DNA from: Candidatus Poriferihabitaceae bacterium
Lineage (GTDB): Bacteria > Pseudomonadota > Gammaproteobacteria > Arenicellales > Poriferihabitantaceae
Reading direction: 5' to 3'
Assembly: GCA_965262585.1 (NCBI GenBank)
Contig: OZ253546.1
Coordinates: 1,098,547 to 1,162,546 of the forward strand
Length of the DNA stretch: 64,000 nucleotides
Shown here in pieces: positions 1 through 64,000 of the stretch (positions within the stretch are counted from its first letter, which is position 1; each line of letters opens with the position of its first letter). Under the pieces are notes generated by a model. The model did no database searches. It was given only the letters and a program-made list of their open reading frames with translations, and was not told the origin of the DNA. The translations under genes and the position numbers were made by a program.

Positions 1-115
1 AATGGCGGTTGAGTGGTACAACTCGGTTATTTATGGTCGATTAAAAAGTCGGCGGCAGTCCTGCCTTTGGTAAATTCGAACTTCCAAATCAAGGTATTTC
101 AGGGGGTATTTCAGC

Positions 116-1093
116 ATGAAAATCGCATTCATCGGCCTCGGCAATGTCGGCGGCAAACTGGCCGGCAGTTTATTGCGTAATGGTTTTGATTTAACGGTGC
201 GCGACTTGGATGAAGCGGCGGCGGCGGCGTTGGTGGCGAGTGGTGCGCAATTCGGAGAGTCGCCCAAAGCGATGGCGCAAGCATCAGACATAATTATTAC
301 CTGCCTGCCATCGCCGGCCGCCAGCGCGGAGGTGATGGAGGCCGAAGACGGCGTGTTGGCGGGCTTTGCGTCCGAAAAAAACTCGGCGGGGAAAATCTGG
401 CTGGAAATGAGCACCACCGACGAGGCCGAAGTGCGGCGTCTGGGGGAAAAGGTTGAATCTGCGGGCGGCATGCCGATGGATTCGCCGGTGTCCGGCGGCT
501 GCCACCGTGCCACCACCGGCAACATCGCCATTTTCGCCGGCGGTGCGCGCGCGGCGTTTGAAATGGCATTACCGGCCCTGACCGCCATGGGTCGGCGAGT
601 GCTGCACACCGGGCCACTCGGCTCCGCTTCCATCCTCAAGGTGGTCACCAACTACCTCGCCACCGCCAACCTCGTGTCCCTGTGCGAAGCGTTGGTAACC
701 TCGAAGGCGGCGGGAATGGACCTCAATACCGCCTATGAAGCGATCCGTATTTCATCGGGCAATTCCTTCGTCCACGAAACCGAGGGTCAAGTGATTCTGA
801 ACGGCAGCCGCGACATCAATTTCACCATGGATCTGGTGTGCAAGGACATCGGCCTGTTCAGTGCCGTCGCCGAGCGCGCCGGGGTGTCGCTGGAACTGGC
901 GCCGTTGCTGGTGGAAATATTCAAGGACGGTGCGAAAAAATACGGCAAACGCGAATGGTCACCCAACATCATCAAGCGTCTGGAAGAAGCCTGCAACATG
1001 GACATCCGCGCCCCCGGTTTTCCCGCGGAGATGGTTGACGACGAACCGGAAGTCTGCGGCTATGAGATTGAAATTGAACATCGGTTGGGTTGA
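116..1093 (+). CDS. NAD(P)-dependent beta-hydroxyacid dehydrogenase (3-hydroxyisobutyrate / tartronate semialdehyde reductase family)
   Basis: 325-aa ORF with the N-terminal Rossmann motif MKIAFIGLGNVGG. Length and overall pattern are typical of the 6PGDH-like NAD-binding family. Confidence 0.8.
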   Translation: MKIAFIGLGNVGGKLAGSLLRNGFDLTVRDLDEAAAAALVASGAQFGESPKAMAQASDIIITCLPSPAASAEVMEAEDGVLAGFASEKNSAGKIWLEMSTTDEAEVRRLGEKVESAGGMPMDSPVSGGCHRATTGNIAIFAGGARAAFEMALPALTAMGRRVLHTGPLGSASILKVVTNYLATANLVSLCEALVTSKAAGMDLNTAYEAIRISSGNSFVHETEGQVILNGSRDINFTMDLVCKDIGLFSAVAERAGVSLELAPLLVEIFKDGAKKYGKREWSPNIIKRLEEACNMDIRAPGFPAEMVDDEPEVCGYEIEIEHRLG

Positions 1094-1110
1094 GGGGGGC
1101 ATTGCGGTGT

Positions 1111-1177
1111 CTGTTCTTTATAAGGAGCGACTACGCCGACATTTTTATTTCTGGATTCCCGCTTACGCGGGAATGAC
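1111..1177. repeat. REP-type element (AGGAGCG.CTACGCCG...CTGGATTCCCGC-TTAC-GCGGGAATGAC), family copy 1
   Basis: Inverted repeat GGATTCCCGC/GCGGGAATGAC. About 65 bp is alignable by eye to 43381-43447. Confidence 0.8.
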
Positions 1178-1194
1178 GACGAGGAGGAATCGAT

Positions 1195-1626
1195 ATGAAT
1201 AAACCCACGACCCATGAGCCGGTGATTGCCGGTGAAGACTTGCTCGATGTTTCGTTGCGGCGTGTGGTTGCTACCGCTACTGCAGGGTTTCTTCCTTATG
1301 ACCGTTACGGCGTGGTGCGGGACGATATGGAATATTTGCCGCTTGGTGAAGCACCGGGTGGTTGCGAGATTTTTCTGATTCGGTTTAAGCCGGGTGCTGT
1401 TTCGACTCCGCATGAGCATACCGGCGGCGAGGCGTTTTATGTGCTCGAAGGCGAACTTACGGATTGCGATGGCGTGGTATTCGGTGTCGGTGACTATGTG
1501 TGCTATCAGCCCGGCAGTTGCCACTTTTCGAGGTCGGAAAAAGGCTGCACACTGCTAACCATTCTCGGTGGCCGCAATGCGCCACTGGGCAAAACAATCA
1601 GCGCCGATGAGGTGCCATCGCGATAA
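1195..1626 (+). CDS. Cupin-domain protein
   Basis: 143-aa ORF with the cupin motifs PHEHTGGEAFYVLEGEL and GDYVCYQPGSCH. A GAGGAGG RBS lies upstream. Confidence 0.7.
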   Translation: MNKPTTHEPVIAGEDLLDVSLRRVVATATAGFLPYDRYGVVRDDMEYLPLGEAPGGCEIFLIRFKPGAVSTPHEHTGGEAFYVLEGELTDCDGVVFGVGDYVCYQPGSCHFSRSEKGCTLLTILGGRNAPLGKTISADEVPSR

Positions 1627-2086
1627 ACAGGGACAACAAAACCAGCCCCGCCAACCACACCAAACTCCAGCCCGGCATGGTCAGCCCCAGCAACGTCCAC
1701 TGAACCTCGGCGCATTCACCGGAGCCGCGCAAAATTAGATCGAGGGCTTTTTGCAGCGGGAACGCCTCCAGCATGAAAGTCAACCCGGGCCCGCATTCCG
1801 GCACCTGTCCGGGCGGCAGGCTCTGCAACCACACATGGCGGGCGGCGACTGCCACGCCGAGTAGCGCAGTTATGCACGCCAACGCCCCATATATCCGCCG
1901 CCCCCAGCCTCGCGGGTTGTGTAAAAACCCAAGCGCGAGAATTATCCCCACGGCCATGAACGCCACTCGCTGGAGTATGCACAACGGACACGGCTCCAAT
2001 CCCACCGCATATTGAAAATAAAGCGCCGTTGCGATCAAGGCGGCGCACAGCAAAAAACCGGCAAGAAAAATAATTCGATAGGTCAT
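1598..2086 (-). CDS. dsbB: Disulfide bond formation protein B
   Basis: Multi-TM ORF with the DsbB signature LEPCPLCILQR and a second Cys pair (PECGP). The ATG at 2086 is preferred over the TTG at 2110 used by the ORF track. Confidence 0.85.
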   Translation of the reverse strand: MTYRIIFLAGFLLCAALIATALYFQYAVGLEPCPLCILQRVAFMAVGIILALGFLHNPRGWGRRIYGALACITALLGVAVAARHVWLQSLPPGQVPECGPGLTFMLEAFPLQKALDLILRGSGECAEVQWTLLGLTMPGWSLVWLAGLVLLSLFIAMAPHRR

Positions 2087-2178
2087 GGTTGGTAGGTCGC
2101 TAAGAAACAAAATCGGTTGAGATATTTTGTGAACGATTTGCTATTGTATGATTTTTGGAAGCGCGAGGGTTATATTCC

Positions 2179-3042
2179 ATGCATATTGCACGACGCGAAC
2201 GAGAACGATTAAAAACACAAGGCTTCACGGCAAATTCGGCACATTTTGAGTGGCTTTGCAACGCCAACAAAGACCGAGTTGGTATTGTTTGCGAGGGCGA
2301 TTCATGGTTTGCGTATCCTCGAAAATATCTGTTTGCCGGTCGGAATTCCAACATCGTCGACCACTTAATAGATTTGGCGAAAAACAAAGCCAATATTCTA
2401 ACGCTATCCTCCAGCGGAGACGAAGCGGTAACCATGATTTCGGGGCGACAAAAACATAACCTAGCGCGAATCCTGAAAAAACACCGCAACCATATCGATT
2501 TTCTTCTGTTTTCGGGCGGCGGCAACGACGTGGTGGGGAAATGGGATCTGGAACGCCTGATTGTCGAGTCCACACAACAGACTTCTGCTGATAGGTATAT
2601 CAATCACGAAGCACTTGCAAGGAAATTGCAACGCATCCGGCTGGCGTATGAAGAACTTATAGAACTCCGCAATGTATATTCGCCCAACACACACATCGTT
2701 ACGCACACCTACGACATGGCTGCGCCTTCCGGTAAAAAAGGAAAGTTTTTATGGGGGCTGGTTAAAACCGGGCCATGGATTCGTTATTACTTGGAAGAAA
2801 AAGGTATCCCTAAAAAATATCACCAGAAAATTGTGGAACATTTGTTAACAAAATTGAGAGAGGTGTTGCTAACTCTGGGAATGGAAAAAGAGAAATTTTA
2901 TGTCGTAGATACGCAGGGCACCTTGACGGTGGGAGATGATGCAGACTGGCGTGATGAGATGCACCCAACACCGGCGGGTTTTGGAAAAATTACCGAAAAA
3001 ATCTATACGGAAATGAAAGGTTTGGATGGAAGGTTGAAATAA
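2179..3042 (+). CDS. SGNH/GDSL-type hydrolase family protein
   Basis: Block I CEGDSWF, block GGGND, and C-terminal DEMHPTPAGF (the D-x-x-H catalytic block). The region is lower in GC than its neighbours. The ATG at 2179 is preferred over the TTG at 2155. Confidence 0.6.
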   Translation: MHIARRERERLKTQGFTANSAHFEWLCNANKDRVGIVCEGDSWFAYPRKYLFAGRNSNIVDHLIDLAKNKANILTLSSSGDEAVTMISGRQKHNLARILKKHRNHIDFLLFSGGGNDVVGKWDLERLIVESTQQTSADRYINHEALARKLQRIRLAYEELIELRNVYSPNTHIVTHTYDMAAPSGKKGKFLWGLVKTGPWIRYYLEEKGIPKKYHQKIVEHLLTKLREVLLTLGMEKEKFYVVDTQGTLTVGDDADWRDEMHPTPAGFGKITEKIYTEMKGLDGRLK

Positions 3043-3060
3043 CAAAATTCGTAGCGCGCC

Positions 3061-3789
3061 CTACTCCGCATCCAAACAAACCGGCACTTCACAGCCCGCT
3101 TCGACGCCGGTTTTGGTGTGGCGGATACGCACCACGATGATTTCCACGCCGTTTTTCCGTACCCGCGTGAGGGTCTCGGCATAAGCCGGATCGATGTCCG
3201 CGGCGGCGCGAAAACAGACGCCTTCGGGGCGGTTGGCGGCGAACACCAACACGCCGCGATGGCCCTGACTGACGGCGTGTTCCAACAGTTCCAAGTGCTT
3301 TCGGCCACGCGAAGTCACCGCGTCTGGGAAGCAGATATGCGCGCCGTCAATGAGGGTGGTGTTTTTGATTTCCACATAGCAATCTGCGCGGGCGGTATTT
3401 TGCAAGAGCAAGTCGAAGCGGGAATTGGCCCATTCCGATGGCAAGCCGGGCGCGTGGTAGCGAGGTTCTTTGCGGATTTGTTCATAGCCGCGCAACGCCG
3501 CGATGCGCCCACCGGCGACGAAATCGGCGATGATGTGATTGACGCGGGCGGTGTTAACCCCCACCCAACCGGCACCCATGTCCACGCGCTCCAGCGTCCA
3601 GCGCAATTTGCGTTTGGGATTATCGGCGGCACTCAACTGCACCGGCGCACCGGGCGTCCAGCAATTTGTCATGGCGCCGGTATTGGGGCAATGGGCAGTA
3701 ACAACTTCGCCGCCCGCCAGTTCCACATCGGCAAGGAAACGCTTATACCGGATGATGATCCGGCCGTCCGTCAAGGGTGGAAATTTCAC
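3061..3789 (-). CDS. sfsA: Sugar fermentation stimulation protein SfsA (DNA-binding/nuclease-fold)
   Basis: The N-terminus RYKRFLADVEL...HCPNTGAM is characteristic of SfsA. GTG start. Confidence 0.9.
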   Translation of the reverse strand: MKFPPLTDGRIIIRYKRFLADVELAGGEVVTAHCPNTGAMTNCWTPGAPVQLSAADNPKRKLRWTLERVDMGAGWVGVNTARVNHIIADFVAGGRIAALRGYEQIRKEPRYHAPGLPSEWANSRFDLLLQNTARADCYVEIKNTTLIDGAHICFPDAVTSRGRKHLELLEHAVSQGHRGVLVFAANRPEGVCFRAAADIDPAYAETLTRVRKNGVEIIVVRIRHTKTGVEAGCEVPVCLDAE

Positions 3790-3880
3790 GCAATAAACCG
3801 GTTGTCAATGGTGTGTGGTAGGGATGATACGCGTAAACCACGGGTTATGGTTGCGGTTGCGCTAGGTGCTCCTCTCGCGC

Positions 3881-5341
3881 CTAGCGCAACCCCTCATACA
3901 CCCACTGCAATACCCCGTCCTGCACCGCATTTCCATTCTCGAAGTTAACTCGCCGCGAGTCGATAATCATTACCACTCCATAATGGCGGTTGTCGCGGGC
4001 GTGAACATATCCCGCCATGCTGCGCACTCCGTCTATTCGTCCGGTTTTGATGCGGGCGCGGCCGTGTAAATGGCTGTCGCGCAGGCGCGTGCGCATGGTG
4101 CCGTCGATGGCGGCGAGTGGTAGCGATGACACGAATTCGGGGCGGTAGGTGCTGTCCCAGCCGTGCTTCAATAACGCCCACAAGCCGTCCGCCGAAAGGC
4201 GGCTTTTGCGCGATAGGCCGGCGCCGTTTTCCATCACCAGCGCGGGCATGGCGATGCCATTGGCGGCCAACCAATCCCGCAGCGCGCGGATTCCCGATGC
4301 CACGCTGCCCGGTTCGCCATTTGCTTCTGCGCCGACCGTTAGCAGCAGTTGGCGGGACATGAGGTTGTTGCTGAATTTGTTGATGCCGGTGATGGTGTCG
4401 GCGAGGGGTTGGGAGTGGTGAGTCAGCAACAGCCGCGCGCTTTCGGGGGCTTTTCCGATGCGGTATCCGCCCTCCAGTTGTCCGCCCAGGGCGCGCCACA
4501 ACGCGGTGAACAGGCGGTGGGTGTATTCGTGATTGGGCAGGATGCTGCGGGAAAATGAATAGGTTCCGCATTTGGTTTGGTAGACGCCGCTAAAACGCAC
4601 GGTCAAGTTTTTGTCGGCGCGCGCGATGTGGTATCGCCAACCGCCCCGGGGATGCGCGCACTTCCCGGCACCGGCTTTGATTTCGGTGACGATCTTTAAC
4701 CCGGCAAGCGGTGGTTCGACGCGCACGCGGATTTGCCCGTAGTCGGGTTCGATGACAAAACGGCTCGCGGAAAAGTTAACCAACGCCGCATCGGGGCCGA
4801 CGTTATAAATCCGCTCGCCACGGCCGTCGAAGGCGTCTCGGTCATGCGCTTCCAGACTAAAACGAGAGTTGTCGATTACCAACCGACCGGCGATGGTTTT
4901 CAAGCCGCGCTGTCTGAGTGCCAGTGCTTGGCCGAGCATTTGTTCCACGGTGATAAACGGGTCGCCGCCGCCCCGCAAAATTAAATCCCCGCGCAACACG
5001 CCGTCTTCGATAACCCCGTCGGCGAGGTAGGCGGTTTGCCATTGATAGCCGGGGCCGAGCAGTTCCAGGGCTGCCAGCGTGGTTAGCAATTTGATTGTCG
5101 AAGCCGGGTTGCGGGAAACCCCGGCGTTGAATCTCAATAGCGGCGCATCGCCGTCCATCTCCCGCACCACAAAACTTACCGCCGAGGCCGGGATGCGATG
5201 TTTATCCAGCAACTGCGCGATGGCATCGGGAAGCGCATCATCGGCGCGCGCGCCCGGAAGTAGGCCGACAAGTAGGCCCACAAATAACCCGGCGAACAAG
5301 GTGGCGCGGAGTAAAACCCGCCGGTAACTTGAACCGGTCAT
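3881..5341 (-). CDS. dacB: D-alanyl-D-alanine carboxypeptidase/endopeptidase (PBP4 family)
   Basis: Signal peptide, active-site SxxK (STIKLLT), and PBP4-typical length and C-terminal motifs (KTG: IKTGRIDGV). ATG at 5341. Confidence 0.9.
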   Translation of the reverse strand: MTGSSYRRVLLRATLFAGLFVGLLVGLLPGARADDALPDAIAQLLDKHRIPASAVSFVVREMDGDAPLLRFNAGVSRNPASTIKLLTTLAALELLGPGYQWQTAYLADGVIEDGVLRGDLILRGGGDPFITVEQMLGQALALRQRGLKTIAGRLVIDNSRFSLEAHDRDAFDGRGERIYNVGPDAALVNFSASRFVIEPDYGQIRVRVEPPLAGLKIVTEIKAGAGKCAHPRGGWRYHIARADKNLTVRFSGVYQTKCGTYSFSRSILPNHEYTHRLFTALWRALGGQLEGGYRIGKAPESARLLLTHHSQPLADTITGINKFSNNLMSRQLLLTVGAEANGEPGSVASGIRALRDWLAANGIAMPALVMENGAGLSRKSRLSADGLWALLKHGWDSTYRPEFVSSLPLAAIDGTMRTRLRDSHLHGRARIKTGRIDGVRSMAGYVHARDNRHYGVVMIIDSRRVNFENGNAVQDGVLQWVYEGLR

Positions 5342-5454
5342 TTGCAACTGGCGCGTGGCGTTTTGCTTTTATTCATTTGATCCTGCCCGGCGGATGTTGG
5401 TGATATAATTCGGCTATCTGATGTGGTGGACCGATGTAACAGACATTCTACGCA

Positions 5455-5799
5455 ATGGCCAAGAAAAAAAGCATTTACAAAATTCAATTCCAATGCCGTG
5501 GGCAGTTGTATGAATTGTATGCCCGCGAAGTATCGCAAAGCAGTTGGTATGGGTTCATCGAAATAGCCGATATTATCTTCGGGGAAAAATCAAAACTGGT
5601 GGTGGATCCTTCCGAGGAACGCTTGAAAACGGAATTTAGTCAGGTCACTCGCACCTATGTGCCGTTGCATTCGGTGGTGCGCATCGATGAGGTGGACAAG
5701 GAAGGCGTCAACAAGATCATCGACAAGCCCGCCACCGACCGCAGCGACAGCAATATCAAGCCGTTCCCGATGCCGCCGTTGCAACCGAAGAACGACTAG
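5455..5799 (+). CDS. DUF1820-family conserved protein
   Basis: The pattern YKIQFQCRGQLYELYAREV...WGFIEI...LVVDPSEERLKTEF matches what I recall for DUF1820 proteins. Confidence 0.6.
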   Translation: MAKKKSIYKIQFQCRGQLYELYAREVSQSSWYGFIEIADIIFGEKSKLVVDPSEERLKTEFSQVTRTYVPLHSVVRIDEVDKEGVNKIIDKPATDRSDSNIKPFPMPPLQPKND

Positions 5800-5813
5800 T
5801 TCGAAAATCCCCG

Positions 5814-6446
5814 CTATCCGCACCGAACGCCGGTGCCGCCCAACCCGCAATAGCCGCCCGGATTCTTCGCCAGATATTGCTGGTGAACTTCTTCGGCGTA
5901 ATAAAACACCGGTGCCGGCAAGATTTCCGTGGTAATCGCACCGTGACCGGCGGCGCTGAGTTTGGCTTGATAATCCGCTTTGGATTGCTCCGCCAGTTTC
6001 AACTGCTCGGCATCGCTGGCATAAATGGCGGAGCGGTATTGGGTGCCGTGGTCGTTGCCCTGACGCATGCCCTGGGTCGGGTTGTGGGATTCCCAAAACA
6101 CGCGCAGTAGTTCCCGGTAAGGGGTTTGCCCGGCGTCATACACCACCAGCAACGCTTCGGTGTGACCGCTTTGGCCACTGCAAACTTCTTCGTAGGTGGG
6201 GTTGGGGGTGTGTCCCCCGGCGTAACCGACTGCGGTGGTATGAACGCCGGGCAACTGCCAGTAGATTCGCTCCGCTCCCCAGAAACAACCGAGGCCAAAC
6301 ACTGCGCACTCCAGCCCTTCGGCGAATGGCCCGCGAAGCGGATGGCCGGTGACGAAATGCCGGTTGGTGAGCGGCATTTCGGTTTCCCGGCCCGGCAACG
6401 CATCACCGGCACCGGGAATGGCGGAAGGTTTAGAGCGAAAAAACAT
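5814..6446 (-). CDS. msrA: Peptide-methionine (S)-S-oxide reductase
   Basis: Active-site motif GLGCFWGAE; the rest matches MsrA. Confidence 0.92.
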
Positions 6447-6479
6447 TACGCTTCATCGCCACAATCGGTTGGCTTGGGT

Positions 6480-7079
6480 TTAATATGTAAAGGAAAACGG
6501 AAACGCCAGACCGTGTCCGTAACCGATCATGCACATAACCATCGGAATGGACAGCAGCGTGTTGGTTCTCGAGGCGATGAAAGCGATGGCCTTGGCGCGG
6601 GCTTTTTCTTCATCGGTTGCGGCTACGATGCCGAGCAGTTTTTTCTGGTTGGGCCAGATCAACCCCCAGACATTGAGCAACATGATAGTGCCGAGCCACG
6701 CGCCGACTCCGATGACGGTAACGCCGCCAGTGGCAAAAAAGTTCGCCGCAAAACCACCGACATACTCCAACGCCGCCGCGCCGGTAACCCAAGTCGCCAC
6801 CGAAGCCCAGCGAAACCACCACAAGGCACGCGGAGCCACATACTTGGAAATCGCGGCGGGCCCGGGGCCATCACTATCCGCAGCGGCATCGGCAACCGCC
6901 GGTACTTGCACGAAGTTAAAGTAATACAGCAAGCCAATCCAAGTAATACCGGCAAGCACATGCAACCACACCACCAACGACCAAACGAGCGCAGGCGGAG
7001 GATTGAGAAAATACGCGATGATAAGCGCAACTACAAAGCCATAGATGATGGTTCCGGGAACAGTTTTTAGTGGATTCAT
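6480..7079 (-). CDS. Integral membrane protein (resembles the TM domain of PuuD-type urate hydroxylases; function uncertain)
   Basis: Multiple hydrophobic helices. The segment LHVLAGITWIGLLYYFNFVQ resembles the conserved helix of that family. ATG at 7079. Confidence 0.45.
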   Translation of the reverse strand: MNPLKTVPGTIIYGFVVALIIAYFLNPPPALVWSLVVWLHVLAGITWIGLLYYFNFVQVPAVADAAADSDGPGPAAISKYVAPRALWWFRWASVATWVTGAAALEYVGGFAANFFATGGVTVIGVGAWLGTIMLLNVWGLIWPNQKKLLGIVAATDEEKARAKAIAFIASRTNTLLSIPMVMCMIGYGHGLAFPFSFTY

Positions 7080-7275
7080 TGGTTTTTCCGGTGAGTATGA
7101 GGATGGGGGTAGCATAGCAGTAGGGTGGGGGTTATTGCAAATACTGTGTGGGGGGATTGGGGGGTGCAGTGCCGGTTCTTAGTGATGGGCGGCTTGCGCC
7201 GCAATTTCCATAAATAATCCATTCCTCGGCTTGCGCGTTGCCGGGCTGTTTGTCGCTATGGGGTAAAATCCTGCT

Positions 7276-9084
7276 ATGGCCGGTAAAATTCCTCAGGCGT
7301 TTATCGATCAGGTGTTGAGCCGGGTCGATATTGTTGATGTTATCGACCGGCGGGTGCCGTTGATTCGCAAGGGCAAAGAACATAAGGCTTGCTGCCCGTT
7401 TCACGAAGAGAAGACGCCGTCTTTTACGGTTAGTTCCACCAAGCAGTTTTATCATTGCTTCGGTTGTGGCGTTCACGGAACCGCCATTGGGTTTCTTATG
7501 GATTACGCCAACTTGGGGTTTGTCGAGGCGGTGGAGGAATTGGCGGAAGGCGCGGGGTTGAGTATGCCGCAGGCCGGGCAGGTGGGTGGCTACGCTGCTT
7601 CCGATGGAGATTCTCCGGGGCCGCTTTTGGCTATCGTTGAAGAAGCCAATGGCTGGTTCCAGCAGCAACTGCGCACCCATCCCGAAGCGAAGCAGGCCAT
7701 CGCCTACCTCAAGGGGCGCGGGCTCGACGGGCGCATCGCCGCGGAATTTGGCATCGGCTACGCCCCGGAGGGCTGGGACAATCTCGCCCGCGCCCTCGGT
7801 GATGGCAAAACCCGCCAACAGCAATTACTGAAAGCGGGGCTGGTGGCACAACGCGACCAAGCGGATGACAAGCAAGCGCGTGAATCCGGCATATACGACC
7901 GCTTCCGCCAGCGGGTAATTTTTCCCATTGAAGATCATCGTGGCCGGGTGGTGGCGTTCGGCGGGCGCATCCTCGACAGCGGCGAACCGAAATACTTGAA
8001 CTCCCCGGAAACCCCGCTGTTTCACAAAGGCGCGGAACTCTACGGCTTGCACCGGGCGCGGCGAGAGATTGGCCTTCAGGGTCGCAGTCTGGTGGTGGAG
8101 GGTTATATGGATGTGGTGAGCCTCGCCCAGTTTGGCGTCAACAATGCGGTCGCCACCCTCGGCACCGCCACCACGCGCACCCATGTGCAGCGGCTGTTTC
8201 GGTTGGCACCGGAAATCGTATTTTGTTTTGACGGCGACCGCGCCGGCCGTGATGCGGCGTGGAAGGCGTTGCAATCTGCGTTGCCGGAAACCCACGATGG
8301 CCGCCAACTTGGCTTCTTGTTCCTGCCCGAAGGCGAAGACCCGGACAGCGTGGTGCGCGCCGAAAAACAAGAAGGATTTAGCAAGCGGGTTGCCGAGGCG
8401 CTTACGCTGGAGGATTTTTTGTTCGATTCCCTGATTGCGCAAGTGGACATGGAGCGCATGGACGGGCGCGCGCGGCTGGTGACGCTGGCGAAACCACTGC
8501 TCGAGCAATTACCCCACGGGGCACTGCGCGAGATGATGTTCACTCGTTTGTCCTCGGTGAGCGGCTTGTCCACGGAGCAACTTGGGAAAAATCAAGAGCC
8601 ACGGATGCGCCAGCGTCCTGGGCAAAGAAAATCTCCCGAACAAGGGCAAATCTCTCCCCTCGCTCTGGCCACCAGCATGCTCCTGCAAACTCCGGGGTTG
8701 GCGGCTTTGTTTCCCGACCTCAAGCCCCTGCGACAACTGGATATACGCGGCGCGGATATTCTGCTGGGGCTGCTCGAAAAAATCGCCGAAGATCCCGACA
8801 TCACCACCGCTCGCCTGCTCGAATCTTTTCGCGACCATTCATCCCATAAGCACCTTGAAAAACTGGCCGCGCGCCTCAATTTTATTGACCACGGGGCGTT
8901 GGACGCTCAGTTCACCGAGATCCTCGCCCATTTGCTGGAAAATCATGCCGAGCAGCATCGCTTATCGCTCATCGAGAAACTTCGGCAGCGTCCGGCGGCG
9001 GCGGAGGAACAGGCACTGAAACAGGAAATGAAGGCGTTGCTGGAGGCCCGAAAGGACGCTTTCAAGCCCCCCGCCGGTGATTGA
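7276..9084 (+). CDS. dnaG: DNA primase
   Basis: Zinc-ribbon CCPFHEEKTPSFTV...YHCFGCG and a TOPRIM region (VVEGYMDV...FDGDRAGR). Sits directly upstream of rpoD. Confidence 0.96.
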   Translation: MAGKIPQAFIDQVLSRVDIVDVIDRRVPLIRKGKEHKACCPFHEEKTPSFTVSSTKQFYHCFGCGVHGTAIGFLMDYANLGFVEAVEELAEGAGLSMPQAGQVGGYAASDGDSPGPLLAIVEEANGWFQQQLRTHPEAKQAIAYLKGRGLDGRIAAEFGIGYAPEGWDNLARALGDGKTRQQQLLKAGLVAQRDQADDKQARESGIYDRFRQRVIFPIEDHRGRVVAFGGRILDSGEPKYLNSPETPLFHKGAELYGLHRARREIGLQGRSLVVEGYMDVVSLAQFGVNNAVATLGTATTRTHVQRLFRLAPEIVFCFDGDRAGRDAAWKALQSALPETHDGRQLGFLFLPEGEDPDSVVRAEKQEGFSKRVAEALTLEDFLFDSLIAQVDMERMDGRARLVTLAKPLLEQLPHGALREMMFTRLSSVSGLSTEQLGKNQEPRMRQRPGQRKSPEQGQISPLALATSMLLQTPGLAALFPDLKPLRQLDIRGADILLGLLEKIAEDPDITTARLLESFRDHSSHKHLEKLAARLNFIDHGALDAQFTEILAHLLENHAEQHRLSLIEKLRQRPAAAEEQALKQEMKALLEARKDAFKPPAGD

Positions 9085-9161
9085 AAGCGGCGGCGGCGTG
9101 ATATAATCCGCGATCGCGTTTTTCGCGCCGGGCACTCATTACTTGAACTGCGAACACTTAT

Positions 9162-11060
9162 ATGACCACTAAAACACAACCCTCCCCCCGCAGCAAAGCC
9201 GTCAAAGCGGTCAAACCTGTCAAAGCAGTCGAAGCCGAGGTGGTGGGGAAAGAACCCAGCAAACAGCCGCAGTCCGACCTCAAAAAATTGGTACTCAAGG
9301 GCAAGGCGCAGGGGTTTTTGACCTACGCGGAAATCAACGACCATCTGCCGGAGAACATGCACGACGCCGACCAGATCGAGGTGGTGGTCAACATGATTAA
9401 CGATATGGGCATCGAGGTGGTGGACAAAGCCCCCGACATCGACAGCCTGACGCTGAAGCGGGACAACCCGGAGGACGAGGAAGTCGCCGAAGAAGTGGGC
9501 GCAGTCCTGAAAACCGCGGTGGAAAACGAGTTTGGCCGCACCACCGACCCGGTGCGTATGTATATGCGCGAGATGGGCACCGTGGAATTGCTGACCCGGG
9601 AAGATGAAATTGCCCTCGCCAAACGCATCGAAGCCGGCAATCGTCAGAGCACTCAGGCGGTGGCACTGACGCCGAGGGCGATCCGGCTGCTGTTGGATTT
9701 TGCTATCGGAATCCAGGCAAGCGAGATTAAATTGACCGACATCATCGTCGATTTCATGGAACTAAACGCGCTGGATGATGAAACAGTCGCGATCCCCGGA
9801 GGCCCCGGACAAAACGCCGCAAAAAAAGCGCAAGAGGCGCCGGGCGGTCCCGATTTGGCCGACGCCATCGCCCGTTTCAGACGCATGCGCAGAACCTGGC
9901 GGGCGTTGGAGAACGCTTGGCAAAAGTACGGTTTCGAAAGCAAACAAGCACTCAAAAACCGCAAAAAACTGGGCGATGAATTCCTGCAGATGAAATTCGT
10001 CCCGGCACGGCTTGAAGTGCTGGCGACTACCCTGCGCGACAGCATGGATGAGGTGCGCCAACACGAACGTCAGATTGCCAAATATTGTGTCACCTACGGC
10101 AAAGCGCCGCGCAAACTATTCCTTCAGTTCTTCAACGCCTATGAAACCGACTCCCATTGGTTCGACAACCTGCTCGCCGCTGGTGTCGATGACGCCGAGC
10201 GACTGGAACGCCACCGCGATACCGTTGGCGAGAGTTTCCGGCAACTGCTGGAATGCCGACACAAAACGGGCCTCGGAATTAACCAACTCAAAGAATTGAG
10301 CCGCGAAGCCCGCGAAGGCGAAGTGAAAGCCCGCCGTGCCAAGAAGGAAATGGTCGAAGCCAACCTGCGGCTGGTGATCTCCATCGCCAAAAAATACACC
10401 AACCGAGGCTTGCAGTTCCTCGACCTGATTCAGGAAGGCAATATTGGCCTGATGAAGGCCGTGGACAAGTTTGAATACCGCCGTGGGTATAAGTTTTCGA
10501 CCTATGCCACATGGTGGATTCGTCAGGCAATCACGCGCTCCATCGCCGACCAGGCGAAGACCATCCGCATCCCCGTACACATGATCGAGACCATCAATAA
10601 GTTGAACCGCGTGTCGCGCCAGATTCTGCAGGAAAAAGGCCGCGAGGCGTTGCCCGATGAACTCGCCGAAAAAATGGAAATGCCCGAAGAGAAAGTGCGC
10701 AAGGTGCTGAAAATTGCCAAAGAGCCGATTTCCATGGAAATGCCCATTGGCGATGACGAAGACTCCCATCTTGGGGATTTTATCGAAGACAAAAACATCA
10801 AAGAACCCATCAGCATCGCCACCAGTTCCGGCCTCAAGAGCGCCACTCAGGAAGTCCTCAGTTCGCTCACCGACCGCGAAGCTAAGGTCTTGCAAATGCG
10901 CTTCGGCATCGGTATGAACACCGACCACACGCTGGAAGAAGTCGGCAAACAATTCGACGTCACCCGCGAACGCATCCGGCAGATAGAAGCCAAAGCCCTG
11001 CGCAAACTGCGCCACCCCAGTCGTTCCGACCACCTGCGCAGTTTTCTCGACAATACCTGA
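9162..11060 (+). CDS. rpoD: RNA polymerase sigma-70 factor RpoD
   Basis: 632 aa. Contains regions 1.1 and 1.2 ([11 protein letters not shown]), region 2 ([59 protein letters not shown]) and region 4. Confidence 0.98.
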
Positions 11061-11085
11061 ACGGCGGCAGTTGCCGACACGCATC

Positions 11086-11162
<77 letters not shown>

Positions 11163-11231
11163 GTTTTTTAATGCCAAGCCACGGCGAGCAGGGAATCATT
11201 TGTCGATGCCGCCGCAAGGTATAATCGGCGC

Positions 11232-11852
11232 ATGACCGACACCGCCCAATCCCCCCACACGGTATGGCATCACGCCACGGTCACCCGCCGCCGCCGGGAG
11301 CAACAAAACGGCCATCGCGGCGTTATTTTATGGTTCACCGGCCTCTCCGGCAGCGGTAAATCCACCCTCGCCCACGCCGTCGAAGAAGAACTGCACCGGC
11401 GCGGCTGTCGCACCTTCGTCTGCGATGGCGACAACGTGCGCCACGGCTTGTGCGGCGACCTCGGCTTCTCCGAAGAAGACCGCACCGAGAACATCCGGCG
11501 CATCGGCCAGATGGCAAAATTGTTTGTCGAAGGCGGCATGGTGGCACTCACCGCATTCATCTCGCCGTTCCGTGCCGACCGCCGGCGAGTGCGGATGATG
11601 ATGGACGACGCCGAAGATTTCATCGAAGTGTTCTGTGATTGCCCGCTGGAAATTTGCGAACAACGAGATGTAAAAGGCCTCTACCGCCGCGCCCGAAAAG
11701 GCGAAATTCCCCATTACACCGGCATCTCCTCCCCCTACGAAACCCCAGAAAACGCCGACCTCGTAGTCAAAACCGGAGAAACAACCGTGGCGCAATGCGT
11801 ACGGCAAGTGATGACCCTACTGGAAACCCGCGACATAATTTCGGCGAAGTAG
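11232..11852 (+). CDS. cysC: Adenylyl-sulfate (APS) kinase
   Basis: P-loop [14 protein letters not shown] plus a conserved APS kinase core ([10 protein letters not shown]-like: [17 protein letters not shown]). Confidence 0.92.
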
Positions 11853-11908
11853 CGCGCCAGAAGGAGCGGCTGCGGCGTTTGATAAGTAAGTAACGCTGAA
11901 ATATGGGC

Positions 11909-11938
11909 AAAAAAAACGGCGTGGCGGAGAGCCACGCC
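11909..11938 (-). terminator. Rho-independent terminator (read on the minus strand)
   Basis: Stem GGCGTGGC / GCCACGCC with a 5-nt loop, followed on the minus strand by a run of 8 T. It lies downstream of the minus-strand ferredoxin/glc genes. Confidence 0.55.
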
Positions 11939-12170
11939 TAAACCACCATAAGGAGGATGGAGGAAAAGCGTTGGACTATTGCGGGTGAACCCGAGTCCGT
12001 AATTCTTGCTGTTCGGCGGGCGAATTATCTGGTGAACGATTGTCGAAAGTCAATTAATCTTACGCAAAAACTAATAAATAATCGGCAAAATTGATATATC
12101 TGTGTTTTGAAGCAGGCAATAAACGCAAACCGCAAACTGTTTGGCCATTCGCCGGGGGTGTTAAAGCGGA

Positions 12171-12485
12171 TCAGATTCGCAGTCTTTCGACGATTTGGCC
12201 TTTGAGAAGATGTTGGTCGACGATCTCGTCTATGTCTTCACGGTCGACATAACTGTACCAAACCCCTTCCGGGTAGACCACCACCACCGGACCTTCTTCG
12301 CAACGATCCAAGCATCCGCATTGATTGACCCGCACCATGCCGCGGCCATAGCGTCCGGCTGCTTTCATTCGTTGTTTCGCATAATCCCGGAAACCGGCGG
12401 CGTCATGGTCGGCGCAACAACGCCGGCCGTCTTCTCGTTGATTGACGCAAAAGAAAATATGACGCTGGTAGTGTGGTTCGCTCAT
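12171..12485 (-). CDS. Thioredoxin-like [2Fe-2S] ferredoxin
   Basis: 104 aa. Contains HIFFCVNQR...RCCA...GCLDRCEEGPVVVVYPEGVWY, typical of the small (2Fe-2S) ferredoxin-like family. Confidence 0.75.
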   Translation of the reverse strand: MSEPHYQRHIFFCVNQREDGRRCCADHDAAGFRDYAKQRMKAAGRYGRGMVRVNQCGCLDRCEEGPVVVVYPEGVWYSYVDREDIDEIVDQHLLKGQIVERLRI

Positions 12486-12572
12486 CGCATGGAGTCAGTG
12501 TTGGAGTCGGTATCGGAATCAAATGTCGGAGTCGGGCATTGTAGCACCGCCACAACCCCGGGGGGACGGGAA

Positions 12573-13790
12573 CTACAATAGCAATTCGATCCAATGCACC
12601 ACCGGAATGGCGGCGCCTTCGCCCACCTGCAACTGACAGCCGATATTGGCGGTGCATATTACCTCAGGCTCGGCGGCGGCAAGCGCAGATTGCTTGGCGC
12701 GCCGCAGTTGCGCGGAAATCTTTGGTTGCAGAATCGAATAAGTGCCCGCCGAGCCGCAACACAAATGCGCATCGCGCACCTCGCACAAGGTATGGCCGGC
12801 GCGCCGCAGCAACGCCTCGACGCTACCACTGATTCGCAAGCCGTGTTGCAACGTGCAGGGCGGATGGAAGGCGACCTTTTTTTGGGTTGACGGCACATAA
12901 CCGACCGGCAACTCGCGCGCCACCACTTCGCATAAATCCACCGTCATTGCGCTGATGCGCAGAGCCTTTTCGCGGTATTCGGCATCGTCTTCGAACAGTC
13001 GCGGATAGTCTTTCAGCGTAACCCCGCAACCGCTTGCGGTCATGACGATGGCCTCAACCCCTTGTTCCAGATGGGGCATCCAGCGGTCGATCAACTTCCG
13101 CGCCGCCGCTTTGCCTTCGGTTTCCCCGCAAGTGTGCAAACCCACGCCGCCGCAGCAACCGGCGTCGGCCACTTCGAACAGCGTGATGCCGAGCCGGTCG
13201 AGGACGATGGCAGCCGCCAGATTGGTGTTGGGAGCAACCACCGATTGAACGCAACCGGCAAGCACAATCATCCGCCGCCGATGGCTATGTTGGGGGCTAC
13301 TTTGCGGCCAGTTCATGGGCAACGGCACCACCCGCTTCGGCACCTTGTCGGCTAATGCTCTCGGCAACACCACCCGCATCCGGCGACCAAGCCCCAGCAG
13401 TTGCGCAAACAGGCGGCGATGGGTAAATATCTGCGCGATTATTCGCCGCCAGATGCGCCCGACAACGGAGCGCGGAAATTTTTCATCGAGGATGATTTTG
13501 CTGGTTTCCAAAAGCACCCCGTAGCGCACCCCTGACGGGCAAGCCGGTTCGCAAGCGCGACACAGCAGGCAGCGGTCGAGATGGAGTCGCATGTCGCCGC
13601 TCGCTTGCCCCTCAAAAAGTTGCTTCATCTGATAGATGCGCCCGCGCGGCCCGTCGAGTTCGTCTCCCAGCAATTCATAGGTCGGACAAGTGGCGTTACA
13701 AAAACCGCAATGCACACACTTGCGCAGGATGTCTTCGGCCAGTTGGCCTTCGGCGGTGTTTTGGAATTCAGGGCTTAGTGAAGTCTGCAT
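12573..13790 (-). CDS. glcF: Glycolate oxidase iron-sulfur subunit
   Basis: Two 4Fe-4S motifs (CVHCGFCNATCP, CLLCRACEPACP) plus CCG-domain repeats. Follows glcD and glcE. Confidence 0.87.
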   Translation of the reverse strand: MQTSLSPEFQNTAEGQLAEDILRKCVHCGFCNATCPTYELLGDELDGPRGRIYQMKQLFEGQASGDMRLHLDRCLLCRACEPACPSGVRYGVLLETSKIILDEKFPRSVVGRIWRRIIAQIFTHRRLFAQLLGLGRRMRVVLPRALADKVPKRVVPLPMNWPQSSPQHSHRRRMIVLAGCVQSVVAPNTNLAAAIVLDRLGITLFEVADAGCCGGVGLHTCGETEGKAAARKLIDRWMPHLEQGVEAIVMTASGCGVTLKDYPRLFEDDAEYREKALRISAMTVDLCEVVARELPVGYVPSTQKKVAFHPPCTLQHGLRISGSVEALLRRAGHTLCEVRDAHLCCGSAGTYSILQPKISAQLRRAKQSALAAAEPEVICTANIGCQLQVGEGAAIPVVHWIELLL

Positions 13791-14873
13791 TTAGAATTCT
13801 CCATACAATCGCCCCGGGTTAAGAATGCCCACGGGATCAAAGGCGCGTTTCAGCCGTAGGTGGAGGGTTTGCAACACCGGGGCGAGGGGTTGAAATACTT
13901 CTTCGCTTCGGCGTTCGGTCATGTGTTCGTTATGGCGAAAACAAGTAACATGGCCGCCGCTTTCGGCAACTGCTTTGCGCATGGAATCCACATCAACCTG
14001 CCCGGCAATCCAGTGTTGCGCGCCGCCCCAATCCATCAGTTGCGCAGTCCCCGGCGGCGGCTTCACTTTGCTGCCCGGAGGCACCGACACGCGCAGCAAC
14101 TGTCGTTGCGCGGTAAAAAATGGCAGTTGATGATCCCGCAACTGCTGCCAGAACTTGGGCCCGAGGGAATCCGTTTCGCCGCCGATGATCTGCGCCGCGT
14201 TTTGTATGCCCGCCGCGCTTGCCGACAGGCGGATGCGCGTTTCGCCGTCTTGCCATGCCGCCGCCGATAAAGGCAAGGGGCGCGCTGCCAGTTGGTTGCA
14301 CAAGGCCGCCGAAGCGTCCGCGGTCGGATGCTCCAGCACCAGCGTTTTTTCCCGTGGCGGTTGCGGCACGATGCGCAGGGAGACCTCCAGCAAAACGCCG
14401 AGGGTGCCCATCGCCCCGGCCATCAGTCTGGCGATGTCAAAGCCGGCGACGTTCTTCATCACCTCGCCGCCGAACTTCAAGATTTTCCCGCTGCCGTTCA
14501 GAATCTTCACCCCCAACACAAAATCCCGCACCGCGCCCGCATAGGGACGGCGTGGCCCGGCAAGCCCGGCCGCCACCGCGCCGCCGATGGTGCAAGAGTC
14601 GGAAAATCTCGGTGGCTCAAAACCCAGCATCTGGTTTTTCATGGCAAGCAATTCTTCGAGGTCGAGCATGCGAGTACCGGCGCGCGCGGTGACTACCAGT
14701 TCGGCGGGGTCGTAGTTAATTACGCCCGTGTGGGCGGCGGTGTGAAGCGCCGTGCCGCCGGTTTCGCGCCCGTAGAAAGATTTGCTCGCGCCACCGACTA
14801 TGCACAACGGCTGCGCGCCGTGCCCGGCTTCCAGCACTTGCGCTTGCAAGTCTTTTTCAATGCCGCCGGCCAC
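13791..14873 (-). CDS. glcE: Glycolate oxidase FAD-binding subunit
   Basis: FAD-binding PCMH-type domain protein positioned between glcD and glcF, abutting glcF with no gap. Confidence 0.85.
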   Translation of the reverse strand: MAGGIEKDLQAQVLEAGHGAQPLCIVGGASKSFYGRETGGTALHTAAHTGVINYDPAELVVTARAGTRMLDLEELLAMKNQMLGFEPPRFSDSCTIGGAVAAGLAGPRRPYAGAVRDFVLGVKILNGSGKILKFGGEVMKNVAGFDIARLMAGAMGTLGVLLEVSLRIVPQPPREKTLVLEHPTADASAALCNQLAARPLPLSAAAWQDGETRIRLSASAAGIQNAAQIIGGETDSLGPKFWQQLRDHQLPFFTAQRQLLRVSVPPGSKVKPPPGTAQLMDWGGAQHWIAGQVDVDSMRKAVAESGGHVTCFRHNEHMTERRSEEVFQPLAPVLQTLHLRLKRAFDPVGILNPGRLYGEF

Positions 14874-14876
14874 GCC

Positions 14877-16331
14877 CTAGAACCGCTCCAATTCGGGGAA
14901 CGGCACTTCGCCTCGGTGTACATGCATGGCGTTGTGCTCCGCGCAGCGCGCCAGAGTCGGGATGGCTTTGCCGGGGTTTAGCAAGCGGCGCGGGTCAAAG
15001 GATTCCCGCACGGCATGGAATTGCGCGCGTTCATGGTCGTTGAACTGCATGCACATTCCGCCCATTTTTTCCACGCCGACTCCGTGTTCGCCGGTGATGG
15101 TGCCGCCGACCCGGATGCACAATTCGAGAATCTGCTCGCCCAATCCCTCGGCCTTTTCCAGTTCCCCCGGTTGTCCGTTGTCGTACAAAATCAGCGGATG
15201 CAAGTTGCCGTCTCCGGCGTGGAAGACATTGGCAACCCGCAAGCCGTATTCCTTCGACAAGCGGTTGATACCGGCGAGCACCCGGCTCAGATGTTTGCGC
15301 GGGATGGTGCCGTCTATGCAATAGTAATCCGGCGAAATGCGCCCGATGGCCGGAAAGGCACTCTTGCGTCCCGACCAAAACAGTGCTCGTTCCTGTTCGT
15401 CTTTTGCCAGGCGAGTTTCCACCGCACCGTGGCGTTTCAGAAGTCGCTGCACTTCGTCGACCTGTGCCGCCACATCCGCTTCGGTGCCGTCCACTTCACA
15501 CAACAAAATCGCCGCGGCATCACGGGGATAACCGGCGTTCACAAAATCCTCGGTGGCGCGAATCGCCGGGTTGTCCATCATCTCCACGCCCGCCGGAATG
15601 ATACCGGCGGCGATGATGGCGGTAACGCTTTCGGCGGCCTTCTCCGCGCACTCAAAAACCCCCAGCATCACCCGGGCGGTATCGGGCCGGGGCAGCAGTT
15701 TGACCGTGGCTTCCACCACCACGCCGAGCATGCCTTCAGAGCCGACCATCAACGCCATCAGATCAAAACCGGGACAATCCAGAGCCGCGCCGCCGAGGGT
15801 AATCAGTTCGCCGTCCATGGTGGCGACCTTGAGGGCGGTGATATTGTGCACCGTCAAGCCATACTTCAAACAATGAACGCCGCCCGCATTTTCCGCGATG
15901 TTGCCGCCGATGGTGCAAGCAATCTGCGAGGACGGGTCGGGAGCGTAAAAAAGCCCCAGATGTTCCACCGACTGGGAAATAACCAGATTGCGGATGCCGG
16001 GCTGCACCCGGGCGGTGCGATTTACGGCATCAATCTCAAGCATCGCATTCATCTTCGCAAGGCCCAGCACGATGCCCTCGGCGTGAGGCAATGCACCGCC
16101 GGAAAGTCCGGTACCCGCGCCACGGCTAACCACCGGAACCCGCAGTTCATAACAAACCCGCAACACCTCCCGCACCTGCTCCACAGTCTCAGGCAACACC
16201 ACCAACAACGGCGGCTGACGATAGGCACTCAGGCTGTCGCATTCATAAACACGCAACGACTCCGGCCGGTCAATCACCGAAGCGCGCGGCAAGAATTTCC
16301 GAAAACGCCGACTAAGGGAATCGCGATTCAT
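14877..16331 (-). CDS. glcD: Glycolate oxidase subunit GlcD (FAD-linked oxidase)
   Basis: 484 aa. FAD-binding motif RGAGTGLSGGA and a C-terminal FAD-oxidase domain (GTITGEHGVG). Confidence 0.9.
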   Translation of the reverse strand: MNRDSLSRRFRKFLPRASVIDRPESLRVYECDSLSAYRQPPLLVVLPETVEQVREVLRVCYELRVPVVSRGAGTGLSGGALPHAEGIVLGLAKMNAMLEIDAVNRTARVQPGIRNLVISQSVEHLGLFYAPDPSSQIACTIGGNIAENAGGVHCLKYGLTVHNITALKVATMDGELITLGGAALDCPGFDLMALMVGSEGMLGVVVEATVKLLPRPDTARVMLGVFECAEKAAESVTAIIAAGIIPAGVEMMDNPAIRATEDFVNAGYPRDAAAILLCEVDGTEADVAAQVDEVQRLLKRHGAVETRLAKDEQERALFWSGRKSAFPAIGRISPDYYCIDGTIPRKHLSRVLAGINRLSKEYGLRVANVFHAGDGNLHPLILYDNGQPGELEKAEGLGEQILELCIRVGGTITGEHGVGVEKMGGMCMQFNDHERAQFHAVRESFDPRRLLNPGKAIPTLARCAEHNAMHVHRGEVPFPELERF

Positions 16332-16397
16332 TATGGTATGGATGGTATACGCAAACGGCAGATAAGAATGTCGCCATATTATAGCCGCCCACCCGCC

Positions 16398-16423
16398 GTC
16401 ATTCCCGCGAAACTGGAATCCAG
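16398..16423. repeat. REP-type element copy (GTCATTCCCGCGAAACTGGAATCCAG)
   Basis: Same core as the copies at 1151, 22.3 kb, 43421 and 56381. Confidence 0.7.
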
Positions 16424-16508
16424 TCGAACAAACCCCGGCGCAAGCCGGACATTATTAAAGACGCGGCTTGCGCCGCAGAAGTTGCACTTATGAGTTGAAT
16501 TCAAGCAA

Positions 16509-17210
16509 TCAGACGCCCGCCTTCCCCGATGGCGAAATCTCGTTGCAGGTGATTTCCAGTGTTGCCACTCCTTTTTCGCGCCAATCGTGGGATAACAGCG
16601 CATTGCGTTTGGTGGGGGCGATGGATGCTTCTAGCCAGTCGAAGGGGCCTATCGTGCGGTATTCCGGTTGTGAGTTGGCTACGATGTCTTGGGATAGGAG
16701 ATAGGCGATAAACTTTACCGCCAGTGCTTCTTGGATGAAATATCCCAGGGAAATGCGCACTTGTTCCAACTTGCCCGGCTTGATGAAATGTTCGATGCTT
16801 CGTTCATCGAGCCAGTCCATTATTGGTTGCGCTTCGGCGTGGGATTCGAAGGGGCCGAGATAGACTCGGATGGCGCGCATTTCCCGGCTTGCGCTGCGCA
16901 CCGCTTGATGGGCGAATTGCCGGGATTTCATCCATTGGTTGGCGGCTTGCCATGCGGTTGCTTCCTTGAACGGGCCGATTCGATAGCAGGAAGAATTGCC
17001 TTTTGCGGTGGTGGCCGGCGCCGTGAAATCAGCGGTGGCTTGCGCGGCGGGCGATGAGTTTGCGCCGCCGAGTTCATGCAACAACAGCATTCCCTCCCGG
17101 TTCACTTCCGGCTGCGCGAGGGGCACTTGCTCGAGGTCTTCGTTGCGCTCGTCGAGCCATAGATACAGGGCCACATTGGCGAGCAGCAACAACCCCACGC
17201 TCCACTTCAT
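16509..17210 (-). CDS. SPOR-domain (peptidoglycan-binding) membrane-anchored protein
   Basis: N-terminal TM MKWSVGLLLLANVALYLW and two SPOR-like segments (CYRIGPF...; IRVYLGPFESHAEAQ). The ATG at 17210 overlaps the coaX stop as ATGA. The Arg-rich extension in the ORF track is rejected. Confidence 0.7.
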   Translation of the reverse strand: MKWSVGLLLLANVALYLWLDERNEDLEQVPLAQPEVNREGMLLLHELGGANSSPAAQATADFTAPATTAKGNSSCYRIGPFKEATAWQAANQWMKSRQFAHQAVRSASREMRAIRVYLGPFESHAEAQPIMDWLDERSIEHFIKPGKLEQVRISLGYFIQEALAVKFIAYLLSQDIVANSQPEYRTIGPFDWLEASIAPTKRNALLSHDWREKGVATLEITCNEISPSGKAGV

Positions 17211-18028
17211 AACGCCGCCTCCCGCGCAATCACCGCCAATCCGTGAAGCACCAGTTGCGGCACGATGTTGGGCTTGATGCCGGGCGCGGTTTCGAGCAAT
17301 GGCGCGATGCGCGCGGCGTCTCCGCCGGTGGCGATGAGTTGGCAACTGGCGCCGCCCGGCAACACCGCCAGTTGTCGCGCTATGGCAAGGTTGATTCCTC
17401 CGGCCACGGCAAGCAGTGTGCCGCTGGCAACCGCTTCTTTGGTATCGGTGGCGATGGCGTTCGGCGGTGTGGTGGAATCCGCCGGGTCATCGCAAGTCGT
17501 GTCATTGACATTATTCCCGGCAATGTTCTCAGCAATATTTTGGGTTTGCACATCGAGGGCGGAGCGCATGGCGTATACGCCGGGGAAAATTACCCCGCCG
17601 TGGAAAGTACCGCCGTCGTCGAGCAAGTCCACGGTGACCGCGGTTCCGGCATCCACCACAATCACCGCTTGCCGTGGGAATAAATCCCGCGCCGCAACCA
17701 ACGCCGCCCAGCGGTCGCCGCCCAGGGAAGCGGCGTCTGAATAACCGTTGACGATGCCCGCTTGTTGTTTTTGTGCGGTGATAAAAACCGGCTGCAACGA
17801 CCAAGTTCCATGCGCGTATTCGACCACCGCCCGCCGGATTTCCGGGCGTGCCACACAACACGCCCACACTGCTTGCGGGCGATCCAATGAGTCGAGTTGC
17901 GCCGCCAGTGCGGTGTCATATACATCTGCGTCTTCATATCCGAGCACGCCCGAACACTCGGCGAGGCCGGCGGCGGTGGCGGTTGCCCATTTTAGTCGGC
18001 GGTTGCCGATGTCCATCAATAATTTCAT
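17207..18028 (-). CDS. coaX: Type III pantothenate kinase
   Basis: N-terminus LLMDIGNRRLKWA and ASKHA-fold motifs (VVDAGTAVTVD, ATGGDA). Confidence 0.9.
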   Translation of the reverse strand: MKLLMDIGNRRLKWATATAAGLAECSGVLGYEDADVYDTALAAQLDSLDRPQAVWACCVARPEIRRAVVEYAHGTWSLQPVFITAQKQQAGIVNGYSDAASLGGDRWAALVAARDLFPRQAVIVVDAGTAVTVDLLDDGGTFHGGVIFPGVYAMRSALDVQTQNIAENIAGNNVNDTTCDDPADSTTPPNAIATDTKEAVASGTLLAVAGGINLAIARQLAVLPGGASCQLIATGGDAARIAPLLETAPGIKPNIVPQLVLHGLAVIAREAAL

Positions 18029-18034
18029 GATGCG

Positions 18035-18835
18035 TTAGGGTGGTGTAAATTCACGATCAGCCAGCGGTCGTATGCGAGATTCTGCGGAGATTAGTCGTTG
18101 CCGGATTCCGTTCTGGTCGATAATCAGGGCGCCGTCTTGGTCGACCCCGCAGACGATTCCGGTGCCGGACATCACTGGCGATTCCACCGATACCGCCAAG
18201 CCTTGATGCACATTCAAGCCGTTCCATTCTTCGATGAATTGCGCGAACCCACCGTCACAAAACCGTTGCAAGTAACGGCAGTGGGAGATAATCAGAGCCG
18301 CCGCAAGCACATCGCGGTCCGGGTTATGGCCGAGGGATTTCAGGTCGGCACGGGCGATGTCGTCATCGGGCGAGGCGACGTTGATGCCCATGCCGACGAC
18401 ACAGTGGTCGCCGCGCAATTCGGTCAATACGCCGCCGAGTTTTTTGCCTTGCACCATCACATCATTGGGCCATTTCAATCCTACGGAATCAATCCCCGCG
18501 TGGCGCAGGCCGTCAACGATAGATAGCCCCGAAACCAGCGACAACCCGGCGGATGCGGCGGCGCCGAGATGCCAGCCCAGGGACAGCAGCACCGAACTGG
18601 ACCGCGATGCCCGCCACATGTGACCACGGCGACCACGGCCGGCGGTTTGCCATTCGGTGATACACACCCGGCCGTGAATGCCGTCATGATTGTCGTCATG
18701 AATGCCGCGCTGCTTCATCAGCCAACTGTTGGTGGAGTCGATCTCCTCGAACCAGTCTACCCGACCGGCGGACACCACCCCAGATTGCCCCAACAGGGCG
18801 TTGATTCGCCCGAGGTTGTGATTACCGAGACTCAT
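18035..18835 (-). CDS. birA: Biotin--[acetyl-CoA-carboxylase] ligase (no N-terminal HTH, group I)
   Basis: Motifs QTAGRGRRGHMW and KWPNDV. At 266 aa it appears too short to carry a repressor domain. Confidence 0.85.
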   Translation of the reverse strand: MSLGNHNLGRINALLGQSGVVSAGRVDWFEEIDSTNSWLMKQRGIHDDNHDGIHGRVCITEWQTAGRGRRGHMWRASRSSSVLLSLGWHLGAAASAGLSLVSGLSIVDGLRHAGIDSVGLKWPNDVMVQGKKLGGVLTELRGDHCVVGMGINVASPDDDIARADLKSLGHNPDRDVLAAALIISHCRYLQRFCDGGFAQFIEEWNGLNVHQGLAVSVESPVMSGTGIVCGVDQDGALIIDQNGIRQRLISAESRIRPLADREFTPP

Positions 18836-18993
18836 TATGATTTAGAATGCAGCGACATGTTTATTTCCAAGATAATCCGAAAAATGAAAGGTGGCGAACG
18901 ATTCGGTGAAACCCTGCCATTTTACCGAACTGCGTCCTTTACGGGCGTATCTTCACTTATGGCATTTTTATCTGGGGTTTTGAGCACTTGACT

Positions 18994-20121
18994 ATGAAGA
19001 TCCGGCGCAACCCGACCCGCGAGGTCAAAATCGGCAGCATCACCATCGGCAACGGACACCCGCTGGCGGTGCAGAGTATGTGCGCGACTCCGACCACGGA
19101 TGTGGAGGCGACCCTCGCGCAGTTGCTTTTGCTGCGCCGCGCCGGTGCCGACATCATCCGCATCGCCGCCGATAGCAAAAAGGACGCCGCCGCCTTAATT
19201 GAGTTGCGGCAGCGCACCGATGCGGTGTTGAGCGTGGATTTGCAAGAGAACTACCGCCTCGCGGAAATACTCGCGCCGCATGTGGACAAAATTCGCTACA
19301 ACCCCGGCCATCTACACCACCACGAACGCGCCAAGTCGTGGCGGGACAAGGTTGAATATCTGGCGGAGAACGCCGCCCGGCACGACTGCGCGCTCCGGGT
19401 CGGCGTCAACGCGGGCTCGGTGGATGCCGATAAACTCACGGCCGGGCGGGGCGATGATTCGGTGGCGCCGATGGTGGAGAGCGCGCTGGAGCATAGCGCG
19501 TGGCTGGACCAGTTGGGGTTCACCCGCTACTGCGTGTCGCTCAAGGATTCCGACCCGCGCAAGGTGATTGAAGCCTGCCAACTATTCGCCCAAGCGCGCC
19601 CGGAAATCCCGCTGCACCTGGGCGTCACCGAGGCTGGCATGCCGCCGGAAGGCATCGAAAAAACCCGCATCGCTTTTGAGCAGTTGGTCGGCAAGGGCAT
19701 CGGCGACACCATTCGCGTTTCATTGACCTTGCCGAGCGCGCAAAAACACCGGGAAATCAGCGCCGGGCGGGAGATTCTGGCGGACATCGCCGCCGGGCGA
19801 GTGCGCACCGTGGTGCGCTTCAATGACGACCGATTGAACCTCATCAGTTGTCCGAGTTGCTCGCGGGTGGAGAACGAGTCGTTCGTCGAGTTGGCGCAAA
19901 AGGTCAGGGAACTCACTCGCTATGCCGAAGCGCATGCCATCACCATCGCGGTGATGGGGTGTCGGGTGAACGGCCCCGGCGAGACCGACGACGCCGACCT
20001 CGGGCTGTGGTGCGGGCCTAACTATGTCAACCTGAAGAAGCGCGGCAAAAAAATTGGCGCGTTTAAATACGACCAGATTCTTGCGCGGCTCGATGAGGAA
20101 CTGCGCTCGCTAATTACCTAA
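18994..20121 (+). CDS. ispG: 4-hydroxy-3-methylbut-2-en-1-yl diphosphate synthase
   Basis: [18 protein letters not shown], and the C-terminal CPSCSR...GCRVNGPGE cluster ligands. ATG at 18994. Confidence 0.92.
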
Positions 20122-20136
20122 AAGATGCACTGAAAT

Positions 20137-22212
20137 ATGCCCGAAGCCGCGACAACCGAAGTCTGGCGCAACAGCGTCTGCCCCCACGATTGCCCTTCCG
20201 CCTGCGCATTGGAAGTCGAGAAACTCGCGGGCGGGGGAATTGGCCGTGTGCGCGGCAGCAAACACAACCCCTACACTGACGGCGTAATCTGCGCCAAAGT
20301 GTCGCGCTACGCCGAGCGGATTCACCACCCCGAACGGCTGATGCATCCGTTACGGCGAGTGGCGGGCAAGGGTGGTAAAACCGGCGGCGAAGCCAAATTT
20401 GCGCCCATCGGCTGGGACGACGCCCTCGATCTGGTGAGCGAAAAATTTCACGGCGCGAGTCAACAATTCGGCGCTGAAGCAGTGTGGCCCTATTATTACG
20501 GCGGCACCATGGGGCTGGTTCAACGAGACGGGGTTATGCGTCTGGTCAACGCCCTGGGCTATTCCGGTTTGCACAAAACCATCTGCGTGCAAATCGCCTA
20601 CGACGGCTGGGGCGCAGGCACCGGCGCGCTGCTCGGCGCGGATGGTCGGGAGATGGCAGAAAGCGACCTCATCGTAATCTGGGGTTGCAATGCCGCCGCC
20701 ACGCAAATCAATGTCATGCATCATGTCCACAAAGCGCGCAAACGCGGCGCCAAACTGGTGGTCATTGATCCATACCACAACGCCACCGCCAAAGTCGCCG
20801 ATATTCACCTCGCGCCACGCCCCGGAACCGACGGCGCGCTGGCTTGCGCGGTCATGCATCTGCTATTCCAAAACGGCCACGCCGACCGCGACTATCTCGC
20901 CCAATACAGCGATGACCCGGCGCGGTTGGAGCGCCACCTGCAATCCCGGGACGCCGACTGGGCGGCCAATATCACCGGCATCGATGCCGCGCAGATCCGC
21001 GAATTTGCCGAACTATATGGCGCCACCCGAAAAAGTTACATCCGTCTGGGGATAGGTTTTTCCCGCAGCCGCAACGGTGCGGTCAACACCCACGCGGTTT
21101 CCTGCTTGCCGGTGGTGAGCGGCGCATGGCAACAGCGTGGCGGCGGCGCGCTACTCGCCACTTCCGACTCGTTCCAACTCGATGAAGGGTTGATTCAAGG
21201 CGTGGGGTCTGGCGCGCGAATGCTTGATATGTCGCTAATCGGCCCGATTCTGTGCGGCGACCCCAGCGCGCTTCAAGGCGGCCCGCCGGTCAAGGCCATG
21301 TTGATTCAAAATACCAACCCCATGCTGGTGGCGCCGGACTTGGCAAGGGTGCGGGAAGGCTTGGGGCGCGAGGATTTATTTGTGTGCGTGCACGAGCAGT
21401 TTATGACCGAAACCGCGAACATGGCGGACTTGATTCTTCCGGCAACTATGTTTGTGGAGCACGACGATTTATACCGCAGTTACGGCCATACTTTTTTGCA
21501 GGTCGGCGAAAAAATCACCGAGCCGCCGGGGGAATGCCGCTCCAACCATCAAGTCATCAGCGCACTGGCGCAGCGGCTTGGGGCCGAACACGCGGGATTT
21601 TCGATGAGCGAACTGGAACTCGTCGATAAAACTCTGGCGCGCTCCGGCCGGCCGCCCAGGGAATCGTTCACCAACCAACATTTCATCGACTGCGCGCCAT
21701 CCTTCGAAGCGGCACACTTTCTAAACGGCTTCAACTGGCCGGACAAAAAATTCCGCTTCGCCCCGGATTGGTCGGCCATCGGGCCCTATGCCGGAGAAAT
21801 GCCCGCCCTGCCCGATCACTGGGATGTGATTGACAATACCTCCGCCGAACATCCATTGCGTCTGGTGGCGGCACCGTCTCGCGGCTACCTCAACAGCACT
21901 TTTACCCAATCCCCCTCATCGATTAAATATCAAAAATACCCACAACTAAAAATCAACCCGGCAACCGCCAAAAAATTCGGCATCACCGAAGGCCAAAAAG
22001 TGCGAGTCGGCAACCGCCGAGGCAGCGTCACGGTCACCGCCCGCTACATTGAAAACACCCAGGCCGACACCGTAGTAGTAGAAGGCATCTGGCCAGCCGC
22101 CGCCTTCCCCGAAGGCATCGGCATCAACCTACTAATCGACTCAGCCCCAGTAGCCCCCAACGGCGGCGCCGCATTCCACGATACCGCGGTTTGGGTGAAA
22201 GCGGTTGAGTGA
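20137..22212 (+). CDS. Molybdopterin (MopB-family) oxidoreductase, substrate unknown
   Basis: N-terminal 4Fe-4S motif CPHDCPSACAL, molybdopterin oxidoreductase core, and a C-terminal MopB_CT-like beta-barrel (VRVGNRRGSVTV). Confidence 0.8.
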   Translation: MPEAATTEVWRNSVCPHDCPSACALEVEKLAGGGIGRVRGSKHNPYTDGVICAKVSRYAERIHHPERLMHPLRRVAGKGGKTGGEAKFAPIGWDDALDLVSEKFHGASQQFGAEAVWPYYYGGTMGLVQRDGVMRLVNALGYSGLHKTICVQIAYDGWGAGTGALLGADGREMAESDLIVIWGCNAAATQINVMHHVHKARKRGAKLVVIDPYHNATAKVADIHLAPRPGTDGALACAVMHLLFQNGHADRDYLAQYSDDPARLERHLQSRDADWAANITGIDAAQIREFAELYGATRKSYIRLGIGFSRSRNGAVNTHAVSCLPVVSGAWQQRGGGALLATSDSFQLDEGLIQGVGSGARMLDMSLIGPILCGDPSALQGGPPVKAMLIQNTNPMLVAPDLARVREGLGREDLFVCVHEQFMTETANMADLILPATMFVEHDDLYRSYGHTFLQVGEKITEPPGECRSNHQVISALAQRLGAEHAGFSMSELELVDKTLARSGRPPRESFTNQHFIDCAPSFEAAHFLNGFNWPDKKFRFAPDWSAIGPYAGEMPALPDHWDVIDNTSAEHPLRLVAAPSRGYLNSTFTQSPSSIKYQKYPQLKINPATAKKFGITEGQKVRVGNRRGSVTVTARYIENTQADTVVVEGIWPAAAFPEGIGINLLIDSAPVAPNGGAAFHDTAVWVKAVE

Positions 22213-22250
22213 TAGTAAAAGCCGCCCGGCTTTTTCGGCCTTTTCGGAAG

Positions 22251-22653
22251 GGAGTCGGCTCTCGCCGGCATGTTGTACTGGATTCCCGTGTCCCCCAACT
22301 CGTCATTCCCGCTGTCGCGGAAATAACGACTTGGCGGCACGAGAATGACGGCGGTACGTCGTCATTCCCGAACGATAGAAAAATAAGGAGCGCCAGCGAC
22401 TATATTTTTCATCGTATCGGGAATCCAGAAGGCTAATAAAGAGTCGGCTGTCGCAGGAATGACGGGCCTGGGGAGTCGGCTGTCGCCGGCATGTTTTACT
22501 GGATTCCCGTGTCCCCCAATTCGTCATTCCCGCTGTCGCGTGAATAACGACTTGGCGGCACGAGAATGACGGCGGTACGTCGTCATTCCCGAACGATAGA
22601 AAAATAAGGCGCGCCAGCGACTATATTTTTCATCGTATCGGGAATCCAGAAGG
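22251..22653. repeat. Two near-identical ~183-bp direct repeats (22251-22433 and 22472-22653; period 221 bp) built from REP-type hairpins
   Basis: The two copies align by eye with only a few mismatches. Each contains ATTCCCG.../...CGGGAAT modules. They lie between the convergent Mo-oxidoreductase and dnaE genes. Confidence 0.9.
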
Positions 22654-22658
22654 TAAAT

Positions 22659-25600
22659 TTACCCCACTCGCGCAAGGCGTGGCGGGGCGGGTTTTGCGGT
22701 TGCGCCGTTTCTTAGGGGGGCGGTTTCGTATTCGAATTTAAGGTGTTCGCTGCCAACTAGTTTGGTTAGGGCGTCTATTACTTTTCGGGAGGGGTGCACG
22801 GTCCAGTCGCGGCCCGGTTGTATGGTTCCGATTTCGCCTGATGTGCGTTGGTAGTGGAGGGTGACTTCGACTGCGCCGCCGCGTGCGGCGTGTAGGGTTG
22901 CGCGGATGTTTTTTAGGGTGGCGGCGTCCAGATGTTCTTCGGTGAGGTGGAGGTGGATGCGTCGTAGGCAGTCGTTTCTGAAGGCGTCGAGGTCGGCCAC
23001 CGCGGCGGCGCGCAACTGCACTCCGCCGGAGTATTCATCGAGGCCGAATTCGCCGTATACCACCAGCACGTTGTCCTTTTGCAAAATTGGCCGGTGGTGT
23101 TTGTATTGTTCCGAATACAAAATCACTTCGACGCGCTCGCTGCCATTGTCCAGCGTGACGAAGCCCATTTTTCCACGGCGCGTGTTGACGGCGCGCATGG
23201 TGAACACCAGACCGGCGAATATTCCGTTTTTCGGCGTTTTCAAATCCATTGAACCGACTTCCTTTTGCGCGACTCCGTCCAGTTCGGCGCGGTATCGGGT
23301 ATACGGGTGGCCGGTTAGATACAACCCCAGGGTGGCCTTTTCCGCCGCCAGTCTTTGCCATTCGCTCCACGCTTCGACGCCGCGTCCGGATGGCGGGGCG
23401 GCGGGTGCTTCCACCGCGCCAAACAAGTCCTTCTGGCCGGTTGTCTGGCTGGTCAAGTGTTGTTCCGCGGCTTGCAGGGCGTTGTCGATGTCCGCTATCA
23501 ACGCCGCCCGGTGGGCACCGAGCGCGTCCATCGCCCCGCTCTTGACCAACGCTTCCAGCACGCCCTTGTTCACCGCCCCGGCGGGCAAGCGTCGGCATAA
23601 ATCGAACAGGTCGCGGAATGTGCCGCCGCTTTCCCGTTCGCGTTCGATGGTCGTGCATACCGACTTGCCGACTCCCTTCACCGCGCCCATCCCGTACAAA
23701 ATAATGCGTTCGTCGGTGGGCCTGAAACCGTGGGCGCAGGTGTTGATGTCGGGTGGCCGCACATCCAGACCGAGTTCTTTACATTCGGTCAGCAGCGACA
23801 CCACCTTGTCGGTGTTGTCGAGTTCCGCCGACAAGGTCGCCGCCATGTAGGCCGCCGGGTGATGCGCTTTCAACCACGCGGTGTGATACGCCACCAGCGC
23901 GTAAGCCACCGAGTGGGATTTGTTAAATCCGTAACCGGCGAATTTCTCCATGAGTTGGAAAATGCGCTCGGCGACTGCGGGTTTGACGCCGCGCTCCACG
24001 GCGCCTTTTTGGAAAACATCGTGCTGCTGGCTCATGCCTTCCGCCTTCTTTTTACCCATGGCAACGCGCAGCAAGTCGGAGCCGCCCAGGGTGTAGCCGG
24101 CCAGCACTTGAGCGATTTGCATCACTTGTTCCTGATAGATGATTACGCCGTAAGTGGATTCGAGAATCGGCGCGAGGCCATCGTGGAGGTAGGTGATGGT
24201 TTCGCGGCCGTGCTTTCGGTTGATGAAGTCATCCACCATGCCCGACTGCAGGGGCCCGGGACGATACAACGCCACCAACGCCACCAGATCGTCGAATTTA
24301 TCCGGCAACAGGCGCACGATTAACTCGCGGATGCCACGGGATTCAATCTGAAAAATCGCCGTGGTGCGGCCGCTGCGGATTAACTTGAACGCTTCCGGGT
24401 CGTCGAGGGGCAACTTAGCCATGTCGAGGTCGGGTTCGTTGTCGAGGCGTTTTTGTTGGTTGATCATCTTGACCGCGCCGTCAATGATGGTCAGGGTTCG
24501 CAGCCCAAGAAAATCGAACTTCACCAAGCCGACTGCTTCGAGGTCGTCCTTGTCTAACTGGGTGATGGCTTGGCCGAGATGGCGGTCGGTATACAGGGGC
24601 GTGTATTCGCTGAGTGCGCGCGGGGCGATGACTACTCCGCCGGCGTGGGTGCTGACATTGCGGGCGATTCCTTCCAGTTGCATGGCGTTGTCAATCAATT
24701 CCTGAATTTCGGGCTCATCCCGGTAGCGGCGGCCGAGCAGTTCTTCATCTTTCATGGCTTTTTTCAGGGTAATGCCAATCTCGAACGGAATCAGTTTGGC
24801 GACTTGATCGACGAATCCGTAGGGCAAGCCCATCACCCGCCCGACATCGCGCACCGCGGCTTTGGCGGCCATGGTGCCGAAAGTGATGATCTGCGCCACT
24901 TGATCGCGGCCATATCGATCGGCGACATATTCGATAACCCGGTCGCGGCCTTCGACGCAAAAGTCGATGTCAAAATCCGGCAATGAAACCCTTTCCGGGT
25001 TGAGAAAGCGTTCGAACAGCAAGCCGTAAAGCAGCGGGTCGAGTTCGGTGATGCCGGTCGCCCACGCCACCAGCGAACCGGCGCCAGAACCGCGTCCGGG
25101 GCCGACCGGAATATCGTGGTTTTTGGCCCAGCGAATGAAGTCGGCGACTATTAAGAAATAGCCCGGATAACCCATTTCCGAAATAACCCCAAGTTCCATG
25201 TTGAGGCGGGCGATGTAGTCTTCGCCCACCAACTCGGTGCCGTCTTCGCCCTGCAATCGTTCCACTCCGAGTCGCCCGCACAATCCTTCTTCGGCTTGGC
25301 GGCGCAGTATCTGGTCGACCGGATCATCGGCGGCGTCGGGATAATTCGGCAGGAAGTTCTTGGTGAAATCAAAAAACAGGTTGCAGCGTTTGGCGATTTC
25401 CACGGTGTTGTGGATGGCTTCGGGAAGGTCGGCGAATAACGCGACCATCTCTTCGCCGCTGCGCAGATATTGTTGCGGGGTAAAGCGGCGCGTGCGTCGT
25501 GAGTCTTGCAACACTCGACCATCGTGGATGCACACGCGAATCTCGTGGGCGTCGAATTCCTTGGCGGCGATGAACTCGACCCGGTTGGTTGCCACAAGGC

Positions 25601-26204
25601 CGATGCCGTTGGCTGCCGCAAGCCGCGCGGCGCGGCGGATATAATCTTGTTCCCCGGTATGGCCGATGCGGCTGACTTGCAAATACAATCGGTCGCCGAA
25701 TAAGTTTAAGTATTTTTCCAGCACTGGCGCGGCGGCTTGTTGGTCGGCTTGCCCATCCCCTTGTTTACCACCTTGCCCGAACAACCCGGCCAGCGGCCCC
25801 TCGTGGTCATCGAACAATACCAGCAGGCCGTCGTGCAACGCTTCGAGATCCGCCCAGGCGATGATTACTTTGTCCCTGCGCTCCCGTAGGTAGGCGTTGG
25901 TCAGCAGTTTGCCGAGGTTGCGGTAGCCACGGTTGTCGAGGCACAGCAGGATCATGCGTTCGGCTTCGCCGCCGGAAGATAACGGATGCTCCACCCACAC
26001 ATCGCAGCCCACCAGCGGCTTCACTCCGGCGGCCAGACAGGCCCGGTAGAACTTGATTACGCCGTGCACATTGGACAGATCGGTCAGCGCCACCGCCGGC
26101 AGGCCGTGGTGCGCCGAGATCGATGCCAGCGGCGCGAGGCGCACGATGCCGTCCGCCAGCGAATACTCCGAGTGGACGTGAAGATGAACGAAGCCGGCGC
26201 TCAT
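22659..26204 (-). CDS. dnaE: DNA polymerase III alpha subunit
   Basis: 1181 aa. PHP domain [11 protein letters not shown], polymerase core ([20 protein letters not shown]) and a C-terminal OB-fold. Confidence 0.98.
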
Positions 26205-26776
26205 ACCGCAATCAACCGCCGCACCGGTGCGTAACTGCGCCGGTGGTGAATGCTGATGCCGTGACGCTCCAGTGCCTCGAGGTGGACGCGGGTGGGATAG
26301 CCTTTGTGGCGTTCGAAACCGTATTGCGGATAAACCACGGCAAGTGCGGTCATGCGCCGGTCTCTATCCTGCTTGGCGAGGATGGAGGCGGCGGAAATTT
26401 GCGCGTGGATGCCGTCTCCGCCCACTACCGCCTCCCCCGGACACGGCAACTTCGGCAGTTGGTTGCCATCCACCAACGCCGCTGAGGGAACGATGCCGAG
26501 CGCGGCAACCGCTCGCTGCATGGCGAGTAGGGTTGCTTGGAGGATGTTTAGCGCATCGATTTCGGCAACGCTGGCGCTGGCTACCGCCCAGTGTCGGGCT
26601 TTCTTCTTTATCTCGCGCTCCAGCACGGCGCGGCGTGCCGGGGAAAGTTTTTTCGAATCATCGAGCCCGGCGATGGGCGCGCCCGGGTCGAGCACCACCG
26701 CCGCTGCCACCACCGGGCCGGCGAGGGGCCCCCGTCCCGCTTCATCAATTCCGGCAATCAACTGATGCTCGTTCAT
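26201..26776 (-). CDS. rnhB: Ribonuclease HII
   Basis: [17 protein letters not shown] and DDSKKL motifs. The ATG at 26776 overlaps the lpxB stop (ATGA), and the rnhB stop overlaps the dnaE start. Confidence 0.9.
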
Positions 26777-27948
26777 GCCCGCGCACCAGCCCCGGCGGCG
26801 GCAAGCACCGCATCCGCGGCAAGGTCGTTGGCGCCGCGCTTTAACCGCCCATGCAAGTCGGCGAAATGCTCCTCTAATTTCGCCATTCGCTGCGGATCCC
26901 CCAGCAGCGCATCGGCGTGCCGTGCGAGGTTGGCGGCGGTGGCTTGGTGTTGAATGAGTTCCGGGATCATCGGCGTGGGCAGCAGTTGGTTTGGCATTGA
27001 ATAGTACTCCACCTGCCGTAGTTGCCGCATCAGCCAATAACTGAACGGAGATAGTTTGTAAGCCACGATATGCGGACGGCGCAGCAACGCCGCCTCCAGC
27101 GCCGCGGTTCCGGACGCCACCAGCGCGATGTCGCAGGCCTCCAGCGCCAGTTGCGAATGGCCGTCCAGCGTGTGCAACGGCAAGCCATCGAGGTCGCCGC
27201 AGACGCGGGCAAATTCGGCGGCGGCGGCGCGCCCGGCAAAGGGCAGCACAAACCGCGCTTCGGGATGGCGTTTGAGAATGCGCCGTGCTGCCGCGATAAA
27301 CACGCCACCCAAGCGGCGGATTTCGCTTCGGCGGCTGCCGGGCAGCAGGGCGATGAGTGGGCCTTCGCCGAGTGGGACTTCACCTAAATCCAACCGGAGT
27401 CGGGCGGCGGCGCGGTCGGGCTGGGAGATTTCATCGGCCATGGGATGGCCTACGCAGGTTACCGGCACGCGGTGTTTTCGGTAGTAGTCGGCTTCAAAGG
27501 GAAACAAAGTCAGCATGTGGTCGACGGCGCGGCGGATTTTGTGGATGCGGTATCCGCGCCACGCCCACACGGTGGGGCTGACATAGTGAACGCAGGGGAT
27601 GTTGCGGCGTTTCAGTTTGCGCTCCAGGGCGAGGTTGAAGTCCGGCGCATCGACGCCCACGAATACATCGGGGCGTTCGGCGGTGAAATGCGCCACCAGA
27701 CGGCGGCGGATTTTCAGGATGTTCGGCAACTGGCGCAGCAGGCCGTCCAGCCCGATGACGCCGATGCCGCCCATGTCATACAACAGATGGCAGCCGGCTT
27801 CGGCCATTTGCGGCCCGCCGACTCCGACAAAACAACTATCGGGGGCGCGCGCTTTGATTGCCTGAATAAGCCCCGCCGCCAGCCGGTCGCCGGAGGCCTC
27901 GACGGCGACCACGGCAACCCGGACACCGCGCCCGTCCATAGTCGCCAT
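26773..27948 (-). CDS. lpxB: Lipid-A-disaccharide synthase
   Basis: N-terminus [20 protein letters not shown]19-family pattern, and the canonical position after lpxA. Confidence 0.92.
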
Positions 27949-27956
27949 GGTTGTAT

Positions 27957-28733
27957 TTAGCGAATGATGCCGCGTTCGGAGCGGCGCAGGAAATCACACA
28001 GCACCGCCACTTCCGAACTGCCGTGGCCGATGTTTTCGATGGCGGCGATGGCGGATTGGAAATCGAGGTTGCTGCGGTATAACAGGCGGTATGCTTTTTT
28101 CAGCAGGGCGATGGTGGGTTCTTGATAGTCCCGGCGCCGCAGACCTTTGACATTGATGCCGAACGGCGCGGCGGTGTGGCCGGCGGCGATGATGTAGGGC
28201 GGCACATCCTGAAAGCACACCGCGCCGATTCCGGTGATGCAATGAGCGCCGACTTTGCAGTATTGATGCACCAGCGAAAATCCGCCCATGATGGCGTAAT
28301 CGCCGACCTCAACATGGCCGGCGAGGCTGGCGCCGTTGGCGAATATGATATGCCGACCGAGGGTGCAGTCGTGGGCGATGTGGGCGTAGGCCATGATGAA
28401 GTTGTCGTCGCCGAGGGTGGTGACGCCGAGGCCGTCGGCGGTGCCACGGTTGAGCGTGCAGTATTCGCGGATGGTGTTGCGGTCGCCGATTTGCAGGCGG
28501 GTCGGCTCGCCACGATAGTCCTGATGCTGGGGCGCTTCGCCGATGGAGCAAAACTGGAAAATCCGGCAGTGCGCGCCGATGGTGGTGTGATTGCGGATGA
28601 CCGTGTGCGGCCCGATCTGGGTGTGGTCGCCGATCACCACTCCTTTTTCGATGATGGAAAACGGATCAACGACCACGCCGTCGCCGAGTTCCGCTCCCGC
28701 ATCGACTATCGCGCTGGGATGAATGCGGGGCAT
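27957..28733 (-). CDS. lpxA: Acyl-ACP--UDP-N-acetylglucosamine O-acyltransferase
   Basis: IHPSAIVD start and left-handed beta-helix hexapeptide repeats. The ATG at 28733 lies just downstream of the fabZ stop. Confidence 0.92.
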   Translation of the reverse strand: MPRIHPSAIVDAGAELGDGVVVDPFSIIEKGVVIGDHTQIGPHTVIRNHTTIGAHCRIFQFCSIGEAPQHQDYRGEPTRLQIGDRNTIREYCTLNRGTADGLGVTTLGDDNFIMAYAHIAHDCTLGRHIIFANGASLAGHVEVGDYAIMGGFSLVHQYCKVGAHCITGIGAVCFQDVPPYIIAAGHTAAPFGINVKGLRRRDYQEPTIALLKKAYRLLYRSNLDFQSAIAAIENIGHGSSEVAVLCDFLRRSERGIIR

Positions 28734-28738
28734 TGCGC

Positions 28739-29191
28739 TCAGACTCTGCGGTAGGTGAAGAGGATATCGGCGACGGCGCACAGGCTGCCATCCACCGAGG
28801 CGCGACCGGCATATTTCCACACCTTGTTTTTGCTGTGCGTTTCGCTAACATCGATGAGCAACTGGTCGCCGGGCTCCACTGGCCGCTTGAAGCGCGCCTT
28901 GTCGATACCGGCGAATAAAAAGATGGTGTTTTCATCGGGCTCTTCGTTCAGCCCACGGCTGGCGAGGATGGCCGAGGCTTGCGCGATGGCTTCGAGTATC
29001 AGCACTCCGGGGAACACCGGGCGTGCCGGGAAGTGTCCCTGAAAAAAAGGCTCGTTCACCGTGACATTTTTTATCGCCCGCAATGTGGTGTGAAGTTCGT
29101 AATCCAACACCCGGTCGATCAGCAAAAACGGATAGCGATGGGGCAAGATCTTGCGGATCTCGTGAATATCAATACGGTTGCTTTCAGTCAT
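28739..29191 (-). CDS. fabZ: 3-hydroxyacyl-ACP dehydratase
   Basis: ILPHRYPFLLIDRV and GHFP...PVFPGVLILEA motifs. Confidence 0.96.
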   Translation of the reverse strand: MTESNRIDIHEIRKILPHRYPFLLIDRVLDYELHTTLRAIKNVTVNEPFFQGHFPARPVFPGVLILEAIAQASAILASRGLNEEPDENTIFLFAGIDKARFKRPVEPGDQLLIDVSETHSKNKVWKYAGRASVDGSLCAVADILFTYRRV

Positions 29192-29199
29192 TATTTTAT

Positions 29200-30282
29200 T
29201 TACGGGTTCTTTGTGTTTGGGGCGCGTTTTCCCAATGCCTTCACTTTTTCCGCCAGTTCTTCGAGGCGGTGCATCTGGGCTACGGTCTTACGCCATCGCG
29301 CGGCGGGTTGCACCGGTATCATGGATGAATAAACTCCCGCTTCGGTGAGCGAGCCGGAGACGAAACTGTCGGCGTTGATGATGACATCATCGGCGATTTC
29401 CAAGTGGCCGAGAATCGCGGCGCGCCCGCCGAGGCGGCAACGCTTGCCGATGATCGCGCTACCGGCGATGGCCACGCAACCGGCCATGGCGGTATGATCG
29501 CCGACCTGCACGTTATGCGCAATCTGAATATGGTTGTCGAGTTTAACGCCGTTACCGATTACGGTGTTGTCGATAGCCCCGCGATCGATGGTGGTGTTGG
29601 CGCCGATGTCCACCTCATCGCCGATGATCACCCCGCCGAGTTGTTCGATGCGCAGCCATTCGCCTTGATTTTGGTCGCCTTGCTTTTGGCACGAATTTTC
29701 GACATAGCCGAATCCGCCGGAACCAATCACCACTCCCGATGCAAGGTTGCAGCGTTTGCCGATGCGGGTGCGCGGGCCGATGTGAACGCCGGAGTCGAGG
29801 ATGGTGTGGCGTCCGAGCACGCAGTCATCGCCCACTGAACCGTGGCTGCCGATGACCACCCCCGCCTCGATGCGGGTATTTTCGCCGATGACGCTATAGG
29901 CGCCGATGGATGCATCCGCGTGCACCGATGCCGAAGCGGCGACGATTGCGCTCGGATGAATTGGGTCGGCGGCTTTGCGCGGTGGCACAAACAAGACGCT
30001 GACCCGGGCATACGCGAGATAGGGATCGGCGACGATCACCTTAAAACCGGCAAACAGCCCGGCGTGCTCGGCGCGCAACATCACCGCACCGGCGGCGGTG
30101 GCTTTCAGTTTGGATTCCTGTCGGGGGTCGGCGTAGAACGCCAGCGAATCACCGGCGGCGTTTTCTAAACTGCTGAGGGTTTTTACTCGAAACGCGCCAT
30201 CGCCGTCCACCCGTCCGCCGGTTACTTCCGCAACCCGCCCCAAGTCGATCACTGTCCGCGCGTCCGGCGGCGGGCCGGGCAA
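29200..30282 (-). CDS. lpxD: UDP-3-O-acylglucosamine N-acyltransferase
   Basis: Hexapeptide-repeat protein between skp and fabZ. The start is uncertain: TTG at 30282 or GTG at 30252. Confidence 0.9.
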
Positions 30283-30322
30283 TCAGTCGCCGGGGAATGC
30301 GCGGACGCCATGCTCGGTGTGC

Positions 30323-30853
30323 CTACTCTTTATACCGCTTCTTGAGCGCGGTGAGCACTCGCTCGGTGAAGTCGATGCTCGGGTTGGTGTAGACCGCTTG
30401 CTGAAACACCACATCCAGTTCCTCCTGCTTGGCTACCACGACTATGACCTCGGTGATGATTTTTTCCAGTTTATCGAGGTGTTGATTTCGCCGCCGTTCG
30501 TAGTCTTCTTTGTATTCACGCTGGGCGCGCGCCAGTTGCCGTTGCAATTCTTGCAGGTCGGCGCTCTTGTCGCGCAGTTCCTCGGCGCTCAGCAACACGG
30601 CGTTTTTTTCCAGATCGTCCTGCCCGGCTTTAAATACCTCGACCCGGCCATTCAGTTCGCGGTTGCGCTCGGCAAATTCCGCTTCTAGTTGTTCGGCGAT
30701 GTCGCGGCCCTGAGGTGCTTGTTCAATCAAGCGTCGGGCGTCCACATAGCCTATGCCACCGGCCGTGGCGGTGCTCATCGCCATCATCGCCGCCATCATC
30801 ACTGCCGGTATCGTGACCGGCAAAAAATTTCTAAAAAATCGCAAGTTCATCAT
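30323..30853 (-). CDS. skp: Periplasmic chaperone Skp (OmpH)
   Basis: Signal peptide plus a coiled-coil, Lys/Glu-rich 176-aa protein located directly after bamA. Confidence 0.85.
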   Translation of the reverse strand: MMNLRFFRNFLPVTIPAVMMAAMMAMSTATAGGIGYVDARRLIEQAPQGRDIAEQLEAEFAERNRELNGRVEVFKAGQDDLEKNAVLLSAEELRDKSADLQELQRQLARAQREYKEDYERRRNQHLDKLEKIITEVIVVVAKQEELDVVFQQAVYTNPSIDFTERVLTALKKRYKE

Positions 30854-30880
30854 CCTTCAATAAATGTTAAGACCGCCGGG

Positions 30881-33319
30881 TTACCGGAACACGGTGCCGA
30901 CTGTGAGTTGAAATTTCTCGGTTGTATCCTCGCTTTCTTCATTGAGCGGCTCGGCGTAACTCATGGAAAACGGCCCGATGGGCGAGAACCAGTTAAACAC
31001 CAAACCCGCCGAATAACGCATCCCGCTGAAACCGAGGTTGCCGTCGTTGACCTGGCTGAAAGTTCCACCGCCGTCGGTGCCGGTGTCGGGGGTGAACAAG
31101 TAACTATCACCAAAAGCCATACCGCCATCGATGAAAACACCGATGCGCTTGTCCTTGCCGGCTTCCCCACCAAAGGGCGGGAATAGCAATTCGGCGTTCA
31201 CCAACAGGCGTTGATCGCCGCCCACCGATTCGCGGGTTACGCTGGTGCAGTCCGCTCTATTCGGTGTCGGATTCGCCATCGCCGCCATACAATTCGCTTC
31301 CCCCGAACTCAGCGGCCCGAGGGAGCGGCCGTCATACCCGCGCACGGAATTGGAACCACCGGCGTAGTAACGGCGGAAGAACGGTAGGCCGTCTTCGCTT
31401 GAATCGCCGAACCCGTCTCCATAACCGATGCCGAGTCCGGTTTTCACCGAGAGGCCGCCGGGCAACGGAATATAGTATGCGCCCTGCAGGTTGATTTTGT
31501 AGTATTCATACTCGCTGCCCGGCGCCGACAACTCTATGGACGCCGAACCGCTGGCGCCGCGTGTCGGAAAGAAAAAATCATCGCGCGTATCCTTGGAGAC
31601 GCCGAAAGTAACCTGCAGGTTTTCGCCCTGAATATCGGTGGATACCAAGGTAGGGTCTATGGCCCGTTCAAATTCCCACGGCGTTCCCGTGGTTCCTTCC
31701 AGATCGATTTGCTCCAGCAGGAAACCGAGATTCAGCGAGTTGGTCTCGGCGATGGGAATTTTGTAATTGACCCCGGCGGCGGTGGTGTTGATTACATATT
31801 CCGCCGAACTCACCTCGTCGGTGTCGACCCGTCGCCTGACCAGGCTGAGCCCTCGGCTAACCCCGTCCGCGGTGTGATAGGGATCGACATAGGTTATCGC
31901 CCCGGTTCTGGTGGCGTCTGAAGTATCCACTTCGACCTTCAACTCGCGCCCGGTGCCGAGCAAATTGCGCTGGGAATAAGCGACCCCGAGAAGCGTGCCG
32001 TCGGTGTCGGAATAACCCAGCGAAAAGGAAATCGCGCCGGTATTGCGCTCGTTGACTACGACATTCATATCCACCTGATCGGTGGTGCCGGGCACCGCCG
32101 GGGTGTCGATGGTCACCTGATCAAAATAGCCCAGACGCTGCAGGCGAGATCTGGAACGGCTTACCGCGGCGGCGGAATACCATGATCCTTCAAACTGCCG
32201 GAGTTCCCGCCGAATCACTTGATCGCGGGTGTGTACATTGCCGGTAATCTCGACCTTGCGGACATACACCCGCTGCTTCGGGTCGATGGCAAAGATGGTT
32301 TTGACGGTGCCCGCTTCGCGGTCGGTTTCATAGATCGGGCGCACATCAACGAAGGCGTATCCGGCGTCGGCGTATTCGCTGAGGATGGCGTTGCGGCTGG
32401 CGTTGACCACCTTGCGAGAGAACGGCTGGCCCCGCTTTATCGTTGTCAATCTATCCAAATCGGTTACCGAGGTTACCTGCGTGGGCTCAAAAACGGTGTC
32501 GCCGAAAAGGTATTCTGCGCCTTCCGAGATGCTGATGCTGACGAAGATATTCTGCTTGTTGGGGCTGATGTCAACGCTACGGTCGACGATCTTGAAATCG
32601 TGGAATCCGCGATCGAGGTAATAACTGCGGATGGCTTCGATGTCGGCTTCGAGTTTTTGCTTGGAATACTGATTGGGCTTGGAAAATAACTTGAACCCGC
32701 GCTTGTCGCGCAGCGACATCTGCTTGAGTAAGGTTGACGCCGAAACCGCTTTGGCGCCGATGATGTTGATTTTTTTGATGGTCGCCACTCGCCCTTCGTT
32801 GATGGTCAGGGTAATCGCCACGCGGTTGCGGTCGAGTTCCTCGGCTTTGGTATCCACGGTTGCCGAATAACGACCCAGGGAAAGATAGGTGTTTTTGATT
32901 TCCTGCTCGACTCGACCGAGGCTGGCGCTGTTAAAAATCCGCCCCTGCACCAAACCGGCTTGCTCCAACGCTTGTTGCAAAGCCTCGCCATCCAACACCC
33001 GATTGCCGACTATCTTGAGTTCGGAAATGGACGGCCGCTCCACCACCTTGACCACCAGCACCGTGCCATCTTGCTCCAGCGAAACATCCTTGAAAAATCC
33101 GGTGGAGAACAGTTCTTTGATGCTCAAGCGCGCTTCTTCGTCGTTGAGTTCATCGCCGACTTTCAGGGGCAGGTAGTTATACACCGTGCCGGCCTCGAGG
33201 CGTTCCAGCCCCTCGACGCGGATGTCGGTGATGATAAATGGGGTTATCGCCAGCAACGCATGACAATAAAACCACAGCAACAATCCAAGGGCAGTTTTTT
33301 TCATTTTGTATGTTTTCAT
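30881..33319 (-). CDS. bamA: Outer membrane protein assembly factor BamA
   Basis: 812 aa. POTRA repeats (I.DIRVEGL..., IKKINIIG) and a C-terminal Omp85 barrel ending in ...TVGTVFR. Confidence 0.96.
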   Translation of the reverse strand: MKTYKMKKTALGLLLWFYCHALLAITPFIITDIRVEGLERLEAGTVYNYLPLKVGDELNDEEARLSIKELFSTGFFKDVSLEQDGTVLVVKVVERPSISELKIVGNRVLDGEALQQALEQAGLVQGRIFNSASLGRVEQEIKNTYLSLGRYSATVDTKAEELDRNRVAITLTINEGRVATIKKINIIGAKAVSASTLLKQMSLRDKRGFKLFSKPNQYSKQKLEADIEAIRSYYLDRGFHDFKIVDRSVDISPNKQNIFVSISISEGAEYLFGDTVFEPTQVTSVTDLDRLTTIKRGQPFSRKVVNASRNAILSEYADAGYAFVDVRPIYETDREAGTVKTIFAIDPKQRVYVRKVEITGNVHTRDQVIRRELRQFEGSWYSAAAVSRSRSRLQRLGYFDQVTIDTPAVPGTTDQVDMNVVVNERNTGAISFSLGYSDTDGTLLGVAYSQRNLLGTGRELKVEVDTSDATRTGAITYVDPYHTADGVSRGLSLVRRRVDTDEVSSAEYVINTTAAGVNYKIPIAETNSLNLGFLLEQIDLEGTTGTPWEFERAIDPTLVSTDIQGENLQVTFGVSKDTRDDFFFPTRGASGSASIELSAPGSEYEYYKINLQGAYYIPLPGGLSVKTGLGIGYGDGFGDSSEDGLPFFRRYYAGGSNSVRGYDGRSLGPLSSGEANCMAAMANPTPNRADCTSVTRESVGGDQRLLVNAELLFPPFGGEAGKDKRIGVFIDGGMAFGDSYLFTPDTGTDGGGTFSQVNDGNLGFSGMRYSAGLVFNWFSPIGPFSMSYAEPLNEESEDTTEKFQLTVGTVFR

Positions 33320-33369
33320 AGGTCGGTCATAATCCGGTTATTGGGGTGTCGGCACCAATTCGCGCCGCG

Positions 33370-34719
33370 CTAAAACAGCCGCATAATATCATTATAAAAG
33401 GCTACGCTCATTAACAACATCAACAGGGCGATGCCGATTTGCTGTCCCCACAGCAGGGTTTTCGCAGACGGCGGGCTGCCTTTGAGCGCCTCGATTGCGA
33501 AAAACAACAAATGGCCGCCGTCCAGCAGCGGGATGGGCAGCAGGTTCAAAAGGCCGAGGCTGATGCTGATGATTGCCAGAAATTTCAGGAAATCGGCGTA
33601 GCCTGATTCCACCGTGCGCCCCGCCAGACGGGCGATGGTGATGGGGCCCGAGAGGTTATCCGAGGACATTTGCGCGCTCAACATACGCCCAATGGAGCGC
33701 ACCGTGACTATGGTCATGCGCCAGTTGTAATCCAGCGCCACGGGAATCGCCGCCAGCGGGCCGTAGCGCAGGCGGGCGCTCACAAGGGGTGGGCGGTATA
33801 GCCCGATGCGGCCGTATTCCCGGCCCTCAACGGTAACGGTTTCGGTGGTCAATTCCGTTGTAATCTGTTCGCTGCCACGGCGGATCAACAGTACCAATTT
33901 CTGCCCGGGACGTTCCGACACTTGCTCCGCCATATCATTCCAATCGCCCACCGGATGGCCGTCGATGGCGATAATCCGGTCGCCCTTTTGCAGGTCGGCG
34001 GCGGCGGCTGGCGAACCCTCCGCCAGTTGAAACACCTCGGCGGGCGGCGCCGGTGGCCACAATCCGATCTGGGAGGTGACAGTCTGATTACCGACTGCGT
34101 ATTGATCGAGAGCGCCGAAATCCACGCGCAGACTCCGCTCGTTGTGGCTGCCTTCGCCGATTACCTCGAAGCCAACTAGATTACCCTTCATGGCTTGATG
34201 CAGCAGGTAAATCTGATGCTCGCCCCAGGTGTGGACTTCGCGCCCGTTCACGCTGACGATGCGGTCGCCAACCCGGAAACCGGCGGTTTGCGCCGGTGAA
34301 TTTTCGGCGACTTGTCCGATTACCGGCTCTATATCATCGCTGCCGGCCACCAACACCAGCCAGATGGCGAAAATGGCGAACAGGAAATTGTAGGCCGGGC
34401 CAGCGAATACGATGGCGCTGCGCACGCCGAGGGATTGGCGGTTGAAAGCCATACCCGCCTCATGCTCGTCCACCTTGCCCTCCCCTTCGTCGAGCATCTT
34501 TACATAGCCGCCCAGCGGGATCAGGCCGATGCAATACTCGGTGGGGTCGTTCTTGCGCCGCCAAGTGAAAATGGGACGCCCGAAGCCGATGGAAAATTTG
34601 AGCACCTTGACGCCGAGTTTGCGCGCCACTTGAAAATGGCCGTATTCGTGCACCGTCACCAAAATGGCGATGGCGGCGATAAACCCAAACAAACTATAGA
34701 TGAATGAACTCATCTGCAT
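33370..34719 (-). CDS. rseP: RIP metalloprotease RseP (site-2 protease)
   Basis: HEYGHF zinc motif, two PDZ-like regions, and the C-terminal LLNLLPIPLLDGGH motif. Confidence 0.93.
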   Translation of the reverse strand: MQMSSFIYSLFGFIAAIAILVTVHEYGHFQVARKLGVKVLKFSIGFGRPIFTWRRKNDPTEYCIGLIPLGGYVKMLDEGEGKVDEHEAGMAFNRQSLGVRSAIVFAGPAYNFLFAIFAIWLVLVAGSDDIEPVIGQVAENSPAQTAGFRVGDRIVSVNGREVHTWGEHQIYLLHQAMKGNLVGFEVIGEGSHNERSLRVDFGALDQYAVGNQTVTSQIGLWPPAPPAEVFQLAEGSPAAAADLQKGDRIIAIDGHPVGDWNDMAEQVSERPGQKLVLLIRRGSEQITTELTTETVTVEGREYGRIGLYRPPLVSARLRYGPLAAIPVALDYNWRMTIVTVRSIGRMLSAQMSSDNLSGPITIARLAGRTVESGYADFLKFLAIISISLGLLNLLPIPLLDGGHLLFFAIEALKGSPPSAKTLLWGQQIGIALLMLLMSVAFYNDIMRLF

Positions 34720-35957
34720 TCCGCGCTATCGCCAAGCCCGGCGGTCATCACTTGCCTCGCGCCGGATACCGGCAGCAATTCCCGGCACAGTTGCCGTGCG
34801 CGCCGGTCTGATGCCAGCACGCTTTCCAGATCGTAACCGTCGTCATCGACCTCTGCTTCCTTTGCCGCCAGTTCCATGGTGCGCTCTACCATCTGCGGAA
34901 TCTTGTCAAACCCCAGCGCGCCGCCGAGAAACGCTTCCACCGCCACCTCGTTAGCGGCGCTCATCACCGCTGGCATAGTGCCCCCGGCGCGCGCCGCCGC
35001 ACGGGCTAGGCCGATGGAGGGAAAGCGATGATGGTCGGGGGCTTCGAAGTCAAAGCGGCTGCATTCCAATAAATTCAATGGGCGCGCGCCGGAAGCGATG
35101 CGCCGTGGCCAGCCCAGCGCGTTGGCGATGGAAACCCGCATATCCGGGCTGCCCAGTTGCGCCAGAATCGAGCCGTCCAAATACTCGACCATGGAATGGA
35201 TGACGCTCTGTGGATGAATAACGATTTCGATGTCGCCGACCTCCAGGGAAAACAGCACGCAGGCTTCGATTAGTTCCAGCCCCTTATTCATCATGGTAGC
35301 CGAGTCCACGGAAATTTTCGGCCCCATTTCCCAGTTCGGATGGGCGCACGCTTGAGCGGGGGTAACGCCGCTGAACGCTTCCACGGGCAGTTGGCGGAAG
35401 GGCCCGCCGGAGCCGGTCAGCCAGATTCGCCGGATACCGGCGGTGGTGGTGGTAGTCAGTCCGCCGCCGTCCGGGTTTTGCGGTAGGCATTGGAAAATGG
35501 CGTTGTGTTCGCTATCCACCGGAATAACCATCGCGCCGTGAGCGCGCGCTTCGTCCATAATCAACCGCCCGATCATCACCAGCGGTTCCTTGTTGGCAAT
35601 CAGCACTTTCTTGCCGCCGCGCACCGCCGCCAGCGTGGAGCGCAGTCCGGCGGCGCCGACGATGCAACAAACCACGATGTCCGCGCCACTCCCGGCCAAT
35701 TCGGATAACGCCTCGGCGCCGCCCAGCACTCGCGTGTCGGTGTCGGTCAATTCGCCGGCCAGTTGTCGCGCCGCTTCGGGTCCTGCCATGACCGCAAGTT
35801 CAGGATTAAATTCGGCGCACTGGCGCGCCATGTCGGCAAAGTTTTGGTTGGCGGAAAGCCCGGACACGCGGTATTTATCGGGATGCCGCCGGATCACATC
35901 CAAGACGCTGACGCCGACCGAGCCGGTGGAACCGAGGATGGCGACCGAATCGGTCAT
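34710..35957 (-). CDS. dxr: 1-deoxy-D-xylulose 5-phosphate reductoisomerase
   Basis: ILGSTGSVG NADPH motif, LIANKEPLV, and a PVDSEHNAIFQCL block. Confidence 0.96.
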   Translation of the reverse strand: MTDSVAILGSTGSVGVSVLDVIRRHPDKYRVSGLSANQNFADMARQCAEFNPELAVMAGPEAARQLAGELTDTDTRVLGGAEALSELAGSGADIVVCCIVGAAGLRSTLAAVRGGKKVLIANKEPLVMIGRLIMDEARAHGAMVIPVDSEHNAIFQCLPQNPDGGGLTTTTTAGIRRIWLTGSGGPFRQLPVEAFSGVTPAQACAHPNWEMGPKISVDSATMMNKGLELIEACVLFSLEVGDIEIVIHPQSVIHSMVEYLDGSILAQLGSPDMRVSIANALGWPRRIASGARPLNLLECSRFDFEAPDHHRFPSIGLARAAARAGGTMPAVMSAANEVAVEAFLGGALGFDKIPQMVERTMELAAKEAEVDDDGYDLESVLASDRRARQLCRELLPVSGARQVMTAGLGDSAECR

Positions 35958-36814
35958 CCCGACAACCGCCCGGCGGTCGCCCAGATCGTGACATAAGCCG
36001 GGGTTGCCGCCAGCAAGCCGTCGATGCGGTCGAGCAGGCCGCCGTGCCCGGGTAGCAAGCGGCCACTATCCTTGACTCCGGCGTGGCGTTTCAAGCGGCT
36101 TTCATACAGGTCGCCGAACACGCCGAATAACGCCGCAACCAGAGACGCCAGCAGCCAGCCGAGGGTTTGCGCGGTGTTCAGATTTAGTAGCCAAGTGGCG
36201 GCAAGCATCGCCACCAAACCGGCACCGACCAAGCCGCCGACCAGCCCTTCCATGGTCTTGCCGGGGCTGATGGATGGCGCCAGTTTGCGCCGCCCAAAGC
36301 GTTTGCCGATGAAATACGCAAAGGTGTCCGCGCTCCATATCACCACCAGCATGGCGACGGTCATCACCGCGCCGTGTTCGAGGCGCATCAGCAAGAGCGC
36401 AGCCCAGGCGAATAAGAAAATGAAGCCGCCTTGAACCATGCTGTGTAATGCGGTTGGTTGGGTTGGGGGCTGGGCTTGAGACTGGGCTTGAGACTGAATT
36501 GGTGCTTGGTCGGTTTTCTTGGCGATCAGCGTGAAGGCTTGATAGGCCCAGAACAATAGCCCGGCTAGGCATATCACGGGGAGTTTTTGCGGGGCGTGGA
36601 AAAGCAACAGCGCGGCGATGATCAGAACTACGGCGATACCCACCGGCACCGCTATGGAAACTTGCCCAAGATGACTCCATTCCAACAACGCCGCCAGCAT
36701 CACCGCCAGCGTCACCACCGCAAACAACCACACCGGCGACCACAGCGTCAATGCCACCACTACCGGTGCCAGTATCAGGCCGGTGACAATGCGCGTCATC
36801 ATGCTTGTCATCAT
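35954..36814 (-). CDS. cdsA: Phosphatidate cytidylyltransferase
   Basis: Polytopic membrane protein with the C-terminal signature SRLKRHAGVKDSGRLLPGHGGLLDRID. Confidence 0.9.
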   Translation of the reverse strand: MMTSMMTRIVTGLILAPVVVALTLWSPVWLFAVVTLAVMLAALLEWSHLGQVSIAVPVGIAVVLIIAALLLFHAPQKLPVICLAGLLFWAYQAFTLIAKKTDQAPIQSQAQSQAQPPTQPTALHSMVQGGFIFLFAWAALLLMRLEHGAVMTVAMLVVIWSADTFAYFIGKRFGRRKLAPSISPGKTMEGLVGGLVGAGLVAMLAATWLLNLNTAQTLGWLLASLVAALFGVFGDLYESRLKRHAGVKDSGRLLPGHGGLLDRIDGLLAATPAYVTIWATAGRLSG

Positions 36815-37617
36815 GCCTGCCCTCCAACAACCGCCCTGACCTGCTCCTCGGTTTTACCGAAGCGACGCTGGCGGCGCGCATATACGGCCAAGGCGCGGTC
36901 GAAGTGTTCTTCATCGAAATCCGGCCAGTAGACATCGGTGAAATATAGTTCGGTATACGCCAGTTGCCATAATAAAAAGTTGCTGATGCGTTGCTCGCCG
37001 CCGGTGCGAATAAACAAGTCGGGCTCCGGCAGGGCGCGGGTGCAAAGTCGTGATTCAATCAAATCCGGCGTGACCGAGTCGGCGGCGAGTTCTCCGCGCT
37101 CCACCCGCTCGGCCAGCGAGCGGCAGGCTTGCGCCATATCCCAGCGGCCACCGTAGTTGACGGCAATGGTCAGGTTGAGGGCGCGGTTATCGGCGGTCAA
37201 CGCCACGGATTCTGCAATCTTGCGTTGCAACCTACTCGGAAACGGCGATAGATCCCCAATCACGCGCAGGCAGATGTGATGCTCGCGCAGCAACCGAATT
37301 TCGTTTTCGAGGGCGGTGGCGAGTAGGTCCAGAAGCAGCGTCACCTCGGTGCTGGGACGCCGCCAATTCTCGCTGCTGAAGGCGAACAGGGTTAGATACG
37401 GAATGCCGCTTTTGGCAAACACCGGCAACAAATTTTTCACCACTTCCACCCCCCGGCGATGCCCGGCGATGCGCGGCTGGCCGTGCCGCCGTGCCCAGCG
37501 TCCGTTGCCGTCCATGACCACCGCCACATGGCGTGGTGTTGCGTTGCCGGCGGGGGCGGCGGATTCGGGAGTCGGAAGTTGTTCCGCAACCGGAAATTTC
37601 AGGGGGTTGGACGACAT
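36811..37617 (-). CDS. uppS: Ditrans,polycis-undecaprenyl-diphosphate synthase
   Basis: HVAVVMDGNGRWA, FAFSSENWRRP and IRTGGEQRISNFLLWQLAYTE motifs. Confidence 0.94.
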   Translation of the reverse strand: MSSNPLKFPVAEQLPTPESAAPAGNATPRHVAVVMDGNGRWARRHGQPRIAGHRRGVEVVKNLLPVFAKSGIPYLTLFAFSSENWRRPSTEVTLLLDLLATALENEIRLLREHHICLRVIGDLSPFPSRLQRKIAESVALTADNRALNLTIAVNYGGRWDMAQACRSLAERVERGELAADSVTPDLIESRLCTRALPEPDLFIRTGGEQRISNFLLWQLAYTELYFTDVYWPDFDEEHFDRALAVYARRQRRFGKTEEQVRAVVGGQA

Positions 37618-37663
37618 GGGCGAGGGCAGTGAGGGCGAGGATGATAGCGAGGGCTGGGGATGC

Positions 37664-38224
37664 TCACTGCATCTCCAACACTTCCTTTTCCTTGTCGCTC
37701 ACGATTTCTTCAATCACCGCAATGTATTTGTCGGTCAGGGTCTGCATCGCACCTTCCGCGCGTTTTTCCTGATCGAGGCTGAGTTCTTTTTCCTTAAGCA
37801 GTTCGCGCACCGTGTGAATCGCATCGCGGCGAATATTGCGCACCGCGACCTTGCTGTTCTCGCCTTCTTTTTTGACTATTTTGCTGAGATCCCGGCGGCG
37901 TTCTTCGGTCATGGGCGGCAGCGGAATGCGGATGGTCGCCCCGGCGGTCACCGGATTGAGGCCGAGGTCGGATTCCCGAATCGCTTTCTCAACTACCGCT
38001 ATCAGGTTTTTTTCCCACGGCTGGATGCTGAGCGTACGGGCGTCGGCCACCGCCACCGTGGCCACCTGATTGATGGGGGTTTTTGTGCCGTAGTAATCCA
38101 CCGTGAGATGGTCGAGCAAGGCGGTGGAGGCGCGCCCGGTGCGAATCCGATTCATCTCATCGCGGGTGGATTCCACGGTTTTTTTCATGCGCGTTTCCGC
38201 GTCTTGTTGGATGTCGTCAATCAT
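37664..38224 (-). CDS. frr: Ribosome recycling factor
   Basis: 186 aa matching Frr throughout (e.g. RTGRAS..LLD...V.YYG, IRNIRRDA). Confidence 0.97.
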   Translation of the reverse strand: MIDDIQQDAETRMKKTVESTRDEMNRIRTGRASTALLDHLTVDYYGTKTPINQVATVAVADARTLSIQPWEKNLIAVVEKAIRESDLGLNPVTAGATIRIPLPPMTEERRRDLSKIVKKEGENSKVAVRNIRRDAIHTVRELLKEKELSLDQEKRAEGAMQTLTDKYIAVIEEIVSDKEKEVLEMQ

Positions 38225-38269
38225 TGCCGGATTGGGATTAGTCAGCCTCGCAAATCAATCGCAAACATA

Positions 38270-39154
38270 CTAGCGGGAATCCGCCTGCGCCATCACCTCG
38301 GCGACGAAATCATCGGCGCGCTTTTCCAGCCCCTCGCCTACTTCGAAGCGCGCCATCTGTTCCACGGTGGCGGCGGCGGCGTCCACCAGTTGGGATATGC
38401 TCTGATCAGGATTCTTGACGAACGGCTGTCCCAGCAGGGTGTTTTCCTTGAGGAATTTTTTCATCCGCCCGGCCACCATCTTTTCGGCGATTTCCGCGGG
38501 CTTGCCGCTTTCTTTAGCCTGCGCCATGAAGATAGCGCGCTCCCGCTTCAATTCCTTGGCGTCCATGTCCTTTTCGCCGATGCAAAGCGGACGGCTGGCG
38601 GCGATGTGCATGGCCAGATCCCGTCCCAGTTTGGAATTGCCACCGCTCAGTCGCACCAGAACGCCGATGCGCGTGCCGTGCAGATACGCGCTCACCGTGC
38701 CGCCTTTGGCTTTGACCACGGCGAAGCGTCGGATGCTGATGTTCTCGCCGATGCGGGTGATGAGTTCGCGGCGCGCCGATTCCACGGTGCCGCCTTCGAA
38801 GGCAATCTTGGCAACCGCTTCGAGGTTTTTCGGTGAGTTGGCGAGAATCACGCCGGCGAGCGAGTCGGCGAAGGCGCGGAATGAGGCGTCTTTGGCGACA
38901 AAATCGGTCTCGCAGTTGACTTCCACCAATGCCCCGGCATGCTCGTCTCCGGCCACGGCAATCACGCCTTCGGCGGCGATGCGCCCGGCTTTTTTCTCCG
39001 CCGAAGCGATGCCCTTTTTGCGCAATTCCTCAATGGCGGCATCCAGATCGCCGCCGGTCTCGCCCAGGGCTTTCTTGCAATCCATCATGCCCACGCCAGT
39101 GCGCACGCGCAGTTCTTTGATCATGGACGGGGTGATGGTCGGGGAGGCGGTCAT
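38270..39154 (-). CDS. tsf: Translation elongation factor Ts
   Basis: UBA-like N-terminus [19 protein letters not shown] and an EF-Ts dimerisation core. Confidence 0.97.
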
Positions 39155-40245
39155 GACGCTTCGCCGGAGACGGCTGTCTTTTTAGCGATTTTCTTCGTCA
39201 CTTTCTTTGTCACCTTCTTTTTCGCGACCTTTTTCACAACCAATTTCTTTTTGGCGGCTAACTTGCCGGTCTTGCGAATGACGGGTTTTTTATCCGCCGC
39301 CGGAGCCTTTTCGGCGACTTGTTCGGCGGTCTCGTCGGTGACTTGTTCGGCGGTCTTTTCGGCGACTTGTTCGGTCGCCGGAACTCCGGTTATTTCCAAT
39401 TTTGCGGCGGCGGGTTTTTCGGTCTTGGCTTCTTCCGTTTCTCCGGCTTTAGCCGCCATGGCTGCTTTCGCCCTGGACTTCTTGACCATGGACTTACCAA
39501 TCACTTCGCCGCTGTCATTCACTTCGACATATTCGTCATCTCCGTCGACCGCCACCTGCTGCACCGAGGTGCGTGCTTCGGTGATGCTGTTCACCGCCGC
39601 TTCCAGATAAAGTATGATCGCCCGCGCCGAATCGTCGTTGCCCGGAATAATGTAATCGATGTTATCCGGGGAGCAGTTGGTATCCACCACCGCCACCACC
39701 GGAATGCCGAGTTTCTTGGCTTCGGCAACGGCGATATATTCCTGCTCGACATCGATGACAAACAACGCATCCGGCAGGCCGTTCATGTCCTTAATGCCCG
39801 ATAGCGTCTTGTCGAGTTTGATGCGCTCGCGTTCGAGGTTTAGGGTTTCCTTCTTATTCAAACGGGCGGCGGCACCGGATTCGAGTTGCTGTTCCAGTTC
39901 CTTGAGCCGGGTGATGGAATTTTTCACCGTCTTGTAGTTGGTGAGCATGCCGCCGAGCCAGCGATGGTCGACATACGGGCAGCCGCAGCGTATGGCGTGC
40001 TCCCTGAGCGGCTTGCCGGCCTGACGTTTGGTGCCGACGAACAATATCTTACCGCCCTGGGCGGCGACCTTGCCGAGGTAGTCCATCGCCTCGCGCATCA
40101 TCGGCACGGTCTTTTCCAGGTCGATAATATGTATCTTGTTGCGATTTCCGAAAATATACGGCGCCATTTTGGGCGCCCAATAACGGGTCTGGTGTCCGAA
40201 GTGCGCGCCTGCTTTAAGCAGTTGGCGCATGGTAATTTCAGCCAT
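39151..40245 (-). CDS. rpsB: 30S ribosomal protein S2 with a ~120-aa Ala/Lys/Glu-rich C-terminal extension
   Basis: Canonical S2 N-terminus [22 protein letters not shown] through about aa 240, followed by a low-complexity tail ending [25 protein letters not shown]. There is a 4-bp overlap with tsf. Confidence 0.95.
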
Positions 40246-40540
40246 GATAGTAGTTCACTGGTGCGGGTTATTCCTCCACGGTTACTGTACGCCAACCGAG
40301 ACGACCGGTTTATGGAACACCAATCAGCCCCGGCACCCGGGCGGACATAATCACCGTGTGCGGTATGTATGCCGGTAGATTTAATTCCACCGACGCTAGG
40401 GCGGCGGATTTTACCTAAAAACAGTTGAAGAAAAAAGTGTAATTTGGGAGCATAGTGCGTATTTGGTGCCAATTCTGGCACTATTCGACTAATATCCGGG
40501 CGAATCCCCGCCAAATACCCCGTCCAACACCGGCAAAATC

Positions 40541-41302
40541 ATGGCAGTAACCATCAAAACCAAGGAAGAAGTGGAAAAAATGCGGGTCGCCGGACGCCTT
40601 GCCGCCGAGGTGCTGGATATGATTGGCGCGCATGTTAAGGCCGGGGTGACCACCGACCAACTCAATCAGATTTGCCACGACTTCATCGTCAATGAGCAAC
40701 AAGCGGTGCCCGCGCCCCTCAACTACCGGGGCTTTCCAAAATCCATCTGCACCTCGATTAACCATGTGGTGTGCCACGGCATACCCGCCGACCGAAAACT
40801 CAAAAGCGGCGACATCCTCAACATCGACATCACCGTCATCAAAGATGGGTTTCACGGTGACACCAGCCGCATGTTCTTCGTCGACGAACCGTCCATCCGC
40901 GCTCGGCGTGTGTGCCAGATCAGCCACGAATGTATGCACAAAGCCATCGACCTTGTGAAACCGGGAATCCGCCTCGGCGACCTCGGCCACATCATTCAAC
41001 GGCACGCCGAAAACCACGGCTTCTCGGTGGTGCGCGAGTATTGCGGCCACGGCATTGGGCGGGGGTTTCACGAAGACCCGCAAGTGTTGCACTACGGCAA
41101 ACCCGGCACCGGGTTTGAGATTCGCGCAGGCATGACCTTCACCATCGAGCCGATGATCAACGCCGGTAAAAAAGAAACCCGGCTGCTGGCGGATGAATGG
41201 ACGGTGGTCACCAAAGACCGCAGTTTATCGGCGCAATGGGAACACACCATTTTGGTCACCGAAGACGGGCATGAAATTCTGACCCGATCATTAAGTGACT
41301 GA
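40541..41302 (+). CDS. map: Type I methionine aminopeptidase
   Basis: Metal ligands in DIVNIDVT-like (DILNIDIT), GHGIG and TIEPM contexts. Confidence 0.96.
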   Translation: MAVTIKTKEEVEKMRVAGRLAAEVLDMIGAHVKAGVTTDQLNQICHDFIVNEQQAVPAPLNYRGFPKSICTSINHVVCHGIPADRKLKSGDILNIDITVIKDGFHGDTSRMFFVDEPSIRARRVCQISHECMHKAIDLVKPGIRLGDLGHIIQRHAENHGFSVVREYCGHGIGRGFHEDPQVLHYGKPGTGFEIRAGMTFTIEPMINAGKKETRLLADEWTVVTKDRSLSAQWEHTILVTEDGHEILTRSLSD

Positions 41303-42321
41303 TGAACCCTAACCGCGACCAACTTCGCCGAGCATTCCTCGCCGAAAATCGCTGGGGGGATGCGGAAGTTTTACCGCTCAAGCCGGATGCGTCGTTTCGC
41401 CATTACCTGAGATTGCGACACAACGGCACCACCGCCATGCTGATGGATGCGCCGCCGCCACGGGAAAATGTGAATGCGTTCGTGGCCGTAACCCGGCATC
41501 TGGAAAAACTCGGCGTGCGCGCACCGGCTATTTACGGGGCGGACGCCGACAACGGATTTTTGCTGCTCGAAGACCTCGGCGATCAGACCTTTGCCCGGTT
41601 GCTTGCCGAAGGGCACGATGAACGCGCGCTATACCGGCAAGCCATCGACGTGCTTGGGCGCATCAACGGACACCCGGAAGCCGCCGCCATCGAGTTGCCG
41701 ATTTATAACATTGAACCCGCGCTGGCGGAGGCGAACTTGCTGCTCGATTGGTATATCCCGGCGCGATGCGAGCGGCCGGTGAGCGCGGCGGCACGGGATT
41801 CGTTTGCGCAAATTTGGGCGGAAATGTTGGACGCGCTTGCGTCTCTGGAAGCGACTCTGGTGCTGCGCGATTATCACATCGCCAACCTCATGCTGACCGG
41901 CGGCGACTGCGCGGTGCTGGATTATCAAGACGCGCTCATCGGCTCTCCCGCCTACGATCTGGTGTCCCTGCTGGAAGACGCCCGGCGCGATATTGCTCCG
42001 CCACTGGCGAATGAAATGATGGAGTTGTATCTCTCGCAAAACCCCGCCATCGACCGGCGCACTCTGCATCAACACTGCATCGTCTGGGGCGCGCAACGGC
42101 ACTGCAAGGTGGCCGGTATTTTTGTGCGCCTGTGGTTGCGAGACGGCAAGGATGCATACCTGCGGCATCTGCCCAGGGTGATGCAACTGCTGCAGCGACA
42201 TCTTCATGAACCGGCGTTGAAACCTTTGCGAGATTGGCTCGACAACCACCTCGGCGAACTCACGCACCGCGATTTTGCCGCCGCCCCGCAGCAACTGCTG
42301 CGCCATTGCAACCCAGCATAA
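41302..42321 (+). CDS. Aminoglycoside-phosphotransferase-fold kinase (possibly anomeric MurNAc/GlcNAc kinase AmgK-like)
   Basis: APH-family catalytic loop RDYHIANLML and a downstream DYQDA. At 339 aa the length fits AmgK-like proteins. No murU is adjacent, so the specific call is weak. Confidence 0.6.
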   Translation: MNPNRDQLRRAFLAENRWGDAEVLPLKPDASFRHYLRLRHNGTTAMLMDAPPPRENVNAFVAVTRHLEKLGVRAPAIYGADADNGFLLLEDLGDQTFARLLAEGHDERALYRQAIDVLGRINGHPEAAAIELPIYNIEPALAEANLLLDWYIPARCERPVSAAARDSFAQIWAEMLDALASLEATLVLRDYHIANLMLTGGDCAVLDYQDALIGSPAYDLVSLLEDARRDIAPPLANEMMELYLSQNPAIDRRTLHQHCIVWGAQRHCKVAGIFVRLWLRDGKDAYLRHLPRVMQLLQRHLHEPALKPLRDWLDNHLGELTHRDFAAAPQQLLRHCNPA

Positions 42322-42334
42322 AAAGCGCCTCCCC

Positions 42335-43039
42335 ATGTCAGTCATTCCCTTAGACAACCTCGCGCTGGCTTTCCTGCCGGCGTTGCTGGTGGTCGGCGTG
42401 TTCTATTGGTGGTCGCTCAAAACCGGCTCCGTGTTTTACGCATTTTTTCGGATGCTGGTGCAACTCATGCTGGTGGGCTACGTGCTGCTTTGGGTTTTCG
42501 ATGTCAAACACGCTTGGATCATACTGTCGCTGGTGACCGTCATGGTGTTGATCTCAACCTGGATCGCGCTGCGAACAATACCCGACCACCGCCGGGCGTT
42601 GTATTTCACCACCCTGCTATCCATCCTGCTGGGCGGCGGCGGAGTGCTGCTGCTGGTGACGCAATTCGTGCTCGACCTCGAACCGTGGTATCAACCGAAT
42701 TTTTTCATCCCGCTGGCGGGCATGATCTTCTCCAACAGCATGAACGGCGTCAGCCTCGCCGCCGACCGGTTGCAATCGGAACTCGCCGCCGGAGACTACC
42801 TCAAAGCCCGCACCAGCGCGCTACACACCGCGCTCATCCCGCTGGTTAATTCATTGTTTGCAGTAGGATTGGTGGCACTGCCGGGGATGATGACCGGCCA
42901 AATTCTGTCCGGAGTATCGCCGCTCATCGCCGCACGCTATCAAATCATGGTGATGTGCATGATCTTCGGCGCCGCCGGCCTGTCCACCATTTTGTTTTTG
43001 TGGTTCAGCCGCCGATATTTTGAGGACCAGAAAATATAA
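42335..43039 (+). CDS. FetB/YbbM-family (UPF0014) ABC-type permease-like membrane protein
   Basis: VGLVALPGMMTGQILSGVSPLIAARYQIMVM closely parallels the conserved C-terminal block of E. coli FetB as I recall it. No partner ATPase is adjacent. ATG at 42335. Confidence 0.75.
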   Translation: MSVIPLDNLALAFLPALLVVGVFYWWSLKTGSVFYAFFRMLVQLMLVGYVLLWVFDVKHAWIILSLVTVMVLISTWIALRTIPDHRRALYFTTLLSILLGGGGVLLLVTQFVLDLEPWYQPNFFIPLAGMIFSNSMNGVSLAADRLQSELAAGDYLKARTSALHTALIPLVNSLFAVGLVALPGMMTGQILSGVSPLIAARYQIMVMCMIFGAAGLSTILFLWFSRRYFEDQKI

Positions 43040-43041
43040 AA

Positions 43042-43065
43042 AGCCCGGGCCTCACGGCCCGGGCT
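43042..43065 (+). terminator. GC-rich hairpin downstream of the permease gene (no T-tract)
   Basis: AGCCCGGGCC-TCAC-GGCCCGGGCT, a perfect 10-bp stem. The missing U-run makes intrinsic termination uncertain. Confidence 0.35.
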
Positions 43066-43380
43066 TCGCGGCATCCCTGCCACCCGGCAACCCAACGGCC
43101 ATCCTCGCCGCTAGGCATGCGTCCCGGCAATCCCTGGGTTCAAACGGGGCACTCAACCCGCCGCCATCCTCAGCTTCCCTACAAACCCAATTTCCGGCCA
43201 GTGCCAATTTCCGACACCGCCTGTCCTCCTTGGACACGCACATAATGCGTCAATGATGCAAAGGATGGTGTGGCATATCGCACAATTACGGGGGGATCTT
43301 GTTGCCCTGAATCTAACGTTTCCACCTCAGGTTAAATTCACCCTTCCCGTTCCCAGCCCTCGTAGGGACAGGTCGCGACC

Positions 43381-43447
43381 TGTCCTTTTAAGGAGCGGCT
43401 ACGCCGCACATGTCTTCCTGGATTCCCGCTTTCGCGGGAATGACGGG
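43381..43447. repeat. REP-type element (TTAAGGAGCGGCTACGCCGCAC...CTGGATTCCCGC-TTTC-GCGGGAATGAC)
   Basis: Alignable to 1111-1177. A second palindrome, GGACAGGTCGCGACCTGTCC, precedes it at about 43358-43377. Confidence 0.8.
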
Positions 43448-43508
43448 ATTATATTTTTGGGAATTACATACTTGACTTGCCAATCACCGCATAACCCCAT
43501 TTTCGGAT

Positions 43509-43537
43509 TTGACAAATCTGTCAAATATGCCTACTAT
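43509..43537 (+). promoter_or_regulatory. Candidate sigma-70 promoter (TTGACA-17 bp-TACTAT) embedded in the palindrome TTTGACAAATCTGTCAAA
   Basis: A consensus -35 at 43509-43514 and a -10-like TACTAT at 43532-43537, about 155 bp upstream of the OMP gene. Confidence 0.35.
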
Positions 43538-43693
43538 TCGCCGCGTACTCACTATTGCTGGAATCCCGTGTTGGGTTTCCTGTCGAATATAAGACCTTCG
43601 GGGAATAAACAGGCACACTGTTATCCTGCAATGTGAGTACAAGCCCAGCATCTTTGCTGGATACCTCAATGTACTAACAAACAGGATAAAACC

Positions 43694-44347
43694 ATGAAAA
43701 AGCAAATTATGACCGCAGCAACCACTCTCGCACTGCTAACCGTAGCCCCCGCGTATGCGGAATTTCGGGTTGGGGTTGAGGCTGGCTCTTCGTCCGTATC
43801 TGGCGAACTTCAGTCGGGAGGCAATCATGTCCTGGGAGGCAATGAGAGCGGTGGTGCGATTGGCGTTTTTGGGCAATACCGCTTTGAGGCCAGCGATACG
43901 CTGGATTGGGGGGTTCATCTTGGTTATTCCTCTGAATCTGCCGATGTGGATGCCGCATATGGCACAGTGACCCTTGCGGGAGTAACATATACCGATGCAG
44001 TCATTGAGATTGAGGTGGAATCAACCTACGACTTAATGGGGATTATCGCGTGGAAAGGCGGAAAAGCAAATCCGTTCATAATGGCCGGATACAGCACCAT
44101 CCAAATCGATGGCTCTGCTTCTGGAACAAACAGCGGGACAAGGACAACGATTAGCGATGACGATTCTGCGTCTGGCTGGAAGGTCGCTATCGGCGTTGAG
44201 TTCCCGCTTGGCGAGTCGTGGAGTGCCCACGCAGTGATTGACTATGCCGATTACGGCGATCTAGACTTTAATTCCGATTCTGACCTTGACCTTGAGTTTG
44301 AAACTGAGCAAACTGGCATCGGTATCGGCATCAGTTACAGGTTTTAA
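43694..44347 (+). CDS. Small outer-membrane beta-barrel protein (OmpA-like/OmpW-like barrel family)
   Basis: Signal peptide ending AYA, alternating-hydrophobicity beta strands, and the C-terminal aromatic signature GIGISYRF. Confidence 0.7.
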   Translation: MKKQIMTAATTLALLTVAPAYAEFRVGVEAGSSSVSGELQSGGNHVLGGNESGGAIGVFGQYRFEASDTLDWGVHLGYSSESADVDAAYGTVTLAGVTYTDAVIEIEVESTYDLMGIIAWKGGKANPFIMAGYSTIQIDGSASGTNSGTRTTISDDDSASGWKVAIGVEFPLGESWSAHAVIDYADYGDLDFNSDSDLDLEFETEQTGIGIGISYRF

Positions 44348-44375
44348 CAATCGAGAAATACCGGAGGGTACTGTT

Positions 44376-44684
44376 ATGAACACAAAGAAAGCAAAATCAC
44401 CGTTAAATGGTAGCGTTGATTTGCTGTCGAAAGCCTTGCGTGATGTTATTGTTGAGGCGGTCGCCCATGACCGACTAGAAACAAGAGAGGTGTTGCGCGC
44501 TGGCATTAGAGAAGATGTTCGTATCGCCGTGAAAGAGTCTGAGAGCGTATTGCTCGAATCCCACGAAAGCGATATGAAGGAATTTTCCAAGAAGGTCGAT
44601 AGTAGCGGACAAGTAACCATCGAAAACACCCAAGCCCAAATCGCAGAACTCCGCAAAGAGATAATGCAATCAAGGCCAGGGTAA
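44376..44684 (+). CDS. Hypothetical protein (charged, helical)
   Basis: ATG at 44376 preceded by a GGAGGG RBS. 102 aa with no recognisable motif. Confidence 0.45.
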   Translation: MNTKKAKSPLNGSVDLLSKALRDVIVEAVAHDRLETREVLRAGIREDVRIAVKESESVLLESHESDMKEFSKKVDSSGQVTIENTQAQIAELRKEIMQSRPG

Positions 44685-44706
44685 CTCCACACACCAAACC
44701 AAGATT

Positions 44707-44737
44707 ATAGCCGCCCTGTTGGGCGGCTATTTTTTGT
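44707..44737 (+). terminator. Rho-independent terminator
   Basis: ATAGCCGCCC-TGTT-GGGCGGCTAT followed by TTTTTGTTT. Confidence 0.7.
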
Positions 44738-44769
44738 TTGTTGGTTCTTCCTTGTTGCTTTTTGTGAAA

Positions 44770-44852
44770 TTAAAGGGGTCAGTGTGAATTAAATTGATTA
44801 TACGGCCGAGAAGGGATGGGGGTTTATTTAATTCACACTGACCCCTTTATTC
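44770..44852 (+). repeat. Palindromic cassette-boundary element, copy R1
   Basis: AAAGGGGTCAGTGTGAATTAAAT - 31-nt asymmetric centre (TGATTATACGGCCGAGAAGGGATGGGGGTTT) - ATTTAATTCACACTGACCCCTTTAT. Confidence 0.95.
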
Positions 44853-44885
44853 TTCCGGTCAAGTGGATGCAATTGTTAAGCATGA

Positions 44886-45647
44886 TTAGAATCGAATATT
44901 TCCTAAATAAGGACGAATATTAAATGTTTTCATACTCGCTTGATTCAAAACTATGCTCATCATGGCATAAAATAATAATAATGGCTTTTCTGTCAAACTA
45001 GCAACATTTTTTGAAGTTAGGTCTGGAGTTATACGAAACATATCATCTGATGTTTGATTGAGAATAACTCCTTTGTTTAAAATACAAATAGAATCAATAC
45101 GCTTATGAACTGGCAATAAGTTCTGAAGTTCAACAAGATTAGTCAACACGGAATCTAGGTTTGGAGAATCGAAAGCGAACACAAAATGTTGCATTGGCCA
45201 ATCTTCCCATTTTTTACCATATAAAGTCTTCTTTTCAATCAAAATTGAATTAGGAGAAAAGAATGCTTTTTTTTCCAATTTTTTAACACTTTTCATATTA
45301 TCAAAAGCTTTTTCCAATTCGCTCTTGTCTAAATAAGCTTTAACCTCGATAACTGCGTACACACATTCAACAGGTATAACTCGCACATTTTCCGATTGAT
45401 AAAATATAGGCGTTTTAGCTGAATCATGAATGATAATATCTAATTGTCTAGAGACTCCACCATTTGAATCAACAATAGTACCTGAACTAATATCTAAAGT
45501 TCTAGGCAAATATTGCCTTAGAAAATCTTTAACAATCTGTTCATTTGCCGCTCCCTTTAAACCGGAATGATTTAAAGCTTTCCTAGATTTTTCGAAATCA
45601 GATAACATCTGAATAGAAACTTCATTAAAAATGTCTGATAGATTCAT
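44886..45647 (-). CDS. Cassette A: PD-(D/E)xK nuclease-fold protein, DUF6602-like
   Basis: AT-rich 253-aa ORF. GAANEQIVKDFLRQYLP ... SRQLDIIIHD ... VYAVIEVK gives an E / D / E-x-K arrangement and resembles the DUF6602 N-terminal pattern as I recall it. Confidence 0.55.
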   Translation of the reverse strand: MNLSDIFNEVSIQMLSDFEKSRKALNHSGLKGAANEQIVKDFLRQYLPRTLDISSGTIVDSNGGVSRQLDIIIHDSAKTPIFYQSENVRVIPVECVYAVIEVKAYLDKSELEKAFDNMKSVKKLEKKAFFSPNSILIEKKTLYGKKWEDWPMQHFVFAFDSPNLDSVLTNLVELQNLLPVHKRIDSICILNKGVILNQTSDDMFRITPDLTSKNVASLTEKPLLLFYAMMSIVLNQASMKTFNIRPYLGNIRF

Positions 45648-45653
45648 TTTAAA

Positions 45654-45734
45654 AATAAAGGGGTCAGTGTGAATAAATTGATTATACAGCCAAAAAGGAT
45701 GAGGGTTTATTTAATTCACACTGACCCCTTTATT
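45654..45734 (+). repeat. Palindromic cassette-boundary element, copy R2
   Basis: Same element and orientation as R1, with a 1-nt deletion in the left arm. It starts 7 nt from the cassette A start codon. Confidence 0.95.
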
Positions 45735-45806
45735 GCGTCACCGTAATCACTTAATCGGTTATGCTGATGCCTAACCTACCAACCACGGGGCAATTTTGAA
45801 CACGCT

Positions 45807-48800
45807 ATGCTCAACAAAATATCCCTCGACGACAAGTATGCGCTGGATGCGACTCGTGCTTATTTGACTGGCATTGAGGCGTTGGTGCGGCTGCCGATTT
45901 TGCAGCATCAGCGGGATCTCGAGGCCGGGTTGAATACGGCCGGTTTCGTTTCCGGGTATCGGGGTTCGCCGGTGGGGACGGTGGATCAGGCGATGTGGAA
46001 GGCGGCGGCGTGGTTGGACAAGCACCATATCCGTTTTCAGCCCGGCATCAACGAGGATTTGGCGGCGACCGCGGTTTGGGGCACTCAGCAAACCCACTTG
46101 TTGCCGGGGGCGAAATACGACGGCGTGTTCGCGCTTTGGTATGGCAAGGGGCCCGGCGTCGACCGCAGCATGGATGTGATTAAGCACGCCAACGCTTTTG
46201 GCACCACGCAATACGGCGGCGTGCTGGCGGTGGCCGGCGACGACCACGCTTGCAAGTCCTCCACGGTTCCGCATCAGAGCGAGCACATGTTCATCGGTGC
46301 CGCCGTGCCGGTGCTCAATCCGGCCAACGTTCAGGATGTGCTGGATTATGGAATCTACGGCTGGGCGTTGTCGCGCTATAGCGGGTGCTGGGTGGGGCTG
46401 AAAGCCATCACTGAAAACATGGATTCGGCGATCTCTGCGGACATCGATCCGGCCCGTGTGCAAATCCGCCTGCCCCACGATTTCGAGGAACCGCCGGGCG
46501 GCTTGAACGCGCACTGGCCCACCACGCCGCTAGAGCAAGAACAACTGCTGCACAAATACCGCATCTACGCCGCCCGCGCTTTCGCGTATGCCAACCACCT
46601 CAACCGGGTAACCCTCGACACGCCCAACCCGAGGCTTGGCATCGTAACTTCAGGGAAATCCCATCTCGATGTCATGGAAGCATTGCAAGACCTGGGCATC
46701 GACCAAAACACCGCCGGCGAAATTGGTATCCGCATCTATAAGGTCGGCATGAGTTGGCCGCTGGAACCCATCGCCACCCACCGCTTCGCCAAGGGCCTTC
46801 AAGAAATTCTGGTGGTGGAGGAAAAGCGCAGCATCCTTGAAGACCAAATCACCGGGCAACTATACAACTGGCCGGTGGCCGAGCGTCCCATGGTGGTGGG
46901 GGAATTCGACGAACACGGCAACGACTTGGTCACCAACCTCGGCGAACTAACCCCGGCGATGGTGGCGCGCGCTATCGGCAGTCGCGTTACCCGCTTTTAC
47001 GAAAGCCGCAGCATCCGCGAGCGGCTGGAGTTTCTCGACGCCAAAGAGCGACGCCTTGCCGCCCCCCACGAGTCGCTGACCCGCACTCCTTATTTTTGCT
47101 CCGGCTGTCCGCACAATACCTCGACGCGGGTTCCCGACGGCAGCGTTGGCATGGCCGGAATCGGCTGTCATTACATGGCCAAGTGGATGAACCGCAACAC
47201 CGAAACCTTCACCCAGATGGGCGGCGAAGGCGCGTCTTGGATCGGCATGGCGCCATTCACAAAAACCAAACATGTGTTCCAGAACATCGGTGATGGCACC
47301 TATTTTCACAGCGGCCTGCTTGCCATCCGCGCCGCCGTCTCCGCCGGTGTCAACATCACCTACAAGGTGTTACTCAACGACGCCGTCGCCATGACCGGCG
47401 GGCAACCGGTGGACGGCTCGCTGACCCTTGCGGAATTGGCGGCGCAGTTGCAGGCCGAAGGTGTTGTGCGGCTTGCGGTGGTTGCCGAAGATGTCAAAAA
47501 AGCCCAAAGCAAACTGCGCGGATTTAATCGCATCACCGTCCACCCACGGCGCGAATTCGACCAACTTCAACTGCAGTTTCGGGAAGTCAAAGGCACCAGC
47601 GTAATCATCTATGACCAGACCTGCGCCGCCGAAAAACGCCGCCGCCGCAAGCGCGGGCTGATGCCGGAAAGCCCGGCCCGGGTATTCATCAACGCCGAAG
47701 TTTGCGAAGGTTGCGGCGACTGCAGCACCACCTCCAACTGCCTGTCAGTATTGCCGAAAAAAACCGACCTCGGCGTCAAGCGACAGATCGACCAAAGTGC
47801 CTGCAACAAAGACTTCACCTGCCTCGACGGCTTCTGCCCAAGTTTTGTCACCGTCACCGGCGCCGTCTTGCGAAAGCCAAGCGACACACAAAGCGAAAGC
47901 CTGGAAGTGGTGCTCCCGGAGCCGCGACTGCCGCGCATCGAAAGGCCGTGGAACATCCTGGTCACCGGCATCGGCGGTACCGGCGTGCTCACCGTGGGTT
48001 CGCTGGTGGCCATGGCCGCCCACATCGAAGGCAAGGGCTGCGCAACCTTAAACCAAACTGGACTGGCGCAGAAATTCGGCGCGGTGGTCAGCCATGTGCG
48101 CATCGCCAAAAATCAAAACCAAATCCACGCGGTGCGCATTCCCGAAGGCGATGCCGACTTGCTGCTCGGTTGTGATTTGGTAGTCTCCGCCATGCCCGAA
48201 GCGCTGGCGCGGCTCGATGCGAAACGATCTCATTCGGTGGTGAACACCCATGAAAACCCCACCGCGGATTTCATTCACGATGCGCAGTATCGATTCCCCG
48301 GTGAATCCATGCGGCAACTGATCCGCGACGAAACCGGCACCGACAAAACCGCCTTCGTCAACGCCACCCGCATCGCCCGGGACTTGCTGGGCGACTCCAT
48401 CGGCGGCAATCTATTTTTGCTGGGCTTCGCGTATCAGCGCGGCCTGATTCCGGTCAGCGCCGAAGCCATCGACCGGGCTATCGAATTAAACGATGTTGCG
48501 GTGGAATTCAATCGCCGGGCATTTTTGTGGGGACGGCGCGCGGCGGTGAATCTTGAAGTGGTAGAAAACCTCGCCGGCCATAATCCCAAGCCCGCTTCGA
48601 CCACTCCGACATTAACCGGCGTGGATGAGATCATCGCCCAGCGGCATCGCCACCTGACCGCTTATCAGAACCGAAAATACGCCGACCGATACCGTGTGCT
48701 GGTGGAGCGCGTTCGGGATTTCGAAAACCAATTCACCGGCGGTGGCGATGAAACGGCCAACCTCACCGAAGCGGTGGCGCGTAATTATTTCAAACTGCTG

Positions 48801-49286
48801 GCGTATAAAGACGAATACGAAATCGCGCGGCTGTATTCCAACGGCGACTTCATCAACAACCTAAAAAAGCAATTCGCCGGTCCTTTCAAACTCAATTTCC
48901 ACCTCGCACCACCGCTACTGGCGCGCAAAGACCCGTTGACCGGCCACCCAATCAAACGCCGCTTCCCCGGCCTCACGCTGCAATTTTTCAACTTGCTCGC
49001 ACGCCTCAAATTCGTGCGTGGAACGCAACTGGATTTATTCGGCCACAGCCCGGAACGCAAACAAGAACGACAACTGATTGCGGATTATGAAAACGATCTG
49101 GCACAACTACTAAAATCGATAACCGCCGACAACTACTCAACCGCAATAGCCATCGCCGACCTACCAGAAATAGTCAAAGGCTTCGGCCACATCAAAATAG
49201 CCCACATCCAAAAATACCACGAAAGAAAAAAAGAACTACTCCGAAAATTCCACGGACCGGAAATAAAAGGGGTCAGTGTGAATTAA
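45807..49286 (+). CDS. Indolepyruvate:ferredoxin oxidoreductase family protein (fused alpha/beta)
   Basis: 1159 aa, GC-rich. N-terminus LDDKYALDATRAYLTGIEALVRLPI, a TPP-binding region, ferredoxin-type Cys cluster CEGCGDC, and a PFOR-gamma-like domain (ILVTGIGGTGV). The last 6 codons and the stop come from element R3. Confidence 0.9.
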   Translation: MLNKISLDDKYALDATRAYLTGIEALVRLPILQHQRDLEAGLNTAGFVSGYRGSPVGTVDQAMWKAAAWLDKHHIRFQPGINEDLAATAVWGTQQTHLLPGAKYDGVFALWYGKGPGVDRSMDVIKHANAFGTTQYGGVLAVAGDDHACKSSTVPHQSEHMFIGAAVPVLNPANVQDVLDYGIYGWALSRYSGCWVGLKAITENMDSAISADIDPARVQIRLPHDFEEPPGGLNAHWPTTPLEQEQLLHKYRIYAARAFAYANHLNRVTLDTPNPRLGIVTSGKSHLDVMEALQDLGIDQNTAGEIGIRIYKVGMSWPLEPIATHRFAKGLQEILVVEEKRSILEDQITGQLYNWPVAERPMVVGEFDEHGNDLVTNLGELTPAMVARAIGSRVTRFYESRSIRERLEFLDAKERRLAAPHESLTRTPYFCSGCPHNTSTRVPDGSVGMAGIGCHYMAKWMNRNTETFTQMGGEGASWIGMAPFTKTKHVFQNIGDGTYFHSGLLAIRAAVSAGVNITYKVLLNDAVAMTGGQPVDGSLTLAELAAQLQAEGVVRLAVVAEDVKKAQSKLRGFNRITVHPRREFDQLQLQFREVKGTSVIIYDQTCAAEKRRRRKRGLMPESPARVFINAEVCEGCGDCSTTSNCLSVLPKKTDLGVKRQIDQSACNKDFTCLDGFCPSFVTVTGAVLRKPSDTQSESLEVVLPEPRLPRIERPWNILVTGIGGTGVLTVGSLVAMAAHIEGKGCATLNQTGLAQKFGAVVSHVRIAKNQNQIHAVRIPEGDADLLLGCDLVVSAMPEALARLDAKRSHSVVNTHENPTADFIHDAQYRFPGESMRQLIRDETGTDKTAFVNATRIARDLLGDSIGGNLFLLGFAYQRGLIPVSAEAIDRAIELNDVAVEFNRRAFLWGRRAAVNLEVVENLAGHNPKPASTTPTLTGVDEIIAQRHRHLTAYQNRKYADRYRVLVERVRDFENQFTGGGDETANLTEAVARNYFKLLAYKDEYEIARLYSNGDFINNLKKQFAGPFKLNFHLAPPLLARKDPLTGHPIKRRFPGLTLQFFNLLARLKFVRGTQLDLFGHSPERKQERQLIADYENDLAQLLKSITADNYSTAIAIADLPEIVKGFGHIKIAHIQKYHERKKELLRKFHGPEIKGVSVN

Positions 49287-49345
49287 ATTGATTATATGGC
49301 GAAGAAAGGATGGGGGTTTATTTAATTCATACTGACTCCTTTATT
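49262..49345 (+). repeat. Palindromic cassette-boundary element, copy R3
   Basis: Same element. The left arm holds the stop of the oxidoreductase gene (49284-49286). The right arm holds the stop of cassette B (49322-49324). Confidence 0.95.
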
Positions 49346-50467
49346 CTTTTTAGATTTGTTTTTCTCTTTTTCAAGTAACTTAAACAACTGATCGCGCATT
49401 TCTTTAGCTTGTAATTCTTTAGCATCCCATTCTTGTTGGTTTTTAGGTTTTCTACCGAATTCGTCTTGTGTGGCTATAAGCTTCCCTCCATCACCAACAA
49501 TAATTATTCCTCTATCATGTCCAATAGACCTAAATTCTCTGGATATTAATATCTTATCCAATTTTTCCCAGTCTGTACTATTTAGCTGCTTTTCAGGAAA
49601 TAACCATTCTTTTTGTGCAGCAGCAATGTATCTGGATGCTCTACTTTTAAGAATATAATTTATCCCTAATACTGACTGAGTATCTAATTTTCGCCCCCTA
49701 ATAATATCATCATATTTAACTATTGTATCGTCGAAGTATCGAGCATTAGTCCTAGATTTAAGTGCTTTTAATTTTCCAGGATTTCTGGCGTATTCAGTAT
49801 TTGTTAGAATAACACAGTGATTTAAATCTATTGGAAAAATTGTTCTTGTTCCCATTAGCTCAATTCCTGGGTCATTAGGAAATTCACAGTATTTTGATTT
49901 AGGGTAGCAAGCAGGGTTATATGTAGTAATGGGTGTATCGCTAACTATGAATTTAATATCCGAATCTTCGGCACTTACAACTTCCATAACTGCTTCTGCC
50001 CACATGGTGCAATTCATTTGGCGTACAGTTTGCATTTCATGGAGTAAAGTATTGTAATCTTTTGGCTTCAATGTATTTATTAGCCAATTTAGACCCCGTG
50101 GTGTTCTAAGTTTCTGAGCATCCATATATTCAAAAAAGTTTAGGACATGAGGGTGTAGTTTCCTCATCCAGTTATCAGATGCTAAGACTGGGAGTGCACG
50201 CGAACCTATAGTATCTATTTTTCCAAATAGGTGTGTTTCAATATCATCATTATCTATTCCAAAGTATTTAGTAGTATACAAGTCAATTTCGTAGAATAAT
50301 TTACGTGGTCCTTTTTGTACTACCTCTCCTTTTTTTATTACTGTTCCATCAGGTATTTTTTCTGTTTTTGGATGAAAGTCTAATCTATGATATGACGATT
50401 GCCCTTTGAGCATGAAGCGCCTTTGATACCATATTGGCACATAATGGTGTTTATGTGATATTGCCAT
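49322..50467 (-). CDS. Cassette B: DUF4238-family protein
   Basis: AT-rich 381-aa ORF beginning MAISHKHHYVPIWYQRRF, the H-Y-V-P-x-x-Y-x-x-x-F signature I associate with DUF4238. Confidence 0.7.
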   Translation of the reverse strand: MAISHKHHYVPIWYQRRFMLKGQSSYHRLDFHPKTEKIPDGTVIKKGEVVQKGPRKLFYEIDLYTTKYFGIDNDDIETHLFGKIDTIGSRALPVLASDNWMRKLHPHVLNFFEYMDAQKLRTPRGLNWLINTLKPKDYNTLLHEMQTVRQMNCTMWAEAVMEVVSAEDSDIKFIVSDTPITTYNPACYPKSKYCEFPNDPGIELMGTRTIFPIDLNHCVILTNTEYARNPGKLKALKSRTNARYFDDTIVKYDDIIRGRKLDTQSVLGINYILKSRASRYIAAAQKEWLFPEKQLNSTDWEKLDKILISREFRSIGHDRGIIIVGDGGKLIATQDEFGRKPKNQQEWDAKELQAKEMRDQLFKLLEKEKNKSKKNKGVSMN

Positions 50468-50485
50468 TTCATTTATATGATTTCA

Positions 50486-50568
50486 AATAAAGGGGTCAGT
50501 GTGAATTAAATTGATTATACGGCCACGAAGGGATGAGGGTTTATTTAATTCACACTGACCCCTTTATT
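50486..50568 (+). repeat. Palindromic cassette-boundary element, copy R4
   Basis: Near-consensus copy. It lies 18 nt from the cassette B start and abuts the cassette C stop codon. Confidence 0.95.
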
Positions 50569-50569
50569 C

Positions 50570-51484
50570 TTATAGAATCTCATGTATCCGTAAATAAATA
50601 TTGCCTGTTTCTGAGGCTTTGCGACGTTTACGTAGCAATAATTGAACTAAATCAATTCTGCCCTCTAAAACAGCCATTAAATCACTACCATCCATAAGAA
50701 TTATAAGGCGTCTACCAGAAGAGTGTACTTTTACTGCATCTTCTGAGAAACCGTTAACTGATAGGAATAGCCCAAGTGTATTCTCTAACTTACGGGATAA
50801 CTTGCCAATCATTCCGTCTAGATCTTTTGCTGCCACAGGTTTTTGTTGCCATTTCGCCTCTAGTAGATAATCCGTCCCCTCAAAACTAAATGCACCATCT
50901 ATTTGTTCGCCAGTAATTTTAAAGGATGCTTTAGGATCGAGATCAAATAGGTCAAATAGACCTTTTAATACTTTCTCAAGGTTGTATCCACGTTGTTGCG
51001 GGTTATCAGAGCTAGCTAGCAAACAAAATTCTGTTTTTAGTTTATCCAATCCACCTTGAACGGCATTAACTTGCATGAGTTTATCGTGTGCTTTTTGACG
51101 ACGTTCTTCAGATTGCTTTTGTTCTTCTTCTATATCTTGATGTCCTTTCAATTGAGCACGAAGGGCTTCTACTGCTGCCTTAGCTTCTTCTGCCTTTTTA
51201 TTGCCATCCTCTAGCTTTCGCAGATGTGAAAAGTCTGTAACATCACTTACCTCTGACATTATACGAATGAGATCACGCTGACACACCTCCTCATTCATCG
51301 CCAAGTGGTCTACTACTGTAGCTACTATATTTCTTTTGTATTCTTCCCAATTTAGACGTGAAAGAATCCCTGGATCAGATATGCATTGAGATAGAAAACT
51401 GCGCAATTCTGATTTGTACCAGTAAATGAGCGTTAAAGCTTCCTTTAGTGCCTGTATCGCTGCGGGTGCTATTGTTTTCTGCAT
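50570..51484 (-). CDS. Cassette C: helical/coiled-coil N-domain fused to an Mrr-like PD-(D/E)xK restriction-endonuclease-fold C-domain
   Basis: AT-rich 304-aa ORF. A central Glu/Lys coiled coil, then C-terminal RGYNLEKVLKGLF ... GEQIDGAFSFEGTDYLLEAKWQQKPV ... LFLSVNGFSEDA (E / D / E-x-K core). Confidence 0.55.
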   Translation of the reverse strand: MQKTIAPAAIQALKEALTLIYWYKSELRSFLSQCISDPGILSRLNWEEYKRNIVATVVDHLAMNEEVCQRDLIRIMSEVSDVTDFSHLRKLEDGNKKAEEAKAAVEALRAQLKGHQDIEEEQKQSEERRQKAHDKLMQVNAVQGGLDKLKTEFCLLASSDNPQQRGYNLEKVLKGLFDLFDLDPKASFKITGEQIDGAFSFEGTDYLLEAKWQQKPVAAKDLDGMIGKLSRKLENTLGLFLSVNGFSEDAVKVHSSGRRLIILMDGSDLMAVLEGRIDLVQLLLRKRRKASETGNIYLRIHEIL

Positions 51485-51485
51485 G

Positions 51486-51568
51486 AATAAAAAGATCAGT
51501 GTGAATTAAATTGATTATACAGCCAAGAAGAGATGGGGGTTTATTTAATTCACACTGACTCCTTTATT
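51486..51568 (+). repeat. Palindromic cassette-boundary element, copy R5
   Basis: Same element with GGGG changed to AAGA in the left arm. It starts 1 nt from the cassette C start codon. Confidence 0.9.
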
Positions 51569-51582
51569 CCTTGTTAGATCGT

Positions 51583-52026
51583 TCATACCGAACTATCTAA
51601 AGTTCGTTTAATCATTGATGTCATATCACCAATTGCTCTGTATATATCATCACCTATTTGACATTTAATCAAAGAATCCTCCTCTGTTTTATAACCATGT
51701 ATTTTACTTTGTAGAAGTTGTGTTTTAGTTTCGAATTCTCCAATCTTAAATTTGTGGGCATTATCCTGAACTTTATCTAAAAAATCTTGAATACTATTTA
51801 TTACAGTTTGAGAATCTACACCACGCATAGGTTTGTTGGCCGGTGTTACAATTTTTCTGCACTCTTCTCTTGCACGATTCGCTGAAGATGCTAATTCAAT
51901 CAGTACAATTTTCAACCTATCTGATTTTATTTCTTCTTTATAAGTTTTTGCCTTATATGCCTGCCAAAAAGATAAGCTAGTTCCTATGAAGGTCAACCCA
52001 ATAGCAACAATATTCCAAAAATCCAT
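51583..52026 (-). CDS. Cassette D, gene 2: small protein with one N-terminal TM helix, unknown function
   Basis: 147 aa. A hydrophobic helix FWNIVAIGLTFIGTSLSFW is followed by a charged helical domain. The start lies 1 nt after the stop of the upstream gene. Confidence 0.5.
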   Translation of the reverse strand: MDFWNIVAIGLTFIGTSLSFWQAYKAKTYKEEIKSDRLKIVLIELASSANRAREECRKIVTPANKPMRGVDSQTVINSIQDFLDKVQDNAHKFKIGEFETKTQLLQSKIHGYKTEEDSLIKCQIGDDIYRAIGDMTSMIKRTLDSSV

Positions 52027-52027
52027 T

Positions 52028-52561
52028 TTATGCCATCCATGATGTGTCTACTATTTCGAGACCTGCTCTTTCAAAATATGAGTCGTAGTCATAAGTAGTT
52101 ATCAAAGAATTTAGCAATCGAAAAAAATGATATTTGTCTTTTGCTACGGTTAATTTTTCAATATCGTTAGTATCACGGTTAAACACCATTTGGGGAAGAG
52201 GAAGTTGACAACGTCCTCCATCAACAGTAACGTAAATGTCCCGATAAACTAATTGGCCGTAATAAAAAAAATCAACATAGCCACTTGATGCATGTGGATC
52301 TGGAAAGCCATTAGCCCATTTTTCTTTAAAGTCATCATTATGGGAAATTCCCCAAGCGACAGAGATAGACAGATCACTTTTAAGTGAAATTAATTCATCA
52401 TGCGAATCAACTTTTATATTGCTAAATTCTCCACCGCCTGTATTCCAAACTACAAATTTATTGAAGTATGAAGGCCCTGACCCGGATCCCCAGCAAGCAA
52501 TTCGATTCCAATCTTCTTTTTCTGCATCAAGAATCTGATCTTGATATTCTTTTAAATTCAT
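52028..52561 (-). CDS. Cassette D, gene 1: hypothetical soluble protein, no recognisable domain
   Basis: 177-aa AT-rich ORF with no motif I can assign. Confidence 0.5.
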   Translation of the reverse strand: MNLKEYQDQILDAEKEDWNRIACWGSGSGPSYFNKFVVWNTGGGEFSNIKVDSHDELISLKSDLSISVAWGISHNDDFKEKWANGFPDPHASSGYVDFFYYGQLVYRDIYVTVDGGRCQLPLPQMVFNRDTNDIEKLTVAKDKYHFFRLLNSLITTYDYDSYFERAGLEIVDTSWMA

Positions 52562-52627
52562 AAGTCCTCGTAAAATATTTTAGAGTTAACGTCTAGTATA
52601 AGGCAGTTTCGCCCTAATGCAAGAGTA

Positions 52628-52708
52628 GTAAAAAAGTCAGTATAAATTAAATTAATTATACAACCAAAAAGAGCTGAAGCTTTATTTAATTCACACCACC
52701 CCCTTTAT
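52628..52708 (+). repeat. Palindromic cassette-boundary element, degenerate copy R6
   Basis: AAAAAGTCAGTATAAATTAAAT...ATTTAATTCACACCACCCCCTTTAT. The right arm holds the last codons and the stop (52686-52688) of the paiB-like gene. Confidence 0.8.
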
Positions 52709-53336
52709 CCTGCCCTCGCACTACCTCAGCCATTTCCACGCTTGCTTGCCGTTCCTCTTTTAGCAGTCCTTCGACTACGCCGTGGCGGTCGTGGGGTGGG
52801 CGGTTTTGGCTGGCTTTGTATTTGCCGGTTAGGCGGGTGATGGGTATTTCAAGGCCGACGATGGCGTCCAGTTGTTGGGTGATAAAATCATCTGGCGCGT
52901 CCGTTACTTTCCATGGTTGGGGGCGGTTGGCTTCGTGGTGGTTGGTGAGGCGTTCGACTAACTCGCGTAGCCATGCGCGGTCTTCAATTACTCGCAATGA
53001 ACCGTGTGCGTGGACGACCGCGTAGTTCCAGGTCGGCACGACTTGCCCGGTGGTTTGTTTGGTCGCATACCAGGACGGGGAAATGTAGGCGTCGGGGCCG
53101 CGGAATATCGCCAGCGAGTCGGCTTCGGGGGAATACTCGCGCCATAGTGGGTTGGCGCGTGCAATGTGGCCGCGCAAGGTGCCGAAAGGGGCCGGGTCGG
53201 GGGTCGTCTCAAAGGGAATATGATGCGCGTCCAGTCCGTTTGCGGTGAGCGTCACCAGCGTTGCCAGCGGATACGCACGCATTAAGTCATGGAGAATTTC
53301 AACCCGCGTTTCCGCAAAGTATTTGGGTGTATACAT
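52686..53336 (-). CDS. FMN-binding negative transcriptional regulator (PaiB family)
   Basis: GC-rich 216-aa ORF. MYTPKYFAE...LATLVT...HIPF...GHIARANP follows the PaiB pattern. Confidence 0.85.
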   Translation of the reverse strand: MYTPKYFAETRVEILHDLMRAYPLATLVTLTANGLDAHHIPFETTPDPAPFGTLRGHIARANPLWREYSPEADSLAIFRGPDAYISPSWYATKQTTGQVVPTWNYAVVHAHGSLRVIEDRAWLRELVERLTNHHEANRPQPWKVTDAPDDFITQQLDAIVGLEIPITRLTGKYKASQNRPPHDRHGVVEGLLKEERQASVEMAEVVRGQDKGGGVN

Positions 53337-53345
53337 AAACGTCTC

Positions 53346-53600
53346 TCAAGTTTTTTGTTGGACAATCTGCTCCAGCGTTTCCTGCCAAATCTGATAGTAG
53401 GCGTCGTTGTCTTTAATCGCGTTGTGTTTTTCGAATTTGGCGATGTTGTTGGCTAGTAGTGCCGCCCATTCCTTCCATGTGAACAATCCCGATTGATTAA
53501 GTTGCACCGCCAGCGCAAAGGTTCGTGCTTGCCACGGTGCGGCGAAGACTGGTTCGCCGTTGGCTTGGGGTTGTCCGGCGATGGCTTTAAGACGCGCCAT
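53346..53600 (-). CDS. Nitrile hydratase accessory (activator) protein
   Basis: The short ORF PVFAAPWQARTFALAVQL...FTWKEWAALL is typical of NHase accessory proteins. The start is placed at the ATG at 53600; the longer ORF-track version is unlikely. Confidence 0.65.
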   Translation of the reverse strand: MARLKAIAGQPQANGEPVFAAPWQARTFALAVQLNQSGLFTWKEWAALLANNIAKFEKHNAIKDNDAYYQIWQETLEQIVQQKT

Positions 53601-54279
53601 CCACCGCCTCCAGATACGCTTCGAATAAATCGACATACACCGCCAACCGCCCCGTTTCTTTTTCATCCCACAGTTGTTCCGTTTCAAAACGCACGCTATA
53701 AAGATGTTGCGATTGTTTTTCCCCGCGCGCCGCGTGTGCGTCCGGAAAAACATGCGCGCCGTGATGATAGACGATTATGCCGTGGCGGCCGTGCGTGTAA
53801 CGCGGTGCGCGGGTGTGGGGTTGGGGCATCACCGCCCGCACTGTGACGCGGGTGTCGATGGCGAAACGCGGGGCGGTGTCGGCGGGCAGTTGGGTGGATG
53901 CGCCGCTACGCAGAATTTTCGCGATTTGTGCGCGCTCAACTGCGGGTAACTCTCCGCCGCCGACCGACTCGCCGCTTTGCAATTCGGTTTCGCTGACTAG
54001 GCCGTGCTCAACCAGCAGCAGTTCCAGACCATGCAACCAATGTTCATAATAACTGCCGGCGAGGTAATGCGCCGGTTCCATTTGTTCGCGGGCGCAACGC
54101 GATTGATCCAGATTCCATCGGCCAAGCATGCCGCAAGCGAGCGTCATGCCAAAAACGCTCTCCTCCCATTGCTTCGCAAACAACTCGCTCTGACTGCGGT
54201 CGACCGAACCGAAGCCGCGCATACCGCCGAGGTCATGGGCGAGGCCGAGGTCGGGGTCGTGAACGGGATAGTCGGACAT
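53587..54279 (-). CDS. nthB: Nitrile hydratase beta subunit
   Basis: N-terminal HDLGGM signature and the C-terminal SH3-like region of the beta subunit. The ATG at 54279 is preferred over the TTG at 54303. Confidence 0.85.
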   Translation of the reverse strand: MSDYPVHDPDLGLAHDLGGMRGFGSVDRSQSELFAKQWEESVFGMTLACGMLGRWNLDQSRCAREQMEPAHYLAGSYYEHWLHGLELLLVEHGLVSETELQSGESVGGGELPAVERAQIAKILRSGASTQLPADTAPRFAIDTRVTVRAVMPQPHTRAPRYTHGRHGIIVYHHGAHVFPDAHAARGEKQSQHLYSVRFETEQLWDEKETGRLAVYVDLFEAYLEAVDGAS

Positions 54280-54299
54280 AATGATTGCAGGTGTCCGGC

Positions 54300-54929
54300 T
54301 CAAGCAACCGAGTCGGCCAAAGCAACGCCGATCATCGAATCGCGCGTGATTAGTTTCGCCAACTGCCGGGTATCCAGATGTTCGCTACCGGGCGGTCTTT
54401 GTGGCAACACCAGATAGCGAATTTCCGCGGTCGAATCCCAGACGCGCACTTCAACTTCGTCATCCAGCGACACGCCAAATTCGGCCAACACCGCACGCGG
54501 TTCGCGCACCGCCCGGGCGCGATATTCAGACGCCTTATACCAAGTCGGCGGCAAGCCAAGCACCGGCCACGGATAACACGAACACAGCGTGCACACCACC
54601 AAGTTGTGCACCGCATCGGTGTTTTCTACAACCCGCATGTGTTCGCCTTGACGACCGGCATAACCCATTTCCATAATCGCGGCGGTGGCATCGGCAAGCA
54701 AACGTTGCTTGTATTCGGCATCAGTCCAAGCACGCGCAACCACCCGCGCACCGTTCTTCGGGCCAACGCGGTTTTCATAAGTATCCACCAACTCATCCAT
54801 CGCCTTAGCATCCACCAGTCCTTTTTCAATCAATAAATTTTCCAGCGACTTAACCCGCGCTTCGATTTCGCTCGGGCCGTGGTGATGATGGGGGTGTTTG
54901 TTCATGTCTTTACTCATGTCTTTACTCAT
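54300..54929 (-). CDS. nthA: Nitrile hydratase alpha subunit, cobalt type
   Basis: The metal-binding motif [11 protein letters not shown] (C-T-L-C-S-C-Y) is the cobalt-type signature; the iron type has C-S-L-C-S-C-T. Confidence 0.92.
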
Positions 54930-54938
54930 GCTATTTAC

Positions 54939-56360
54939 TTAGGGGATACGCCTGCGGTTCAAAGTTTGCTCGACGGTTGCGGCGATTTCATAAAGGTATT
55001 GATCTTCACCGTTACCGGCGGACAACATCAACCCCACCGGTGCTTGCCCCGGCGTATGACACGGCAGACTAACAGCGCAACCGTCAAAAAAATTAACCGT
55101 GGAAGTGTTGCGCAGGCATTTCATATTAACCTCGGGCATTTGTTCGACATCATCCGTCTCGGAAATAGCGGGTGGCACGCATTGCACGGTCGGATACACC
55201 AGCACATCGGCCCCGGCCTCGCGCATCTGCTGCCGACAAGCGACCACCAAAGCGGCCTTTTCTTGATAGCACTCGCGCCGCGCATCGGCATCAAACGCGC
55301 GCCCGGCACTCATCCGTTGGCGCACGAACGGATCGTATTCATCCCCCCGACTCTGCAAACGTTCTTGATGATCCTGCCACGCCTCAAACACCGCCACGGC
55401 GCGCCGCCGAAACATATCAACGCAACCTTCAAGCGCCGGCAGCGGAGCGCGATCCACGGTCACGCCATCATCCGCAAGCCACCGAAGCGCATCCTCAAAA
55501 GCCGCCGCGACTTGCGCATCGAGAGCCTCCATAACGATCGATTCGGGCACTAGCAAGCGAATGGATTTCGGTGGGCGAACTGACAATACCGGCAGCGGTT
55601 CGCCGTGTTTCAAACGCCCGGTTATGATGTGGTCGAGAATGAAACAACCATCCAAATCGTTAGCCAGCGGGCCCGGCGTATCCGAAGTCGGCGACAGCGG
55701 ATAAACACCGCGCAACGACACCCTGCCGTAGGTTGGCTTGACGCCGACTATGCCGTTGAACGCCGCCGGAACACGGCACGACCCGGCGGTATCCGAACCG
55801 ACACCGGCCGCCACAATCCCCTCGGCAACGCTCACCGCATTGCCCGAAGACGAGCCGCCCGGCAACCTGCCGATGTCGCGCTGCCAAATGCTTTTTGGGT
55901 TGCCGTAATGGGGGTTCAAACCCATGCCGCTAAAAGCAAATTCGCTCATGTTGGCGCGCCCGACAAACAACGCCCCGGCATCGCGCAAATGCCCGACCAC
56001 CACCGCATCAGCCTTCTCGACCGGCGCCTCGTCCCGCAACACCACCGAACCGGCAAGCGTCTGCTGGCCCTGCACATTAAATAAATCTTTAAGCGCAAGC
56101 GGCACCCCGGCAAGCACCGGCAACGGCTCACCATTAGCACGCGCACGGTCGATCTGAACAGCCTGCTGCAACGCATCGTAATTGATACGAATAAACACCC
56201 CTTCCGACCGCCCCGCCGCCGCCAACGCCTCCCCCACCACCCCCTCGCAACTCCCCCCACCATCCACAAAGGAATTAACCAGTTGCCGTATTGTCGGGTG
56301 GGTATGCATTGGAGCAATGTAGCCCGGATTTGTGGGACTGTCTAGTGGGGTAGCGTTCAT
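54939..56360 (-). CDS. Amidase (amidase-signature family)
   Basis: 473 aa with the AS-family Gly/Ser-rich block GGSSSGNAVSVA. It lies first in the operon with the NHase genes. Confidence 0.9.
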   Translation of the reverse strand: MNATPLDSPTNPGYIAPMHTHPTIRQLVNSFVDGGGSCEGVVGEALAAAGRSEGVFIRINYDALQQAVQIDRARANGEPLPVLAGVPLALKDLFNVQGQQTLAGSVVLRDEAPVEKADAVVVGHLRDAGALFVGRANMSEFAFSGMGLNPHYGNPKSIWQRDIGRLPGGSSSGNAVSVAEGIVAAGVGSDTAGSCRVPAAFNGIVGVKPTYGRVSLRGVYPLSPTSDTPGPLANDLDGCFILDHIITGRLKHGEPLPVLSVRPPKSIRLLVPESIVMEALDAQVAAAFEDALRWLADDGVTVDRAPLPALEGCVDMFRRRAVAVFEAWQDHQERLQSRGDEYDPFVRQRMSAGRAFDADARRECYQEKAALVVACRQQMREAGADVLVYPTVQCVPPAISETDDVEQMPEVNMKCLRNTSTVNFFDGCAVSLPCHTPGQAPVGLMLSAGNGEDQYLYEIAATVEQTLNRRRIP

Positions 56361-56380
56361 TGTGTATTGCTCGACTCGTC

Positions 56381-56490
56381 GTCATTCTCGTGAAAGTGGG
56401 AATCTAGTAAGACATGTCGGTGTAAGCCGCTCATTGTCATTCCCGTGAAAACGGGAATCCAGTAAGACATGTCGGCGTAAGCCGCTCATT
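56381..56490. repeat. Tandem duplication (2 x 55 bp) of a REP-type unit
   Basis: GTCATTCTCGTGAAAGTGGGAATCTAGTAAGACATGTCGGTGTAAGCCGCTCATT is followed by a near-identical copy. Confidence 0.9.
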
Positions 56491-56651
56491 AATAATGTTC
56501 GGCAACTGCCGACCGTTTTGTTATACACTACCCGCATCCTCGTCCGGGCTGTCAAACGGAATTTTGCGCCCTTTTCCAAAGATTTTTTATGTTCCAGTTA
56601 CACAAAATAATCTCCTATCTTCCCACCAATTTTTAGCACTCGGAACCATCC

Positions 56652-58271
56652 ATGCCGACCCTCGATTTCAAAGGCAAACAAATTATCTACGCGCACCACT
56701 TGACCGCCCCGTCAAAAGCGATTGAGGTGAACGCGAAAAAGTCGCTTCCGGCGAAAGGCACAAAGCCGTCCCTCGACGACAACCTGATTATCCACGGCGA
56801 TAACCTGCACGCGCTCAAGGCGTTGATGCCGCGTTATGCGGGGCGGGTGAATTGTATCTATATTGACCCGCCGTATAACACCGGCAACGAAGGATGGGTT
56901 TACAACGACAATGTGAATAGCGCAATGATGAAGGAGTGGTTGAAAGATAAAGGTTCAGTAGATGGTGAGGATTTGGAACGGCATGATAAGTGGCTTTGTA
57001 TGATGTGGCCGAGATTGCAGTTGTTGCGGGAGTTGTTGGCCGAAGATGGGGTGATTTTTATTTCCATTGATGATAAAGAGCAGCACCATCTGCGGATGAT
57101 GATGGATGAGATTTTTGGTGAGAATAATTTTGTTGGTAATATAGGATGGGAGTCCAAAACAAAGACACAGAACACAAAAGACTCTTTCAATAAATTACAA
57201 CCTAAAATAGAACATATTTTGTGCTATACAAAACTCACCAAAACGCGCTTCAATCTTATTGAAATTGGCAAGAAAAAATACCAAGAAAAAGATGAAAGAG
57301 GCAAGTTTCGTTACGCACAAGTTGAGCTGATGAGTTCGTTAGGAATTCGTTCACGCGATAGTATGATATTTCCCATATTAGGCATTAACCCACCGCCCAA
57401 CAAGCAATGGAAAATCGGCAAGCAGACGATAAAAAAATTTCGCGACCGCGGCGACCTTACAAAAAAAGAAAGCACGCCTTACCTTAAAATGCGACCTGCT
57501 GACGAACGAATAGAAAAGACAGAGCCTTTTTGGGGACTTTTCTCAAAAGAAAAGGGCACAGCCGAAAGTGCAAAAAAAGAATTGTCGGCAGTTTTAGAAT
57601 CGACTTCACATGGATTTGAAACAGTCAAACCTGTAAACGTTATAAAGCAACTTCTGTTCCATTCTACAAAACATGGAGACACCATCCTCGACTCCTTCGC
57701 CGGCTCCGGCACCACCGCCCACGCCGTCCTTGCCCTCAACAAAGAAGACGGCGGCAACCGAAAATTCATCCTCGTTGAATGCGAAAACTACGCCGACAAA
57801 ATCACCGCCGGACGAGTACGCCGAGTAATCAAGGGCGTGCCAAAAGCCAAAGATGAAACCCTGAAAAAAGGACTCGGCGGAAGTTTCACCTACTGCACAT
57901 TGGGCGATGAAATCAACATCGAAAAAATGCTCGCCGGCAAAAAACTACCGGACTACGAAACCTTAGCCCGCCATGTCGTCTATACCGCAACCGGCCAATC
58001 CCCACACAAAATCCGCAAACAACATGGCGAAGACGGGTTTTTCTACGAAACCAACGACAGGATATATTACTTGGTCTATAAACCAGAACTCGCTTTCCTG
58101 CGAAGCGCCGCCTCGGCCCTGAATGGCATCCGCGCCAAACGCATCGCCAAACAAGCCAAAACAAAAAAGAAAACCGCAATCGTATTCGCCACGCATAAAT
58201 TCATAGGACAAAAAGAATTAACAGCAATGGGAATTGTGTTTTGTGGGTTGCCGTATAGTACAAATTTATGA
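56652..58271 (+). CDS. mod: Type III restriction-modification methyltransferase (Mod; beta-class N6-adenine/N4-cytosine MTase)
   Basis: Motif IV IYIDPPYN comes before motif I DSFAGSGTTAHA (beta-class order), separated by a long variable central region. A res gene follows. Confidence 0.85.
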   Translation: MPTLDFKGKQIIYAHHLTAPSKAIEVNAKKSLPAKGTKPSLDDNLIIHGDNLHALKALMPRYAGRVNCIYIDPPYNTGNEGWVYNDNVNSAMMKEWLKDKGSVDGEDLERHDKWLCMMWPRLQLLRELLAEDGVIFISIDDKEQHHLRMMMDEIFGENNFVGNIGWESKTKTQNTKDSFNKLQPKIEHILCYTKLTKTRFNLIEIGKKKYQEKDERGKFRYAQVELMSSLGIRSRDSMIFPILGINPPPNKQWKIGKQTIKKFRDRGDLTKKESTPYLKMRPADERIEKTEPFWGLFSKEKGTAESAKKELSAVLESTSHGFETVKPVNVIKQLLFHSTKHGDTILDSFAGSGTTAHAVLALNKEDGGNRKFILVECENYADKITAGRVRRVIKGVPKAKDETLKKGLGGSFTYCTLGDEINIEKMLAGKKLPDYETLARHVVYTATGQSPHKIRKQHGEDGFFYETNDRIYYLVYKPELAFLRSAASALNGIRAKRIAKQAKTKKKTAIVFATHKFIGQKELTAMGIVFCGLPYSTNL

Positions 58272-58930
58272 TTTTAAACACTTTATACGTACTTGGTGCA
58301 GTAGCAAGCATTAGGGATTTTTTTTATGATGGAGCAGCGAATCTTTCGCCATGGCTCATCTTGACTATCGGCGTGCTGTGTACAGCAACATTTTGGAAAA
58401 AAAATCGTTCGCCATGGATATTCTTGACTATCGGCGTGCTGTTCGTGGTGGTGATTTGGGGGTTAAATCGTTCGCCATCACCCCCTGCGAAGGATCAAGA
58501 AAGTGAAGAATCTATTGTGGTAACTCAAGAAAGTGAAGAATCTATTGTGGTAACTCAAGAAAGTGAAGAAGTGTTAGTTCCAGGAAATGAACAACTTGAA
58601 GAGTTAAATGAACACACCAATTTGACCTTAAGGAAATTGGAAATTGCTTTTTTATCCGCACAGAAAATATCTAGCACTATATCTCGCGATGAAACATTAG
58701 AACTTGTGATTACGAAGGCTTTACAAAGTGAAGAAGATAAATTTGCTTTTAAGGTTGCACTCCAAATTTCTTCTATCCGTTCTCGAGACAAGATGTTGAT
58801 AAGGATAATTGACAAGTCTCTGGAAAATGGAAATATAGATACTGCAGAATCAGTATCTAATAAGATTTCTTCCATCTTAACTCGTGATGAGGTAAAAAGA
58901 AAAATAGTTGATTTTATTTTTATAGACTAA
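58268..58930 (+). CDS. Repeat-containing membrane protein of unknown function inserted between mod and res
   Basis: 220 aa, AT-rich. Contains duplicated TM modules (SPWLILTIGVLCTATFWKKNR / SPWIFLTIGVLFVVVIWGLNR), QESEESIVVT at 2.5 copies, and three ISSxxSRDxxL..I helical repeats. The ATG overlaps the mod stop (ATGA). Confidence 0.55.
   Translation: MILNTLYVLGAVASIRDFFYDGAANLSPWLILTIGVLCTATFWKKNRSPWIFLTIGVLFVVVIWGLNRSPSPPAKDQESEESIVVTQESEESIVVTQESEEVLVPGNEQLEELNEHTNLTLRKLEIAFLSAQKISSTISRDETLELVITKALQSEEDKFAFKVALQISSIRSRDKMLIRIIDKSLENGNIDTAESVSNKISSILTRDEVKRKIVDFIFID
58496..58570 (+). repeat. Perfect 30-bp in-frame tandem repeat (2.5 copies) inside the membrane-protein gene
   Basis: CAAGAAAGTGAAGAATCTATTGTGGTAACT occurs twice, plus a 15-bp partial copy. 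Confidence 0.9.
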
Positions 58931-58980
58931 TAATTCAATGCACATTAAAAATCACCAACCCAAATCCCTGGAACATTGAT

Positions 58981-61527
58981 ATGCAACTCAAAAACTACCA
59001 ACAACAAACCCTCGATCAATTAGACCGATGGCTTGATGCGCTCAAAGAAGCCCGTTTGGAAGGCGAAAAGACGATCAAAGTTCTTGAGAAACAAAAAATC
59101 GATGTCCCCGAAGTAGTGCGGAATTATCCCGAAACCGCATGGAAAAGCCTGAGCAACCAAAACCTTCTCCCCCGCATTCAACAACAAGACGGGGACTCTA
59201 AAACCCCCGGCTACATTTCCCGCACCGCATCATCCGGCGCACCTATTCCGCATGTTTGCTTGAAAATTCCAACCGGCGGTGGCAAAACACTTTTGGGAGT
59301 CTCCGCTTTGGAGCGCATCAAACAAGACACCGGTTTTGTTTTGTGGATTGTGCCGACTAGGGCGATTTACCAGCAAACCCTGACTGCTTTTCGAACCCGT
59401 GAACATCCTTACCGGCAGATGCTTGAGCGAATCTCCGGTGGCAAGGTCAAACTGCTGCAAAAAGTCGACCGATTTACCCGGCAGGATATTGAAAGCCAAC
59501 TGTGCGTGATGATGCTGATGTTGCCGGCGGTCAACCGGCAAAAGGGCAAGGGTTTTCTCAAGATATTCCGCGACAGCGGCGGGTATACCTCGTTCTTTCC
59601 CGAACAAGATGATGCGGGCGCAAATACAATTCTTTCGCAACAGCATCCCGACTTGGAAAAAAATCAAACCGGCGACTGGGTAAAGCAAAGCTTGATTAAC
59701 ACTCTGAAACTGATTCGCCCGACCGTGATTTTGGACGAAGCGCATAAGGCATATGGGAAAAAAGACGCAACCGAGTTTGTAAAGTCCGTCAACCGACTCA
59801 ATCCTCGCTTTGTTGTTGAACTGTCGGCCACGCCGAAACTCGGCATCAGCAACATTCTGGTCGATATTTCGGGAACCGCGCTTCAAGACGAGGAGATGAT
59901 TAAACTCCCGATAGAGATTCGCAGTTTCATTAATTCTGACTGGAAACACACGCTTGCCGAAACACAAAATAAATTGGCCGAACTGGAACGGGAAGCGAAG
60001 AAATCGCAACACCACGGGGGCGGTTATATTCGGCCAATCGCGCTGGTACGCGTGCAGAGAACCGGGAAAAACCAGCGCAAGCAGGGGTATATTCATTCCG
60101 ATGATGCGCGGGAATACCTGATACAAAATCTTTCCGTGCCGGAACAACACATACGAATTCAATCATCAGAACAAAAGGAACTGGCGGGCGAAGATCTGCA
60201 CAGCGAAACAAGCCCGGTGCGCTGGATTATCACAAAAGATGCGCTCAAAGAGGGTTGGGATTGCTCGTTTGCGTATCTTCTGGCGTTGCTGGATAACACC
60301 ACGGCGTCAACGGCGATGACGCAAATGGTCGGGCGGGTAATGCGACAGCCATACGCGCAACTGGTTAAAAAAAGCGCGGCGTTGAACCAGTGTTATGTCT
60401 ACTGTTACAACATGGATGTGGGCACGGCGGTTAAAGGAGTGAGCGCCGGGCTGGAAAACGAAGGGCTGACCGGACTTGGTAACGCTATTCGCGGATACGG
60501 CGGCGGAGAACAACCGCAACGGCAAACCGTCAAACGCAGGCAACCCTATAAAAAGTTAAACATTTGTCTCCCGCAGGTGCTACATAAAGAAGGGAATGGA
60601 TGGCGTCCGATTGATTACGACCGCGATATTTTGAGCGCGGTGAACTGGGACAAAATTAGCGGCGGCCATGCGGTTAATTTGGATGATGAAGATGTCGTCC
60701 GGGAATGCAAAACCACGATTGACATTCAGGGGCAAGGCGAGGTGTTGGAAGAGAACTATGACACTGGAGAAAGTCTGACGCTGGATTATTTTGTCCGGCG
60801 GCTTACGGATATGATTCCCAATCCGTGGCAAGCGGCGCGCGTGGCGGAGAATTTCATCGGCAAGCACAGCAACCCGCAACACGGCGATTCCAAATTATTG
60901 AATAACCGAATTTATCTTTCGGAGGTATTGAGAAAGAGGGTGAAAAAAGATATTGACGGCAAAGCCGAAACGGTGTTCCGCGCTAAAGTCGGACGAAACG
61001 AAATCAGGTTTCATCTTGTGGCCGATAAGAACCTGAACCACGAACTAAGCAATTCGTTCGAGGTGGTTGTGTCCGGTGACGCACGAACATTGCAAGCCCA
61101 ACACGGTCAACCGATACAGCGAAGCCTGTTTTCCCCCATTTATGAAAACAATTTCAACGGACTTGAAAAAGATTTTGCGCTGTATCTGGACGAAAGCGAT
61201 GCGATCTATTGGTGGCATCGAATCGCCGCACGGCAGGCGTATTCTCTTCAAGGCTGGCGGCGACAACGGGTTTATCCCGACTTTGTGGCGTGCAGAAAAG
61301 AAAACGGCACTCTGCTGGTTTTAGAAACAAAAGGCGCGCACTTGCAAGGCAACGAAGATACGATCTACAAGAAAAAACTGCTTGATGCGCTTGAGAAAAC
61401 TTACACGACCGCCATCGACAGGGGAACATTGGAAATCAATGAATTCCCCGCCGCCACTTTCAGAATGATGTTTGAGAACAGTTGGAAAGAGGATGTGAAC
61501 GCCCTCATCTCCGACACACAACCATAA
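58981..61527 (+). CDS. res: Type III restriction endonuclease Res subunit (SF2 helicase + PD-(D/E)xK nuclease)
   Basis: Walker A LKIPTGGGKT, DEAH box ILDEAHKAYG, motif VI-like MVGRVMRQP, and a C-terminal nuclease motif YPDF...VLETKG. Confidence 0.85.
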   Translation: MQLKNYQQQTLDQLDRWLDALKEARLEGEKTIKVLEKQKIDVPEVVRNYPETAWKSLSNQNLLPRIQQQDGDSKTPGYISRTASSGAPIPHVCLKIPTGGGKTLLGVSALERIKQDTGFVLWIVPTRAIYQQTLTAFRTREHPYRQMLERISGGKVKLLQKVDRFTRQDIESQLCVMMLMLPAVNRQKGKGFLKIFRDSGGYTSFFPEQDDAGANTILSQQHPDLEKNQTGDWVKQSLINTLKLIRPTVILDEAHKAYGKKDATEFVKSVNRLNPRFVVELSATPKLGISNILVDISGTALQDEEMIKLPIEIRSFINSDWKHTLAETQNKLAELEREAKKSQHHGGGYIRPIALVRVQRTGKNQRKQGYIHSDDAREYLIQNLSVPEQHIRIQSSEQKELAGEDLHSETSPVRWIITKDALKEGWDCSFAYLLALLDNTTASTAMTQMVGRVMRQPYAQLVKKSAALNQCYVYCYNMDVGTAVKGVSAGLENEGLTGLGNAIRGYGGGEQPQRQTVKRRQPYKKLNICLPQVLHKEGNGWRPIDYDRDILSAVNWDKISGGHAVNLDDEDVVRECKTTIDIQGQGEVLEENYDTGESLTLDYFVRRLTDMIPNPWQAARVAENFIGKHSNPQHGDSKLLNNRIYLSEVLRKRVKKDIDGKAETVFRAKVGRNEIRFHLVADKNLNHELSNSFEVVVSGDARTLQAQHGQPIQRSLFSPIYENNFNGLEKDFALYLDESDAIYWWHRIAARQAYSLQGWRRQRVYPDFVACRKENGTLLVLETKGAHLQGNEDTIYKKKLLDALEKTYTTAIDRGTLEINEFPAATFRMMFENSWKEDVNALISDTQP

Positions 61528-61643
61528 ACACCGCTTCTTTGGTAAATTTTTATCGCGATGCAGGATTTTATTGTGTAATCGCTTTGAGTATGCCGCCGCC
61601 TTGATTTATAATCTTTGCTCTGTTCACACAAACCTAAAACCAA

Positions 61644-62678
61644 ATGATTTCAACCATTACATTTTTGCCAGTTGCCGTTGTTCGGATTGCCTTGTTTGTC
61701 GGGTTGTTGTTTTGCCATATGACCTACGCTGCTGACGGCCCGCTTCGGGCTTGCACCGATGACGCGCGCGCGCTTAACTTTGGTTTCTACGCATTTTTCG
61801 CGCCGGTTAGTTACAACGCCGATTCGGATCCGGCGGCGGCGGGGTTTAATACGCACCTCGGTTATGAAGCGGATTTGTTGAGCGCTTTGGAGGCGATGGA
61901 AGGCGCGGGGTTGTCGTTTTCGCGGCGACCGATTGCCGCATGGGATGACATTTGGTTGCAGTCCGCCGGCCAACAATATGACTTGGTCGGTGGCGGCATC
62001 ACCATCCTCGACTCGCGCACCCGCGATGCCGCCGGTAAAAAGGCGGTCGCTTTTACCTCGGGACACATCGCCTTTCGCCAGTCGCTGCTGGTGCGCGCCG
62101 AAGACGCACCGCGTATGGCAAGCCATGACGACCTGAACAGCGAAGTGCAAGTCGGTGCGCTTGCCGGCACCACCGGCGAAGCCCGCTTGTTGCAACTAAC
62201 CGGGCTGGCCGACGCCAATGGAATCCTGACCGCCGGCGTACGCATCGACACTCCGCGCGGCATATTAACCGCAGACGGCGGCGATGGTTACATGATCACC
62301 GCCGCCGCCGAATCTCCCAACCTCAGCAACCGAACGCGACTTTATCCCCCGGCACAAACCATGCCCGAAATTATTTACCTCGGCGATCAGACCGGTGAAA
62401 TCGAACTGCTGGAAGCACTCGGCAACGGCCGCATCGATGCAATCGCCAGAGGCGAGATCGGCAACCGCGATGCCGCCCACGCTTCCAACAACGCTTTTGT
62501 AGTCGCCGCCCTAGACCCCGAAATCGAACTCGGCGGCTTCACCGTAGCCACCAAAAACGCCGACCTTCTCTCCTGCATAGACGACAAAATCAACCTGCTA
62601 ACGGATAACCAACGCATCGGCTACGCCGAATGGCTGAAAGACCCCCAAATATTCCTACGCCGCGCGCGTGCGGAATGA
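61644..62678 (+). CDS. Periplasmic solute-binding protein (family 3, amino-acid-type SBP-like)
   Basis: GC-rich. Signal peptide ending TYAADG. The overall PBPb-like pattern (F..PVSY..., GGGITI...R) is a weak motif-level call. Confidence 0.6.
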   Translation: MISTITFLPVAVVRIALFVGLLFCHMTYAADGPLRACTDDARALNFGFYAFFAPVSYNADSDPAAAGFNTHLGYEADLLSALEAMEGAGLSFSRRPIAAWDDIWLQSAGQQYDLVGGGITILDSRTRDAAGKKAVAFTSGHIAFRQSLLVRAEDAPRMASHDDLNSEVQVGALAGTTGEARLLQLTGLADANGILTAGVRIDTPRGILTADGGDGYMITAAAESPNLSNRTRLYPPAQTMPEIIYLGDQTGEIELLEALGNGRIDAIARGEIGNRDAAHASNNAFVVAALDPEIELGGFTVATKNADLLSCIDDKINLLTDNQRIGYAEWLKDPQIFLRRARAE

Positions 62679-62691
62679 CGGGGTTCGATAA

Positions 62692-62826
62692 TCCGGCAGC
62701 GAACAAGCAGGTCTGCGCCGCCGCACCGTTTCGCGTATCAACATAGATAACATTTTTGCTAGGCATTACGGTGTCACCGAGGAAGAACTGGATTACATTG
62801 TCAACTACGATATCGAATGGGATTAG
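62692..62826 (+). pseudogene. Orphan 3' fragment of a DNA-methyltransferase-like gene
   Basis: This frame reads ...RINIDNIFARHYGVTEEELDYIVNYDIEWD-stop. It resembles the conserved C-terminal tail (HYGLTxEELDFIINYDIKYR) seen on some defence-associated SAM-dependent DNA methyltransferases. There is no upstream body or start; an in-frame stop sits at 62689. Confidence 0.35.
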
Positions 62827-62830
62827 GAAA

Positions 62831-63673
62831 ATGAATACGAAAAACTATGAATCTTTTTCCGTAAGGCATGGCTATGAGGAACCCAAGCCCATCCAATACG
62901 AAAGTATGGATAGAGATTTGCGTACTGGCCTTTGGAATGCGCTTCACCGTTGTTTCCCAAATGACTTCGACCGCGCTCAATTTCCTCATGAAATTTATGA
63001 AATTATTTGGACAAATTTTCTTACAAAACCCGTCACTGAATACGATAGTGAGTTTATAATGTTTGACGGAGAACGTATAAGACTTGTAGAGGGACAGATT
63101 TTTTTGTTACCATGGAACGAGATTTACGATCTAATAGAGTTTGTCATTGTTAACACTGACCCGGATGATACAAGTAGTAGGGACGATTTCATCAATCGAT
63201 GCAATCAAATATTGGGCAAAGAAAATTCCGCTTATAAAATCGTTGCCGATCTTGTAACACCAATCACCAACGAACAAGAAATCCAAGCCATAGAAAGTGC
63301 CATGGCAACGCCGTATGAAGGCGCAAACAATCATATAAACAATGCGCTTTCCCTTTTTTCGCACCGCGAAAATCCCGACTATCCAAACTCCATCAAAGAA
63401 TCCATCTCCGCCGCAGAATCAATCGTTAGGATAATTACCGGTGCAGATTCTTTCGCCGCCGGGGTGAACAATCTTGAGGAATACGGAATCAAACTGCATG
63501 GCGCCCATCAGAGTGCACTAAAAAGCCTCTACGGGTTCACCAGCGATGCCGATGGCATTCGCCACGCATCAACGAACAGCGAACCATTGGACATAAACCA
63601 AAACACCGCCCGCTTTATGCTCATCACCTGCTCCGCCTTCGTCAATTACATAATTTCGGAGAAAAACGACTGA
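62831..63673 (+). CDS. AbiJ-like protein (AbiJ N-terminal domain 4 + C-terminal HEPN-like domain)
   Basis: FSVRHGYEEPKPIQYESMDRDLRTGLWNAL matches the AbiJ-NTD4 pattern as I recall it. The C-terminal NSIKESISAAESI...LYGFTSDADGIRHAS...ARFMLITCSAFVNYI is HEPN-like. ATG at 62831 with an AGGA RBS. Confidence 0.6.
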   Translation: MNTKNYESFSVRHGYEEPKPIQYESMDRDLRTGLWNALHRCFPNDFDRAQFPHEIYEIIWTNFLTKPVTEYDSEFIMFDGERIRLVEGQIFLLPWNEIYDLIEFVIVNTDPDDTSSRDDFINRCNQILGKENSAYKIVADLVTPITNEQEIQAIESAMATPYEGANNHINNALSLFSHRENPDYPNSIKESISAAESIVRIITGADSFAAGVNNLEEYGIKLHGAHQSALKSLYGFTSDADGIRHASTNSEPLDINQNTARFMLITCSAFVNYIISEKND

Positions 63674-63764
63674 CAAAGGGAAAAAACAACTCGTGCGCAA
63701 CCTGATATAATCCAGTTCGTGCGGATAGCGCATACTTTAATCAACCAGATTGAGGAGAACGACC

Positions 63765-63992
63765 ATGCCAATCGATAGAATCATGTACAAATACCACTTC
63801 AAGATGGGCAACAAAATTATCCACACTGGCATTACTTACGACATAGACCGTCGTGAGTACGAGCACCAAAATGAGCCGGGGTCGAGCAAGGGGCATATCA
63901 AGCAGGTGGGTTTACGCACTACCCGCGAAGCCGCTCTTGAATGGGAACGGCAGCAAGAGAAAGCGGGCAAGCCGGTGCGGAGAGATACCTGA
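63765..63992 (+). CDS. Small GIY-YIG-like domain protein
   Basis: YKYHFKMGNKIIHTGITYDIDRREYEH follows the Y-x-Y...G.T.D...R..EH pattern of GIY-YIG. A GAGGAG RBS lies 8 nt upstream of the ATG at 63765. Confidence 0.45.
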   Translation: MPIDRIMYKYHFKMGNKIIHTGITYDIDRREYEHQNEPGSSKGHIKQVGLRTTREAALEWERQQEKAGKPVRRDT

Positions 63993-64000
63993 ATTAAGGT

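What the first reader, a model, noticed from the sequence alone, without database searches (positions are those of the whole stretch)
44770..52708. Integron-like array of low-GC gene cassettes delimited by six co-oriented ~82-bp palindromic elements, with no attC signature and no recombinase in view
Six copies (R1-R6) of one element occur only in this stretch. The consensus is AATAAAGGGGTCAGTGTGAATTAAAT / TGATTATACGGCCGAGAAGGGATGGGGGTTT / ATTTAATTCACACTGACCCCTTTATT, that is, ~26-nt perfect inverted arms around an asymmetric 31-nt centre. The asymmetric centre has the same orientation in all six copies, and every enclosed AT-rich ORF is on the minus strand.

The layout is R1-[cassette A]-R2-(GC-rich core oxidoreductase gene)-R3-[B]-R4-[C]-R5-[D1 D2]-R6-(core paiB-like gene). 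So n cassettes are separated by n+1 elements. Gene ends sit 0-35 nt from the element and gene starts mostly 1-18 nt from it (about 66 nt for the D pair). This tight ORF-plus-recombination-site packing is what integron cassette arrays look like. Three of the four cassettes carry nuclease-fold or defence-associated domains, and chromosomal integron cassettes are known to be enriched in anti-phage genes.

However, the element lacks the R''/R' (RYYYAAC/GTTRRRY) boxes of attC, and no IntI or other recombinase is present in the 64 kb. It could be a new cassette-mobilising site, or a REPIN/MITE family that travels with AT-rich cargo. Because R2 and R3 are direct repeats, they could also mediate excision of the core oxidoreductase gene.
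Basis: partly seen in the sequence, partly recalled or inferred. Interest (0 to 1): 0.88.

Follow-up and report, generated by a model that had tools for sequence, protein, structure and literature searches.

The report
Palindromic repeat replacing integron attC sites
Six copies of an 83-base hairpin-forming repeat mark the borders of small foreign defence-type genes on both sides of a housekeeping gene in an uncultured, probably sponge-associated bacterium; comparison with sister strains shows these are fast-changing integron-type gene-cassette arrays in which the new repeat has taken the place of the normal integron recombination sites.

Summary
There are six co-oriented copies of an 83-bp element (E), with 26-nt inverted arms and a 31-nt asymmetric centre. 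They occur only at 44.77-52.71 kb and bound four low-GC cassettes.

- Two sister strains (~97% identical core DNA) have E at the same two hot spots flanking the oxidoreductase but carry different cassettes. Homology breaks exactly at E edges.
- One strain has a clean extra [cassette + E] unit.
- Relatives at 78-86% lack E.
An attC covariance model finds 3 and 6 classical attC sites inside the sister arrays, and 4 in a co-resident organism whose cassette is 93% identical to cassette B.
- The same model finds no attC in the window and never matches E. The window keeps only attC stubs.

E has no target-site duplications, no arm covariation, and no full copy in the public collections scanned. A solo arm occurs next to attC sites in four unrelated AT-rich integron arrays. 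No recombinase gene lies in the window.

Best reading (~0.55): E is a lineage-specific MITE/REPIN-like repeat that colonised integron-type arrays with no integrase nearby, displaced attC sites, and now mediates cassette gain and loss by E x E recombination. The enzyme is unknown.

The parts
44769..44851 (+). E copy R1. It marks the tail of the left array, downstream of cassette A.
44875..44881 (-). attC R'' stub (GCTTAAC, followed by 27 nt of a 5' half-site) between the stop of gene A and R1.
   Evidence: Compare the real attC starts GCTTAACAAGG and ATCTAACAAGG in L080.
44886..45647 (-). Cassette A gene: a NucC-like PD-(D/E)xK nuclease (DUF6602). Segment GC is 31%.
   Evidence: The same arrangement occurs in metagenome contig L020.
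45654..45734 (+). E copy R2, the head of the left array, next to the 5' side of the oxidoreductase. It is orthologous to L080rc 11987-12068 and L021 8804-8886.
45807..49286 (+). Core indolepyruvate-ferredoxin-oxidoreductase-family gene between the two arrays. Its last 6 codons and stop codon come from the left arm of R3.
49263..49345 (+). E copy R3, the tail of the right array. It is orthologous in all three strains.
49346..50485 (-). Cassette B (gene 49322-50467, DUF4238). Bases 49347-50482 are 93% identical to L079 8175-9310, where the gene is an ordinary attC-bounded cassette.
50486..50568 (+). E copy R4, with perfect 26-nt arms.
50570..51484 (-). Cassette C gene, with an Mrr_cat-type restriction-endonuclease-like C-terminal domain.
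   Evidence: 39% identity over 173 aa, E = 2e-36, to L021 4996-5874, which carries a weak Mrr_cat hit
51486..51568 (+). E copy R5.
51573..51579 (-). attC R'' stub (ATCTAACAAGG on the sense strand) between the stop of D1 and R5. It is identical to the first 11 nt of the real attC at L080 4078.
51583..52561 (-). Cassette D: two adjacent genes, D1 (51583-52026) and D2 (52028-52561), with no family hits.
52586..52616 (-). M2 junction motif (TAGGGCGAAACTGCCTTATACTAGACGTTAA). It recurs in front of different cassettes in four genomes, and cassette-specific sequence starts after its ACG|TT.
52627..52709 (+). E copy R6, the degenerate head of the right array. It is orthologous in all three strains, and its right arm supplies the stop codon of the paiB-like gene.
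52686..53336 (-). Core paiB-like (FMN_bind_2) gene bordering the right array.
43297..44768 (.). Strain-specific outer part of the left hot spot: non-coding DNA, an OMP beta-barrel gene (43694-44347), a 132-aa ORF and a terminator. It is absent from both sister strains and is not bounded by E on its left.

Best explanation
The six repeats are copies of a lineage-specific, non-coding, 83-bp palindromic repeat (E) of the MITE/REPIN kind. They sit at the junctions of two integron-type gene-cassette arrays that flank a core oxidoreductase gene in an uncultured, probably sponge-associated gammaproteobacterium.

The cassettes came from the ordinary integron pool and were once bounded by classical attC sites. 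E copies landed in or beside those junctions. Through deletions and recombination between E copies they replaced the attC sites. In this strain E is the only boundary left.

Recombination between E copies, with crossovers inside the 26-nt arms, now adds, removes and swaps [cassette + E] units. Each strain therefore carries a different set of defence-type genes.

Each E also has the architecture of a two-way transcription terminator: a GGGG...CCCC stem followed by TTTATT on either strand. It supplies stop codons to genes that run into it.

Shown here:
- the repeat and its layout;
- the hypervariability of the arrays, with breakpoints at E;
- the [cassette + E] indel;
- attC sites in the sister arrays and attC stubs in the window.

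Inferred, not shown:
- that E is itself mobile;
- that E x E recombination, rather than exchange through the flanking core genes, drives cassette turnover;
- the terminator role;
- the enzyme, which could be RecA or an unseen transposase or recombinase.
For: - E is real and is confined to the two hot spots in the window.
- Sister strains L021 and L080 have E copies at the same two hot spots but different cassettes. Alignments stop at E edges.
- L021 has a 1031-nt unit (cassette + M2 + inverted E) that is absent from L080 and the window. The join lies inside an arm.
- Relatives at 78-86% identity have no E. In L022 the oxidoreductase and paiB are convergent and only 46 nt apart, which fits cassettes having been inserted into a single ancestral E.
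- The attC covariance model finds 3 sites in L021, 6 in L080, 4 in L079 and none in the window, and it never hits E.
- attC stubs of varying length abut E: R'' plus 4, 9, 26, 27 or 41 nt upstream, and L'-R'-type halves downstream.
- Cassette B equals the attC-bounded cassette of L079, trimmed 12 nt inside its 5' boundary and 4 nt before the end of its stop codon.
- At the 3' end of the shared NERD gene, L080 keeps an attC-like site where L021 has E.
- E sits at three different distances from M2 and in both orientations, which implies independent arrivals.
- Identical centre variants occur at non-orthologous positions in different strains.
- A solo arm lies inside four unrelated AT-rich integron arrays, next to attC sites.
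- E is AT-rich like its cargo, not like the host.
- The RNA hairpin is -41 to -43 kcal/mol and is followed by UUUAUU.
Against: - None of 16 copies has a target-site duplication.
- No copy is a simple insertion with the same sequence continuing on both sides.
- No autonomous element, RAYT or transposase carrying these arms was found in GTDB representative genomes, JGI metagenomes, IMG/VR, plasmids or phages.
- The outer ends of the arms vary more than the inner parts, unlike typical transposon ends.
- Crossovers confined to 26-nt arms are short for RecA-dependent recombination.
- The genome-wide distribution of E is unknown, because only 64 + 23 + 21 kb of the three genomes could be read.
Confidence: 0.55

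Rival explanations
1. E is a dedicated recombination site of a new, IntI-independent cassette system. An unseen recombinase (tyrosine, serine, HUH or IS110-like) recognises the arms or the folded hairpin and excises and integrates [cassette + E] circles. In this lineage it has taken over arrays first built by an integron.
For: - Each array has n+1 E copies for n units, and both arrays are capped by E at head and tail in all three strains.
- There is a clean one-unit indel with the join inside an arm.
- There are no target-site duplications and no simple insertions.
- Most copies share one orientation: 6 of 6 in the window, 7 of 9 in L021 and 6 of 7 in L080.
- The composite E-CTCTTGCRY-M2 recurs in front of three different cassettes, as expected if head units are excised and re-integrated.
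- The convergent oxidoreductase and paiB genes each end in one arm, as if cassettes had been inserted into a single ancestral E.
Against: - No recombinase gene lies in the 64-kb window or the sister loci.
- Cassette ends are ragged relative to attC and to gene ends, not at a fixed crossover point.
- The outer junction of one and the same E differs by 13 nt between strains.
- The orientation rule is broken by three copies, two of them full-length.
- No cassette was seen at two different positions.
- No arm covariation supports a structural requirement.
Confidence: 0.22
2. E is a passive selfish repeat or terminator that accumulates in dispensable array DNA. Cassette turnover is driven entirely by integron recombination at attC sites elsewhere or earlier, and by homologous replacement through the conserved flanking genes after DNA uptake.
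For: - The same two intergenic sites are variable defence hot spots in relatives that lack E altogether: McrBC, AAA_14, PIN, HORMA and an SDH protease.
- A third variable defence region in the window has no E.
- attC sites persist in the sister arrays.
- Whole-array replacement between R3 and R6 needs only recombination in or near the core flanks.
Against: - Internal breakpoints between strains also fall exactly at E. These include the L021 5984 / L080rc 9168 boundary and the 1031-nt unit.
- Cassette B is cut exactly to the E edges on both sides.
- The window has lost every attC while keeping intact ORFs, which requires E-associated deletions.
Confidence: 0.18
3. E is a highly divergent attC that the integron integrase still uses.
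For: - It occupies the attC position in co-oriented arrays of cassettes.
- It is a hairpin of attC-like length.
Against: - The arms lack the invariant AAC/GTT triplets (one variant copy in L080 has such a triplet by point mutation).
- The 26-bp stem is perfect, with no unpaired spacer and no extrahelical bases.
- E scores nothing against an attC model that detects 13 true sites, including 8 outside its training set.
- Both strands fold equally well, so there is no basis for strand choice.
Confidence: 0.03

Closest known systems
Integron cassette arrays without a nearby integrase (CALIN; Cury et al. 2016, PMC4889954) and sedentary chromosomal integrons as stores of anti-phage genes (bioRxiv 10.1101/2024.07.02.601686)
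   Same: - Arrays of mostly single-gene, promoter-poor, co-oriented, low-GC cassettes.
- Extreme variation between strains.
- Defence-type cargo.
- True attC sites in the sister-strain arrays.
- No integrase in view.
   Different: - In the window every attC has been replaced by an unrelated 83-bp palindrome.
- The arrays sit between core genes on both sides of one housekeeping gene.
- Some units are multi-gene or plus-strand.
attC sites (for example the Vibrio cholerae repeats)
   Same: - A repeated, hairpin-forming element of 60-140 nt at the 3' end of each cassette.
- The same orientation along the array.
- Stop codons often lie inside the site.
   Different: - No R''/R' boxes, no unpaired spacer and no extrahelical bases.
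- A perfect 26-bp stem.
- The sequence is nearly identical between cassettes rather than cassette-specific.
- No match to the attC model.
REPINs (REP doublets mobilised by RAYT transposases)
   Same: - Two inverted ~26-nt repeats around a short spacer that form a long hairpin.
- Extragenic, often between convergent genes.
- No target-site duplication.
   Different: - No RAYT gene was seen.
- No GTAG-type head motif.
- AT-rich in a GC-rich host.
- Seen only inside foreign cassette arrays and only in one species, whereas REPINs are usually abundant genome-wide and vertically inherited (my own knowledge).
MITE-like palindromic repeats such as the Neisseria Correia elements and enterobacterial ERIC
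   Same: - About 80-150 bp, with long terminal inverted repeats.
- They insert at gene ends and can supply terminators, promoters and stop codons.
- They promote rearrangements.
   Different: - Those elements make TA duplications and are scattered over the genome (my own knowledge).
- E shows no duplication and is tied to cassette junctions.
Mobile elements that target attC sites (the IS1111-attC group and group IIC-attC introns)
   Same: E lives in integron arrays at or next to attC sites. A solo arm of E sits beside attC sites in four unrelated arrays.
   Different: - Those are autonomous, protein-coding elements that insert at a fixed position in attC.
- E is 83 bp and non-coding, and its position relative to attC varies.
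Acinetobacter pdif modules (XerC/XerD)
   Same: Short repeated sites that flank small gene modules, which differ between replicons.
   Different: - pdif sites are 28 bp and lie in alternating orientation.
- By eye, the arm of E matches only 7 of 11 positions of a XerD half-site and has no XerC half.

Membership tests
integron attC site (applied to the 83-bp element) | R'' (RYYYAAC) and R' (GTTRRRY) boxes with invariant AAC/GTT | tested here: not met
   No R''...R' pair in 14 copies on either strand. There is no AAC or GTT in the arms, except in one variant copy.
integron attC site (applied to the 83-bp element) | Imperfect hairpin with an unpaired central spacer and extrahelical bases | tested here: not met
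   The stem is an uninterrupted 24-26 bp, and both strands fold equally well. 91% of arm cells are paired and there are no conserved bulges.
integron attC site (applied to the 83-bp element) | Match to an attC covariance model | tested here: not met
   Model R1, built from 16 attC sites, finds 13 sites in L021, L080 and L079. It never hits E, even with filters off and E-value up to 10. This is my own model, not IntegronFinder's.
integron attC site (applied to the 83-bp element) | Recombined by an integron integrase | not testable with these tools
   This needs an in vivo or in vitro assay.
integron cassette array without integrase (CALIN), applied to the locus | At least two attC sites close together | tested here: not met
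   The window has 0 intact attC sites and only stubs. The orthologous arrays of the sister strains do meet the criterion, with 3 sites in L021 and 6 in L080.
integron cassette array without integrase (CALIN), applied to the locus | No intI within the locus | tested here: met
   No Phage_integrase hit in the window ORFs tested or in the gene lists of L021 and L080.
integron cassette array without integrase (CALIN), applied to the locus | Cassettes shared with bona fide attC-bounded cassettes elsewhere | tested here: met
   Cassette B is 93% identical to L079 8175-9310, which lies between attC sites at 8110-8168 and 9302-9358.
MITE | Short and non-coding, with terminal inverted repeats | tested here: met
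   83 bp with 26-nt arms.
MITE | Target-site duplication flanking the copies | tested here: not met
   No direct repeat longer than 3 nt at any of 16 copies (one has a 3-nt match), no better than mismatched flanks.
MITE | A parent insertion sequence with the same ends | tested here: inconclusive
   Exact 17-mer scans of GTDB representatives, JGI metagenomes and IMG/VR, and BLAST against plasmids and phages, found none. The host genomes themselves could not be scanned.
MITE | Insertion polymorphism at otherwise identical sites | tested here: inconclusive
   E at L080rc 5258-5340 lies between sequences that are contiguous in the window, but with about 41 nt replaced. All other junctions are recombinant.
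REPIN / RAYT system | Two inverted REP units that form a hairpin, located outside genes | tested here: met
REPIN / RAYT system | A cognate RAYT (Y1 HUH) gene flanked by REPs | not testable with these tools
   None lies in the window.
REPIN / RAYT system | Tens to hundreds of copies spread over intergenic DNA | tested here: inconclusive
   There are no copies in the roughly 55 kb of ordinary DNA in the window or in the core flanks of L021 and L080. The whole genomes were not seen.

The most novel reading that the evidence does not exclude
E is the recombination site of a previously undescribed, integrase-independent cassette system that has hijacked integron arrays. An unknown enzyme acts on the 26-nt arms or the folded hairpin to excise and insert [cassette + E] units. 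It captures ready-made integron cassettes and lets a genome with no local integrase keep shuffling its defence genes.
Probability: 0.22. Interest if true: 0.85.

Novelty: new variant of a known kind. Interest (0 to 1): 0.62.

Why it matters
Integron arrays are thought to depend on attC sites and IntI both for cassette shuffling and for long-term maintenance. Here a small palindromic repeat has displaced every attC in one strain's arrays, yet the arrays remain the most variable DNA between strains, with breakpoints at the repeat.

If the repeat drives the turnover, this is a second, integron-independent way to keep a defence-gene store fluid. It would also be a way for arrays stranded without an integrase to stay dynamic.

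The locus also offers a rare view of how a cassette is recut. The same gene is seen bounded by attC in one organism and bounded by the repeat in another organism from the same sample series.

If the repeat is only a selfish passenger, the locus is still a clear natural example of a repeat family specialised to integron arrays and spreading with their cassettes.

Tried and rejected
Searches that found nothing.
- Exact-arm scans of GTDB representative genomes, JGI metagenomes and IMG/VR found no full element, only chance single hits plus four solo arms.
- BLAST of the element against plasmids and phages gave nothing significant.
- Rfam gave only sub-threshold miRNA-hairpin noise.
- Exact look-up of the paiB-like protein found nothing on record.
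- Cluster look-up showed that the window cassettes are singletons.

Hypotheses tested without support.
- A strict RYYYAAC/GTTRRRY regular expression proved too strict as a control: it found one pair in a real array. I replaced it with a covariance model.
- The promoter scan gave 19 sites against 16.4 expected. The TATAAT in the centre has no usable -35, so I make no promoter claim for E.
- The terminator scan misses E because it caps loops at 8 nt.
- Hairpin covariation was no better than shuffles.
- No target-site duplications were found.
- I tested an 86-aa ORF upstream of M2 in L079 as a possible intI remnant. It had no integrase hit.
- I asked whether the 53%-GC S8-peptidase unit of L021 is displaced core DNA. 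It is not: it is unique to that strain, and the next hit is 58% identical.

Considered and dropped.
- Xer/dif-like reading of the arm: only 7 of 11 matches to a XerD half-site by eye, and no XerC half.
- DNA uptake sequence: no copies in core DNA.
- Assembly artefact: the structure recurs in three independent high-coverage long contigs and two low-coverage contigs.
Full report
**1.
The 26-nt arm occurs 10 times in the window (0 expected), and all matches lie between 44769 and 51568. Repeat finding, alignment and a profile search give six elements, all with the asymmetric 31-nt centre in the same orientation:
- R1 at 44769-44851
- R2 at 45654-45734
- R3 at 49263-49345
- R4 at 50486-50568
- R5 at 51486-51568
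- R6, degenerate, at about 52627-52709

R1 and R4 fold into 24-26-bp hairpins well beyond shuffled controls, whereas R6 no longer folds. The enclosed segments have 31-39% GC against 58% for the core. The arm reads KGVSVN-stop, so the oxidoreductase, cassette B and the paiB-like gene all end inside an arm. No ORF tested in the window has an integrase or transposase domain.

**2. Host and comparative frame.**
The oxidoreductase places the window in an uncultured gammaproteobacterium. Named relatives are Arenicellales and Candidatus Spongiihabitans. Homologues of one sister-strain cassette come from sponge symbionts.

Two sister strains were recovered: L021 (S1, a 1.94-Mb contig) and L080 (S2, a circular 2.64-Mb contig). 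Their core DNA is about 97% identical to the window. Both carry E on both sides of the oxidoreductase, with 9 copies or fragments in L021 and 7 in L080.

The genes between the E copies are entirely different from the window's. Alignments stop at the right arm of R2, at the end of R3 and at the start of R6. S1 and S2 share one block (NERD - E - SLFN - 187 aa - E) at core-like identity and differ elsewhere. Relatives at 78-86% identity have no E. In them the same two intergenic sites hold other defence genes, or nothing at all: in L022 the oxidoreductase and paiB are convergent and 46 nt apart.

**3. Unit-level change.**
S1 carries 1031 nt (L021 8886-9916) that S2 and the window lack. This unit consists of a DUF6694 cassette, the M2 motif and one E whose centre is inverted. 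The join falls inside the 26-nt arm. This is the footprint of recombination between E copies, or of its reverse.

Orientation is therefore not fixed. Cargo is not always AT-rich or minus-strand either: L021 16492-19299 has 53% GC and plus-strand genes.

**4. The arrays are integron arrays.**
Cassette B (49347-50482) is 93% identical to L079 8175-9310. L079 comes from a different organism (45-50% GC) in the same sample as S1 and S2. The homology ends within 1-3 nt of R3 and R4.

A search for TAACAAA...GTTA sites showed textbook attC sites in S1, S2 and L079. I aligned 16 attC sites. The consensus fold shows R''/R' pairing, a 5-nt unpaired spacer, an L stem with an unpaired base, and compensatory changes. 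I then built a covariance model from the alignment. Its results:
- 3 attC sites in L021, 6 in L080 and 4 in L079, of which 8 were outside the training set;
- none in the window, even with filters off;
- none in the E-free relatives;
- no hit to any E copy.

In L079, cassette B lies between attC sites at 8110-8168 and 9302-9358. The window copy is trimmed 12 nt inside the 5' crossover point and 4 nt before the end of the stop codon, so the ORF runs on into R3.

The window keeps only stubs: GCTTAAC plus 27 nt after gene A, and ATCTAACAAGG after D1. It also keeps M2 before D2. M2 is a motif found in front of at least 10 different cassettes in four genomes, and cassette-specific sequence begins after its ACG|TT. 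At the 3' end of the shared NERD gene, S2 still has an attC-like site where S1 has E.

**5. What E is.**
- E is not an attC.
- It has no target-site duplication at 16 copies.
- Its arms show no compensatory variation.
- It matches no Rfam family.
- No full copy exists in GTDB representative genomes, JGI metagenomes, IMG/VR, plasmids or phages.
- The only outside trace is a solo 24-nt arm, 20-105 nt upstream of a classical attC, in four AT-rich gammaproteobacterial integron arrays.
- E lies at variable distances from attC remnants and from M2, and in both orientations, which implies several independent arrivals.
- Identical centre variants sit at non-orthologous places in different strains.
- R2, R3 and R6 are orthologous in all three strains and predate their split.

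**6. Best explanation and rivals.**
I read E as a young, lineage-specific MITE/REPIN-like repeat that lives in integron arrays and probably arrived with cassettes. It has eroded and replaced attC sites, and it now serves as the recombination substrate that moves [cassette + E] units. It probably also acts as a two-way terminator: the RNA hairpin is -41 to -43 kcal/mol and is followed by UUUAUU (the terminator role is an inference).

The main rival is that E is a dedicated site for an unseen recombinase. The facts in its favour are the absence of duplications, the capping of both arrays by E, and the one-unit indel. The ragged, non-fixed junctions and the lack of any enzyme in view argue against it.

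A second rival treats E as a passive passenger. The same sites are hot spots without E in relatives, which supports that view. The internal breakpoints at E and the exact trimming of cassette B argue against it.

**7. Limits.**
Only 64 + 23 + 21 kb of the three genomes could be read. The genome-wide copy number of E and the presence of intI, RAYT or transposase genes are therefore unknown. The attC model is my own, with a shortened calibration. All strains are metagenome assemblies, although three independent high-coverage contigs and two low-coverage contigs agree.

Noticed in passing
L006 2853-2876, L008 2077-2100, L028 1189-1212, L061 1682-1705: A solo copy of the 24-nt arm (TAAAGGGGTCAGTGTGAATTAAAT) lies 20-105 nt upstream of a classical attC in four AT-rich gammaproteobacterial integron arrays. 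In L008 its outer 13 nt are tandemly duplicated. Similar duplications of the outer ~15 nt of E occur at L021 6753-6768 and L080 (reverse complement) 5341-5356.
   Followed up: partly
window 52586-52616 (-); L021 7988, 9828, 20246 (-); L080 512, 4548, 9964, 12406, 14017 (+); L079 6352 (+): A 31-nt motif, M2 (TAGGGCGAAACTGCCTTATACTAAACGTTAG), precedes many different cassettes. It is often part of a ~60-nt unit with TTGCAT-16 nt-TATACT. Three times it appears in the fixed composite E-CTCTTGCRY-M2. Cassette-specific sequence starts after ACG|TT, as at an integron crossover point. It could be an attI-like site, the attC of a promoter cassette, or a shared promoter.
   Followed up: partly
L021 8013-8158; L080 (reverse complement) 8827-8968 and 11200-11341: A ~142-nt non-coding repeat (92-94% identical) lies upstream of different cassettes in the sister strains.
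   Followed up: no
window 43311-43337: A mini R''/R'-type palindrome (ATTTAAC - 13 nt - GTTAGAT) sits at the inner edge of the left hot spot. It is the weak top hit of the attC model (E about 2). In strain S2 an E copy occupies this spot, with about 41 nt replaced.
   Followed up: partly
window 56652-63673: A third variable defence region lies after the amidase. It holds an N6_N4 methylase, a low-GC 220-aa gene, a ResIII helicase and an AbiJ-N-terminal-domain protein, and it has no E copies. Relatives carry other genes there (RloB/AAA_21, HicB, PIN, DUF1828).
   Followed up: partly
window 53587-56360: A nitrile hydratase beta and alpha subunit pair plus an amidase form a conserved core operon next to the right array. 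It is shared by all relatives examined.
   Followed up: no
window 43360-43450: Other hairpin-type repeats occur in the strain-specific left segment (CCTCGTAGGGACAGG...CCTGTCC and GGATTCCCGCTTTCGCGGGAATGAC). The first also occurs beside the leftmost E of strain S2.
   Followed up: no
L022 4690-4790: Four tandem ~24-nt repeats (GTTACAATTAGCCGGTTGAAA-like) lie upstream of an AAA_14/DUF4143 gene in an E-free relative.
   Followed up: no
L006 920-1822 (+): An IntI-type tyrosine recombinase (SAM_4 plus Phage_integrase domains) lies convergent with, rather than divergent from, the adjacent attC array. Its RHSF motif reads RYSY, so it may be inactive.
   Followed up: partly

What the first reader, a model, noticed from the sequence alone, without database searches (positions are those of the whole stretch)
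51583..52561. Two-gene cassette of unknown proteins (177-aa soluble + 147-aa single-TM): candidate novel abortive-infection or toxin-type module
This is the only cassette with two ORFs. They are separated by a single nucleotide (stop ends at 52028, next start at 52026), so they are almost certainly co-translated. Gene 1 (MNLKEYQDQILDAEKEDWNRIACWGSGSGPSYF...) has no motif I can assign. Gene 2 has one N-terminal TM helix followed by a charged helical domain.

A sensor-like soluble protein paired with a small membrane protein is the architecture of many abortive-infection systems. Here the pair sits in an array with nuclease-type cassettes. I could not match either protein to a named family.
Basis: inference. 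Interest (0 to 1): 0.72.

Follow-up and report, generated by a model that had tools for sequence, protein, structure and literature searches.

The report
Uncharacterised two-gene cassette in defence hotspot
Two tightly linked genes of unknown function (a soluble protein whose predicted fold matches no known structure, plus a small membrane-anchored helical protein) form a conserved, horizontally mobile pair that sits in a strain-variable hotspot full of anti-phage genes, so it is a credible but untested new phage-defence candidate.

Summary
On the minus strand, gene 1 (52561-52028, 177 aa) and gene 2 (52026-51583, 147 aa) are separated by one nucleotide. Neither matches Pfam, NCBIfam, PHROGs or PDB.

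The pair is real and conserved. A gene-2 homologue lies directly downstream of a gene-1 homologue in about 14 distinct loci from unrelated phyla. Gene 1 is the core: its family has about 1,230 clusters. It often occurs alone, once with a lipoprotein partner, and once fused to the effector-recruiting adaptor EAD7. 56 of 109 members weakly hit the PADLOC candidate PDC-S50.

The context favours defence:
- One homologue pair sits in the P2 gpA-gpQ hotspot.
- Treponema copies sit in restriction-modification/toxin-antitoxin islands.
- In the window the cassette lies with DUF4238 and an uncharacterised 304-aa cassette; a NucC-like cassette sits at the adjacent hotspot.
- Two sister genomes (about 97% identical flanks) carry TIR, HEPN-like, methyltransferase and other unrelated genes at this site, and NERD, Schlafen-like and STAND genes at the adjacent hotspot.

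Cassettes are bounded by an 82-nt perfect hairpin that is not an attC site. The mechanism is unknown. Toxin-antitoxin and RexAB membership are not supported. It remains a candidate new defence module, unvalidated.

The parts
52028..52561 (-). Gene 1: 177-aa soluble protein, mostly beta strands, fold unmatched. It is the core of a large uncharacterised family. Residues near-invariant across the family: W18, G71, W82, D97, R107, V113-D114-G115, R117, P121, P123.
   Evidence: ORF. Homologues. AlphaFold2 pLDDT 88 and pTM 0.82. No PDB or BFVD fold match. No Pfam, NCBIfam, PHROG or PDB sequence match. Conservation.
51583..52026 (-). Gene 2: 147-aa protein with an N-terminal hydrophobic helix (about residues 4-24), the conserved juxtamembrane motif WQAY[KR]AK, the loop TPxxKPxRGVD, and a helical bundle predicted to be cytoplasmic. 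It starts 1 nt after the gene 1 stop codon.
   Evidence: A homologue lies directly downstream of a gene-1 homologue in about 14 distinct loci.
52627..52709 (.). Hairpin repeat R6, the upstream boundary of the cassette. Its distal arm is degenerate and encodes the C-terminus and stop codon of the core FMN_bind_2 gene.
   Evidence: The same variant occurs at the same position in sister genomes.
51486..51568 (.). Hairpin repeat R5, the downstream boundary of the cassette. It lies 14 nt after the gene 2 stop codon.
   Evidence: A sister copy (R4) folds with a 26-bp perfect stem, dG -25.9 kcal/mol, z = -10.
50570..51484 (-). Neighbouring cassette: 304-aa protein with no Pfam family and only a weak PADLOC PDC-S02 hit (E 0.006).
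50486..50568 (.). Hairpin repeat R4.
49322..50467 (-). Neighbouring cassette: 381-aa DUF4238 protein. A DUF4238 protein from the P2 hotspot was shown to protect against phage T7.
   Evidence: Pfam 2.3e-14. Rousset 2022, PMC9122126.
49263..49345 (.). Hairpin repeat R3. It overlaps the stop codon of the core indolepyruvate ferredoxin oxidoreductase (IOR) gene.
44886..45647 (-). Single cassette of the second hotspot (between hairpins R1 44769-44851 and R2 45654-45734): 253-aa NucC-like PD-DExK nuclease.
   Evidence: PADLOC PD_DExK 1.7e-43 and NucC 2.9e-30. Repeats.
45807..49286 (+). Core gene, indolepyruvate ferredoxin oxidoreductase (IOR), lying between the two hotspots. It is about 97% identical in the sister genomes.
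52686..53336 (-). Core gene (FMN_bind_2, PaiB-like) forming the right border of the hotspot.
   Evidence: Pfam 8.7e-66. Conserved in sister genomes.

Best explanation
The cassette is a horizontally mobile, two-protein conflict module, most likely anti-phage defence or phage exclusion.

Gene 1 encodes the conserved core. It is a cytosolic, mostly beta-strand domain of about 175 aa with an unmatched predicted fold and a near-invariant polar constellation (D97, R107, D114-G-G-R117). I infer that it is the active component, either an effector or a combined sensor-effector.

Gene 2 encodes a clade-specific partner. It is anchored in the inner membrane by one N-terminal helix, with a helical bundle facing the cytoplasm. 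I infer that it tethers or gates gene 1 at the membrane, for example coupling its activity to phage entry or envelope perturbation. Alternatively, it supplies membrane damage once triggered.

Shown: the genes, their conservation as a unit, their mobility, and their placement in defence hotspots. Inferred: the defence function, the division of labour, and any growth-arrest or exclusion outcome.
For: (1) Conserved unit. A2-type genes lie -44 to +3 nt downstream of A1-type genes in about 14 distinct loci from Burkholderiaceae, Moraxellaceae, Pirellulales, Treponema, a P2-like prophage and others. Pairwise identities of the two proteins are correlated (r = 0.81, Mantel p about 2e-4; near-duplicate loci such as L009/L020 and L039/L047 inflate this, and Spearman rho is 0.42).

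(2) Defence hotspots.
- In L011 the pair lies between Phage_GPA (E 1.5e-86) and the portal gene. This is the P2 gpA-gpQ hotspot that carries old/tin and validated defence systems (PMC9122126).
- In 8 of 8 Treponema contexts the pair sits with DNA methylases, HNH/BpuJI/HaeIII endonucleases, RelB/YoeB, a resolvase and DUF3990.
- L015 has NmeDI_C, DUF1016 and DUF3990 nearby.
- L018 carries a gene-1 homologue as a moron (an accessory gene inserted among the phage's own genes) between lambdoid tail genes.

(3) The window's own site. Its flanks are 96-97% identical to two sister genomes, but the inserted DNA is unrelated. Between IOR and FMN_bind_2 the sisters carry TIR, DUF1883-TIR, a weak HEPN-like protein, a methyltransferase pair and several proteins with no family. 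At the adjacent hotspot upstream of IOR they carry NERD, SLFN_AlbA_2, nSTAND3 and DUF3800. In the window the cassette shares its array with DUF4238, and a NucC-like cassette occupies the adjacent hotspot.

(4) Gene 1 is the core.
- Its family has 1,228 clusters at 50% identity.
- It is solitary in at least 10 loci.
- P0113 carries a C-terminal EAD7 (E 6e-12), an adaptor said to recruit effectors (PMC7159879).
- 56 of 109 members hit the PADLOC defence candidate PDC-S50, best E 2e-6.

(5) Low GC (36-41% against 58%) marks the cassette as foreign DNA.
Against: No experiment and no significant match to any validated defence protein. The window protein's PDC-S50 hit is only E 0.008 over 58 residues, and PDC-S50 is itself only a candidate.

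Many homologue neighbourhoods are housekeeping genes: Lon, methionine synthase/DsrE, TsaD, queuosine synthesis, ribosomal protein L13. Island enrichment is therefore not uniform and was not tested statistically.

There are no hits in 50,697 sequenced phages and only 3 in IMG/VR. The EAD7 fusion is a single case among 150 listed proteins. No catalytic fold or known effector chemistry was recognised. The hydrophobicity of gene 2's membrane helix is modest in the window copy. No complex model could be computed.
Confidence: 0.55

Rival explanations
1. Toxin-antitoxin or addiction module. One protein is toxic (for example the membrane protein) and the other neutralises it. The pair stabilises the cassette array or the mobile element rather than sensing phage.
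For: Two small, tightly coupled genes. Toxin-antitoxin cassettes are common in cassette arrays and defence islands. RelB/YoeB and nucleotidyltransferase/HEPN-like pairs lie near homologues.
Against: Gene 1 occurs alone in at least 10 loci and with a different partner in L018. It therefore behaves neither as a toxin that needs its antitoxin nor as an antitoxin that needs a toxin. There is no DNA-binding or antitoxin-like domain and no known toxin fold. In the Bathymodiolus symbiont both genes look degraded together, which does not fit an addictive module.
Confidence: 0.12
2. A function that benefits mobile elements but is not host defence. Examples are a counter-defence (anti-immunity) factor, or an inter-element competition or entry-exclusion factor carried as a moron by prophages and plasmids.
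For: Homologues sit in prophage moron slots (P2 hotspot, lambdoid tail region), on a phage-plasmid of Aneurinibacillus, and on small Klebsiella ColE1 plasmids. A membrane-anchored partner or a lipoprotein partner would suit exclusion at the envelope.
Against: In the window and in Treponema the pair is chromosomal and sits among restriction-modification, DUF4238 and (in the sister genomes) TIR-type cassettes rather than inside a phage. Exclusion by a prophage is in practice a form of defence, so this rival overlaps the best explanation. Nothing resembles known anti-defence proteins.
Confidence: 0.15
3. An accessory physiological function unrelated to genetic conflict, for example envelope stress, small-molecule binding or metabolism. 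In this reading the cassette is merely hitch-hiking in a recombination hotspot.
For: Several homologues are flanked only by housekeeping genes. No defence domain was recognised.
Against: The distribution is patchy across phyla, with up to 63% identity to the window protein (43-63% among the nearest homologues). GC content is foreign. Placement in three independent kinds of defence hotspot recurs. One family member has an EAD7 fusion. The family weakly resembles PDC-S50.
Confidence: 0.12

Closest known systems
RexAB of phage lambda and the RexAB-like 'Sucellos' (SclAB) integron cassette of Vibrio cholerae
   Same: A two-gene module combining a soluble protein and a membrane protein, carried in prophages and in a chromosomal cassette array. 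For Sucellos, both genes are needed and infection triggers cell death (bioRxiv 10.1101/2024.07.02.601686).
   Different: No fold or sequence similarity was found. The PDB search returned no RexA or RexB. Gene 2 has one predicted membrane helix plus a cytosolic bundle. RexB is a polytopic channel (from my own knowledge). Gene 1 often occurs without the membrane partner.
PADLOC phage-defence candidate PDC-S50 (single-gene candidate, 387-position profile)
   Same: The most conserved core of gene 1 (residues about 75-132) aligns to profile positions about 216-273. 56 of 109 family members hit it, best E 2e-6.
   Different: Only a segment of about 58 residues matches. The window protein scores E 0.008 (13 bits). 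PDC-S50 is more than twice as long, is a single gene, and is itself unvalidated. No paper mentions it.
Defence cargo of the P2-like prophage gpA-gpQ hotspot (old, tin, DUF4238 and others; Rousset et al. 2022)
   Same: A homologous pair occupies exactly this locus in a P2-like prophage. The window's neighbouring cassette is a DUF4238 protein like the validated anti-T7 one.
   Different: The pair is not among the systems tested there as far as PADLOC models show. The window copy is chromosomal, not prophage-borne.
Sedentary chromosomal integron cassette arrays as defence 'biobanks'
   Same: Co-oriented, small, low-GC cassettes of one or a few genes. They have unrelated content and are separated by near-identical structured repeats. 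They are enriched in streamlined defence genes and vary between strains.
   Different: The repeat is a perfect 26-bp-stem hairpin with a conserved 31-nt loop. It has no AAC/GTT core triplets and no bulged bases. No integrase motif was found in 64 kb. There are two separate short arrays, wedged between convergent or adjacent core genes whose stop codons lie inside the repeat.
EAD-coupled effectors of NTPase-centred conflict systems (Kaur, Burroughs, Iyer, Aravind 2020)
   Same: One family member (P0113) is a gene-1 domain fused to EAD7, the architecture described for recruited effectors.
   Different: The window protein has no EAD and no STAND or vWA-MoxR neighbour. Only one such fusion was seen.

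Membership tests
RexAB / Sucellos-type two-gene abortive infection | RexA-like fold of the soluble component | tested here: not met
   Foldseek of a confident model (pLDDT 88) against PDB entries to April 2026. Best hit E 0.17, TM 0.21, and no RexA.
RexAB / Sucellos-type two-gene abortive infection | Polytopic membrane channel partner (RexB-like) | tested here: not met
   Gene 2 has a single N-terminal hydrophobic helix followed by a soluble helical bundle. Only generic bundle hits were found.
RexAB / Sucellos-type two-gene abortive infection | Both genes required; infection-triggered loss of membrane potential or cell death | not testable with these tools
   Needs phage challenge and single-gene constructs.
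Integron gene cassette (IntI/attC) | attC site: imperfect inverted repeats with conserved 5'-AAC/GTT-3' core triplets, bulged bases and an unpaired central spacer (features from established knowledge of integrons) | tested here: not met
   The six repeats align as an 82-nt element with a perfect 26-bp stem. There are no bulges and no AAC...GTT at symmetric positions. IntegronFinder was not run.
Integron gene cassette (IntI/attC) | Adjacent intI integrase with attI and Pc | tested here: inconclusive
   A regex search for tyrosine-recombinase box motifs in all six frames of the 64-kb window found nothing. No HMM scan of all ORFs was possible, and the rest of the 2.6-Mb genome was not seen.
Integron gene cassette (IntI/attC) | Co-oriented short cassettes separated by homogeneous structured repeats, with strain-variable content | tested here: met
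Type II toxin-antitoxin pair | Obligate pairing of the two genes | tested here: not met
   Gene-1 homologues have no gene-2-like neighbour in L001, L013, L018, L019, L023, L024, L025, L038, L040, L042 and L046.
Type II toxin-antitoxin pair | Recognisable toxin fold and DNA-binding antitoxin | tested here: not met
   No Pfam, NCBIfam, PADLOC or PDB match of that kind.
PADLOC PDC-S50 | Significant match to the family HMM over most of its length | tested here: not met
   Window protein E 0.008, residues 75-132 against profile positions 216-273 of 387. This is a family-level partial resemblance only: 56 of 109 members, best E 2e-6.
EAD-coupled effector (Kaur et al. 2020) | Fusion to an effector-associated domain, with a cognate copy on a neighbouring NTPase-system protein | tested here: not met
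   The window protein has no EAD. One relative, P0113, carries EAD7; its neighbourhood was not examined.
P2-like prophage gpA-gpQ hotspot cargo | Location between replication gene A and portal gene Q | tested here: met
   Met for the homologue pair in L011/L012: Phage_GPA at 2-1447, the pair at 4017-5004, the portal gene at 5036-6070. It does not apply to the window copy, which is chromosomal.

The most novel reading that the evidence does not exclude
Gene 1 founds a large (more than 1,200 clusters), structurally new family of anti-phage effector or sensor-effector proteins. These work alone, with a membrane anchor (gene 2 or a lipoprotein), or plugged into NTPase systems through EAD7. In this genome the family is delivered by a previously undescribed cassette system. 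That system resembles an integron but lacks attC sites and an integrase: an 82-nt perfect hairpin, which also supplies the stop codon of adjoining genes, marks the exchange points of strain-variable defence cassettes.
Probability: 0.3. Interest if true: 0.8.

Novelty: new variant of a known kind. Interest (0 to 1): 0.56.

Why it matters
If the pair protects against phages, it would add a defence family with an unmatched fold and a simple, testable architecture: a 177-aa core with or without a 147-aa membrane anchor. It would also give a function to more than a thousand 'hypothetical protein' clusters spread across phyla.

The hairpin-bounded arrays matter separately. They show a hotspot where unrelated small defence genes are swapped between strains whose flanking sequence is about 97% identical. 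This happens at a structured repeat that is not an integron attC site. That points to an unrecognised mechanism of cassette capture or exchange, and to a convenient way to mine streamlined defence genes in this lineage.

Tried and rejected
- **Family assignment.** Pfam, NCBIfam, PHROGs and PADLOC scans of both proteins, and of 109 family members, gave nothing. The only exceptions were the weak PDC-S50 signal and a single EAD7 fusion.
- **Sequence search of PDB.** Family profiles gave no hit for gene 1. Gene 2 gave only non-significant helical hits.
- **Fold search.** PDB and BFVD searches for gene 1, and a PDB search for gene 2, found no significant match. The top PDB hits for gene 1 (the MenT3/TglT toxin, E 0.17, TM 0.2) were rejected as noise.
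- **RexAB or Sucellos membership.** Rejected: different folds and different membrane topology.
- **Integron attC interpretation of the repeats.** Rejected on sequence and structure. No Rfam family matches the repeat.
- **Dispersed miniature transposon (MITE) or REP-type explanation.** Thought unlikely, because all 12 arm matches in the 64-kb window lie at cassette borders.
- **Neisseria-type DNA-uptake-sequence or minimal-mobile-element idea.** Rejected because no uptake sequences are present.
- **Exact hairpin search.** Nothing was found in JGI metagenomes or IMG/VR.
- **Searches with little or no yield.** The genome-contig scan with the broad alignment A3 failed because no conserved stretch was available; the A1 scan returned only 6 loci. 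Looking up the window's own gene 1 gave no record. Gene 2 has no relatives in IMG/VR, INPHARED or PLSDB. No sigma-70 promoter consensus was found upstream of gene 1.

Full report
**1. The observation**

Both ORFs are present on the minus strand. Gene 1 runs 52561->52028 (177 aa) and gene 2 runs 52026->51583 (147 aa). The raw sequence shows TAA (52030-52028), one base, then ATG (52026-52024).

The region is 36-41% GC in a genome of about 58% GC. Both ORFs have many homologues. Gene 1 has 36 proteins at 43-63% identity, with E down to 8e-76. Gene 2 has 17 proteins at 40-50% identity. They are therefore genuine genes.

**2. No known family**

Neither protein matches Pfam, NCBIfam or PHROGs. In PADLOC the only signal is gene 1 against the candidate PDC-S50, at E 0.008.

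A profile of gene 1 homologues searched against 1.84 billion representative proteins finds 1,228 clusters at E <= 1e-3 and 648 at E <= 1e-10. Nearly all are stand-alone proteins of 160-180 aa. Scanning 109 diverse members gives no Pfam, NCBIfam, PHROG or PDB sequence match. However, 56 of the 109 hit PDC-S50, best E 2e-6. This is a partial, family-level resemblance that covers the most conserved core.

One member (P0113) carries a C-terminal EAD7 domain, E 6e-12. Kaur et al. 2020 describe EAD7 as an adaptor that mainly recruits effectors to NTPase-centred conflict systems (PMC7159879).

**3. Predicted structures**

- Gene 1 gives a confident AlphaFold2 model (pLDDT 88, pTM 0.82). It is mostly beta strands with three helices, and the conserved CWGxGSGPSY loop is flexible. 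Foldseek finds nothing significant in PDB (best E 0.17, TM 0.21) or BFVD (best E 0.007, TM 0.30).
- Across the wide family the near-invariant residues are W18, G71, W82, D97, R107, V113-D114-G115, R117, P121 and P123. This polar cluster could form an active or ligand-binding site (inference).
- Gene 2 is modelled (pLDDT 82) as a long N-terminal helix (residues 2-60) followed by a helical bundle. Only generic bundle hits were found.
- Gene 2's hydrophobic segment (about residues 4-24) is followed by a lysine-rich stretch. By the positive-inside rule, the bundle should face the cytoplasm (inference).
- The most conserved part of gene 2 is residues 22-79, which include WQAY[KR]AK and TPxxKPxRGVD.

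**4. The pair is a unit, with gene 1 as the core**

HMMs of both families were run on all fetched loci. A gene-2 homologue lies -44 to +3 nt downstream of the gene-1 homologue in the window and in about 13 other distinct loci. These include Burkholderiaceae, Moraxellaceae, Pirellulales, gut Treponema, a P2-like prophage and several metagenomic contigs.

Pairwise identities of the two proteins are correlated (r = 0.81, Mantel p about 2e-4). Near-duplicate loci inflate this value; Spearman rho is 0.42. Gene 2 evolves faster, with mean identity 37% against 54% for gene 1.

Gene 1 also occurs without gene 2:
- It is alone in at least 10 loci: an Aneurinibacillus phage-plasmid, Bryobacterales and others.
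- In a lambdoid prophage it is followed instead by a 105-aa lipoprotein.
- In the Bathymodiolus symbiont both genes look degraded.

This pattern argues against an obligate toxin-antitoxin pair. Gene 1 looks like the functional core and gene 2 like a clade-specific partner.

**5. Context of homologues**

- In L011 the pair lies between Phage_GPA (E 1.5e-86) and the portal gene. This is the gpA-gpQ hotspot of P2-like phages, which carries old/tin and validated defence systems (PMC9122126).
- In all eight Treponema contexts the pair follows variable restriction-modification modules. It is flanked by RelB/YoeB, a resolvase, DUF3791/DUF3990 and Type_ISP_C.
- L015 is similar, with NmeDI_C and DUF1016.
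- L018 places a gene-1 homologue as a moron (an accessory gene inserted among the phage's own genes) between tail genes K and I.
- A census of 122 neighbouring ORFs from 13 further loci is mixed. It contains cytosine methylases, CHAT, TPR, Trypsin_2, Resolvase, ResIII and RhuM. It also contains clear housekeeping genes.

The association with defence is therefore recurrent but not universal. I did not test it statistically.

**6. The window's own locus**

The cassette is bounded by copies of an 82-nt element. This element forms a perfect 26-bp hairpin with a conserved 31-nt loop (dG -25.9 kcal/mol, z = -10). All six copies in the window lie at cassette borders.

They define two arrays on either side of the core indolepyruvate ferredoxin oxidoreductase (IOR) gene:
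- R1-R2 holds a NucC-like nuclease (PADLOC 1.7e-43).
- R3-R6 holds DUF4238, a 304-aa protein, and the two-gene cassette.

A DUF4238 protein from the P2 hotspot was shown to protect against phage T7.

Two sister genomes have flanks 96-97% identical at the nucleotide level. Their low-GC DNA at both sites is entirely different, and only the hairpins are shared:
- Between IOR and FMN_bind_2, one sister carries a TIR protein, a DUF1883-TIR protein, a protein with a weak HEPN match and three proteins with no family. The other carries a methyltransferase plus a 216-aa protein, a 185-aa protein and a 559-aa protein.
- At the adjacent hotspot upstream of IOR, one sister carries NERD-zinc-ribbon and SLFN_AlbA_2 proteins plus several with no family. 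The other carries nSTAND3 and DUF3800 proteins.

Some of their cassettes hold two or more genes. This is a strain-variable defence hotspot, and it is the strongest local argument for a conflict function.

**7. What the repeats are not**

The repeats lack the AAC/GTT core triplets and the bulged bases of integron attC sites. They match no Rfam family. A crude motif search found no tyrosine recombinase in the 64-kb window. Exact hairpin searches of JGI metagenomes and IMG/VR were empty. How cassettes are exchanged remains open.

**8. Mechanism**

Best-supported reading (confidence about 0.55): this is a mobile two-protein conflict module, most likely anti-phage.
- The gene 1 domain is the active core (effector or sensor-effector).
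- The membrane-anchored gene 2 protein tethers or gates it at the inner membrane, or contributes membrane damage.

Every step beyond 'conserved mobile pair in defence hotspots' is inference.

Rivals are toxin-antitoxin/addiction (0.12), a counter-defence or exclusion function serving mobile elements (0.15), and a non-conflict accessory function (0.12).

**9. Comparison with known systems**

- The closest functional analogues are RexAB and the RexAB-like Sucellos integron cassette. Fold and topology tests for membership fail.
- The nearest sequence relative is the unvalidated PADLOC candidate PDC-S50, and the match is only partial.
- The array resembles a sedentary chromosomal integron acting as a defence biobank. 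It fails the attC test.

**10. Verdict**

This is a credible, uncharacterised defence candidate built from new protein families. It sits in an unusual hairpin-bounded cassette hotspot. Interest is moderate to high and depends on experimental validation.

Noticed in passing
window 44769-44851, 45654-45734, 49263-49345, 50486-50568, 51486-51568, 52627-52709; L026 3129-3214, 5148-5232, 7750-7809 (half), 9857-9941, 13454-13542, 14501-14586, 18546-18608; L027 13454-13541, 14920-15004, 15631-15715, 17440-17502: An 82-nt perfect hairpin (26-bp stem, conserved 31-nt loop) bounds co-oriented low-GC cassettes at two hotspots flanking the IOR gene. Three genomes with about 97% identical flanks share the hairpins, but their cassette content is unrelated. 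The repeat is not attC-like, has no Rfam family, and is absent from JGI metagenomes and IMG/VR. It may mark a non-integron mechanism of cassette exchange.
   Followed up: partly
window 49263-49345 and 52627-52709 (also 44769-44851): The hairpin supplies the last codons and the stop codon of genes reading into it from either side. The IOR protein ends ...KGVSVN*, DUF4238 ends ...KGVSMN*, and FMN_bind_2 ends ...KGGGVN*. The core genes' 3' ends are therefore embedded in the repeat.
   Followed up: partly
loop of each hairpin, e.g. window 50512-50542 (minus strand): The hexamer TATAAT, read on the strand of the cassette genes, is invariant in all six loop copies (invariant columns). It has no good -35 partner. 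The hairpin could act as a combined terminator and weak promoter that insulates each cassette. This is untested.
   Followed up: no
window 44886-45647 (-): A NucC-like PD-DExK nuclease (PADLOC E 1.7e-43) sits as a lone cassette. No cyclic-oligonucleotide synthase or type III CRISPR genes lie nearby in the window.
   Followed up: no
window 50570-51484 (-): A 304-aa cassette protein with no Pfam family and only a weak PADLOC PDC-S02 hit (E 0.006). By eye its middle part looks like a charged helical stretch and its C-terminal half has a motif (DGAFSFEGTDYLLEAKWQ) reminiscent of restriction-endonuclease-like folds. Its start codon abuts hairpin R5.
   Followed up: no
window 56652-61527 (+): A low-GC operon that looks like type III restriction-modification, judged from the translations alone (no family scan was run on these window ORFs). 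It has a 539-aa putative methyltransferase; its counterpart in sister genome L027, about 96% identical in DNA, is recorded as N6_N4_Mtase. It also has an 848-aa helicase/Res-like protein. Between them lies a 220-aa hydrophobic protein containing a 30-nt tandem repeat (58495-58584, QESEESIVVT x2-3), which may vary in length. The methyltransferase part is shared with L027.
   Followed up: no
window 62756-63673 (+): Another low-GC ORF (305 aa) with no assignment, just beyond the restriction-modification-like operon. It may be a further accessory or defence gene.
   Followed up: no
window 1148-1178, 22298-22549, 43385-43445, 56375-56533: A second repeat family (TTCCCGC-N-GCGGGAATGACG-type small palindromes, partly tandem 55-mers) lies at the borders between core and variable DNA. 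These borders are the left edge of hotspot 1 and the junction before the restriction-modification-like operon. It also matches L026 22258-22374.
   Followed up: partly
L018 7959-8822: In a lambdoid prophage, a gene-1 homologue (41% identity) is inserted between tail genes K and I. It is followed immediately by a 105-aa lipoprotein (lipobox LAGC) instead of gene 2. This is a second kind of envelope-associated partner.
   Followed up: partly
L004 6001-6953 (Bathymodiolus thermophilus symbiont): Gene 1 has internal deletions in the conserved loop. Gene 2 has lost its N-terminal membrane helix (125-nt gap, 82-104 aa remnant). The pair appears to be decaying there.
   Followed up: partly
L055 (Klebsiella ColE1-type plasmids of 4.6 kb, e.g. 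NZ_CP092518.1 1261-1656): A distant, N-terminally shorter homologue of gene 1 (about 131 aa, 31% identity, E 5e-4) is one of the few cargo genes of small non-mobilisable Klebsiella plasmids. Short forms (130-150 aa) are also common in the wide family.
   Followed up: partly

Follow-up and report, generated by a model that had tools for sequence, protein, structure and literature searches.

An additional gene within a Type III restriction-modification operon

[quoted passage not shown] The operon is laid out as follows (basis in brackets).

56652..58271, + strand: mod, Type III DNA methyltransferase, 539 aa (ORF list, Pfam, PADLOC, motifs)
58268..58271, + strand: ATGA, in which the mod stop codon (TGA) and the start codon of the cargo gene (ATG) overlap (sequence read)
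58268..58930, + strand: cargo gene (middle ORF), 220 aa, between mod and res (ORF list)
58931..58980, + strand: 50-nt spacer from the cargo stop to the res start (sequence read)
58981..61527, + strand: res, Type III restriction subunit, 848 aa (ORF list, Pfam, PADLOC, motifs)

The first-pass annotation had placed a 220-aa AT-rich ORF between mod and res, with an ATGA at 58268-58271 and a 50-nt gap before res, and each of these details is as it described. Mod matches N6_N4_Mtase in Pfam (E = 3e-37) and, over its full length, MTase_III in PADLOC (PDLC03644, E = 2e-130), and the motifs IYIDPPYNTG and DSFAGSGTT are readable in its translation. Res matches ResIII and DEAD in Pfam and, again with full-length coverage, REase_III in PADLOC (PDLC03653, E = 2e-219), and its translation contains PTGGGKT, DEAH, QMVGRVMRQ and a C-terminal PD...ETK. 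GC content is 34-42% in the middle ORF, ~50% in mod and res, and ~60% in the host flanks. The operon was not found among the viral contigs searched. A neighbouring AbiJ-like gene matches the PADLOC phage-defence-candidate (PDC) model PDC-S32.

Scanning of the + strand between mod and res found no promoter-like site, and the single terminator-like match inside the cargo ORF (58292-58315) has a weak stem with 3 G-C pairs; the terminator-like scan returned 13 sites, compared with 7.6 in shuffled sequence. The ATGA overlap recurs at the mod/cargo junction of the sister strain locus L001 and of loci L043/L044, which carry the homologue P0014. As no Shine-Dalgarno-like purine run lies upstream of the cargo ATG, it is this overlap that suggests translational coupling to Mod, and in that sense the earlier description of a membrane-protein gene coupled to mod in an intact Type III operon was borne out, the gene being probably co-transcribed as well. 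The spacer between cargo and res has no Rfam match and differs from that of L001 at 1 base, against ~22% divergence of the cargo itself.

A predicted membrane anchor, acidic linker and helical-repeat domain

The passenger protein is predicted to have a membrane anchor followed by an acidic, disordered linker and a TPR-like domain of three hairpins, encoded by these segments.

58271..58465, + strand: three hydrophobic helices (aa 2-21, 28-45 and 50-66), the third a duplicate of the second (AF2, hydropathy, 63-nt duplication)
58340..58478, + strand: 63-nt in-frame direct duplication over the hydrophobic segment (repeat families D3 and D4)
58466..58609, + strand: acidic disordered linker, aa 67-114 (pLDDT 35-59)
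58495-58570, + strand: perfect 30-bp tandem repeat encoding QESEESIVVT (TRF: period 30, 2.5 copies, 100% matches)
58610..58927, + strand: C-terminal domain, aa 115-220, with three TPR-like helical hairpins (AF2 pLDDT 94-98, two runs)
58670..58681, + strand: hypervariable loop 1, aa 135-138, SSTI (repeat alignment, allele comparison)
58769..58780, + strand: hypervariable loop 2, aa 168-171, SSIR (same basis)
58868..58879, + strand: hypervariable loop 3, aa 201-204, SSIL (same basis)

The duplicated transmembrane segments, QESEESIVVT repeat and three helical repeats reported previously are all real, as judged from the predicted helices, the duplication and TRF; each helical repeat spans ~33 aa and carries I-S-S-x-x-[ST]-R-D. 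Searches against Pfam, NCBIfam, PADLOC and PHROGs gave nothing above the threshold of any family, and a fold search with the C-terminal domain retrieved only generic helical-repeat/TPR proteins, none with E <0.03. Hydrophobic segments number three in the window allele, two in L001 and one in P0014. At face value these differences would flip the membrane side of the repeat domain, and the positive-inside rule does not decide between orientations.

Divergence of the middle gene between sister strains

Between the window and L001, Mod is 99% identical, Res 98% and the flanking genes 98-99%, compared with just 47% for the cargo. Its dS of 0.22 is seven times that of the flanks (0.03 in mod and res) and its dN/dS is 1.16, although a ratio of ~1 is equally expected under relaxed constraint. 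The two alleles are separated by 111 substitutions and three indels, all in frame, with the ORF open throughout; the L001 allele lacks the 63-nt duplication (a 63-nt alignment gap) and 75 nt of the linker region. Divergence is bounded by the ends of the cargo ORF, tailing off over mod 3' and res 5'. In both alleles the ORF is the sole stop-free frame of six, and in neutral simulations of 111 substitutions it stayed open in 1-2% of runs (p ~0.01-0.02). Changes affect 14 of 15 loop residues and 30 of 90 elsewhere (p = 1.3e-5). This retention of frame and helices while loops diversify points to selection on binding specificity. Most substitutions are transitions, without adenine bias. The window allele is letter-identical in assembled contigs from four sequencing studies (one possibly the source sample), suggesting discrete alleles rather than ongoing hypermutation.

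The mod-res junction as a probable cargo slot

Homologous loci were surveyed, as the first-pass annotation had proposed, in a set of 23 mod-res loci whose Res shares 63% identity or more. In all 23, 0.56-4.7 kb of foreign DNA separates mod from res, and in each listed locus it is poorer in GC than res, whereas in more distant relatives (Res 29-54%) the mod-res gap is mostly ~2-60 nt. No fewer than six phyla are represented among the slot-bearing hosts, and many records bear the names of sponge symbionts. The cargo family of the window is present in 4 of the 23 loci, and unrelated genes occupy the same place in the other 19. About a dozen unrelated cargo types were distinguished by Pfam and PADLOC: Lipase_3; a 290-aa protein plus PIN; DUF6680; DUF6978 plus DUF1828 (PDC-M24B); TPR-DUF2971; HEPN-like; HicB; ParE plus antitoxin; Trypsin_2; DUF6765; kinase-ORC/CDC6-like; and Y1 transposase. 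The toxin-antitoxin pairs and the transposase among these show that the slot also harbours plain selfish elements.

The Res tree is star-like, with cargo types shuffled across its branches; the sister rows L004 and L007, ~0.06 substitutions per site apart, hold different cargo. Remnants of res 5' follow the cargo in L008, L009, L010, L011, L017 and L043, remnants of mod 3' precede it in L008, L009 (three times), L010 and L020, and in stacked cargoes both kinds lie between the units. Neither attC-like palindromes at cargo borders nor an integrase were found; with borders made of pieces of the flanking genes, homologous and illegitimate recombination is indicated rather than site-specific recombination. 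The DUF6680 cargo has an ATGA overlap like that of the window cargo, so this coupling is a property of the slot and not of one protein. On this comparative evidence, the mod-res junction of the clade has very probably become a slot for cargo, with the 220-aa gene as its current passenger and not a third enzyme subunit. The slot itself, which lay beyond the view of the first-pass annotation, is a more notable object than the single gene, and among the papers searched none describes a mod-res cargo slot.

Relatives of the cargo protein

An exhaustive HMMER search with a C-terminal domain profile recovered 93 proteins, mostly of 150-200 aa and of the same architecture: membrane anchor, linker and three TPR-like hairpins. 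The family is unannotated. In some relatives the C-terminal domain is fused to TIR_2, Peptidase_C14 (caspase) or Trypsin_2; such fusions are typical of conflict systems. Each member has its own Ser/Tyr/aromatic-rich 4-residue loop (S enriched 3x, Y 6.7x, W 7.5x, F 3x), shown three times along one edge of the domain: at loop positions +1 to +4, identity is 0.41-0.69 among repeats of one protein versus 0.07-0.18 between proteins. P0014, 31% identical to the window cargo, occupies this slot at other loci of the R-M clade (L043/L044), so that the family has been kept there while Res diverged to 74% identity. The first-pass annotation had regarded a lack of homologues, both in close relatives of the R-M system and elsewhere, as the sign of a random insertion or spurious ORF; the L001 allele, P0014 and the 93 distant homologues supply them, and the cargo is very likely a real gene of a real family.

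A probably swappable passenger and candidate accessory defence gene

We consider the best explanation, at a probability of roughly 55% for the whole, to be that an intact, horizontally acquired Type III operon carries in its slot a swappable passenger that is a candidate for accessory defence; judged from sequence, a defence role for the cargo taken by itself has about even odds. Recombination between the conserved flanks would exchange the cargo, and units may sometimes be added through one homologous crossover in res and one illegitimate join upstream. The repeat domain could serve as a hypervariable protein-binding module, tethered at the inner membrane and produced along with Mod via the ATGA overlap. 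Working apart from the R-M chemistry, the cargo would be a second, accessory barrier to phage or other incoming DNA: at the membrane it may block a phage protein (exclusion), or it may respond to binding with membrane damage (abortive infection), the latter by analogy with relatives in which TIR, caspase or trypsin replaces the anchor. Counting against this explanation, some relatives have signal peptides and another a cytoplasmic TIR domain. Members also occur at loci without an adjoining R-M system, in mixed contexts that give no family-wide link to defence (housekeeping neighbours in L046, IS110 and Imm33-like genes in L048).

These same contexts would suit a passenger without any defence role, a selfish or otherwise employed hitch-hiker for which the slot is a safe harbour; it may, for example, be an orphan immunity protein or an envelope or host-interaction repeat protein, a class in which sponge symbionts are rich. 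An R-M operon is hard to lose, mobile and transcribed, the slot also holds HicB, ParE with its antitoxin and a Y1 transposase, the dN/dS is near 1, and the cargo matches nothing in the PADLOC defence library. We nevertheless regard this as rather unlikely: defence- or toxin-type genes make up most of the slot cargo (PIN, HEPN-like, PDC-M24B, TPR-DUF2971, lipase, protease), relatives fuse the domain to TIR, caspase and trypsin, diversification is focused on loops with frame and helices kept, and the slot has retained the family down to 74% identity in Res and 31% in the cargo. More doubtful still is an integral Type III accessory, a membrane anchor or regulator that would tether or tune Mod2Res1, for example where phage DNA enters the cell. 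The ATGA overlap in three alleles (window, L001 and L043/L044) implies Mod-linked production, no internal promoter-like site or convincing terminator intervenes, and the family has long been associated with this R-M clade. Yet 19 of 23 close relatives have unrelated genes in place of this family, the DUF6680 cargo shares the overlap, family members exist with no R-M system nearby, and Mod and Res are near-invariant while 53% of cargo residues have changed, which is unexpected of co-adapted partners. The options initially put forward have fared differently: an Abi-type effector or accessory defence gene, or else a hitch-hiker, is favoured, and a regulator or anchor of the R-M complex fits poorly, with the family in only 4 of 23 loci and members occurring without R-M.

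Two further readings were weighed. A chance ORF or decaying remnant in a fast-changing spacer might be expected to combine a dN/dS of 1.16, a dS seven times that of the flanks, AT-rich and repeat-ridden sequence and a number of hydrophobic segments that varies among alleles; it is very improbable, given that the sole open frame of six persists in both alleles (1-2% of neutral runs) with every indel in frame, that substitutions cluster in three equivalent loops (p = 1e-5), that the C-terminal domain reaches pLDDT 94-98 and that 93 homologues have a common architecture. Targeted hypermutation of the diversity-generating retroelement type, in place of allele replacement, would account for extreme divergence limited to one ORF and focused on repeated loops, but we give it hardly any credence: transitions dominate without adenine bias, the window contains no second copy of the repeat region as a possible template, dS is raised alongside dN, contigs from four studies carry the window allele without a single letter changed, and divergence tapers into mod 3' and res 5' as in recombination tracts.

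Comparison with known systems

[quoted passage not shown] In both cases extra same-strand genes are nested in the core of a DNA-modification-based defence operon, and the cargo varies widely, is for the most part uncharacterised and occurs beyond the host system too; here, PADLOC PDC models are matched by the DUF1828 cargo (PDC-M24B) and by the AbiJ-like neighbour (PDC-S32). That study covers the four named systems and not Type III, whereas here the slot is filled in every clade member and res-5'/mod-3' remnants reveal stacking. Embedding being known for other defence operons, the mod-res slot is a candidate new setting in Type III. PrrC, an anticodon nuclease housed within the EcoprrI Type IC R-M locus and a textbook R-M-linked second defence line (PMC12707154), is likewise a non-R-M gene co-expressed within an R-M operon. 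However, PrrC is an ABC-ATPase-type anticodon nuclease that the R-M enzyme keeps silent until T4 Stp releases it, and Pfam, NCBIfam and PADLOC show neither an ATPase nor a nuclease domain in the window protein; given cargo turnover, contact with Mod or Res is unlikely to be required. Integron gene-cassette arrays also offer a fixed docking place for promoterless, co-oriented, AT-richer accessory genes that are shared between taxa and stackable, but the slot has flanking-gene pieces for borders where an array would have attC-like palindromes and an integrase.

As a possible mode of action, not as membership, the cargo may be compared with superinfection exclusion by Ltp of phage TP-J34 (PMC3952083), membrane-anchored with tandem helical repeat domains and a specificity set by a few variable residues, and by the small membrane protein SieA of P22 (PMC10883804). 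All are small membrane-tethered proteins, Ltp and SieA acting at the envelope against incoming phage; they show neither sequence similarity nor significant fold similarity to the cargo and are prophage-encoded, unlike a gene in an R-M operon that was not found on viral contigs. Stacked helix-turn-helix hairpins are shared with TPR/Sel1-like repeat proteins (TON_1535, PDB 3zpj; Fis1, PDB 1nzn): cargo relatives match Pfam TPR_30 weakly, below threshold, and Foldseek and HMMER both touch 3zpj. The best TPR_30 score, however, is 21 bits where 29.7 would be needed, no PDB match has an E value better than 0.03, and the ~33-aa repeat of the cargo family has its own signature, [IM]-x4-5-[RK]-[DN]. Its loop is also homogenised within a protein and hypervariable between proteins, and we know of no described TPR family with this property. 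Fis1 resembles the cargo in one further respect, being a short membrane-anchored TPR protein too.

Architecture of the Type III operon

[quoted passage not shown] In the window this adjacency is interrupted by a 709-nt insert with a 220-aa gene, here called the middle ORF or cargo. The three-gene layout proposed by the first-pass annotation, coordinates included, is reproduced by the ORF map and the sequence, as is the overlap of the cargo ATG with the mod TGA (ATGA).

Features of the operon (ORF map)
56652-58271, + strand: mod, 539 aa
58268-58930, + strand: middle ORF (cargo), 220 aa
58981-61527, + strand: res, 848 aa

Mod and Res look canonical and intact. Mod matches Pfam N6_N4_Mtase (E=3e-37) and, along its full length, PADLOC MTase_III, and its translation contains the catalytic DPPY and AdoMet-binding FxGxG motifs (IYIDPPYNTG and DSFAGSGTT). 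Type III Res subunits combine SF2 helicase-like ATPase motifs with a C-terminal PD-(D/E)xK nuclease; the holoenzymes hemimethylate an asymmetric site, and their ATP-dependent cleavage requires two inversely oriented sites. Res of the window matches Pfam ResIII and DEAD and PADLOC REase_III (PDLC03653; residues 1-839 against profile positions 1-878 of 883, E=2e-219), and encodes the helicase-like motifs PTGGGKT, DEAH and QMVGRVMRQ (QxxGRxxR) and the nuclease signature YPDF...LETKG. A scan detected no promoter-like site on the + strand between mod and res, and the single terminator-like + strand match inside the middle ORF has a weak stem. Rfam returned zero matches across 56000-62000, so no known RNA is hidden there. 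GC content is 34-42% in the middle ORF, about 50% in mod and res and about 60% in the host flanks. AT-rich sequence (36-41% GC) marks the central part of mod (57100-57550), which presumably encodes target recognition and is 100% identical to that of the sister strain described below.

A divergent cargo allele in a sister strain

A word-indexed search of 5.8 billion clustered proteins yielded one close homologue of the cargo protein only, on L001, a 1.57-Mb metagenome contig from a sister strain. The homologue lies at the same chromosomal site, between the nitrile hydratase/amidase genes on the left and a solute-binding-protein gene on the right that both strains share. Nucleotide identity drops from 97-100% to 73-86% just 5' of the cargo ATG and is regained at the stop codon; the terminal 0.5 kb of mod and the initial 0.8 kb of res are slightly richer in differences.

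Divergence between the window and L001
Amidase (left flank): amino-acid identity 99%
Solute-binding protein (right flank): amino-acid identity 98%
Host flanks: dS 0.07-0.08, dN/dS 0.05-0.12
Mod: amino-acid identity 99%, dS 0.033, dN/dS 0.10
Middle protein: amino-acid identity 47% (in-frame gaps of 63, 75 and 3 nt), dS 0.22, dN/dS 1.16
Res: amino-acid identity 98%, dS 0.030, dN/dS 0.22

The cargo is much older than the divergence of its R-M operon between these strains. The R-M genes (56652-61527) are themselves closer between the strains (dS 0.03) than the flanks at 52650-56600 and 61600-62730 (0.07-0.08) and contain long tracts of 100% identity; the operon is therefore either younger than the strain split or homogenized by recombination. 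Seven of the 13 Res differences fall within the first 74 residues.

Several observations argue that the middle ORF is still a gene. Its frame is the sole stop-free one among six in both alleles, stays open in only 1-2% of simulations with the observed 111 substitutions, and has acquired indels exclusively in frame. Changes are also distributed non-uniformly: between window and L001, 14/15 residues of three equivalent loops are altered, compared with 30/90 in the remainder of the C-terminal domain (Fisher p=1.3e-5). By the first-pass annotation's own criterion, absence of homologues both from relatives' loci and elsewhere would have pointed to a random insertion or a spurious ORF; homologues are present as the L001 allele, as a 177-aa protein in the same operon position of more distant relatives (P0014) and among 93 profile matches. 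The internal duplications that it had described are likewise real, comprising a perfect 30-bp tandem repeat (x 2.5) and a 63-nt duplication of a hydrophobic segment.

Loop-focused divergence could in principle reflect a diversity-generating retroelement, in which a template repeat and a reverse transcriptase introduce adenine-specific substitutions into a variable repeat. This explanation was rejected: the changes show no adenine bias, the window contains no second copy or template of the cargo repeat region, and assembled contigs from four sequencing studies (one possibly the source sample) carry the window allele without a single changed letter. On these grounds the two cargo forms are most simply read as discrete, older alleles exchanged by recombination, not as products of ongoing hypermutation. 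JGI metagenomes yielded no further alleles, and a search for evidence of expression turned up no sequencing run of known RNA type.

The mod-res junction as a cargo slot

Relatives of Res were surveyed by a scan with one genome per species. About 20 metagenome-assembled genomes encode Res at 63-77% identity, mapping to Pseudomonadota (Ca. Spongiihabitans, Ca. Poriferihabitaceae and Halieaceae), Nitrospinota, Nitrospirota, Thermodesulfobacteriota and Chloroflexota, and a Ca. Poribacteria relative is 54% identical; many of these hosts are titled as sponge symbionts in their records. An interval of 0.56-4.7 kb separates mod from res in 23/23 loci with Res at least 63% identical (a count that takes in the window, L001 and two further contigs, L043 and L044), and among the loci listed its GC content is lower than that of res. 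The two deepest relatives have mod-res gaps of about 2 nt (L018) and 22 nt (L022), and the gap is mostly about 20 nt in more distant Type III loci and plasmids. L018, from Poribacteria, encodes two tandem mod genes followed by res (2481-5974) and has no cargo. Plasmid relatives (Res identity 43% or less) were rejected as slot bearers, as mod and res are adjacent where both are annotated, and no Res relatives were found on viral contigs. Regarding the presence of the middle gene in homologous mod-res loci, raised by the first-pass annotation, the position proved to be always filled within the clade, but filled by the window's gene in few loci.

Cargo in the mod-res slot of the clade
Class-3 lipase: 6 loci plus 1 remnant
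Conserved ~270-290-aa protein with PIN nuclease: 6 loci plus a fragment of the 290-aa gene in L013
HicB-like: 4 loci
DUF6978 with DUF1828 (PADLOC candidate PDC-M24B): 3 loci
TPR-DUF2971: 3 loci
DUF6680: 2 loci
HEPN-like, ParE with antitoxin, Trypsin_2, DUF6765, Y1 transposase: single or few loci
Methyltransferase, kinase-ORC/CDC6-like and 368-aa protein: 1 locus (L043)

The commonest occupant, the lipase, is a ~360-aa protein with a GHSLGG motif whose stop codon usually abuts the res ATG (L006:4921-6000, L019:4903-6000, L020:4913-5995, L021:4909-6000, L009:1345-2442 and L010:3131-4198), and which is reduced to fragments in L003. The gene for the ~270-290-aa protein, which has no Pfam or PADLOC match, invariably has a PIN-domain gene overlapping or adjoining its 3' end (L002:4660-5990, L012:4682-5988, L014:1350-2515, L016:4710-5990, L017:4713-5989 and L009:3054-4373), and the pair looks like an uncharacterized two-gene toxin or defence module. 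The Res tree has a star-like backbone discordant with host taxonomy, across which cargo types are scattered; for example, the DUF6680 locus L004 and the DUF6978-DUF1828 locus L007 are sisters on the tree, separated by about 0.06 substitutions per site. In some relatives res is damaged, with an internal deletion in L021 (6001-8199) and N-terminal fragments only in L032 and L034; operons of this kind do decay.

A second, more distant occupation by the window's cargo lineage is found in L043 and L044. Both encode P0014 (31% identical to the window cargo) directly 3' of a same-clade Mod gene (Mod 53-60% identical to that of the window), again with an ATGA overlap, and in L043 further cargo follows, then Res at 74% identity. 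Occupation of the slot by this cargo lineage has therefore persisted through moderate divergence of the frame and strong divergence of the cargo itself. A comparison of L043 with L044 gives 99-100% nucleotide identity across the cargo and the 3' part of mod, against 50-60% identity in the central part of mod; recombination therefore reshuffles the frame as well, by specificity-domain swapping within the clade.

Scars and probable routes of cargo gain

In multi-cargo slots, stretches derived from the flanking genes set the units apart. Immediately 3' of cargo, Res N-terminal fragments occur in L008, L009, L010, L011, L017 and L043; immediately 5' of cargo, Mod C-terminal fragments occur in L008, L009 (three times), L010 and L020. 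A res-5' piece abuts a mod-3' piece in L009 and L020. No mod or res remnants occur elsewhere in the window, for example before its AbiJ-like gene. Cargo may be gained by one homologous crossover in res combined with one illegitimate join upstream; alternatively, a [mod-3']-cargo-[res-5'] fragment may integrate into an occupied slot. The scar pattern from which we infer these mechanisms fits either route.

Dedicated docking sites and integron-type mobility were both considered. Across 19 loci, the first ~20 res codons are unusually conserved, third positions included, with third-codon-position identity of 0.70 in codons 1-10 compared with about 0.55 elsewhere, and variability within Res peaks in codons 21-80 (codons 1-80 correspond to window 58981-59220). 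Conservation at the 3' end of mod does not exceed that of the gene's remainder. Because the res signal is a weak hint and mod shows no excess, we make no claim of a specific docking sequence at either slot border. Integron cassettes end in an attC-type imperfect palindrome and are associated with a tyrosine-recombinase integrase or attI. Neither an attC-like palindrome nor an integrase was found in the operon, the window cargo has no inverted repeat at its borders (the only pair is 16 nt, 81% complementary and 491 nt apart), and slot borders consist of mod-3' and res-5' pieces, so an integron gene cassette was rejected.

An anchored family with three variable loops

The N-terminus of the cargo protein is predicted by AF2 to form three hydrophobic helices, followed by disordered residues 67-114 and, in the last 106 residues, six helices arranged as three hairpins (pLDDT 94-98, with 2-sequence and 38-sequence alignments). 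Charge bias under the positive-inside rule is ambiguous, and the number of hydrophobic segments varies among the three slot alleles (1, 2 and 3). Conceivably, the first segment of the window protein, interrupted by Arg-Asp, no longer spans the membrane and the duplication compensates, but this is a guess.

Searches of Pfam, NCBIfam, PADLOC and PHROGs with the window cargo returned only a sub-threshold DUF4131 match on the hydrophobic part, and the L001 allele matched, through its hydrophobic N-terminal part, only a PHROG of unknown function. Fold searches of PDB and viral structures recovered nothing significant, the matches being generic TPR-like or designed repeat proteins (best Foldseek E 0.036 or worse, TM <=0.35 normalized to the full-length query), and the sole match in a sequence-profile search of PDB was TON_1535 (E=0.045). 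The window protein does not exceed a TPR gathering threshold and has no Pfam TPR match at E of 0.01 or better; for its relatives the best curated match is TPR_30, at 14-21 bits against a cut-off of 29.7.

The family surfaced through an exhaustive HMMER search with a C-terminal-domain profile, which recovered 93 proteins at E below 1e-3, compared with one homologue by word-indexed search; no curated family covers them. Most are 150-200 aa long and have one hydrophobic anchor at the N-terminus, which a low-complexity linker joins to three ~33-aa repeats with the signature [IM]-x4-5-[RK]-[DN]. The four residues after the conserved Ile are 0.41-0.69 identical among repeats of one protein and 0.07-0.18 identical between proteins, and at the remaining repeat positions within- and between-protein identity are about equal. 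The quartets read SSTI/SSIR/SSIL in the window and FFHD/FYKD/FFHH in L001; elsewhere, YYNx, YGTP, SYST and FYER occur, for example. Overall, Ser (3x), Tyr (6.7x), Trp (7.5x) and Phe (3x) are over-represented at these positions. In the model they occupy the inter-helix loop and the first turn of each hairpin's long helix. The same repeat domain also occurs behind TIR_2 (P0003), caspase (P0039) and trypsin-like protease (P0056) domains.

Family members also occur outside the Type III frame, with no mod or res nearby, in L035, L037, L041 and L045-L049, a distribution that indicates autonomy, as for other embedded defence genes. Neighbours include a small PLD-like protein (L037 and L038), IS110 and an Imm33-like gene (L048), and housekeeping genes (L046). 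In L041 (181-4757), P0009 lies amid eight small co-oriented ORFs, one of them Hypoth_Ymh, in what looks like a gene-cassette array.

Passenger status and possible function

A regulator or anchor of the R-M complex was one of the options that the first-pass annotation had listed for the middle protein. Putative translational coupling to mod might suggest a fixed third subunit, but the same ATGA coupling is found with the DUF6680 cargo, most sister operons hold something unrelated in the same place, and Mod and Res barely change between the strains while the cargo changes half its residues. We therefore regard the middle gene as, by all indications, a passenger of the slot. Guardians of the PrrC/RloC type combine an ABC-ATPase N-domain with an anticodon-nuclease C-domain, are held latent by binding the R-M enzyme, and are activated when a phage inhibits that enzyme. 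The window cargo has no ATPase or nuclease match in Pfam, NCBIfam or PADLOC, and its predicted fold, unlike PrrC, is a membrane anchor with helical repeats. PrrC in EcoprrI is the classic embedded case (PMC12707154). Genes nested in Hma, BREX, DISARM and Type I R-M have proved to be a source of defence systems, according to a preprint that covers system types other than Type III (10.1101/2024.01.29.577857). The same-strand nesting between core genes typical of such genes is seen across the 23 loci, the window included.

The best functional reading of the passenger is a candidate accessory defence gene, because its slot company is mostly of toxin or defence type, embedded genes in other systems are an established defence source, diversification is focused on the loops, and interchange of anchor, TIR, caspase and protease modules is typical of sensor-effector immune proteins. 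The protein may exclude phage at the membrane, as Ltp (PMC3952083) and SieA (PMC10883804) do, or kill the infected cell. A broader proposal, to which we assign a probability of only about one in four, is that Type III operons of this clade serve as recombinase-free cassette platforms and that the anchor-plus-three-hairpin family comprises programmable receptors for invader proteins. Under this tentative proposal, the conserved mod 3' end and first res codons would act as portable homology arms, and [mod-3']-cargo-[res-5'] units would circulate defence cargo across phyla inside the sponge microbiome and then stack, as integron cassettes do but without an integrase. Specificity would reside in the Ser/Tyr-rich four-residue loop, present in three copies that change together, and the membrane anchor, TIR domain, caspase or trypsin-like protease would provide the output.

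Full-text literature searches returned no account of genes embedded between Type III mod and res. We rate the embedding principle as known, and the always-occupied, scar-marked Type III slot and the loop-variable protein family as new. Genes nested in defence operons are a good source of new anti-phage systems, and published surveys omit Type III; this clade offers a clean natural experiment, with a conserved two-gene frame, an ever-filled slot, about a dozen cargoes and insertion scars, and documents heavy cross-phylum exchange of defence genes within sponge microbiomes. The family adds a testable defence candidate with a confidently predicted repeat domain and a hypervariable loop written three times, which would be experimentally reprogrammable if the loops set target specificity.

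Strain variation near the operon

Directly 3' of the solute-binding-protein gene, the window encodes an AbiJ_NTD4 / PADLOC PDC-S32 gene (62756-63673), and the counterpart in L001 (12395-13882) comprises a 75-aa ORF and an opposite-strand nSTAND1/AAA_16 ATPase. This position, about 1.2 kb from the R-M operon, is a second strain-variable defence spot. On the other side, alignment of the two strains ends left of about 52650 (window 48651-52650 against L001:1-3100), where the window has low-GC, cassette-like DNA and L001 has an FMN_bind_2 gene and others.
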